DNA of 26,213 nt from Sulfurimonadaceae bacterium (GTDB lineage: Bacteria; Campylobacterota; Campylobacteria; Campylobacterales; Sulfurimonadaceae), in contig JBFESZ010000022.1 in assembly GCA_041548245.1 (NCBI GenBank), positions 1 through 26,213 of the forward strand, given 5' to 3'. The notes below the pieces were generated by a model. The model saw only the letters and a list, made by a program, of their open reading frames with translations. It did not search any database and had not been told where the DNA came from. This document shows positions 1 to 26,213 of the stretch, piece after piece. Within the stretch, counting starts at the first letter, position 1. Each line of letters opens with the position of its first letter. Both the position numbers and the translations under genes were made by a program.

Positions 1-29
1 ACTGCTAATACTTTGTCGGCTAGATTCAT
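1..29 (-). CDS. 5' fragment of a CDS running off the left edge (MNLADKVLAV...), possibly Vibrio/Shewanella-type SAICAR synthetase PurC
   Basis: ATG at 29 on the minus strand preceded by AAAGGT. The ~10 visible residues resemble the recalled N-terminus of Vibrio-type PurC (MSLADQVLAV...). Too short to be sure. Confidence 0.4.
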
Positions 30-195
30 TATCAATACCTTTTTTGTGATCAAGTGCTCAAGAAATTTAAAAGTTTATTCTACCAAAACATAGATTTAGT
101 TCTGCTTCTTTAATATTAAGTTATTTAGAGGATATCAAGCTAATCTATATATAATGTCCATTAAATAAATAGTTATATATCAGGAAAAGATCACT

Positions 196-672
196 ATGAA
201 TAATATTCTTGAAAATGAAATAAATTCCTTTCGAACCCGATTCATGTCACATATTCCAGATGATTCACCCGATATTTCTTTACCAATATTAAAAGCCCAT
301 CTCTTAGCTGAAGAATTATTATCTGATTATATACACTTAAAAGTAAAGCATCCCAAACATCTTCAGCTAGAAAAAAATCATTGGAGCTTTATAAACAAAC
401 TTGAGTTAGCCTCTTCGCTAGCAAATGATCAACTTCAGAATATGTGGATTTGGACAGCACTTAACAAATTAAATGCTTTACGTAATAGGCTTAGTCATAG
501 TTTAGAACCTAAAGATATAGAAAAGAAAATCAATGAATTCAAGGAAGCTGTCAATCCATATGCTCCAAATCGTTATAAAGAAAATGAAATTACGATTTAT
601 GGCTATGTGCTCTTTGTCGTTAGTGGACTATTCATTGCCATAAAATCAGAAGAAGGAAAAATCACAAAATAA
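196..672 (+). CDS. Hypothetical helical protein with HEPN/MtlR-like RNxxxH motif
   Basis: 158-aa ORF with AGGA RBS upstream; motifs LKAHLLAEELL, SFINKL and LNALRNRLSH; visibly AT-rich. Confidence 0.7.
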   Translation: MNNILENEINSFRTRFMSHIPDDSPDISLPILKAHLLAEELLSDYIHLKVKHPKHLQLEKNHWSFINKLELASSLANDQLQNMWIWTALNKLNALRNRLSHSLEPKDIEKKINEFKEAVNPYAPNRYKENEITIYGYVLFVVSGLFIAIKSEEGKITK

Positions 673-697
673 GTCAAAAAAACAACTACAAACCATA

Positions 698-715
698 AGC
701 AATTTTTTGATTGCT
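698..715. terminator. Weak hairpin between convergent genes
   Basis: AGCAAT-tttttg-ATTGCT inverted repeat between the stops at 672 (+) and 727 (-). Confidence 0.3.
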
Positions 716-726
716 CATCTAAAATG

Positions 727-1266
727 TTATCCTATAAACTCCCGGATCATTCCAAGATACTCATTCAGGTTCTCAAAACGGTGGTTCCCACCCTCTTGTA
801 CGATCACCTGATAGTTCTCATAAAACTCAGCTGCCTTTTTGTAATCCAAGACCTCATCTTCTTTTTGAAGAAGCACTAATAGAGGTGACTTGATACTGTC
901 TTTTGAGATCGCATAACTAAAGAGTTTGTTGATATGCTCTTTACTCCATTCAAACTTCTCGCCGCTGCAGAAGAACTCGTTCGTACCTACATATGGAGCC
1001 AATGTCAAAAACGGCTGTGTCGAAGGATTCAGCAAGACAGCTTTGATTTGAAATCTTTCAGCAAAATAGGCTGCATAGAACCCACCTAAAGACGACCCGA
1101 TAAGAAGGTCTACATTATTGTCTAAGATAAGCTTTTGAATAAATGCAATTGCCTCATCAGGATCCACCGGGATATCCGGACATAGGACTCCGTCAAAGTT
1201 CTCACGCAGAAGTTGTGTCTTGTTTGAGTTGCCACACGAAGCAAAACCATGTATATAAAGTATCAT
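727..1266 (-). CDS. YqiA/YcfP-family alpha/beta-hydrolase (esterase)
   Basis: ILYIHGFAS, nucleophile elbow GSSLGG, D-EVLDY, GGNHRF. ATGA overlap with the upstream ABC ATPase. Confidence 0.9.
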   Translation of the reverse strand: MILYIHGFASCGNSNKTQLLRENFDGVLCPDIPVDPDEAIAFIQKLILDNNVDLLIGSSLGGFYAAYFAERFQIKAVLLNPSTQPFLTLAPYVGTNEFFCSGEKFEWSKEHINKLFSYAISKDSIKSPLLVLLQKEDEVLDYKKAAEFYENYQVIVQEGGNHRFENLNEYLGMIREFIG

Positions 1267-1832
1267 ATTAACTCGATTATTTCATCTGAACACCAAGCAG
1301 CAAGCTCATGTTCATGGGTGATTAAAAGCATCCCTACTTTATCAAGGTGCTTCAACAATAACTTCATGACATCCAGTTGTATCACATTATCCAAAGCAGA
1401 GGTCGGTTCATCCAAGAGCAACAGTTCTGGTTTCATCAAAAGTGCTCGTAGAATAGAGGCACGCTGAAGCTGTCCGCCGGAAAGCTCAAAGGGCTTCTTA
1501 TCCAGAAGGTCTTTGTCTAAACCCATCTCCTCAAGCAAGCCATCCATATCATCAATACAGGCCACATCATTGATCTGGTTAATGATAGAGTAGGAGTTAT
1601 GAAAGGAGCTGTAGGGGTCTTGAAACACCTGTGCAATACGCCCCGATTCAATCCTTCCCCTAAGTGGCTTCAAATTACCGACAATAAGTTCAAGCAAGGT
1701 ACTTTTCCCCGATCCGCTTGGACCGACTACCGTCTTGATCTCTCCTTTTTTTAACTCAAGTGAGAATGCCTTGTACAGAAGAGACTGCTTGTCATAGCCA
1801 AAATCAATATTCTCAATTTTCAATACGTTCAA
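1263..1832 (-). CDS. ABC transporter ATP-binding protein (DppF/OppF-like, short, no adjacent permease)
   Basis: Walker A GPSGSGKST, Q-loop VFQDPYSS, signature LSGGQLQR, Walker B LLLLDEPTSALD, H-switch ITHE. TTG start overlaps the proA stop (TTGA). Confidence 0.9.
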   Translation of the reverse strand: MNVLKIENIDFGYDKQSLLYKAFSLELKKGEIKTVVGPSGSGKSTLLELIVGNLKPLRGRIESGRIAQVFQDPYSSFHNSYSIINQINDVACIDDMDGLLEEMGLDKDLLDKKPFELSGGQLQRASILRALLMKPELLLLDEPTSALDNVIQLDVMKLLLKHLDKVGMLLITHEHELAAWCSDEIIELI

Positions 1833-3064
1833 GAGCGGATCTGTCCCGAACCATAAAGTTTAAACTTGTACGTCGTAAGTCCTTCAATACCCATAGGACC
1901 TCGAACATGCAACTTATTAGTACTGATCCCCACTTCTGCACCAAATCCAAAAGCACCCCCATCTGTAAAACGTGTCGATGCATTGACATAGACGGCAGCT
2001 GCATCAATACTGTTTAAGAACTTCTCCGCAACGGTATAGTTCTCTGTGATAATCGCTTCAGAATGCCCCGAACCATAGGTTCTTATATGCTCGATCGCGC
2101 CTTCGACACCTTCGACGACACGAATGTTTAAAATATTATCAAGATATTCGGTATGGAACTCCTTATCACCGGCATGTTCTGTCTGAATGATCTCCTGAGT
2201 AATTTCACACCCTTTTAGAAGAGTCCCTTTTGCATCAAAAGCCTCTTTTAGTTTTGGCAAAATAATAGGGGCAATCGTCGAACTGACTAAAAGTGTCTCC
2301 ATCGCATTACAGACACCCGGTCTATGTGTCTTTGCATTGATAGCGACCTTGATGGCCATATCAACTGAAGCATCTTTGTCAATATAGGTATGACACTGGC
2401 CCTTGTCATGTTTGACGACAGGTACAGAAGCATTGTCACAGACATAACGGATCAACCCCTCACCTCCCCGAGGTACGATAAGGTCGACATACTTATCCAT
2501 CTTGATAAGTTGTGCCACACCCTCACGCGAAGAATCCGGAAGCAGCGAGACCAAAGCAGCCGGAAGATGGTTTTTGACAAGAACATCCTGCAGGACTTTT
2601 GCGATAGCACGGTTCGAGTTCTCTGCCTCTTTACCGCCCTTTAGTATACAGATGTTTGAGCTTTTGAAACAAAGTGCAGCTGTATCTGAAGTCACATTGG
2701 GACGTGACTCATAGATAATACCGACAACTCCGATAGGTACAGTGACCTTCTCAATCTTTATACCGTTATCAAGTACCCAGCCGTCAAGTACGCGTCCCAC
2801 CGGTTCTTTAAGTGCCGATATCTCTCTAACACTTCTCGCCATATCATTGATACGACGCTCATCCAACAGGAGCCTGTCTTTCAAAGCAGATGTCAAGTTG
2901 TTTTTGTCGGCATCTGCCATATCAATCTGATTGGCTTTGATGATATCATCTTTGTTCTTTTCTAAGGCGTCTGCCATCTCATGAAGGATACGATTCTTTT
3001 CACCCCCGCCAAGCTCTGCAAAAACAGTACTTGCTGATTTAGCTTCTTCTAAAAATTTTTCCAT
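1829..3064 (-). CDS. proA: Glutamate-5-semialdehyde dehydrogenase (gamma-glutamyl phosphate reductase)
   Basis: IYESRPNVT, PRGGEGLI, catalytic GVCNAMETLL, HIRTYGSGHSEAI, NASTRFTDG, FGAEVGIST; 411 aa. Confidence 0.97.
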   Translation of the reverse strand: MEKFLEEAKSASTVFAELGGGEKNRILHEMADALEKNKDDIIKANQIDMADADKNNLTSALKDRLLLDERRINDMARSVREISALKEPVGRVLDGWVLDNGIKIEKVTVPIGVVGIIYESRPNVTSDTAALCFKSSNICILKGGKEAENSNRAIAKVLQDVLVKNHLPAALVSLLPDSSREGVAQLIKMDKYVDLIVPRGGEGLIRYVCDNASVPVVKHDKGQCHTYIDKDASVDMAIKVAINAKTHRPGVCNAMETLLVSSTIAPIILPKLKEAFDAKGTLLKGCEITQEIIQTEHAGDKEFHTEYLDNILNIRVVEGVEGAIEHIRTYGSGHSEAIITENYTVAEKFLNSIDAAAVYVNASTRFTDGGAFGFGAEVGISTNKLHVRGPMGIEGLTTYKFKLYGSGQIRS

Positions 3065-3172
3065 TATTGCCTCGTTTAGTGGATAGTCTGTATTTTGAAT
3101 AGGAGTTATTATATCGATATGAGTAAAAGAAACGACTTAAGATAAAAGTTTTTAGATGAGAGACAAAGCAGT

Positions 3173-3197
3173 AGTGAAGAAAGATCTTCTCTTCACT
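3173..3197 (-). terminator. Stem-loop at the 3' end of the ankyrin gene
   Basis: AGTGAAGA (3173-3180) / TCTTCACT (3190-3197) perfect 8-bp inverted repeat, touching the stop codon; U-tract weak. Confidence 0.45.
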
Positions 3198-3826
3198 TAG
3201 TTTAAAACAAGACGCTGAAGTGTCTGAATCGTCTTTGTCTCTTCTGCTTCCTTGGCTTCTTGAAGCGGTGTCATGCCTTCAGAGTTTTTCGCATTGATAT
3301 CGGCCCCTTGTTCGACTAAAAACTCAGATGCCTTGCTGTTGCCGATATATGCTGCCACATGTAGTGGCGTTGAGAGATCTTTGCTTTGCGCATTGATCTG
3401 TGCACCATTTTCAAGTAACAGTCTAATTGTCTCGATATCACCGCCTTCTGCCGCACGGTGAAGCGGTGTAATACCGTCCTTGCCTTTTGCATTGACATCA
3501 GCATTAGCACGAAGCAAAAAGACTATGGACTTTCTATCCCCATGAAAAGCTGAGATATGAAGTGCACTACGGCCATTTTTCATTCTGGCATTGATATTAG
3601 CACCCTTTTCAATAAGATACTTCAGTATCTCCGAGTTTTCAGTATAGGCAGCGATGTGAAGAGCTGTCTGCTGATATTCGTAGTTTTTTGCATTGATATC
3701 CTCGCCATTATCAAGGAGCTCTTTAACCTTTTCCAGATTTCCTTTTTCAACACTATCATGCAAGTCTGTCGCAAAAACAGATAGAGGTAACAGTGTGAGC
3801 ACTATCAGTAAACCAAGTTTCATCAT
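3197..3826 (-). CDS. Exported ankyrin-repeat protein (about 5 full repeats plus a partial one)
   Basis: Repeated T(P/A)LHxAA...GAxINA units. Start moved to ATG 3826 (or 3823) behind an AGGAG RBS, giving a signal-peptide-like MMKLGLLIVLTLLPLSVFA. Confidence 0.9.
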   Translation of the reverse strand: MMKLGLLIVLTLLPLSVFATDLHDSVEKGNLEKVKELLDNGEDINAKNYEYQQTALHIAAYTENSEILKYLIEKGANINARMKNGRSALHISAFHGDRKSIVFLLRANADVNAKGKDGITPLHRAAEGGDIETIRLLLENGAQINAQSKDLSTPLHVAAYIGNSKASEFLVEQGADINAKNSEGMTPLQEAKEAEETKTIQTLQRLVLN

Positions 3827-3942
3827 CGTTCTCCTATAAGAATTTATACTCATAATCTTAATGAAGTTTTGTAAATAATTGACTAATAGTTTATGTGTTT
3901 AGAAATTATATTTTGTTGTATGGGAAAACGGGAAGAGGAGCT

Positions 3943-3960
3943 GAGAGGCTAATACCTCTC
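3943..3960 (-). terminator. Hairpin just downstream of dnaK
   Basis: GAGAGG-ctaata-CCTCTC inverted repeat 7 nt after the dnaK stop, followed by a pyrimidine-rich tract on the minus strand. Confidence 0.4.
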
Positions 3961-3967
3961 TGCATAA

Positions 3968-5845
3968 TTATTCGATCTCAGCGTCGATAACGTCATCGTC
4001 AGCTTTTTTAGCTCCTGATGGCGCGCCTTCACCTTGTTCTTTAGCATACATCTGCTCTGCCATTTTGTGGCTAGCTTCTGTTAATGTTTTTACTTTAGAT
4101 TCGATCAGCTCTTTGCTTGCCGATTCATCTTTTAGTGTCTCTTTAAGATCAGCAATAGCATCTTCGATTGCTGTTTTTTCTTCAGCATCGATCTTGTCTG
4201 CCATCTCAGTCAAAGACTTCTCAGTCTGAGCGATCAGAGCATCTGCCTGATTACGAAGATCAACCATCTCTTTACGTTTTGCATCCTCAGCTTTGTTTTT
4301 CTCAGCATCTTGGATCATCTTTTCGATTTCTTCTTCACTTAGTCCTGAAGAACCAGTAATTTTGATCTCTTGAGACTTACCTGTACCCTTATCTTGCGCA
4401 GAAACGGTAAGAACACCATTCGCATCGATATCAAACGTTACTTCAATCTGAGGCACACCACGTGGCGCTGATGGAATACCAGAAAGCTCAAACAGACCTA
4501 ATGACTTATTGTCTTTAGCGAACTCACGCTCCCCTTGAACAACAGAGATAGATACTGCCGGCTGATTATCTTCAGCTGTTGAGAAGACCTGAGATTTCTT
4601 AACAGGGATCGTCGTACCTTTTTCAATAACCTTGGTTGCAACACCGCCAAGTGTCTCGATACCAAGTGAAAGAGGTGTAACGTCAAGAAGAAGAACATCT
4701 TTGACATCACCACGTAATACACCACCTTGAATAGCAGCACCTGCAGCAACAACCTCATCCGGGTTAACTGACTTATTAAGATCTTTTCCGCCGAAATATG
4801 CTGAAACCATCTCTTGTGCTTTTGGTACACGGATAGATCCACCGACCATGATAATCTCTTTGATATCGTCTTTTTCAAGATCTGCATCTTTCATCGCGAC
4901 TTTGATGTGATCAATAGTCTCTTCAACAAGTGATTCGATCATCCCTTCAAACTTAGCACGTGTCAATTTAACAACAAGGTGCTGAGGACCAGCTTCTGTC
5001 ATCGTGATGAACGGAAGGTTGATCTCTGTCTCAGTCGAAGAAGAAAGCTCTTTTTTCGCATTTTCAGCTGCATCTTTCAGACGCTGAAGTGCCATCTTGT
5101 CATTTTTAAGGTCTACCCCTTGATTTGCTTTAAAATCAGATGCCAAGAAATCAACGATCTTATTATCGAAGTCATCCCCACCCAGGAATGCATTACCGTC
5201 TGTTGAAAGTACTTCAAAGGTACCGTCAGAGATTTCAAGTGTCGTAACGTCAAATGTACCACCACCAAGGTCATATACCAAGACTGTCTCTTCTTCTTTC
5301 GAATCAAGACCGTAAGCCAGTGCAGAAGCCGTCGGCTCATTAATAATACGTAGAACATTAAGACCCGCGATCGCACCGGCTTCCTGAGTCGCTTTACGCT
5401 GTGCATCATTGAAGTAAGCAGGAACCGTAATAACAGCATCCGTCACTTTCTCACCTAAATATGCTTCTGCATCTTCTTTTAGTTTCGTAAGGATTTTTGC
5501 AGAGATCTCTTGTGGTGTATAGATAGTACCCGCAACATCGACAGCTGCCATACCGTTTTTATCAACGATATTATACGTTACCTTATCATGGGCTTCTTTG
5601 GCCTTTTCCTCGTTCATCATCAGACCCATAATACGTTTGACTGATGAGATCGTTTTATCTGGGTTTGTAATCGCCTGACGTTTTGCCGGATCACCGACAA
5701 GAACTTCGCCTTTATCTGTAAACGCGACTACCGATGGTGTCGTATTTTTACCCTCTTTATTTGGGATGATCTTTGCTTCACCACCTTCATAAACTGCAAC
5801 ACATGAGTTTGTTGTTCCTAAGTCGATTCCAATTACTTTTGACAT
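3968..5845 (-). CDS. dnaK: Molecular chaperone DnaK (Hsp70)
   Basis: [44 protein letters not shown]-terminal [17 protein letters not shown]. Confidence 0.99.
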
Positions 5846-5871
5846 ATTGTCTCCTTTAAAAATCTATATAT

Positions 5872-6423
5872 TTAATTTGCTATTACGACCATTGCATCAC
5901 GCAATGTACGTTCTTTATATTTGTACCCTTTTTGAAAGGTACTGACAATCTGACCAGATTCATGATCTGGACTATCAACTTGCTGAACCGCATGATGAAC
6001 ATTCGGATCAAACTCTTCATCTTCGGATACCGGTGTGACACCGTGCTTTTCCAGAACACTTAAAAACTGTTTCATCGTAAGCTCAACACCCTCACTTACC
6101 TTTTCAAGCAAGACTTGCGGATCTGCATCGGAATCTTTTGCTTTGATTGCACCTTCCAAGGCATCAATCACAGGAATAAGGTCCTTTGCAAACTTTTCAT
6201 TAGAGTATTCTAATGCCTGATACTTCTCTTTTTCTAAACGTTTTTTAATATTTTCAAAATCAGCATGGACGCGATGATATCTGTCCTCACTCGCAGCCAA
6301 TGCCGCTTTTAAAGTTTCTAGTTCATTCTCTTCGGTCACTTCTTCAGAAGCTTCCTCTTGCGCTTCAATCTCTTCGTTTTCAGCATCAAGATTCTCAGCG
6401 TTCTCGTGTTCCTCTTGCGACAT
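5872..6423 (-). CDS. grpE: Nucleotide exchange factor GrpE
   Basis: ADFENIKKR, FAKDLIPVID, FDPNVHHAV, FQKGY. Start reassigned to ATG 6423 (MSQEEH) behind AAGGAGG; the track start at 6474 lies inside the promoter. Confidence 0.97.
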   Translation of the reverse strand: MSQEEHENAENLDAENEEIEAQEEASEEVTEENELETLKAALAASEDRYHRVHADFENIKKRLEKEKYQALEYSNEKFAKDLIPVIDALEGAIKAKDSDADPQVLLEKVSEGVELTMKQFLSVLEKHGVTPVSEDEEFDPNVHHAVQQVDSPDHESGQIVSTFQKGYKYKERTLRDAMVVIAN

Positions 6424-6454
6424 CAATGCGCCTCCTTTTTTATATTTCGGCAAT

Positions 6455-6484
6455 ATTATACATAATTGAGTCATTGAATGTCAA
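6455..6484 (-). promoter_or_regulatory. Sigma70-type promoter of grpE-dnaK
   Basis: Minus strand TTGACA (6484-6479) - 18 nt - TATAAT (6460-6455), ~30 nt upstream of the grpE start. Confidence 0.75.
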
Positions 6485-6485
6485 G
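6465..6485. promoter_or_regulatory. HAIR-like (HspR) operator 1
   Basis: ATTGAGT-N7-TGTCAAG versus the consensus CTTGAGT-N7-ACTCAAG (11/14); overlaps the -35 box. Confidence 0.7.
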
Positions 6486-6513
6486 TATAAACTAAACAAT
6501 TTTGCTTAATTAA

Positions 6514-6534
6514 CTTGATATTAATTGACTCAAC
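6514..6534. promoter_or_regulatory. HAIR-like (HspR) operator 2
   Basis: CTTGATA-N7-ACTCAAC versus CTTGAGT-N7-ACTCAAG (11/14), 49 bp from site 1. Confidence 0.7.
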
Positions 6535-6684
6535 TATTTTTCTCTAAAAGAACTCCTATGTCATGCACAGGCATAAAGGCCCTTAAGTCGTTAAAAAATT
6601 GTTTTGAATAAAATGAAATCAATAGTGAAATGTAGAAAAAGCGTGTGTGCCCAGATCAAGAAGTCAATAGATACCGCCTATATC

Positions 6685-6891
6685 CTACTTATTAGGTAAG
6701 ATATAGATACAGAAACTTCCGAATTCATTACGTAACTCAAACCTATGCTTTTTGCAGAATTCACTTCGCATCTGCTCCAATAATCTCTCTGCTTCTTCTT
6801 GCGCTTCTTCTTTATTATCAAAGCTCTGCTGTTCTGCAATAGCACGCTTTATAGCACAGGAACATGCGTTTTTTACTTCAACCGTATACAT
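6685..6891 (-). CDS. Small Cys/His protein (CSC ... FCKKH), putative metal binding
   Basis: 68 aa; AGGAG RBS in the 9-nt gap after the response regulator stop. Confidence 0.75.
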   Translation of the reverse strand: MYTVEVKNACSCAIKRAIAEQQSFDNKEEAQEEAERLLEQMRSEFCKKHRFELRNEFGSFCIYILPNK

Positions 6892-6900
6892 AAAACTCCT

Positions 6901-8235
6901 TTAAAAATCAAAAATGTCATCGAGGTCACTCTCCTCATCGTTCAAGCCATCGTCTTTCAGCATTGAAATAATAGTTTGCGTATTTGCTACAATCGTGTCA
7001 TTCATAAAGTCCGCTGAAGGTGCACCCTCTTCGAAGGTCATTTTGGCCCAGGTCTGTAAGTCAGAAACAAATGCCCCGCTTATATCGGATAGGTCTTTTT
7101 CAATCTCCATGAAACGCTGCATGTGTGAAAATATCTCACTGCTTAGGTTCAAAAGTGATTTACCTATGGGAAAGCTTTGCGTATAGATTCTCAGACGTTT
7201 ACCCAGTACATCAAGCAAGCCGGCAATCTGTTGGATATCATCCTCATTTAATCGGGAACTGCCCAGCATAAGCATTAACGAGCTCAGATCCCCTAAATAT
7301 TCATACATGTCCAATAGATCGTCATGGTCCATGTAGTTAAAGACCTGATACTCTTGTATATTTGTCTGAGCGATTTGAATATCCTGATCTTTGACATTAA
7401 TCATTGTCTCGGCAGCTTTCACCGTCTCAAAAGACGGCCTATCTTCCTCTGCAATAATACTGATTATTTTCTCAAGTCGAAAACTTATCTTTTCCCTGAT
7501 GGACTTGAATGTCTTGACCTCTTTGTTCTTTTGTATAATGAGCTTGACGATACTCTCATCAATCGCATCGAGCTTGTTGAGTGTAAAATAGATAGCATCA
7601 TTATCAGCTTCTACAATAATCCATGGTTTTTGGGAAGCTTTGACGACAGCATCCCCTAACGCATAGACTGCACGCACGACATCAGAGAGTCCATCGACTT
7701 TCGTTGATTCATCACCTAGAAGATAATATTCCCAAAACTCTGACAAGGCCTCATCATTTTCCACATAAAAAATCGTTTGTCGATGGAAGACCTCTTTCGT
7801 ATAAAGGTTGACGGATTTTTCGTTGCCAAGCTTTTCGATCTGATGACGTTTGGGCAAAAGTGAAAAATAGTTCTCTAAACGCGCATATAACAGTTCGGTG
7901 TCCAACGGCTTGGAGACATAATCTTCCGCTCCGCAGCGTAAAATCTCTTTTTGTCTTTTATCATCATCAACCGCCGATACTGCGATGATCATAACTTCTT
8001 TATCGTGTTCACGTATCTTTGTCGTTGCCTCAATACCATCCATCACTGGCATCATGATATCCATAAAGATCAGATCGTATTTTATTTCCTGTGACTTATT
8101 AAGTGCTTCCAGCCCGTTAGCACATTCATCAATCTCACACTCTATGATCTGACGACTTGCATTGTATTCTTGCACAAGAAGGGATAAGAGCATTCTGTTA
8201 TTGGCATTATCATCAACAATCAAAATCTTCATCAC
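6901..8235 (-). CDS. Response regulator: N-terminal REC domain plus unrecognised ~320-aa C-terminal region
   Basis: ILIVDD, DLIFMDIMMPVMDG, IIAVSA, YVSKP; ends in acidic DEESDLDDIFDF. Start at GTG 8235 or ATG 8232. Confidence 0.88.
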   Translation of the reverse strand: MMKILIVDDNANNRMLLSLLVQEYNASRQIIECEIDECANGLEALNKSQEIKYDLIFMDIMMPVMDGIEATTKIREHDKEVMIIAVSAVDDDKRQKEILRCGAEDYVSKPLDTELLYARLENYFSLLPKRHQIEKLGNEKSVNLYTKEVFHRQTIFYVENDEALSEFWEYYLLGDESTKVDGLSDVVRAVYALGDAVVKASQKPWIIVEADNDAIYFTLNKLDAIDESIVKLIIQKNKEVKTFKSIREKISFRLEKIISIIAEEDRPSFETVKAAETMINVKDQDIQIAQTNIQEYQVFNYMDHDDLLDMYEYLGDLSSLMLMLGSSRLNEDDIQQIAGLLDVLGKRLRIYTQSFPIGKSLLNLSSEIFSHMQRFMEIEKDLSDISGAFVSDLQTWAKMTFEEGAPSADFMNDTIVANTQTIISMLKDDGLNDEESDLDDIFDF

Positions 8236-8307
8236 AGAGGCCTTTTATACATATAACTATGTCAATAGAATAACATAATTTATACAATTTTATTCGTTTT
8301 CAACGAA

Positions 8308-9051
8308 TCAGCTGATCCTATTGAGCAGCTCTTTGCAGAAGGCTTTATAATCCTTCATCCCTTTGGTTCGCTTTTCCATAAGCACAATTGGTTCGCCGGA
8401 CTCAAACTGTTGTGCAAGTTTGATGTCGGTTCCAATAGGAGCAAAGACCTTTGACTTTCCAAAAGCCCCCTGCACTTTTTGCAGGGACTCTTTGTGCTCG
8501 TTGATGTGAGGGTTATACATCACCGGCAACATACCCACATGCTGAATCTCCGCATTCATCTGTGTGGACATCTGATAAACTGCACGTACCATCTGTCCAA
8601 CGGCAACAACGCCAAGGTGATGGGGAACAAAAGGAATTACAACGACATCAGCGACTTCAAGTGAGTTCTTTAGTAAGGCATCGAACGTTGGTGCGGTATC
8701 AATAATACAGTAATCAAAAAAATCGCCCACTTTCTCTTTTTTAAAACGGTTCTTTAATACCCCTCGCAAATCAGAGTATTCATAGACGTCGAACAGAGCA
8801 TGTGCCGGGGCCAAGGTAAGATTGTTTAATACAGTAGGGACAAAGTTCTCGCTCAAGGTCTTTCCAAAAAAGATAGAGTGTGAACCTCCATCCTCCATCG
8901 GTGCTGAACCGACACCGATGGAGGCATGCCCTTGCGTGTCGAAATCTATAAGAAGCACAGAGTGTGTTTTGGCAAGTTCTGTGGCGAGATTGACTGCCGT
9001 TGTCGTCTTAGCCGAGCCACCTTTTCGGTTAGATATGACAATAGTTTTCAT
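8308..9051 (-). CDS. ParA/MinD-family ATPase (orphan, chemosensory-cluster associated)
   Basis: Deviant Walker A SNRKGGSAKTT, LLIDFDTQG, IIDTAP, ADVVVIP. Confidence 0.9.
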   Translation of the reverse strand: MKTIVISNRKGGSAKTTTAVNLATELAKTHSVLLIDFDTQGHASIGVGSAPMEDGGSHSIFFGKTLSENFVPTVLNNLTLAPAHALFDVYEYSDLRGVLKNRFKKEKVGDFFDYCIIDTAPTFDALLKNSLEVADVVVIPFVPHHLGVVAVGQMVRAVYQMSTQMNAEIQHVGMLPVMYNPHINEHKESLQKVQGAFGKSKVFAPIGTDIKLAQQFESGEPIVLMEKRTKGMKDYKAFCKELLNRIS

Positions 9052-9110
9052 GAGTTACTTTTTAATGGTTTTATTAGCAGGATTATACCCAATGCTCTTC
9101 ATGAAGTAAA

Positions 9111-9377
9111 TTATAGATTACACTCACCTACATCAAATCCTTCTATGATTTTTTGATAGATTCTAGGCGTGGAAGCAAACTCAAACTTACAGCTATAAAG
9201 CTTTTTATACGCCAGAATCTGCTGAATTACAGAGAGGTGTACATCATCACAATCACTCAAATCAAAAACAAGCTCTTCGGGTGCAAGTGTATTCAGTTGA
9301 TCACGCAGTTGTAAGACTTCATCTTCATAGATGACCCCTGTCAAAGTTATATTATTCCCTTTAGATTCAATTGGCAT
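9111..9377 (-). CDS. STAS-like small protein
   Basis: 88 aa, ITLTG...LVFDLSDCDDVHLSVIQ; TAATG overlap with the upstream cheW. Confidence 0.7.
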   Translation of the reverse strand: MPIESKGNNITLTGVIYEDEVLQLRDQLNTLAPEELVFDLSDCDDVHLSVIQQILAYKKLYSCKFEFASTPRIYQKIIEGFDVGECNL

Positions 9378-10153
9378 TATGCACTCCTTTTCTCGAGTGA
9401 GATATCTTTGATGATAGTCACTAGTTTTTTATTATGTGACAAGATAGCTGCAACATTCATAAAATCACCCATGTGCTGTACATCCTGTACCTCATGTAAT
9501 TCAGTTTCTTCTACATGTACAATATCTTCTACAGCATCGATATTAAGCCCAATAAAACCACCCTTGTCATCCCCTATAATCAAACAGCGCTGTAGTCCAG
9601 CCGCAACTGTAGCCGAAAGATCAGAGACCTTAGACAAGCAATCAAGTGTGTTCATATAATGTTCATTCACACTAGTCTCTATCAACTCTTTTGCTTCATC
9701 AATAGAGACATTTCGTTTTTCCAAGACATCAACAGCAGAGATATGCAGGTTCTGATGATAATAACTAAGTTTTTTCATCAAAACAAGGACCTCTTCATTA
9801 TCGGGGTGGAAAGAGTCTATCCATTTTCCCAGTTCACAGACGTGAGGATCAGTCGTATCCGAAAAAGACTCTCCCGTCTCTACACTCTGCTTAAGAGTCT
9901 CTAACCACTCTTTATGCTGAGACTCCAGTATGGGAAACATCTCTTGCAACTGTTCTTCATAACTATTTTGTCCTATTGCTTTTCGAAAGCTGATCACCTT
10001 CAGAACACTCTCTTCATACTGAAACATGCCTTCGATATGCTCACCTTCATCAGGTATCTCGGTCAGTTCCTGTGCCGGCAAGATACGTTTTACACTTTCG
10101 ATATCAATACCATAATATTGACCTAGTACAGAAAAGATAACAAAGGACCTCAT
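9377..10153 (-). CDS. cheW: CheW-like adaptor with inserted CZB (chemoreceptor zinc-binding) domain
   Basis: CheW N-part (YGIDIESVKRIL...IEGM), CZB residues H80, C106 (CELGKW), H133, H137, then CheW C-part (IGLNIDAVEDIV). ATGA overlap with cheA. Confidence 0.85.
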   Translation of the reverse strand: MRSFVIFSVLGQYYGIDIESVKRILPAQELTEIPDEGEHIEGMFQYEESVLKVISFRKAIGQNSYEEQLQEMFPILESQHKEWLETLKQSVETGESFSDTTDPHVCELGKWIDSFHPDNEEVLVLMKKLSYYHQNLHISAVDVLEKRNVSIDEAKELIETSVNEHYMNTLDCLSKVSDLSATVAAGLQRCLIIGDDKGGFIGLNIDAVEDIVHVEETELHEVQDVQHMGDFMNVAAILSHNKKLVTIIKDISLEKRSA

Positions 10154-12879
10154 GAGACTTCCTCTAATGGAACCTGGAGTTGTGAAGAGATACCCAAAAG
10201 ACCTACAGGGTCTATCATCATAATAATCTGCCCATTTCCAAGAAGAGCTGTTCCGCTGAATATCGGATGTCCTTGCAGCATTCCCAGCAGAGGCTTTTGC
10301 ACAACATCAAGCTGTCCAAGAAGCTGATTGACAACAACAGCGAGCAGGTTACCCTTGATATTAAGAACGACGATACTCAACTCTTTGTTCTTGATCTCTT
10401 CCAAGTCAAGCATTGAGTTGATGAACAGCAGTGGGATCACCTCACCTCTAAGATAGATAAACGGTTCATTATGTAAGGCCTCTATCTCACTCTTCTCTAT
10501 TTTGACAGTCTCTTGTACAGAATCCATTGGGAAACCATAATGCACACCGCTCATCTCTACATGAAGAAGAGATGTTACCGCCAATGATACCGGTATAGCC
10601 AGAGTGATTGTTGTACCTACATTTGCCTCAGTGCGAATCGATATACTTCCGCCAAAACTCTCAATTGATTTTTTAACGACATCCATACCTACACCACGCC
10701 CACTAAATTCGGTAATGGATTCAGCTGTGGACAGACCTGCCAATAAGACAAGTTCTGCTCTGCCATTATCATCAAGAGCATCGATTTGGTCCATACTCAT
10801 CAACCCTTTTTCAATGACTTTTTGAATAACACGTTCTACATTGATACCTGCACCATCATCCTTAATCTCGACGATGATCTTGTCAGACTGGGCATAGGCT
10901 TTTAGGTTGACATTCCCTTCAGGGTTTTTACCTTTGGCAATACGTACGTCAGGAAGTTCAATACCGTGATCAAGCGAGTTTCTCATGATATGGATCATCG
11001 GATCGGCAAGCATCTCGATAATATTCTTGTCCAGCTTGGTGTCACCGCCCTCCATGTGTAAATTGACCTTCTTGTCCAGCTTCTTTGTAATATCTCTGAC
11101 CAGTTTAGGATAACGGTCAAACACATAGGAGATAGGCAGCATACGCATCGACATGATAAGGTCTTGCAGTTGTTCTGAAAGACGATTGATAAAAGTGTAT
11201 TTCTCCATAATGGCACGTTTGACATCTTCAGGAGTCATCTCATGCACACCATCAGCCAGATATGGCAATGAGTTTTTAGCAACCAGTAACTCACCGATGA
11301 TATTCATCAAGGAATCAACAGACTCTTGTTCGATTTTGACTGTTTTTCCAATGACATTGCGTTTTGACTCCGTCTTAGCAGCCGGTTCAACTTGAGTACG
11401 TGGTTCTTCCTGGGCAACTTCAATTTTCGGTGCTTCTTCTGTTACTACCGGATTCTCTGTTACTGGAGTCATTTGATGATCAACGCTAGGTTCTTCTTCA
11501 AACACAGCTTCTTGAATAATCTCCTCTGGAACAGGTTCTTCCAGACTCACTTCAGGGATTTCATCACTGACAAGAGCCGATGCGAAGGCCATCAATTCAT
11601 CTTTGTTAGAGACACCTTCCATACTCTCACCAAGTGACTGTGCTGTTCTTTCTAATATCATCTTGACACGTTCAAATACAGCTTCATCATCAGAAGCTTC
11701 CAACTGCATCAGTTGTTGAGAAACTATGCTTCTCGCGCTTTCACGCGTAGCTTCATCTATGACCGGTTTTATCATCTGAGCAGGTTCCGCTTTTGATTCT
11801 GCATTAGTACTCACCTCGCCGGAAAAGACCCTACCACTATGTAGCCCGTCAAAAAAGTTGCTTAGAGGCTGAAGGTCATCTGTGCACTCCATGATATCAA
11901 CAAAACGTTTGAGTTGAGCATACTGAATCGTATCCTCTCCAATAAGCCCCAGTGACTCATCAATCAATGCTTTAAGCTTCTCTTTGGATGTCAGCTCTTT
12001 CTTCGCATTGGCACTAAGCTCTTTCATTACATCAAGCTCATGAACTTCACCTTTACTCACGCCCAAGAGAGTGACAATATCAAGCGGTAAAAAGATCAAT
12101 TCATCCATAAAGTTATACAAGGCCTCTTCAATCTCGTCATACCCTGCCTCAACAAAAGCAATAATCTGTAGACTCAGGCCGAGTCCCTCGTCCTCATCAT
12201 CAATACCGCTGATTACCGACTTGGCCGCTTCCTCCTCCATACAAGAGTAGACGTACTTGACCTTATCACCCAGAAGAGAGAGCGTATAGGCAGGGTCATT
12301 ACCAAAGACCATACATGATGCATCAACATCGAAGACAATCGCATAAAAACGTACATCATTAAAGTTTTCTTCTGTGATTGCATCCATTTGAATCGGCAAA
12401 GATATTCCAGAACCAGCTAAGAAGTTAATAGGTAAATTGACAATCTTGGACTTATCCTGAAGCAAAGTCATAGGCATATTCCAAGCCTCTTTCTCACTGC
12501 TTTTACCCATTCTTTCACATAGCTCTTCGATAAGCGTATTGACAACCTCTTCATCTGCTTCTACAATATCTTCTGTATCTTCAGCGGCTTCTATAAGATT
12601 CATAACCTCATCAAAAGCATTGTATAAAGACTCAATGACCTCTTCAGTCGGAGCGACATCTCCATCACGAACCATATCTAGCAAATCTTCTGCATGATGC
12701 GTTATATCCTTAACAGAGTTGAAACCGACAATTCCAGAGCCCCCTTTAAGTGTATGTGCTGCTCTAAAGACCGCATTGACAAGTTCACTATCGCCTGAAC
12801 CAAGATTTTCAATGTTTTGGTCAATAAAAGCAAGGTTTTCTCTGGCTTCTTGTAAAAATGATTCTAATAATGGATTCAT
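10150..12879 (-). CDS. cheA: Chemotaxis histidine kinase CheA (909 aa, long central insertion)
   Basis: P1 FRAAHTLKG, P3 VDSLMNIIGEL, P4 HIMRNSLDHG / DDGAGI / GRGVGMDVV, C-terminal P5 CheW-like domain. Confidence 0.97.
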   Translation of the reverse strand: MNPLLESFLQEARENLAFIDQNIENLGSGDSELVNAVFRAAHTLKGGSGIVGFNSVKDITHHAEDLLDMVRDGDVAPTEEVIESLYNAFDEVMNLIEAAEDTEDIVEADEEVVNTLIEELCERMGKSSEKEAWNMPMTLLQDKSKIVNLPINFLAGSGISLPIQMDAITEENFNDVRFYAIVFDVDASCMVFGNDPAYTLSLLGDKVKYVYSCMEEEAAKSVISGIDDEDEGLGLSLQIIAFVEAGYDEIEEALYNFMDELIFLPLDIVTLLGVSKGEVHELDVMKELSANAKKELTSKEKLKALIDESLGLIGEDTIQYAQLKRFVDIMECTDDLQPLSNFFDGLHSGRVFSGEVSTNAESKAEPAQMIKPVIDEATRESARSIVSQQLMQLEASDDEAVFERVKMILERTAQSLGESMEGVSNKDELMAFASALVSDEIPEVSLEEPVPEEIIQEAVFEEEPSVDHQMTPVTENPVVTEEAPKIEVAQEEPRTQVEPAAKTESKRNVIGKTVKIEQESVDSLMNIIGELLVAKNSLPYLADGVHEMTPEDVKRAIMEKYTFINRLSEQLQDLIMSMRMLPISYVFDRYPKLVRDITKKLDKKVNLHMEGGDTKLDKNIIEMLADPMIHIMRNSLDHGIELPDVRIAKGKNPEGNVNLKAYAQSDKIIVEIKDDGAGINVERVIQKVIEKGLMSMDQIDALDDNGRAELVLLAGLSTAESITEFSGRGVGMDVVKKSIESFGGSISIRTEANVGTTITLAIPVSLAVTSLLHVEMSGVHYGFPMDSVQETVKIEKSEIEALHNEPFIYLRGEVIPLLFINSMLDLEEIKNKELSIVVLNIKGNLLAVVVNQLLGQLDVVQKPLLGMLQGHPIFSGTALLGNGQIIMMIDPVGLLGISSQLQVPLEEVS

Positions 12880-12888
12880 AGCAGCTCC

Positions 12889-13251
12889 TTATGGGATTAA
12901 AATTCTCAAATAGTTCTTCAATACTTCAGGCTTTATCGGTTTTGTCTCAAAAAGATTGGCACCTACTTTAAAAGCTTCTGTACGGTCCTCATCATGAGCC
13001 TGAGTTGTAATCATAATAATAGGAGTCATTGCATAAACCGGTTCTTTACGTATCTCTTGTACAAATGAGTACCCATCCATAATAGGCATATTGACATCCA
13101 CGAGATACAAAGCGATGTCTGAGTCGAGACTCCTTTCGAGAGCTTCCATCCCGTTTTCAGCTTCCACGACTTCAAAACCCATCTCTTTAAGTAAAGAACC
13201 GTGATACATCCGTACCGTTTTTGAATCATCCACTACCATTACTTTCATCAT
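12889..13251 (-). CDS. cheY: CheY-like single-domain response regulator
   Basis: VMVVDDS, LVDVNMPIMDG, IIMITT, TKP. Confidence 0.9.
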   Translation of the reverse strand: MMKVMVVDDSKTVRMYHGSLLKEMGFEVVEAENGMEALERSLDSDIALYLVDVNMPIMDGYSFVQEIRKEPVYAMTPIIMITTQAHDEDRTEAFKVGANLFETKPIKPEVLKNYLRILIP

Positions 13252-13257
13252 TCTCTC

Positions 13258-13647
13258 CTAAAAAAACTCTATTTCATTATCTTCTGATGGATTTTTAAGA
13301 TGGCCGCTAAAAGCCTCTTTTTTCGCTTTTGCCTCATCCAACACTGAATTCATCTTTGCGCGCAGTTTGATCACACTGTCATCCGCTATCTTTTCATCTT
13401 CTTTAAACGTATGAGAGAACATCTGTAAGTTTTTTTGTACCAACTCAATTGCTTCGATCGTTGCCGAAAGTTGCTGTGAGACAATATCTTGATACTGCAG
13501 AGCTTCCGCCGCATCATCATCTAACTCGATATTTTGATTTTCCATAAACGTGGAAAGTTTCATCTGTGCTTCCTTAGATATCTTAATCGTATCTTTTTCC
13601 ACTTCCTTGATATGTTCTAACAGTTCATGCAGTGAATCAAATATCAT
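13258..13647 (-). CDS. Small coiled-coil protein with CheZ-like DxxxQ motif
   Basis: ALQYQDIVSQQL resembles the CheZ active-site QDxxxQ; lies between two cheY genes; ends EDNEIEFF. Confidence 0.65.
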   Translation of the reverse strand: MIFDSLHELLEHIKEVEKDTIKISKEAQMKLSTFMENQNIELDDDAAEALQYQDIVSQQLSATIEAIELVQKNLQMFSHTFKEDEKIADDSVIKLRAKMNSVLDEAKAKKEAFSGHLKNPSEDNEIEFF

Positions 13648-13682
13648 GTTTTCCTACTTTCGAATAAATTATTTCAGTTCTA

Positions 13683-14063
13683 TTATGCTGGTAAACGCAA
13701 TACCCGTGTAATCGCTGATTTTAACTGTGTCGGATTAAAAGGTTTTACAATCCATCCTGTAAGACCCAATGCTTTCCCCTGCTGTTTCAACTCATCCTTT
13801 GTCTCTGTTGTCAACATCAACACCGGTGTACGTTTTGTTGCCGGAAGTTCACGTAAAGCTTTTAAAAGTTCCAGACCATTCATAACTGGCATATTAAGGT
13901 CGGTAATGATCAGATCAGGCACAACACCCGCCTTCACATCAGCTAAACACAGTTGTGCCTCAAGATATTGTTTTACTTCTATTGGCATTGATGAAACCGT
14001 CATACGTGTTGAAGCTAAAGCTGTTTCAGAGTCATCGATAAACATAACGATTGGATTCGCCAT
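13683..14063 (-). CDS. cheY: CheY-like single-domain response regulator
   Basis: MFIDDS, IITDLNMPVMNG, LMLTTE, GWIVKPF. Confidence 0.92.
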   Translation of the reverse strand: MANPIVMFIDDSETALASTRMTVSSMPIEVKQYLEAQLCLADVKAGVVPDLIITDLNMPVMNGLELLKALRELPATKRTPVLMLTTETKDELKQQGKALGLTGWIVKPFNPTQLKSAITRVLRLPA

Positions 14064-14106
14064 AATTTTTTTCCTTTTTATTTAATATTCATTGGTTCTA
14101 TTTCAA

Positions 14107-14148
14107 AGAGCACCGATAGCTATCTTCAAAGATAGCTACCACTGCTCT
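14107..14148. repeat. Long imperfect intergenic inverted repeat between cheR and cheY
   Basis: AGAGCA-ccga-TAGCTATCT-tcaa-AGATAGCTA-ccac-TGCTCT. Confidence 0.75.
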
Positions 14149-14182
14149 CATCTGCTGCTTTTTAGGCATAAAAAAGAGACGA

Positions 14183-15004
14183 TCATTTCTGATAAATCAT
14201 CGTGCTTCCGAACTTTCTCGCCTTATAAACCGAGACAATACGAGACATGTACTCTGCGTGCCCTAAAAAAACGTACCCGCTCGGCTTTAACATGTCATAA
14301 AAGTTCATTGCCACCTCTTTTTTACTCGCATCATCAAAGTAGATCAACATGTTTCTAGAAAAGATAATATCAAATTTTCCCAACTCACGTATTTGGGCCC
14401 TATCAAATATATTGACAACTTTAAAGTCTACCGCGCCGATAAGATCATCGATAAGAGTGTATGAAAAACTTCCCTTTTTAAAGTACTTTGCCAATTGACC
14501 AGGAGGAATAGCATGGACTGAACGTTCTGAAAATTTTCCGTCTTGTGCCTTTTTGATAACATTTGAATCGATATCGATCCCTACAATCTCAATATCTCTT
14601 CGTTCAATCAGATTAGCCTCTTCAAGAAGATAAAGGACCATCGAGTAGGGTTCTTCTCCCGTAGAACAGGGAGCAGAAAGGATTCGAAGAGGTTCATCAC
14701 TCGGACGTATCTTGTCAAGCTGCGGTAAGACATCGTTGACCATCACCTCAAACTGATCATGCTCTCTGAAAAAATAGGTCTCGTTAACCGTGACGGCATT
14801 CATAAGGTTTTGAAATTCACTTCCATCTTTGTCTTCGAAACGAAGTCTAAAGAAGTACTTTCTAAAGTTTGATACCTCTAGCTCTTCAATACGATTGACG
14901 ACATATTTATTCAGCTTGTCATAATGCTTGCTGAGTTCAAGAAAGATCCCGCTTTTACGATAAATAAATTCAGCTAGCTTTTCAAAGTTTCCTTCATTAA
15001 ACAT
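14183..15004 (-). CDS. cheR: Chemotaxis methyltransferase CheR
   Basis: TVNETYFFRE, SAPCSTGEEPYS, GIDID, FDIIFSRNMLIYFD, LGHAE. Confidence 0.97.
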   Translation of the reverse strand: MFNEGNFEKLAEFIYRKSGIFLELSKHYDKLNKYVVNRIEELEVSNFRKYFFRLRFEDKDGSEFQNLMNAVTVNETYFFREHDQFEVMVNDVLPQLDKIRPSDEPLRILSAPCSTGEEPYSMVLYLLEEANLIERRDIEIVGIDIDSNVIKKAQDGKFSERSVHAIPPGQLAKYFKKGSFSYTLIDDLIGAVDFKVVNIFDRAQIRELGKFDIIFSRNMLIYFDDASKKEVAMNFYDMLKPSGYVFLGHAEYMSRIVSVYKARKFGSTMIYQK

Positions 15005-15005
15005 G

Positions 15006-15629
15006 CTAGGCCTCTATTGATTTAATAGCAGCATCAATGGCAAAAGCCGCATAACTTTCATCCTTAAAACGCTCCTTGACTCGTCTAAGAAGTTCAACGT
15101 CTTCAGGCTGCCCTATTTCAGCCATATAGTCTACTGCCGTCATCGCAACATTTATATTTTGCTCATTCTCCAGTAATTCAATCAGCATATCACGTGACTC
15201 AGCAAAGTTCACATCTCCCAAGACATTGATAGCGAAAATACGAAGGTCATAATCATCTCCGATTAGAAACTTTACAATATAATACTTTATCTCCTGACCA
15301 TAATCCTGTAAGATAGAGATACCCAAATTACGGATATAGGCATTTGAAAGCTTTAGCAACTCCATAACCTGTTCAATTGGTGCTTCTTTGGGATCAAGCT
15401 GTGACAAGATCGCTGCTATACGTGCTGCCGTATCCTTATGCGTAGTTCGTTCGATAAGCTTGTCTACTAAGAAGTGTGCACCGTCTTTGAACTTGACCAT
15501 TTCTTCAAGTGCATACGACTTTTCATCAAAAGCTTCCGTACTTTCATAAAAACTGATCGCCTCTTCTAAGCTGCTAAAGGCAGGCAGTTCTTTGACTTCA
15601 CTCTTCGTATCTCTTTTAATCAATGCCAT
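15006..15629 (-). CDS. HEAT-repeat protein between cheB and cheR
   Basis: Helical repeats NAYIRNLGISIL, DYDLRIFAINVLG, NINVAMTAVDYMAEIG; GGAGAG RBS. Confidence 0.85.
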   Translation of the reverse strand: MALIKRDTKSEVKELPAFSSLEEAISFYESTEAFDEKSYALEEMVKFKDGAHFLVDKLIERTTHKDTAARIAAILSQLDPKEAPIEQVMELLKLSNAYIRNLGISILQDYGQEIKYYIVKFLIGDDYDLRIFAINVLGDVNFAESRDMLIELLENEQNINVAMTAVDYMAEIGQPEDVELLRRVKERFKDESYAAFAIDAAIKSIEA

Positions 15630-15652
15630 TGGCTCTCCTATTCAAGCTTCAT

Positions 15653-16720
15653 CTATTTCAGATTAACTATTTTCTTTCTTATCTCTTCAAAGTCCAATAC
15701 CTGAGAGGCCCCGCCTCTCTCATAGGCCTCTTTCGGCATTCCGTAGACAGTGCATGACTCTTCAGACTCGGCAAGAGTATAACCGCCACCTTTTTTAATC
15801 TTCACCATGCCATCAGCACCATCATCTCCAATACCGGTCAAGAGCACACCGACTATCTTGTTTGCCGGAAAAACTTTTAAAGCCGAATCAAACATCTCAT
15901 CCACCGCAGGCTGAAAGAAACGACCATTTTTGTCCTGATCGTTATAAGTCACTATCTTGCCTGAGGTTTTTTTGCGAAAATGCATATGTACCCCACCTTT
16001 TGCAAGATAAATATGTCCAGGTAAAACTTCATCATTGTTCGATGATTCATGTACCGGAGCGATGGCAACGCGGGCAAGGCGTTCGGCAAAAGCTCGTGTA
16101 AACTGTTCAGGCATATGCTGAACAATACAGATAGGATGAGGATAGCCCAAAGGTATCGAGGCAACGATTCTTTCAACAAGTCCCGGCCCGCCTGTAGAGA
16201 CACCTATTAACACAATTTTATCAATATCTTTAGAACTCTTTTGCGGTATATTCTGCTCTTCGTATTGACGTCTTGAACGTCGTTCGCGAGTAATTTCAGG
16301 CACCTTCTCTGGAGTTTTTAACCGTCGACGCGGAATACGGCTGAGCGATTTTATTTTTTGAATAATTTCCTTGCCGCTTTCTTCAACGCCGACATTCATT
16401 GTTCCCGGTTTTAAAATAAAATCTATTGCACCGAGTTCCATCGCTTCTACCGTGATGGATGCATTTTCAGAAGTTAAAGAACTCACCATCAGAATAGCTG
16501 TCGGGTTCTTTTTCATGATCTCTTTAACTGCGGAAAGACCATCAAGTACAGGCATATTGATATCCATGGTTATAACATCATAGTTCTTGGCGAGAGCCTT
16601 ATCAATAGCCTCTTGACCATTCTTTGCAATATCGATTTCAAAATCAAGATCTTCTATCAGTGACCTTAGTTGTTTACGAACCAATGCTGAATCATCGACA
16701 ATTAGCACCTTTTTACTCAA
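15653..16720 (-). CDS. cheB: Chemotaxis methylesterase CheB (REC + esterase)
   Basis: VLIVDDS, TMDINMP, catalytic GVSTGGP, VQHMP, LTGIGDDGA, YGMP. TTG start overlaps the upstream stop. Confidence 0.97.
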   Translation of the reverse strand: MSKKVLIVDDSALVRKQLRSLIEDLDFEIDIAKNGQEAIDKALAKNYDVITMDINMPVLDGLSAVKEIMKKNPTAILMVSSLTSENASITVEAMELGAIDFILKPGTMNVGVEESGKEIIQKIKSLSRIPRRRLKTPEKVPEITRERRSRRQYEEQNIPQKSSKDIDKIVLIGVSTGGPGLVERIVASIPLGYPHPICIVQHMPEQFTRAFAERLARVAIAPVHESSNNDEVLPGHIYLAKGGVHMHFRKKTSGKIVTYNDQDKNGRFFQPAVDEMFDSALKVFPANKIVGVLLTGIGDDGADGMVKIKKGGGYTLAESEESCTVYGMPKEAYERGGASQVLDFEEIRKKIVNLK

Positions 16721-18126
16721 GCAATTTCCTTGTTATCGTTTTTTGCCAATGCCAATGAGGAGAAAAGGACATTGGTATCAAACATCAGTACCAAGCGTTT
16801 TCCTTTATTGAGTTGCAAAATATTGGAAAAAAGACGTCCTTTCTCCTCTTCAGGTTTTATCTCGCTGTCTTTGATACCTCTAACATCATTCACTTTGTCC
16901 ACAACAAAACCGAGACGGTTGTCATTGACTTGCGTGATGATGATCTGTTGTTCAATATTCTCTTTTTCTTTGAGTCGTAAGATAGTATACAAAGAAGCAA
17001 TACTGATAACTTGACCACGGATATTGATAACACCTTTAATATGCTCAATGCTGTCTGCGACAGGCGTAATATCTGTCATATCAATGATTTCACTGACATC
17101 ATCGATATCAAAAGCATACTCTTCATCTGCCATTTGAAATATGACAACTTCCCTATGTGACTCTTCTGCTGCTTGCTTTTGGTTTTCATCTTTTTCTTGG
17201 TCTGATATCAGATGGCTTTGTTCGTTGACCAGTGTTCTTATTACATCCGTGTTGACAATACTTACCAACTCATTATTGAGATGTAATACACCATTTATCT
17301 TCTTGTCTTTGAAATTTTCAGGTAATCCTTCGATACGACTGATCTCAACATCTTGGATATCAACGATGTCATCGACAACAAGGCCAATATGACGTCCCAG
17401 ATGTTGTGAAACAATAATACGGTTCTTATCACTCTTCTTGACTTTAAAATCATAATAAATTCGTAAATCCGCTACAACCAATAGGTCTTGACGTAGTGAC
17501 ATCATCCCTAATATCTCTTTATTGCTCTCGGCGATTGCGGTAAAACTCTCTGGTAACGAGATAATCTCTCGGATCGAGTCTACTTCTAAGGCATACTTTT
17601 CCTCTCCCATGACAAAGAAAAGAAAACGTTGCAGATGGGATTGTTTCTCTTCACCTGAGCCACTCGAGCTGATTTCACGTACATCTTTTGAAACATATGA
17701 TGGCAGTCTTACATCTTCTATCAGACGTTCTACACTAATAATCTGAATGATATCATCTTGGTGCTTCAACAAGGCGATAATCACATCATCCGTATCCTCT
17801 ACATACTCTACAGCAGAGCTATCAACTTCAACCGAATTAATCACTTCAGAAACTAAAAGAGAAAAACGGTGTTTTTGAGTATTGATCGTCACCTGCCTTG
17901 CCTTAAATGCAGCAATATCTACAAGTGCTTGTTTCGGATCAAGCAGATAAGAAAAATCAAGAGCTGTGAGAATAGCACCTTCAATAGAACAGATACCGCG
18001 AATAGATTCAGGGGTCATTGCCATCGGAGTGATATCTTGAACACGTAAAATCTGTTCAACCTCATCCGTATTAATCCCATAAAAACATCCCTGCTCTTTT
18101 ATGATTAAAACTTCATTAATTTCCAT
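16717..18126 (-). CDS. cheW: Multi-domain CheW (three CheW domains)
   Basis: Three units: FYGINTDEVEQIL..IRGIC, YALEVDSIREII..ILGMMSLR, YAFDIDDVSEII..IKGVINIRG. Confidence 0.9.
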   Translation of the reverse strand: MEINEVLIIKEQGCFYGINTDEVEQILRVQDITPMAMTPESIRGICSIEGAILTALDFSYLLDPKQALVDIAAFKARQVTINTQKHRFSLLVSEVINSVEVDSSAVEYVEDTDDVIIALLKHQDDIIQIISVERLIEDVRLPSYVSKDVREISSSGSGEEKQSHLQRFLFFVMGEEKYALEVDSIREIISLPESFTAIAESNKEILGMMSLRQDLLVVADLRIYYDFKVKKSDKNRIIVSQHLGRHIGLVVDDIVDIQDVEISRIEGLPENFKDKKINGVLHLNNELVSIVNTDVIRTLVNEQSHLISDQEKDENQKQAAEESHREVVIFQMADEEYAFDIDDVSEIIDMTDITPVADSIEHIKGVINIRGQVISIASLYTILRLKEKENIEQQIIITQVNDNRLGFVVDKVNDVRGIKDSEIKPEEEKGRLFSNILQLNKGKRLVLMFDTNVLFSSLALAKNDNKEIA

Positions 18127-18183
18127 TAATTATCCTTCTACCCTAGCCCATAAAAAGAGCCAAAGGGCGCATTATACAGGTAA

Positions 18184-20064
18184 TCAGCCCTGTTGAAGTT
18201 CATCTGCCATCACAGCAAGTTCTTCGACACCTTCTCCGATATGAGATATGGTATCGATAATCAATTCACTCGCTTTGCGTGACTCTAAAGCATTTTTAGC
18301 CGATAGCTCAACTGCTTTTTGAATTTCGGTGATACCAATGAGAACAGAGTCCAGTCCCTCTAAGTTCTGATCATTGATCGCTTTAAGACCTGTATATCTG
18401 TCAAGAAGTTCGACAAGCATGTTAATGATTTTATCCATTTCCAACACCAATGAGTCAAGACGTGTTTTTTCACCGCCCTGACCATCAAGCAGACTGCTCC
18501 AGTCATCTTGGACCATGCTGATCTCTGCATTCATACCCTCAATCGTATCGTTAATCTTCTCAGTATTCGATTCGGAGTCTTTTGCCAATGATCTGATATC
18601 AGCCGATACGACGGCGAACCCTTTTCCGAACTCACCGGCACGGGCTGCTTCAATCGAACCACTGATAGCGAGCATATTCAACTGTATAATAGAGTTGGAG
18701 ATGTTACCTACCGTCTTATCGACATTTTTAGTCTCTTTAACAATCACTGCAAGCTCATCACTTGCACCCTTACCTTCTGAGATAGAATTAAGGACTTCCC
18801 CGTTGATTGAAATCATCGAGTTTTTCACTTCGGCAAAAGAAACTTTGAGCAAGTCAAAGTTTCGTCTGGCAATCTCTATCAACTTATCGATATCTTTGGC
18901 TGCGGCTATACCGCCTTCAATATTATCTTTATTCGAAAGTGCGGACTGGTTTGTCGCTTGAGAAGATGATTCGATCTCATTAAGGGCCTGTGTAACCTGC
19001 TCAAGTCCTGACTGAATCTCTTCCATATTGCCGCCGATTGTATCCGCTGTCGCTGCGATATCCTCAGCAGATTTGGCCGTATCCGTAGAAAATTTCAATT
19101 CTTCTGCCAGTGCACTTAAGTCTTTAATATCTCTTTCTGTCTGTGCAAGTGCATTCGACTGTAATTCAATTCCGTTAAGTGTCTGCTCAACAGACAATGC
19201 TGCACGGCTTGAAGCTTCTGCGATCTCAGCGGAACCCTCATTGACGGTCGCCGCATAATTCCCGAGCTTTTGTGTAAATACAGAAACTTGCCGAGCCGCT
19301 TCAACTGAGTAAACTGCAATCTTAGTCAGCTCTTCCATCTTCAGACTAAGTTCAGATGACGTGTCACCTGTTTTGCTAATCGTATTGGTCGTATTGATAA
19401 TGTTCTTGATAATAGTATCAATACTACCTTGTATCTTATTGACCAACTCAGAGATGAACTCCGCATTTTTCTCACTCTCTGCTGCCAATGCTCTTGTTTC
19501 ATCTGCTACAACTGCGAATCCTTTACCATGTTCTTTCGCACGACTTGCTTCAATAGCAGCATTAAGCGCAAGCAAGTTCGTCTGATCTGCAATCTTAGCA
19601 ATAAAACCGACCGCTTCACCAATATTTTGTGAAGAGACTTTCAACTCCTCACTCTTTTTAGAAGAAGACTCTGCAACACTTACTGCACCTGTCATACGTT
19701 CAACTGAACCGTTGATCATATTAACGGCATTAATGATGGTATCACCTGTGGCTAGAGTCGAGTTGATAACGGTATCAATATTACCTGTCATTCTATTGAT
19801 GTTATTATTAATACCCTTAACATTCTTCAGCGCCTGTTCACTCGCACCACTATTCTCTTCTGCCGCTGTTGCTATCTGCTCCATTGAAGACTTTAGCTGT
19901 TCGATAGCTGACACTGACTCTTGAGCATTGTCTAAAATATTTGAAGCAATCCCTGAGATACTTTCTGAGATCTGTTGTTGCTTGGCCAAAGTTCGTTGGC
20001 GTCTCTTGTCTCCTCCACTTGCTGGGGCAACACTACTTGATGAACTGCTTTTTACTAATGCCAT
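18184..20064 (-). CDS. Cytoplasmic MCP with two signalling domains (DosM-like)
   Basis: Two hairpin-tip motifs (QTNLLALNAAIEASRAKEHGKGFAVVADETRALA and QLNMLAISGSIEAARAGEFGKGFAVVSADIRSLA); no TM or sensor domain seen; GAGGAG RBS. Confidence 0.92.
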   Translation of the reverse strand: MALVKSSSSSSVAPASGGDKRRQRTLAKQQQISESISGIASNILDNAQESVSAIEQLKSSMEQIATAAEENSGASEQALKNVKGINNNINRMTGNIDTVINSTLATGDTIINAVNMINGSVERMTGAVSVAESSSKKSEELKVSSQNIGEAVGFIAKIADQTNLLALNAAIEASRAKEHGKGFAVVADETRALAAESEKNAEFISELVNKIQGSIDTIIKNIINTTNTISKTGDTSSELSLKMEELTKIAVYSVEAARQVSVFTQKLGNYAATVNEGSAEIAEASSRAALSVEQTLNGIELQSNALAQTERDIKDLSALAEELKFSTDTAKSAEDIAATADTIGGNMEEIQSGLEQVTQALNEIESSSQATNQSALSNKDNIEGGIAAAKDIDKLIEIARRNFDLLKVSFAEVKNSMISINGEVLNSISEGKGASDELAVIVKETKNVDKTVGNISNSIIQLNMLAISGSIEAARAGEFGKGFAVVSADIRSLAKDSESNTEKINDTIEGMNAEISMVQDDWSSLLDGQGGEKTRLDSLVLEMDKIINMLVELLDRYTGLKAINDQNLEGLDSVLIGITEIQKAVELSAKNALESRKASELIIDTISHIGEGVEELAVMADELQQG

Positions 20065-20089
20065 AGATTATCTCCTCACTTTTCTCAGT

Positions 20090-20518
20090 TTAGTCTAAAG
20101 TAGCATAAAGCTCTTCAGCTTTCTTAATATCTTCACGCGATGGTTTAACACGAATAGATACGTATTTAGTATTGCCATTTTTATCGACAGAACGAAGCAC
20201 TGTGGCATAAACCCAATAATATCCCCCGCCTTTGCGAGCATTCTTTACATACCCCGTCCAGAACCCTTTAGATTGAACATCATCCCACAATGATTTAAAC
20301 GCAGCACGCGGCATTTCAGGATGACGTACGCAGTTATGTGGCTGTCCATACAATTCAGTCTCGTCCATATTTGCGATCTGCATAAATGAGTCTGATGCGT
20401 AAGTGATGATCCCCTTCTCATCTGTTTCAGACAAGAGGTATAAAGAGCTGTATAAAACCTCACCATCATCTAGAAAGGTCAACCCCTCAGTATCCAAAAC
20501 ATTTTTCTTTTTTGCCAT
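20090..20518 (-). CDS. Stand-alone PAS protein of Aer/CetB type (probably FAD-binding)
   Basis: SETDEKGIITYAS..F...ELYGQPHNCVRHPEMP..AF..LW......W.G.VKN..K.G.YYWV; AGGAG RBS. Confidence 0.9.
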   Translation of the reverse strand: MAKKKNVLDTEGLTFLDDGEVLYSSLYLLSETDEKGIITYASDSFMQIANMDETELYGQPHNCVRHPEMPRAAFKSLWDDVQSKGFWTGYVKNARKGGGYYWVYATVLRSVDKNGNTKYVSIRVKPSREDIKKAEELYATLD

Positions 20519-20848
20519 GTCTTTCTCCTGAATTTCCGTATTTCTTAGGTTAGCATAACGCTAGAATGCTGAAATCTAATTGAAACCAACAATCGAATAT
20601 TTTTTTTAATTATATTTAATGTTAATTTATTGTTTTTCAGATTAAAACCGTCTGTATCGACAGCATACACGAGAAAAGACTTGATTTCGACAGAAATACC
20701 ACCATCGCATATGAAAATAAAAAAAAGACTATCAAAAAGTAACAACTCAAAAGTCGTTAATGTTAAGCAAGTAAAAACAAACAGGTTGATAAATTAAAAA
20801 AAGCTGTGTACTGAGATAATGTATGTAGAAAAATCAAGGATTGATAAT

Positions 20849-20866
20849 GAGAGCCAAAAGGCCCTC
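20849..20866 (-). terminator. Hairpin downstream of rpsO
   Basis: Minus strand GAGGGCC-TTTT-GGCTCTC (one G-U pair), 17 nt after the rpsO stop; no clear U-tract. Confidence 0.45.
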
Positions 20867-20883
20867 TTAGACTAGTGTTAAAA

Positions 20884-21159
20884 CTAGATGTTGTCGCGGA
20901 TGTTTAGTTTTGCAATTAATGCATAATAGCCATCTTTGTTTTTGCGTTTGAAATAACGCATCAAACGACGACGTTGACCAACAAGTTTTAGAAGACCAAG
21001 ACGTGATGCATGATCTTTTTTAAATGTCTTAAGGTGCTCAGTAAGTTCTGCAATACGCGCGCTCAATAGCGCAATTTGAACCTCTGATGAACCAGTATCA
21101 CCCTCTTTGCGACCAAATTCTTTTATAATCGCTTCTGTTTTCGCCGAATCTAAAGCCAT
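20884..21159 (-). CDS. rpsO: 30S ribosomal protein S15
   Basis: [37 protein letters not shown]. Start reassigned to ATG 21159 (MALDSAK) behind GGAGG. Confidence 0.98.
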
Positions 21160-21211
21160 AATTGACCTCCCTGATTGGTATATTAAATTTCCCAAGAATT
21201 TGAGATTTGAA

Positions 21212-21217
21212 AGTATA
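21212..21217 (-). promoter_or_regulatory. Putative -10 box of rpsO
   Basis: TATACT on the minus strand ~50 nt upstream of the start, in an AT-rich divergent spacer. Confidence 0.4.
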
Positions 21218-21312
21218 GCCAAAATTTATTAGATACAGTTGAAATCCTTTTATGCCTAATGCCATGATTTTAAAAACAAAGAGGACAAAATCTATCTTTT
21301 ATCTATTTTATG

Positions 21313-21318
21313 TATAAT
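21313..21318 (+). promoter_or_regulatory. Putative -10 box of the Rrf2-flhA operon
   Basis: TATAAT 36 nt upstream of ATG 21355. Confidence 0.5.
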
Positions 21319-21354
21319 ACACCCAATATATATAGTAAAGAAGGACTGACCTCT

Positions 21355-21759
21355 ATGCTGATGACACGAGCAAGCGAATATGCATTATTATCTCTAGTGA
21401 CCCTAGCTACGGCTACCGATCCTATGGATACCGAAACATTAGCACATGAGCTTGGGATTTCTAAAAGCTTTCTTGCCAAGATCCTACAAAGTTTGGCACG
21501 CCAGGGAATCTTAAAATCTTACAAGGGCGTAAAAGGCGGTTTTGTCCTCATACAGCCTAAAGAAGAAATCTCTATCTTGAGCGTCATGCAAGCGGCAGAA
21601 GGAAAAGGACCAACCGTATTTGACTGTTCTCCGGGGATTGGAAACTGTCCTGCTGAAAAAGAGGAAAGTTGTCATATCTGGCCCTTTATCAGTAACCTTC
21701 AAGGGCGTATAGACGACTTTCTTGCGAGTATCACACTTGCTGATATTCTTAAAAAATAG
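21355..21759 (+). CDS. Rrf2-family transcriptional regulator with three Cys (Cx6Cx7C)
   Basis: MLMTRASEYAL, HTH ISKSFLAKILQSL, SYKGVKGGF, CSPGIGNCPAEKEESC. Start moved to ATG 21355 behind AAGGA. Confidence 0.92.
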   Translation: MLMTRASEYALLSLVTLATATDPMDTETLAHELGISKSFLAKILQSLARQGILKSYKGVKGGFVLIQPKEEISILSVMQAAEGKGPTVFDCSPGIGNCPAEKEESCHIWPFISNLQGRIDDFLASITLADILKK

Positions 21760-21772
21760 GACCTTCTAGACA

Positions 21773-23968
21773 ATGGCTAAAAAGAAAGTAGCACTTTTGG
21801 GACAGCTGACTCCCGTCTTGGAGTTTATCGTTCGTTCACGCGATCTGAGTATCGTCTTTTTTGTCATGGCTATTCTTGCTATCATCATCGTCCCACTTCC
21901 AAGCGGTCTGCTGGATCTTATGCTCACTGTCTCTATCTCTGTCGCTGTCTTAATCATCCTGATCTCTTTGTACATACAAAAGCCCACAGATTTAACGACC
22001 TTTCCAACGCTGATCCTTATCATCACTCTTTTCAGGCTATCGCTCAATGTCGCAACAACAAGAATGATTTTGAGTCACTGTCATGAAGGTCCTGAAGAAG
22101 TCAGTGATATTATTTCCAGTTTTGGAGACTTTGTTGTCGGTGGTAATTACGTCATCGGTATCATCGTATTTTCAATACTGGTATTGATTAACTTTATGGT
22201 CATTACCAAAGGTTCTACAAGGGTTGCCGAAGTTGCCGCTCGTTTTACACTCGATGCGATGCCCGGTAAACAAATGGCTATCGATGCCGACCTGAATGCA
22301 GGCCTCATCGAAGAAAGCGAAGCCAAAAGACGCCGTGCCGAAATCTTGCAAGACGCGAACTTCTACGGGGCAATGGACGGTTCGGCAAAGTTTGTCAAAG
22401 GTGATGCGATTGCCGGTATTATTATCACTATCATTAATATTATTGGCGGATTCTTGATCGGTGTTTTTCAGCATGATATGAGCGTAGGCGATTCAGCCTC
22501 TATTTTTACTATCTTGACCATTGGTGATGGATTAGTATCTCAAGTTCCGGCTCTTATCATTTCGACAGCTACAGGTATTATGATCACAAGAGCTTCTAGC
22601 GATCAAAGTAATTTTGCTGAGGGAACCATCAATCAACTCATGGGAAATGCCAAAACACTTCTCATTGTTGGTTCTATCATGATCCTCTTTGCTCTGGTCC
22701 CTGGTCTTCCAACAATCTCTATGGGCTTTGTCGGACTTATTTTCCTGGCTATGGGCTATCTTCTTCTGCAACATGAACGTGGTGAACTTCGACTGTTTCA
22801 AGAAAAGCCGATGCAAAAAACAAAAGATGGTTCAACCCTCTCAGGTGCTAATACTCCGACTCCAGAAGGCCAGCGTGCTCAAGTTCCGCAAAAAAGTCAT
22901 GAAGAGATCGCCAAAGAAGAAGAAGCTGCACTGGAAGACATTTTAAAGATCGAGATGCTCGAATTGACGCTTGGATATCAGCTTATCCGTCTTGCCGATG
23001 CCGGCCAAGGTGGTGACCTTCTTGAGCGTATTCGGTCGATGCGACGCAAGATTGCAACGGACCTCGGTTTTTTAATGCCTCAGGTACGTATACGTGATAA
23101 TCTGCATCTTGATCCTAGTCACTACCAGATCCTTTTAAAAGGTGTAGAGATCGGTCACGGCTCCATTCAACCCGATAAGTTTTTAGCTATGGACAGCGGA
23201 ATGGCGACAGAGGAGATTGAAGGTGAGAGGACAAAAGAACCTGCTTTTGGTCTTGACGCAATCTGGATAAAACCTGAACTTAAAGAAGATGCTATTATGA
23301 ACGGCTATACCGTAGTTGATCCGGCAACGGTCATTTCGACACATATGAGTGAACTTGTCAAGTCACATGCCGAGGAACTACTGACCCGTCAGGAGACGCA
23401 AACATTGATTGACAAGCTCAAAAACGACTATCCAGTCGTCGTCGATGATGTCATAAAGGTCGCTTCAGTCGGTCTAATTCAGCGTATCTTAAAAGCACTC
23501 CTGCATGAAAGGATTCCGCTTAAAGACATGCTTTCTATTCTGGAGGGAATTGCCGATATTGCAGAATATACAAAAAACGTTGATGTCATTGTCGAACAGG
23601 TACGCTCTAAACTTTCGCGTGTAATTACTTCTTTATATAAGGACGGCCAAGGAGTCATCAGACTGTTGACCTTCGATACAGCAACAGAACAGAAGATACT
23701 TGAAAAATCGAGTGAACAAGATGGTGTGCGAAACCTTATGCTTAATGTCGGAGAGATCAATGCCCTTATTCAAGGTATCAGCGATAAAGCCAGTGCCTTG
23801 TTGCAACAAGGTGTTTCTCCGGTCATTCTTATTGTCGATCCTCAGCTAAGAAAACCTCTTGCGGATATCTTTGAACGTTTCAATCTTGAAGTGGTAGTCC
23901 TCTCACACGCCGAGATCGACAGTAATGCAAAATTTGAAGTCATGGGCAGCATATCAATAAACTTATAA
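21773..23968 (+). CDS. flhA: Flagellar export apparatus protein FlhA
   Basis: FPTLIL..TLFRLSLNVATTR, RVAEVAARFTLDAMPGKQMAIDADL, FYGAMDGSAKFVKGDAIAG, VRIRDN, EPAFGL. Confidence 0.98.
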   Translation: MAKKKVALLGQLTPVLEFIVRSRDLSIVFFVMAILAIIIVPLPSGLLDLMLTVSISVAVLIILISLYIQKPTDLTTFPTLILIITLFRLSLNVATTRMILSHCHEGPEEVSDIISSFGDFVVGGNYVIGIIVFSILVLINFMVITKGSTRVAEVAARFTLDAMPGKQMAIDADLNAGLIEESEAKRRRAEILQDANFYGAMDGSAKFVKGDAIAGIIITIINIIGGFLIGVFQHDMSVGDSASIFTILTIGDGLVSQVPALIISTATGIMITRASSDQSNFAEGTINQLMGNAKTLLIVGSIMILFALVPGLPTISMGFVGLIFLAMGYLLLQHERGELRLFQEKPMQKTKDGSTLSGANTPTPEGQRAQVPQKSHEEIAKEEEAALEDILKIEMLELTLGYQLIRLADAGQGGDLLERIRSMRRKIATDLGFLMPQVRIRDNLHLDPSHYQILLKGVEIGHGSIQPDKFLAMDSGMATEEIEGERTKEPAFGLDAIWIKPELKEDAIMNGYTVVDPATVISTHMSELVKSHAEELLTRQETQTLIDKLKNDYPVVVDDVIKVASVGLIQRILKALLHERIPLKDMLSILEGIADIAEYTKNVDVIVEQVRSKLSRVITSLYKDGQGVIRLLTFDTATEQKILEKSSEQDGVRNLMLNVGEINALIQGISDKASALLQQGVSPVILIVDPQLRKPLADIFERFNLEVVVLSHAEIDSNAKFEVMGSISINL

Positions 23969-23991
23969 AAGCGACAACACAAAGGTAACAC

Positions 23992-25080
23992 ATGTCAAAA
24001 CTCAACAATACAATCTATCATCTTTCACATATCGACTTAGATGGATACAGCTGTCAACTCGTCATGAAAGAAGCTTATAATAAAATCATCTTCTTTAATG
24101 CCAATTATGGTGCTGAAGTGGGTGAAAGACTGGGTGAGATCCTCGAGGAAATCAAAACAAAAAAAGAAAACGCCTCGATCTTGATCACTGACTTAAACCT
24201 TACCGTAGATGAATCCAAATGGCTAAGCAAAGAGATAGAAAATCTGCGCGATTATGAAAAAATCAACGTCCAACTTCAACTCTTAGATCACCATGGAAGT
24301 GGACAGGACTCTGCCAATAAATTTGAGTGGTACTTTCTTGATACTTCCCGTTCAGCAACGCAAATAACCTATGACTACGTCCTAGAGCACTATAGACTCA
24401 ATGATGAAACAAAAGCGTGGCTAAGCCCTTATGTCGATGTTGTCGATGCTGTTGACTTATGGCATCAGGAAAAACATGAAGCCTTCGAGTACGGGAAAGT
24501 CTGCATGCGTCTTATTTCAGAAACACGTGAACTCAACCGTGTGATGTTCGCTCAAGAAGACAGAGCTTACAAACATGCCCTCCTCTTCGAAGCGGCACAG
24601 ATACTCCCTTTGGATAATTCAAATATCCTGTTAGATGATACGATCCACACGCTCAAGAAGAACTACTTTAGAAAAGGGCATGATGATACCCTTGATAATC
24701 TTGGTACCGCTTATATCGTAGAACTATTAGGGCAACAAAAAGTAGATAAAACGATCTATTACAAAGGGTATAAAGGTTTTCTTTCCTATGCACTTGGAAA
24801 CACTTCCATTATCGGAAATGCCTTTTTAACGACTTTTGATGAGTATGACTTCATTGTGGATGTAGGGCCAAGAGGAACAATGAGTCTGCGGGCTAATAAT
24901 AAAGTAGATGTCTCTTTGATCGCCAAAGAATGGGCTGGGGGCGGTGGGCATCCCAATGCCTCAGGTGGACGTATTAATGGTTTCAAGGAGCAGTTCAGAT
25001 ACGACAAGGTAAAGAAACAGATCCAAAATATTATCGATGAGAATGAGTCCAGAGCAGGTACGCTTAAACCAAAGTCTTGA
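23992..25080 (+). CDS. DHH-family phosphoesterase (NrnB/nanoRNase-like)
   Basis: SHIDLDG, ITDL, LLDHH, C-terminal GGGGHPNASG (DHHA1). Confidence 0.9.
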   Translation: MSKLNNTIYHLSHIDLDGYSCQLVMKEAYNKIIFFNANYGAEVGERLGEILEEIKTKKENASILITDLNLTVDESKWLSKEIENLRDYEKINVQLQLLDHHGSGQDSANKFEWYFLDTSRSATQITYDYVLEHYRLNDETKAWLSPYVDVVDAVDLWHQEKHEAFEYGKVCMRLISETRELNRVMFAQEDRAYKHALLFEAAQILPLDNSNILLDDTIHTLKKNYFRKGHDDTLDNLGTAYIVELLGQQKVDKTIYYKGYKGFLSYALGNTSIIGNAFLTTFDEYDFIVDVGPRGTMSLRANNKVDVSLIAKEWAGGGGHPNASGGRINGFKEQFRYDKVKKQIQNIIDENESRAGTLKPKS

Positions 25081-25190
25081 TTGTTTAATACACAGTATTC
25101 CAACGTATCTGTATATTAAAAAAGATCTCTCTTTTTAAACCGGCTCTGTTTTATCATAAACACTTAAGTCGCAATACGTATGATGTCAGT

Positions 25191-26213
25191 ATGAAAAAAG
25201 AAATCAATGACATTTTTAGCTACCACAATGAGACCAAACACTCTACTCGAAGATATGCCCGTTCTTTGGGCTATATGGACTGGACGACTCAACCTGATCC
25301 TTTTCGTTCTTATAGTAATACAGAAAAAATTCAACTCCCTTTGAGCCTGAATAATCCAACACCACCGTATCACCTTATCTTTGAGAATGATCTTCCCTGT
25401 GCACCCCTCATGTTAGAGTCTGTCTCTCAACTCTTTCAGTTCTCACTAGGATTGGCTGCATGGAAACAAGCCGGCCAACAGAAGTGGGCTCTGCGCTGTA
25501 ATGCATCAAGCGGCAACCTGCACCCAACCGAGTCTTATATCATTCTACCTCCACTTAAGGGAATCAGTGAACAGAGTTCTGTCTCACACTATGGGCCAAA
25601 ACATCATCATCTTGAAAAACTTTGTACCTTTGATACTGATTTTTGGAACAATCTGGAAAATGGAAGTTTCTTACTCGCAATAAGTTCCATCACCTGGCGT
25701 GAAGTGTGGAAATATGGAGAACGTGCCTTTAGATATTGCTCTTTGGACGCAGGCCATGCTTTACGTGCTGTACAGATATCTGCTATGATGCTTGGATGGA
25801 AGGTCCAGTTGCTCGATAATGTTCATGACGCTGAACTTAGCAAGCTCCTCGGTTTTGATCAGACACAACGCTATATTCAAGATGAAAAAGAGTTCCCAGA
25901 TATGCTCTTAGTTATCTCCCCCCTACAAAGACAATATTTCGAACTTTCAACGCTTCTTTCTGACCTTCCACTGCAGTATAACGGTACTGCCAACCTGTTA
26001 AGTCCAGCCCATCAACCTTGGGAGATGATACAACTCATTGAAGAAGCCACTTATTCCTTAGCCTCTACGCGTGAACGTATTTCCTGTTTACCTGTAGCAA
26101 GAAAACCGTCCATAGAGTCTAAAAAGCTTGTACTGACACGACGGTCTGCACAGATGATGGACAGAGAACGTGCTTCAATTACTCAAGCAGAGTTCTATAC
26201 CCTGATCTCCTCC
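25191..26213 (+). CDS. SagB/ThcOx-family FMN-dependent dehydrogenase (nitroreductase fold), 3'-truncated by the window edge
   Basis: Manual translation from ATG 25191: MKKEINDIFSYHNETKH...MDWTTQPDPFRSY...WALRCNASSGNLHPTESY...WREVWKYGERAFRYCSLDAGH. Absent from the ORF track, consistent with no stop before the window end. Confidence 0.88.
   Translation, partial: MKKEINDIFSYHNETKHSTRRYARSLGYMDWTTQPDPFRSYSNTEKIQLPLSLNNPTPPYHLIFENDLPCAPLMLESVSQLFQFSLGLAAWKQAGQQKWALRCNASSGNLHPTESYIILPPLKGISEQSSVSHYGPKHHHLEKLCTFDTDFWNNLENGSFLLAISSITWREVWKYGERAFRYCSLDAGHALRAVQISAMMLGWKVQLLDNVHDAELSKLLGFDQTQRYIQDEKEFPDMLLVISPLQRQYFELSTLLSDLPLQYNGTANLLSPAHQPWEMIQLIEEATYSLASTRERISCLPVARKPSIESKKLVLTRRSAQMMDRERASITQAEFYTLISS

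Follow-up and report, generated by a model that had tools for sequence, protein, structure and literature searches.

Chemosensory systems of class F9 are recognized by two signature proteins, namely DosM, a receptor whose signalling domain is doubled, and a triple CheW (PMC9321776). Cluster I of Vibrio cholerae is listed with the order [DosM W3 B. R Y A. Y M] (PMC9321776, S6 table). This system is purely cytoplasmic, with double-layer arrays stabilized by DosM (PMC7534058). An effect on motility is so far reported for none of the F9 systems (PMC7534058). Of the F9-carrying species in a survey, 97% are flagellated (PMC9321776). Within the Sulfurimonadaceae, Sulfurimonas gotlandica and Sulfuricurvum have the F9 entry [DosM W3 B. 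R Y. Y A W1] (PMC9321776, S6 table). In the che gene orders of a companion paper, a figure legend lets "S" stand for a STAS-only gene and "K" for a kinase (PMC9239204).

The window analysed here is a stretch of 26,213 nucleotides from a Sulfurimonadaceae bacterium (contig JBFESZ010000022.1). Fifteen consecutive co-oriented open reading frames occupy positions 6685-20518 of its minus strand, on which all the genes described below are read, and the gaps between neighbours range from -4 to 119 nt. The same order was found again in 20 loci of other Sulfurimonadaceae, with protein identities of 27-95%; judged by this recurrence, the arrangement lies far beyond chance. Domains were called with Pfam, with NCBIfam as a second family library, and membrane helices were sought as 19-residue Kyte-Doolittle means. 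None of the 15 proteins has an evident membrane helix by this measure. The highest means (1.83 in ParA and 1.79 in CheA) fall within Pfam-matched soluble ATPase domains, and the remaining 13 proteins peak at or below 1.42. The original prediction of 15 co-oriented genes with particular domains and without evident membrane helices was borne out by the reading frames, Pfam and hydropathy. The unit probably ends at a terminator-like hairpin 3' of the last gene (6555..6571, minus strand), which was found by a scan for such structures. Beyond this hairpin, a perfect -35/-10 consensus for grpE is located at 6484-6455. The same scan gave a 12-bp stem with a T-rich tail in the 119-nt gap between cheR and cheY (14114..14141, minus strand), which, as a consensus match alone, is a possible internal terminator or attenuator. 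It divides the cluster and counts against one connected unit.

The core of the locus begins with a DosM-type receptor (18184..20064; 626 aa) that has two Pfam MCPsignal stretches in tandem and neither a sensor domain nor a membrane helix (maximum hydropathy 1.15). Its residues 33-270 and 333-557 form an internal duplication (27.6% identity, E 4e-15), with hairpin-tip motifs at about residues 165 and 465. CheW3 (16717..18126; 469 aa) consists of three concatenated CheW domains (Pfam CheW, three stretches, E 8.8e-66). Next come CheB, a methylesterase with a receiver (15653..16720; Pfam CheB_methylest and Response_reg; NCBIfam CheB subfamily, 368.8 bits against a cut-off of 293), a HEAT-repeat protein (15006..15629; 207 aa; HEAT_2, E 9.1e-14) and the CheR methyltransferase (14183..15004; Pfam CheR, E 4e-51). 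The HEAT gene, between cheB and cheR, is kept in 19 of the 20 loci, and the twentieth stops at a contig end there. Two single receivers, CheYa (13683..14063; 126 aa; Response_reg, E 5.2e-21; DD, D, T and K positions all present) and CheYb (12889..13251; 120 aa; Response_reg, E 3.5e-26), enclose a CheZ-like protein (13258..13647; 129 aa), whose QYQDI..QQ motif resembles the catalytic motif of CheZ and whose C-terminal tail reads EIEFF. This protein has no family match in Pfam or NCBIfam. Among 22 sequences, its residues Q51, Q53, D54, I55, Q58, Q59, F128 and F129 are invariant, and a profile-profile comparison with Campylobacterota CheZ gives a match with a probability of 60% (E 8.6e-5) across the 43 columns surrounding the motif. 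The CheA kinase (10150..12879; 909 aa) comprises Pfam Hpt, a long linker, H-kinase_dim, HATPase_c and a CheW-like P5, without a receiver; its identity is 50-61% to syntenic orthologues of other genera and 86% to a locus of the same genus (L054).

Both signature proteins, together with a gene order equal to the published F9 entry for S. gotlandica and Sulfuricurvum (PMC9321776), identify the core as an F9-class cluster, in agreement with the original assignment and with the likeness in order to V. cholerae cluster I that had been pointed out. The expected separate F3-type pathway was located in the same genome on contig C87, where cheV comes before a CheA that carries a receiver, the F3 markers as defined in PMC9321776. 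The suggestion of an undescribed system did not hold for the core. It is known, since its gene order was already tabulated as F9 in 2022 for Sulfurimonas gotlandica and Sulfuricurvum (PMC9321776), and CheW-CZB fusions are known as well (PMC8262984). The literature searched yielded no description of the conserved periphery, namely the upstream PAS gene, the CheZ-like gene between the two cheY genes and a separable 3' module.

The PAS protein (20090..20518; 142 aa; Pfam PAS_3, E 2.9e-11, PAS_9 and PAS) is a stand-alone Aer-type protein encoded directly upstream of DosM, an adjacency found in 20 of 20 loci and likewise in L075. Its residues 26-141 match the PAS domain of the Escherichia coli aerotaxis receptor (8dik_A, E 1.2e-28, phmmer against the PDB). 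This homology upholds the earlier reading of a flavin PAS, and the protein is probably an FAD-binding sensor of redox or energy state. At the other side of the core, the extra CheW (9377..10153; 258 aa) contains a Pfam CZB domain (36.7 bits, cut-off 29.4). Residues 4-79 correspond to CheW profile positions 2-77, CZB covers residues 80-143, and the last 107 residues match profile positions 54-128 (E 0.002), an alignment that places CZB inside the CheW domain. The CZB component that had been noted is therefore present in the window but is not constant: a full-length CheW-CZB-like gene occurs in 12 of 18 loci, and the other six, a third, have a plain CheW without CZB.

The 3' module consists of a STAS-like protein, ParA, sometimes a REC-PAS histidine kinase, a receiver protein called RECX here, and a small CxC...CxxH protein. 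The STAS-like protein (9111..9377; 88 aa) scores 21.2 bits with Pfam STAS_2, under the cut-off of 29.2. Only 5 of the 21 family members match STAS_2, which weakens the STAS assignment, and no solved STAS protein resembling it was detected by sequence. In the family alignment C43, D45 and H47 are invariant, and a conserved phosphorylatable serine is absent. The ParA/Soj-type ATPase (8308..9051; 247 aa; AAA_31 and CbiA over their cut-offs) has a deviant Walker A, KGGSAKT, and its closest solved relatives are the ParA family protein 8ray_B (E 1.3e-25) and Soj proteins; it is 65-95% identical in 18 of 18 loci. The small protein (6685..6891; 68 aa) has no family except a weak IHF-beta match (E 0.002, NCBIfam). 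Its residues C10, C12, C46 and H49, conserved in an alignment of 12 sequences, possibly form a metal site, and its gene follows RECX in nine of the ten loci with room for it.

RECX (6901..8235; 444 aa) matches Pfam Response_reg alone, and some 310 further residues are without a family. In AlphaFold2 models (pLDDT 76.6 and 88.1), the receiver is followed by an anti-sigma-like Bergerat domain at about 148-259, a disordered linker, a bundle resembling CheA P1 at about 299-433 and a DDIFDF tail. The middle domain resembles RsbW, SpoIIAB, UsfX and the RsbW domain of Rv1364c (VIA Z 8.6-10.6 over 97-109 residues; Foldseek probability 0.97-1.00, E 0.015-0.09), and the full model aligns to LvrC across 229 residues. 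With Foldseek E values above 0.001, the Bergerat assignment is to be taken as a predicted fold resemblance; neither a Pfam HATPase match nor a conserved nucleotide-binding motif was found in this domain. The bundle gives Z values of 10.8-12.6 against five CheA P1 structures, a range that unrelated bundles can reach and that a designed repeat protein equals, and it has no conserved histidine. RECX belongs to a small family, which has 173 representatives among 1.84 billion and is publicly named just "response regulator" or "CheY-like".

The expected co-conservation of the accessory genes was strongly borne out. CheYa, the CheZ-like protein, CheYb, CheA, a CheW, the STAS-like protein and ParA are all encoded in the 18 of 18 loci that extend past cheR, and RECX in 17 of these 18. 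Among 151 genomes of the family, CheW3 was found in 46 and the STAS-like gene in 47, and all 46 are within the 47; the lone genome with the STAS-like gene and without CheW3 is 74% complete. Both genes are on one contig in 36 of the 46. In the phylum sample, they occur in the same 5 of 401 genomes, on different contigs in one genome, G277. In the Sulfurimonadaceae, F9 is always accompanied by extra genes that resemble its missing sensor and output parts.

We hold with moderate confidence that the locus is a complete cytoplasmic F9 system, akin to V. cholerae cluster I with its double-layer arrays, beside the F3 flagellar pathway, with the five-gene module permanently associated with it in the Sulfurimonadaceae. 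From this we infer a working model. The Aer-type PAS protein would tell the sensor-less DosM array about the redox or energy state, resembling the two-part energy-taxis receptor CetA/CetB of Campylobacter (PMC2628428). The inserted CZB, where present, would bring a zinc or thiol-oxidant input to the baseplate through the extra CheW. CheA would then pass phosphate to CheB, to both CheYs and to RECX, the last either directly or through a REC-PAS histidine kinase under Rec control that some relatives retain, and the CheZ-like protein would dephosphorylate one or more receivers. The candidate for a non-flagellar output is RECX, whose receiver may gate the degenerate anti-sigma-type Bergerat domain and the histidine-less P1-like docking bundle, in line with the scheme proposed for LvrB-LvrC of Leptospira. 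RECX is likely to be partnered or opposed by the non-phosphorylatable STAS-like protein. ParA may position or partition the array, or a RECX complex, on the nucleoid; PpfA is a reported precedent for cytoplasmic arrays (PMC3964821, PMC11407121).

Three other explanations compete with this model. The 3' genes could be a two-component or partner-switching unit of their own whose kinase is encoded elsewhere, linked to F9 by regulation or history and not by CheA signalling. This fits the promoter-like sites ahead of parA (9110-9082) and of RECX (8303-8275), which also count against one connected unit, and genome G277, where the module and the F9 core are on different contigs, against physical linkage, and the module has its own REC-PAS kinase and a neighbouring SpoIIE/PP2C gene. 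In 5 of 17 loci, parA and RECX are separated by a kinase gene; in L035, L057, L060 and L034, a REC-PAS-HisKA-HATPase kinase directly precedes RECX, and one F9 locus has a hybrid kinase and an Hpt protein in place of RECX. CheA may not be the RECX kinase, because RECX paralogues elsewhere come after ordinary histidine kinases; two such paralogues lie in the same genome as the window, behind HAMP or dCache histidine kinases. Nevertheless, independence seems unlikely, as the STAS-like gene is confined to genomes with CheW3 apart from the one incomplete exception, CheA is the sole kinase encoded in the unit of the window, and the intergenic gaps are short.

An equally low probability is given to auxiliary energy taxis that ends at the flagellar motor via CheYa or CheYb, the CheZ-like, STAS-like and RECX proteins just shaping phosphate flow. 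The two CheYs and the CheZ-like gene of the core speak for it, and the P1-like bundle of RECX could dock receivers. The CheZ-like and RECX genes stand side by side in a che cluster that is not F9 (L036), and both proteins have acidic-aromatic ends, which we take to resemble the CheY-binding C-terminus of CheZ. The model would be CheY1, CheS and CheT of Sinorhizobium, with sink, phosphatase scaffold and CheA accessory roles; the STAS-only CheS binds CheA and speeds CheY1 dephosphorylation (PMC12654446). The flagellation of most F9 species agrees with this route, but the absence of any reported F9 effect on motility does not, a pure phosphate sink would leave the Bergerat-type domain and ParA unexplained, and the STAS-like protein is without detectable sequence similarity to solved STAS proteins. 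It is conceivable, at less than even chances, that ParA and the STAS-like protein are an array-positioning pair, an ATPase with a small adaptor or activator, with RECX unrelated to positioning. Each of the 18 loci carries both genes, they overlap or abut in most (11490-11756 and 11740-12483 in L034; 7808-8077 and 8061-8804 in L035), and the deviant Walker A is intact. ParA-family ATPases are reported to position chemoreceptor arrays in Rhodobacter (PpfA) and Vibrio (ParC/ParP; PMC5706961, PMC7534058). However, the two genes are 59 nt apart in the window, and STAS is not related to either known adaptor, the N-terminus of TlpT or ParP.

Among described systems, the F9 clusters of Sulfurimonas gotlandica GD1 and Sulfuricurvum sp. 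17-40-25 (Mo et al. 2022, PMC9321776) have the identical core order, in the same family and with F3 alongside. Their S6 entry ends at the extra CheW and shows the HEAT and CheZ-like genes as dots, and the S6 table and S3 columns are without the upstream PAS, STAS-like, ParA, RECX and small-protein genes. V. cholerae cluster I shares the order DosM, triple CheW, CheB, unnamed gene, CheR, CheY and CheA (PMC9321776) and the cytoplasmic location. It is listed as A. Y M from CheA onwards, without a second CheY and a CheZ-like gene before CheA and without ParA, in a comparison by published gene order that covers its named genes. CheW-CZB fusions make up 1.4% of CZB proteins, a minor but recognized architecture that is reported as most abundant in Clostridia (Perkins et al. 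2021, PMC8262984); the window protein, from the Sulfurimonadaceae, has the same domain pair with CZB within the CheW fold.

The PAS protein shares homology with the FAD-binding PAS of Aer and, like CetB of Campylobacter jejuni, forms a polypeptide of its own whose gene adjoins that of a receptor. Its presumed partner is a sensor-less, HAMP-less, double-tip cytoplasmic receptor, whereas CetA and Aer are membrane-anchored with HAMP domains. PpfA of Rhodobacter sphaeroides, which serves a cytoplasmic array, and ParC/ParP of Vibrio are likewise reported cases of a ParA-family ATPase inside a chemosensory cluster. The likeness is one of description, the nearest solved relatives being generic ParA/Soj, and the candidate adaptor is the STAS-like protein instead of a receptor N-terminus or ParP. 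CheS of alpha-proteobacterial che operons is also a small STAS protein near CheA and two CheYs. In RsbW/RsbV and SpoIIAB/SpoIIAA partner switching, too, a small STAS protein is encoded beside an anti-sigma-fold protein, but the window protein has, on our reading of the alignment, V, I or M at the phosphorylated-serine position, RECX is without serine-kinase motifs, and a PP2C neighbour occurs in G277 only. Finally, LvrC of Leptospira is described as a REC-Bergerat anti-sigma factor that receives its signal from the Rec-controlled kinase LvrB (PMC13269768). RECX has the same succession of receiver and predicted Bergerat fold, and in some relatives a REC-PAS kinase directly precedes it; its Bergerat domain, at about 110 aa, is shorter than that of LvrC and without a conserved ATP-binding motif, and RECX adds the P1-like bundle and a conserved acidic-aromatic tail.

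The chemosensory cluster consists of 15 consecutive open reading frames on the minus strand, running from 20518 to 6685 with intergenic gaps of -4 to 119 nt. Pfam and NCBIfam searches bear out the gene list of the original prediction almost item by item. The run starts with a PAS protein of 142 aa. It continues with a receptor of 626 aa with two MCPsignal stretches (Pfam), a 469-aa protein, CheW3, with three CheW stretches (Pfam), and then CheB, a HEAT-repeat protein and CheR, in that order. Two single-domain receivers, CheYa and CheYb, flank a 129-aa protein without a family; they are followed by CheA (909 aa) and a CheW bearing a CZB domain, both identified by Pfam. The 3' end encodes an 88-aa STAS-like protein, a ParA-type ATPase (Pfam), the 444-aa response regulator RECX, whose N-terminal receiver is the only recognised part, and a small protein of 68 aa without a family. 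None of the proteins had been expected to contain an evident transmembrane helix, and this holds. The 19-residue hydropathy means top out at 1.83 in ParA and 1.79 in CheA, where the peaks correspond to core strands of the ATPase domains, and the remaining proteins reach at most 1.42.

The F9 class of chemosensory systems is defined by two unusual proteins, the receptor DosM, whose signalling domains are doubled, and a triple CheW (PMC9321776). Both are encoded in the window, as the receptor with two MCPsignal stretches and as CheW3. The receptor is internally duplicated, its residues 33-270 matching 333-557 (E 4e-15), and has two hairpin-tip motifs. Comparison with the S6 table of the same survey shows that the F9 gene order DosM-W3-B-x-R-Y-A is present as well. 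The table gives [DosM W3 B. R Y A. Y M] for Vibrio cholerae. For Sulfurimonas gotlandica GD1 and a Sulfuricurvum genome, both listed with F3, F7 and F9, it gives [DosM W3 B. R Y. Y A W1], and this core order is exactly that of the window (PMC9321776, S6 table). Because of the signature proteins and the synteny, the cluster can be assigned to F9 with high confidence at the sequence level.

The original prediction also placed an F3 pathway beside the F9 system, and the genome agrees: in addition to the F9 proteins and gene order, it has a locus in which cheV precedes a CheA-REC gene. This is the only further CheA of the genome; it has a C-terminal receiver and lies on contig C87. The operon comprises a CheW-REC gene followed by an Hpt-dim-HATPase-CheW-REC gene, and the locus ends before any cheW could appear. 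Two of the three F3 markers, as used in PMC9321776, are found there.

The cluster is real and well conserved, but the claim that it is an undescribed system does not hold for its core. The core is known, since the F9 order has been catalogued for Sulfurimonadaceae (PMC9321776). The periphery is undescribed as far as the literature was searched. No description of the extended cluster was found there, although some of the genes may appear in the figures of PMC9321776, or in the figures and Mendeley tables of PMC9239204. In the literature searched, "Sulfurimonas" and "DosM" occur together only in PMC9321776.

The accessory genes had been predicted to be conserved together with the core, and a survey of related loci supports this clearly. 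A scan with the CheW3 alignment, using one genome per species, yielded 20 true loci, all from Sulfurimonadaceae, and one spurious match (L074). Three loci (L033, L034 and L076) lie on the same contigs as three others (L073, L066 and L063), and each was counted once. When the 15 window proteins were mapped onto the 20 loci, PAS, DosM, CheW3 and CheB were found in all of them, and HEAT and CheR in 19, the remaining locus stopping at a contig end. CheYa, the 129-aa gene, CheYb, CheA, a CheW-type gene, the STAS-like gene and ParA are present in 18/18 loci that continue past cheR, and RECX in 17 of these. Ten loci extend far enough past RECX to hold the gene of the 68-aa protein, and nine of them have it. 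In the 19 loci (of 20) from outside the window's own genus, CheW3 is only ~37-42% identical, so the gene order must be old.

The conserved order nevertheless leaves room for variation. Of the 18 loci, 12 have a full-length CheW-CZB-like gene; in the remaining six, one or two plain CheW genes are found around the STAS-like gene. The spacing between parA and RECX is ~1.5 kb in five loci, and in the three that were checked it is filled by a REC-PAS-HisKA-HATPase kinase. One genome with a Sulfuricurvum-type F9 locus (L076, G365:C3, 3463-6394) encodes two other proteins where RECX would be expected, a dCache-PAS-HisKA-HATPase-REC hybrid kinase of 851 aa and a stand-alone Hpt protein of 129 aa. In some Sulfurimonas F9 loci, the PAS gene is preceded by a divergent gene for a REC-REC-GGDEF diguanylate cyclase (L066, 5532-6782, with similar matches in L069 and L071); the cyclase gene is absent from the window.

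The phyletic distribution of CheW3 (E <= 1e-40) was compared with that of the STAS-like profile (E <= 1e-6) in two samples, in which related genomes are not independent. Among 151 genomes of the family, 46 have CheW3 and 47 have the STAS-like gene, and all 46 are within the 47; the extra STAS-like genome without a CheW3 match is 74% complete. In 36 of these 46 genomes both genes are on one contig, and the other ten are fragmented assemblies. Both are present in 15/16 genomes of the window's own genus. Among 401 genomes of the phylum, they are found in the same five and are absent from the other 396. Both genes are patchily distributed at the genus level (3/29, 12/29 and 2-3/5), and this pattern argues for their joint gain and loss. 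One of the five phylum-sample genomes, which belongs to another family (G277), has the F9 core from PAS to CheA-CheW on one contig, where it ends against bamA. Its STAS-like, ParA, REC-PAS kinase, RECX and small-protein genes are on a second contig, with a PP2C gene on one side and housekeeping genes on the other. Because of this split and the phyletic pattern, the 3' genes can be regarded as a separable module, yet one found only alongside F9.

On the sensory side, the PAS protein matches the PAS domain of the Escherichia coli aerotaxis receptor Aer (8dik_A) with an E of 1.2e-28 over 116 residues (26-141). The Aer PAS domain monitors respiration through FAD, according to the available text of PMC9668731. 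Judging from this similarity, the stand-alone PAS protein is predicted to be of the Aer/CetB type and is a putative FAD binder. CetB, from the bipartite CetA/CetB energy-taxis receptor of Campylobacter, is likewise a separate PAS polypeptide encoded beside its receptor, as described in the accessible part of PMC2628428. A sensor is absent from 98% of DosM homologues, and the arrays thus need extra inputs (PMC9321776). Since DosM is sensor-less and the PAS gene adjoins the DosM gene in every locus seen, the PAS protein is the obvious candidate, and it is rather probable that it provides the input of the F9 array. The CZB domain of the CheW-CZB protein scores 36.7 bits against a Pfam cut-off of 29.4, and it sits inside the CheW fold instead of being appended to it. 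The sequence contains HVCELGKW, which we take to be the zinc-ligand motif.

The 129-aa protein between the two receivers has no Pfam CheZ match at E <= 0.01 and no NCBIfam family, and a profile search with its alignment retrieved neither a solved CheZ nor any other significant structure. All of its 165 relatives are unnamed or called "hypothetical". In 22 sequences of the family, QYQDI..QQ (QYQD54IxxQ58Q) is invariant and the end reads EIEFF. In CheZ, as known from the residue roles in E. coli, the catalytic pair is an Asp and a Gln that lie on a helix at a spacing of four residues, and a CheY-binding peptide forms the C-terminus. MQYQDIHRQK is found in the F3-type CheZ of the same genome, which scores below the Pfam CheZ threshold and has relatives that one source names CheZ. 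In hhalign, the 129-aa family aligned with Campylobacterota CheZ over 43 columns around the motif with a probability of 60% and an E of 8.6e-5 (13% in a thinner first comparison). The shared motif suggests that the protein likely works like a mini-CheZ, although it is not filed as a member of the CheZ family.

The candidate for the output of the system is RECX. Its receiver has the full set of phospho-acceptor residues. The remaining ~310 residues represent a small family, with 173 representatives among 1.84 billion, in which nearly all members are fused to a receiver and which public annotation describes only as "response regulator" or "CheY-like". A fold search with full RECX was swamped by receiver domains, and the C-terminal part was then folded and searched alone. 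The AlphaFold2 model, built from a 68-sequence alignment, is confident (pLDDT 88.1). It shows an alpha/beta domain joined by a disordered linker to a helical bundle; the DDIFDF end is disordered as well, but strongly conserved. In the VIA search, the alpha/beta domain resembled anti-sigma factors of the Bergerat fold, namely RsbW, SpoIIAB, UsfX and, in Rv1364c, the RsbW domain (Z 8.6-10.6, 97-109 residues). Foldseek gave the same domain a probability of ~1 with E values of 0.015-0.09, none being <= 0.001. The two independent searches thus agree. LvrC was aligned too, by Foldseek and in the search with full RECX.

Several negative results argue against counting RECX as a full member of these families. 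No HATPase family was found in RECX at E <= 0.01, and the alignments contain no conserved Asn- or Gly-box. The bundle resembles five CheA P1 entries with Z of 10.8-12.6, a level that is below the reliable one for helical bundles and at which a designed repeat protein ties. It has no Pfam Hpt match, and neither the 10- nor the 68-sequence alignment contains an invariant or near-invariant His. For this reason, RECX as a true Hpt relay was rejected, yet a real Hpt gene occupies its place in one relative. A PP2C-type regulator of the HsbR/RsbU kind was rejected as well, because there is no SpoIIE match; the window's genome has two PP2C genes elsewhere, unlinked to the cluster. Since a HATPase match, a nucleotide motif and a bundle His are all missing, the modelled protein is probably a receiver-gated, non-catalytic binding module. 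RECX would thus stand for a small, unannotated output family of response regulators that combines a receiver, a degenerate Bergerat domain and a His-less P1-like bundle.

RECX paralogues end several different chemosensory clusters in Campylobacterota, and they also follow ordinary kinases, twice in the window's genome. These two paralogues (L046, G000:C23:8232-9542, and L045, G000:C38:17755-18903) are 33% and 37% identical. The kinase directly before one is a HAMP-HisKA-HATPase protein beside an NMT1-type binding protein, and the other is a dCache kinase accompanied by another receiver protein. A non-F9 cluster (L036, G267:C11, 1-9231) has the order MCP-CheW-CheV-CheR-REC-HATPase fragment-CheD-weak ParA-like-CheB, then a CheZ-like gene and then a RECX-family gene; both CheW3 and the STAS-like gene are absent from this genome. 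In one genus of another family (L041, L043, L051 and L052), the order is CheY-CheW-MCP-(89-aa ORF)-CheA-CheR-..-CheD-CheB-[REC-PAS-HisKA-HATPase]-RECX paralogue, and here too the RECX-type gene closes the che cluster, behind a Rec-controlled kinase. The 89-aa ORF beside cheA in L041 was considered as a STAS-like homologue and rejected, as it has no similarity to the STAS-like profile. In another locus (L037, G285:C7), a RECX paralogue has five consecutive MCP genes as neighbours, and four of these encode a C-terminal CZB domain. With regard to the cluster in the window, the chances that RECX is a CheA-dependent output are about even.

The STAS-like protein does not reach the Pfam threshold (STAS_2, 21.2 bits against a cut-off of 29.2). 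Five of 21 members match at E <= 0.05, and a profile search with the alignment found no solved STAS protein. C43, D45 and H47 are invariant in the family. The alignment has no conserved Ser at the place phosphorylated in RsbV/SpoIIAA, a position equated by reading and not by structural alignment. In most relatives, the gene overlaps or abuts parA. We infer three possible roles, namely a partner of the anti-sigma-like domain of RECX, an adaptor of ParA, or an accessory of CheA like CheS, as portrayed in the available part of PMC12654446. ParA has an intact deviant Walker A motif, KGGxxK[ST] (NRKGGSAKTT), scores above the thresholds for AAA_31 (103.5 bits) and CbiA (60.1 bits), and has ParA and Soj structures as its best PDB matches. 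It may tentatively be seen as the positioning ATPase of the array, which we consider somewhat short of an even bet. The small 68-aa protein keeps C10, C12, C46 and H49.

Directly upstream of the cluster (window 20884-26213), rpsO on the minus strand is followed by plus-strand genes for an Rrf2-family regulator (21310-21759), flhA (FHIPEP, 21773-23968), a DHH/DHHA1 protein and a weak nitroreductase-family ORF. The flagellar export gene flhA is thus 1.2 kb from the chemosensory cluster. Downstream, on the same strand as the cluster, are grpE and dnaK (window 3968-6484). A perfect match to the promoter consensus TTGACA-18-TATAAT lies before these two genes at 6484-6455, and the hairpin at 6571-6555 is terminator-like. 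Further ORFs in window 1-3900 are at 196-672, 727-1266, 1263-1832, 1829-3064 and 3197-3853. Within the cluster, the 119-nt gap between cheR and cheY holds a hairpin with a 12-bp stem and a T-rich tail (14114-14141). This gap is 122 nt in the same-genus locus L054 and ~15-30 nt in most loci of other genera, with exceptions of up to ~160 nt. In the window's genus, the hairpin may divide the cluster into two transcripts. A look-up of sequencing runs found the stretch in one DNA run of a marine metagenome, and no RNA run containing it was among the runs listed.

Taken together, these features can be arranged into a most likely working model. The cytoplasmic F9 array would use the stand-alone Aer-type PAS protein to read the redox or energy state, and in many members a zinc/thiol signal would be added through the CZB-bearing CheW. 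Adaptation would be carried by CheB and CheR. CheA would signal to the two CheYs, reset by the mini-CheZ, and to RECX, either directly or via a Rec-controlled kinase. RECX and the STAS-like protein would act on a non-flagellar target, and ParA would place the assembly.

F9 systems are sporadic across many phyla, and full clusters were found in 64 of 2781 species in a 2022 survey (PMC9321776). F9 arrays have been imaged in V. cholerae; their input signal, output and phenotype are described as not established in the available text of PMC7534058. The F9 core of Sulfurimonadaceae always comes with a plausible sensor, the Aer-type PAS protein, and with a plausible set of effectors, RECX, the STAS-like protein and ParA. 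Across the sampled genomes, the distribution of the STAS-like gene follows that of F9 exactly. Its periphery provides testable candidates for the input and output of F9. S. gotlandica GD1 is a cultivable relative listed with the same F9 core, and the question of F9 function thereby becomes experimentally concrete.

A parallel on the output side is LvrC (2026). According to the accessible portion of PMC13269768, this protein combines a receiver with an anti-sigma Bergerat domain and is phosphorylated by LvrB, a Rec-controlled kinase. Several relatives have the two-step layout of LvrB-LvrC, with a REC-PAS kinase in front of RECX. A broader reading, which we regard as unlikely in its entirety, would make RECX the long-sought non-flagellar F9 output. 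As a receiver-gated, kinase-dead protein of the anti-sigma type, it would engage in partner switching with the F9-specific STAS-like protein, itself the adaptor of ParA. CheA, set by redox through the PAS protein, would thereby control gene expression and/or the placement or inheritance of the array. The REC-PAS kinase of the relatives would then preserve an ancestral relay from CheA through a Rec-controlled kinase to RECX, mirroring LvrA-LvrB-LvrC.

Follow-up and report, generated by a model that had tools for sequence, protein, structure and literature searches.

Where does the signal enter a chemosensory array whose only receptor has no sensor domain? This question is raised by a gene cluster in the window, i.e. 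the whole stretch of 26,213 nucleotides of Sulfurimonadaceae DNA analysed here, in which the gene for a CheW adaptor (cheW::CZB) appears to be interrupted by a CZB domain. The earlier note on this DNA had proposed that the resulting protein senses at the level of the adaptor, modulating CheA without passing through a receptor. Should the bundle gate CheA, F9 arrays would offer a direct example of a signal entering at the baseplate, which bears on the question of their input. The relevant features, all on the reverse strand, are listed below with their sources.

9377–10153 (−): cheW::CZB gene, 258 amino acids, in the single-CheW (W1) slot of the F9 cluster (ORF, Pfam, AlphaFold2, VIA)
9968–10153 (−): N-terminal CheW half, residues 1–62, ending after helix alpha1 (phmmer, AlphaFold2, E. 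coli CheW alignment)
9596–9967 (−): predicted CZB four-helix bundle insert, residues ~63–186 (Pfam, AlphaFold2, VIA against 3t9o_B)
9377–9595 (−): C-terminal CheW half, residues 187–258 (profile and E. coli CheW alignment, VIA)
9914–9916 (−): H80, predicted zinc ligand (DgcZ alignment, relatives)
9836–9838 (−): C106, predicted zinc ligand or redox thiol (DgcZ alignment, relatives)
9755–9757 (−): H133, predicted zinc ligand (DgcZ alignment, relatives)
9743–9745 (−): H137, predicted zinc ligand (DgcZ alignment, relatives)
10085–10087 (−): R23, at the position of E. coli CheW Glu38, charge-swapped (alignment)
10013–10015 (−): E47, at the position of E. coli CheW Arg62, charge-swapped (alignment)
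10150–12879 (−): F9 CheA, 909 amino acids, 4-nt overlap with the cheW::CZB start (ORF, Pfam)
9111–9377 (−): STAS-like protein, 88 amino acids, its start overlapping the cheW::CZB stop by 1 nt (STAS_2 at 21.2 bits, below the cut-off)
8308–9051 (−): ParA-family ATPase (Pfam, NCBIfam, locus comparison)
12889–14063 (−): CheY, a 129-aa protein and CheY (ORFs, Pfam)
14183–16720 (−): CheR, HEAT-repeat protein and CheB (ORFs, Pfam)
16717–18126 (−): triple CheW (CheW3) without insert, F9 marker (Pfam)
18184–20064 (−): DosM-type double-tip soluble receptor, F9 marker (Pfam)
20090–20518 (−): stand-alone PAS protein, a rival sensory input (Pfam, locus comparison)
6901–8235 (−): receiver with a ~320-aa C-terminal region without family match, the usual last gene of the cluster (Pfam, loci)

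The split CheW fold and its conserved core

Pfam found both CheW and CZB above their cut-offs in this one protein: CheW as two stretches (60.2 bits, cut-off 23.5) and CZB at residues 80–143 (36.7 bits, cut-off 29.4, E 5.6e-9). NCBIfam had no model above cut-off for it. When solved structures were searched with phmmer, residues 3–62 and 192–248 matched the CheW of T. tengcongensis and residues 79–139 the CZB domain of DgcZ. In the AlphaFold2 model (pLDDT 91.5, 52-row alignment) the CheW strands run from a first strand at 2–9 to residue 55 and resume from 189, with helices at 65–93, 107–114, 120–147, 151–178 and 180–186 sitting between them. VIA aligned residues 1–258 of the model with T. tengcongensis CheW (2qdl_B; Z 17.6, rmsd 2.5, 138 of 146 residues) and residues 65–182 of this predicted structure with the DgcZ CZB domain (3t9o_B; Z 13.9, rmsd 2.4, 116 of 120 residues); Foldseek likewise returned CheW over the whole range and 3t9o_B over the bundle. 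A Z of ~13 is also scored by other four-helix ligand-binding domains, and the CZB call therefore rests on sequence and fold together. Sequence homology and the model confirm the expected architecture: a discontinuous two-subdomain CheW fold (residues 1–62 and 187–258) carrying a complete CZB four-helix bundle (~63–186, where the earlier note had placed the helical insert at 62–185).

The GC content of the insert is 0.40, compared to 0.40 and 0.38 in the flanking CheW halves; the composition does not change at the insert, and nothing in it suggests that the insertion is recent. That the gene is chimeric or mis-assembled, or its helical region due to chance, can be given practically no probability. 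The genome bin does have an estimated contamination of 5.67%, and nothing else we noted speaks for such an origin. Against it stand 71 full-length relatives (window protein included) of 253–259 residues with the same layout, 88 CheW::CZB representatives at E ≤ 1e-30 in a profile search (counted in the best 150 overall), and a CheW plus CZB family set common to 17 of 30 ESM Atlas matches. The artefact reading is refuted by these independent genomes. The nearest named relatives are Sulfurimonadaceae bins at no more than 80% identity, and the named relatives come mostly from mud and other environmental bins.

The N-terminal half aligns without gaps to residues 18–72 of E. coli CheW, with an offset of 15. 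In E. coli CheW a Glu38–Arg62 salt bridge has been described that aligns the receptor and kinase sites (PMC3828127). This feature of F7-class CheW is reversed in charge here, with R23 and E47 at the corresponding positions, where a salt bridge of opposite polarity would be expected from the sequence. The swap is shared by 69 of 71 near relatives and by 43 of the 45 locus copies. Among first-slot copies, all 19 without an insert and 46 of 48 with one have R23/E47, while the inserted units of triple CheWs keep E/R in 128 of 131 cases, so that the swap belongs to the adaptor lineage and not to the insert. It also provides evolutionary support for the Glu38–Arg62 bridge proposed in PMC3828127.

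The receptor contacts of E. coli CheW given in PMC13098124 (E38, R62, V88, G99, V105 and V108) correspond to R23, E47, L191, G202, V208 and I211, all of which are invariant or at least 90% conserved. By homology of these contact positions, CheW::CZB probably binds the CheA P5 domain and receptor tips. A complex prediction with the P5 domain of the cognate CheA gave a score of 0.00 (mark 0.32), which speaks neither for nor against such binding. The insert takes the place of the loop that runs from the equivalent of E. coli F75, a CheW ring contact, to those of T86–V88, which are receptor contacts. CheW Gly57 is conserved (G42 in 52 of 52 and 39 of 39 sequences). Gly63 is replaced by E48, mostly D or E among the relatives and glycine in only 4 of 52 and 5 of 39; as the conservation of Gly63 was defined on the F1 and F7 CheW classes (PMC3828127), E48 marks a divergent CheW rather than a different fold. 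In the Sulfurimonadaceae triple CheW (16717–18126 (−)), the Glu38/Arg62 pair is missing from domain 1 in 33 of 33 sequences but intact in domains 2 and 3 of all 33.

The F9 cluster and the spread of the nested module

The F9 class is defined by DosM and a triple CheW, and the order [DosMW3B.RY.YAW1] is listed in the S6 table of PMC9321776 for S. gotlandica GD1 and Sulfuricurvum. The window shows this same order, with CheA, CheB, CheR and CheY all present, a DosM with two signalling domains (two MCPsignal stretches) and a concatenated triple CheW. Its 14 genes run PAS, DosM, triple CheW, CheB, HEAT, CheR, CheY, 129-aa protein, CheY, CheA, cheW::CZB, STAS-like, ParA, receiver. On gene content and order, this Sulfurimonadaceae cluster is of the F9 class, and CheW::CZB fills its single-CheW (W1) slot. 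As had been observed, the only MCP of the cluster is without a sensor domain: no Pfam domain other than the two MCPsignal stretches exceeded its cut-off, and a simple scan of this DosM showed no hydrophobic segment. The same is reported for 98% of DosM proteins, which have no sensor domains (PMC9321776).

Orthologs were compared in 46 loci (L001–L045 and L048); L046, L047 and L049–L051 are more distant copies in other contexts, and the partial or weak L052–L069 were left out. Where the flanking DNA was available, W1 is directly preceded by cheA (42 of 42 loci) and followed by STAS-ParA (44 of 44). Tandem W1 copies occur in 4 of the 46. A stand-alone PAS gene directly precedes dosM in all 28 loci with at least 150 nt of upstream sequence, and its product is 78–84% identical over full-length matches, against a median of 36% for W1 in the distant group. 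The PAS gene is thus a more constant candidate input than the CZB bundle, and a possible split-receptor partner of DosM. Several paralogs of the PAS protein (20090–20518 (−)) are encoded elsewhere in the genome.

The suspicion that CZB-CheW fusions were already catalogued proved right: CheW-CZB is a published architecture that accounts for 1.4% of 10,140 CZB proteins and is commonest in Clostridia (Perkins et al. 2021, PMC8262984), and it is listed as known, with sensing through fused CheW domains proposed, by Muok et al. (2023, PMC10653840). Like that subgroup, the window protein has CheW and CZB in one chain and no conserved Arg after the Cys; it differs in coming from a Campylobacterota clade with swapped R23/E47. 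The passages on CheW-CZB in PMC8262984 state no nesting inside the fold, no F9 link and no experiment. In the open-access literature searched, we found no paper stating the nested topology, its F9 link or the charge swap, and no experiment on any CheW-CZB. CheW::CZB is therefore a member of the catalogued type; what is new is the same insert site in stand-alone and triple CheWs, and a bundle that is optional.

The insert site was compared between 203 stand-alone and 121 long-protein CheW units, using the plain CheW domain profile as reference. It is the same throughout (profile position ~60–68, median net length 118 amino acids). Among the 121 inserted units in long proteins, 118 occupy the middle position of a triple CheW and 3 the third position; the sources include Desulfobacter latus, Desulfamplus, KSB1, the FCB group and Bryobacteraceae. 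Sixty inserted triples were flagged among the best 80 of 566 metagenome loci, and 44 of them have at least 700 nt of upstream sequence. In 38 of these 44 a DosM-like gene lies at most 400 nt before the inserted triple, and in the remaining 6 DosM is the previous gene. Although both the stand-alone and the triple sets are shaped by the queries used, DosM beside the inserted triples together with the F9 W1 indicates that the nested CZB has a recurrent link to sensor-less DosM systems. A plasmid search with the triple CheW::CZB gave no full-length inserted match among 30 listed of 419 records, and in a phylum-wide sample of 300 other genomes the W1 profile had matches in 3.

The whole-module tree separates the inserted units into three groups. 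In a CheW-only tree the inserted middle domains of triples group with plain middle domains (SH-aLRT 99); the alternative of one clade uniting all inserted CheW units, evaluated on 123 columns and a sample of 73 out of 208 rows, survives the AU test (p-AU 0.2). Five proteins (P0105, P0202, P0151, P0206 and P0308) show variants of the arrangement. Some are triples that carry the insert in domains 2 and 3 together, or in domain 3 without domain 2; one CheW::CZB of 421 aa has an additional region at its C-terminus, and a 1044-aa protein is a fusion with CheB domains. At L159:12838–13632 and L160:12353–13147 there is a second F9-like cluster (cheA, dosM-like, cheW::CZB, cheB, cheR), in which the inserted CheW is the sole CheW seen within the 20-kb region.

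The known systems closest to this arrangement each share part of it. V. cholerae cluster I of the F9 class (DosM VC1403, triple CheW VC1402; Mo et al. 2022, PMC9321776) has DosM and the triple CheW in common with the window. In its S6 table W1 is a ‘single CheW domain’ and CZB is noted only on two DosM proteins, whereas the W1 of the window carries the bundle. As plain W1 orthologs exist, those of S. gotlandica and Sulfuricurvum may truly be plain. The same table lists ‘W4’ proteins for Paludibaculum and Thermosulfuriphilus; these may be split triples, since the inserted triple P0318 reads as four Pfam CheW stretches. The CZB domains of E. coli DgcZ (3T9O) and H. pylori TlpD share with the predicted bundle the four helices, the 3His/1Cys set, the C-x-L-G-x-W motif and the Trp at Cys+5, but sit at one terminus of their proteins rather than being tethered at both ends inside a beta-barrel protein. 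In CheWS (CheW-CheRlike) of Treponema denticola and in CheV, a coupling protein likewise has an extra input domain with proposed CheA input (PMC10653840), although these domains are appended and the predicted zinc-binding bundle is nested.

The putative zinc site and the optional bundle

H80, C106, H133 and H137 are present in the translation at the positions given in the earlier note, as is the DPHVCELGKW stretch. All four align to the CZB ligands of DgcZ and so make up the 3His/1Cys set, with a spacing of 26/27/4 compared to 25/28/4 in TlpD, where the ligands are H315, C340, H368 and H372 (10.64898/2026.01.16.699579). The CZB alpha3 motif Cys-x-(F/L)-Gly-x-Trp is also found (C106, L108, G109, W111). 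From this homology, zinc binding by the four residues is probable.

Among the near relatives, the L/G/W of the motif is kept in 71 of 71 and the Cys in 65 of 71. All four ligands are found in 53 of 71 near relatives (incomplete in 18), 106 of 113 single-domain representatives and 43 of 47 locus copies. Across 39 paired loci C106, L108, G109 and W111 are invariant, and H80, H133 and H137 are each at least 90% conserved. The mean modal conservation across the insert is only 0.57–0.61, and the ligand and motif columns stand out above it. Where W1 is duplicated in tandem, the four ligands are complete in both copies (4 of 4 loci). This conservation and the intact duplicates point to selection on a zinc site where the bundle is kept.

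Decay of the ligands is nevertheless seen. Among 48 inserted first-slot copies, 14 no longer have all four. Of 127 inserted units in triple CheWs, 27 have the complete set and 63 have no ligand left, which shows that the bundle can persist without zinc.

To establish how often the bundle itself is present, we searched 251 genomes of the family. DosM was found in 87 and the W1 profile matched in 87, with 86 in common; the one DosM genome without a profile match has a plain ortholog (L179), so that the adaptor is present in all 87 DosM-bearing genomes. The inserted form is present in 68 of them (G219 has it in another cluster layout); in the other 19 the cheA-W1-STAS slot holds only a plain protein of 142–152 amino acids. 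The two plain orthologs tested each gave one unbroken Pfam CheW stretch; the AlphaFold2 model of an insert-less ortholog reached a pLDDT of 52.5 from an alignment of only 16 rows, too low to be informative. In many genomes of one genus, a second W1 paralog, inserted or plain, follows the STAS gene (L161, L170–L178, L183–L192), usually with R/Q instead of R/E.

The history of the insert was followed on a CheA tree of 67 rows, made up of the window, 5 close loci, all 19 plain genomes and 42 of the remaining 67 inserted genomes. On this tree the insert state changes at least 7 times, 5 of which are forced by starred branches. A single plain-only clade is rejected (p-AU 5e-6). With the group of the window as outgroup, the plain forms nest among the inserted ones. 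The pattern reads most simply as repeated loss of the bundle, with recombination as a possible alternative. We think the best reading is that the adaptor is the core of the system and the sensor an accessory, retained or duplicated in some lineages and decayed or lost in others. Orthologs of the same gene slot that are insert-less or ligand-less give ready-made natural controls within the Sulfurimonadaceae.

Possible roles of the bundle

The proposal of adaptor-level sensing is thus a fair reading in part. What does not stand is the bundle as the obligatory input of the sensor-less MCP, since 19 of 87 genomes lack it and 14 of 48 inserted copies do not have its full set of ligands. We put at roughly 0.5 the probability that CheW::CZB is the second adaptor (W1) of the F9 system with an optional CZB plug-in for zinc or thiol redox that biases CheA. 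The plug-in reading includes the use of the same bundle in the same CheW loop in two settings, a stand-alone adaptor in Campylobacterota and the middle domain of triple CheWs in other phyla. More tentative is the further claim that such a plug-in in the F9 baseplate adaptor gates CheA through strain on the adaptor, without going through receptors or methylation-based adaptation.

The steps would be as follows. The two halves close into one CheW fold, with the bundle replacing the alpha1–beta6 loop (E. coli ~74–85), as sequence homology and the model show. CheW::CZB would then join the CheA-P5/CheW baseplate of a cytoplasmic array braced by DosM, which in the F9 class has two layers. By analogy with DgcZ and TlpD, zinc would be held by H80, C106, H133 and H137 and released when free zinc falls or the Cys is modified, oxidation of the Cys being what frees the metal from CZB domains; in the TlpD CZB domain, a helix shift upon zinc loss is reported (10.64898/2026.01.16.699579). 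Speculatively, a similar shift could pull on both tethers, which adjoin the equivalents of F75 and T86–V88, and thereby change the alignment of receptor and kinase sites held by R23–E47, so that CheA might be biased without a receptor sensor domain.

The nature of the signal can only be guessed at. In TlpD the Arg next to the Cys has been linked to an HOCl pocket (10.64898/2026.01.16.699579). Only 2 of 52 aligned relatives have this Arg, and the D314–R341 salt bridge of TlpD is absent from CheW::CZB, which has Q79 and E107 instead. HOCl was set aside as an unlikely natural signal on account of the missing Arg and the mostly mud and environmental origin of the named relatives. From what is generally known of these sulfur oxidisers, our guess would be zinc availability or sulfur chemistry.

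A bundle that is a mere passenger or structural element, tolerated or spacer-like and perhaps zinc-binding, would exert no control over the kinase, and the input would come from the PAS protein or other soluble receptors. Repeated bundle loss and ligand decay fit this account, as does a PAS gene found in every one of the 28 loci and better conserved than W1. There is a precedent for a split receptor in CetA/CetB (PMC2628428), and other receptors were seen by cryo-ET in V. cholerae F9 arrays (PMC7534058). The genome also encodes two MCPs with a C-terminal CZB domain (G000:C15:10723–10911 and G000:C110:1965–2153; detected by the Pfam search and missed by a clade-specific CZB profile), which could carry a zinc signal by the ordinary route and count against the plug-in reading. 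Ligand and motif columns that stand out above the mean conservation of the insert speak against a passenger, however, as do tandem duplicates that both keep the four ligands, and we regard this explanation, the main rival, as less likely than the plug-in. If it were correct, CheW::CZB would simply be another example of a catalogued class, with the PAS-DosM pair as the better lead.

It is a good deal more doubtful that zinc or redox state sets array entry, capping or the recruitment of STAS and ParA, i.e. a ParP-like placement of arrays rather than moment-to-moment kinase activity. The fixed cheA-W1-STAS-parA order with overlapping start and stop codons is consistent with such a role, as are the swapped charge pair and the lost Gly63, both signs of a specialised adaptor. 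F9 arrays are seen only in starvation or when oxygen is low (PMC9321776), and ParP of Vibrio, a divergent CheW-like protein (AIF domain) whose gene lies close to that of a ParA-type ATPase within a che operon, links arrays to that ATPase (PMC5706961). CheW::CZB has neither the N-terminal ParC-interaction domain of ParP nor its Pro-rich linker, the CheW fold beginning at residue 2. The gene order also differs: where parC lies directly upstream of parP, no parA directly precedes W1 and it is found two genes downstream. STAS and ParA remain where the bundle is gone, so the bundle is not what they need. An identification of CheW::CZB as ParP was ranked low on the missing domain, linker and gene-order features. 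The optional plug-in remains our preferred reading.

Several other features of the window and genome were noted. A second CheA and further CheW-domain proteins are encoded elsewhere in the genome. A promoter scan of the window gave 52 sites, compared to 38 ± 6 in shuffled sequences, with nothing specific to the cheW::CZB gene. The receiver protein at 6901–8235 (−) accompanies most copies of the cluster and is a possible output protein. The 129-aa protein between the two cheY genes (13258–13647 (−)) had no family match above cut-off in Pfam or NCBIfam; its Gln-Asp-x-x-x-Gln stretch presumably resembles the CheZ active-site motif. In the low-GC first kilobase (0.328), a 158-aa ORF at 196–672 (+) has no Pfam or NCBIfam match, and contains an R-N-x-x-x-H motif that we take to be of the HEPN kind. 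A perfect sigma-70 consensus promoter lies immediately upstream of grpE-dnaK (6455–6484 (−)), and an ankyrin-repeat protein follows dnaK (3197–3853 (−)). Positions 21310–25080 (+) hold an Rrf2 regulator, a gene that we assume from its sequence to be flhA and a DHH protein in one run, followed at 25191–26213 (+) by a SagB-type dehydrogenase that is truncated by the end of the window.
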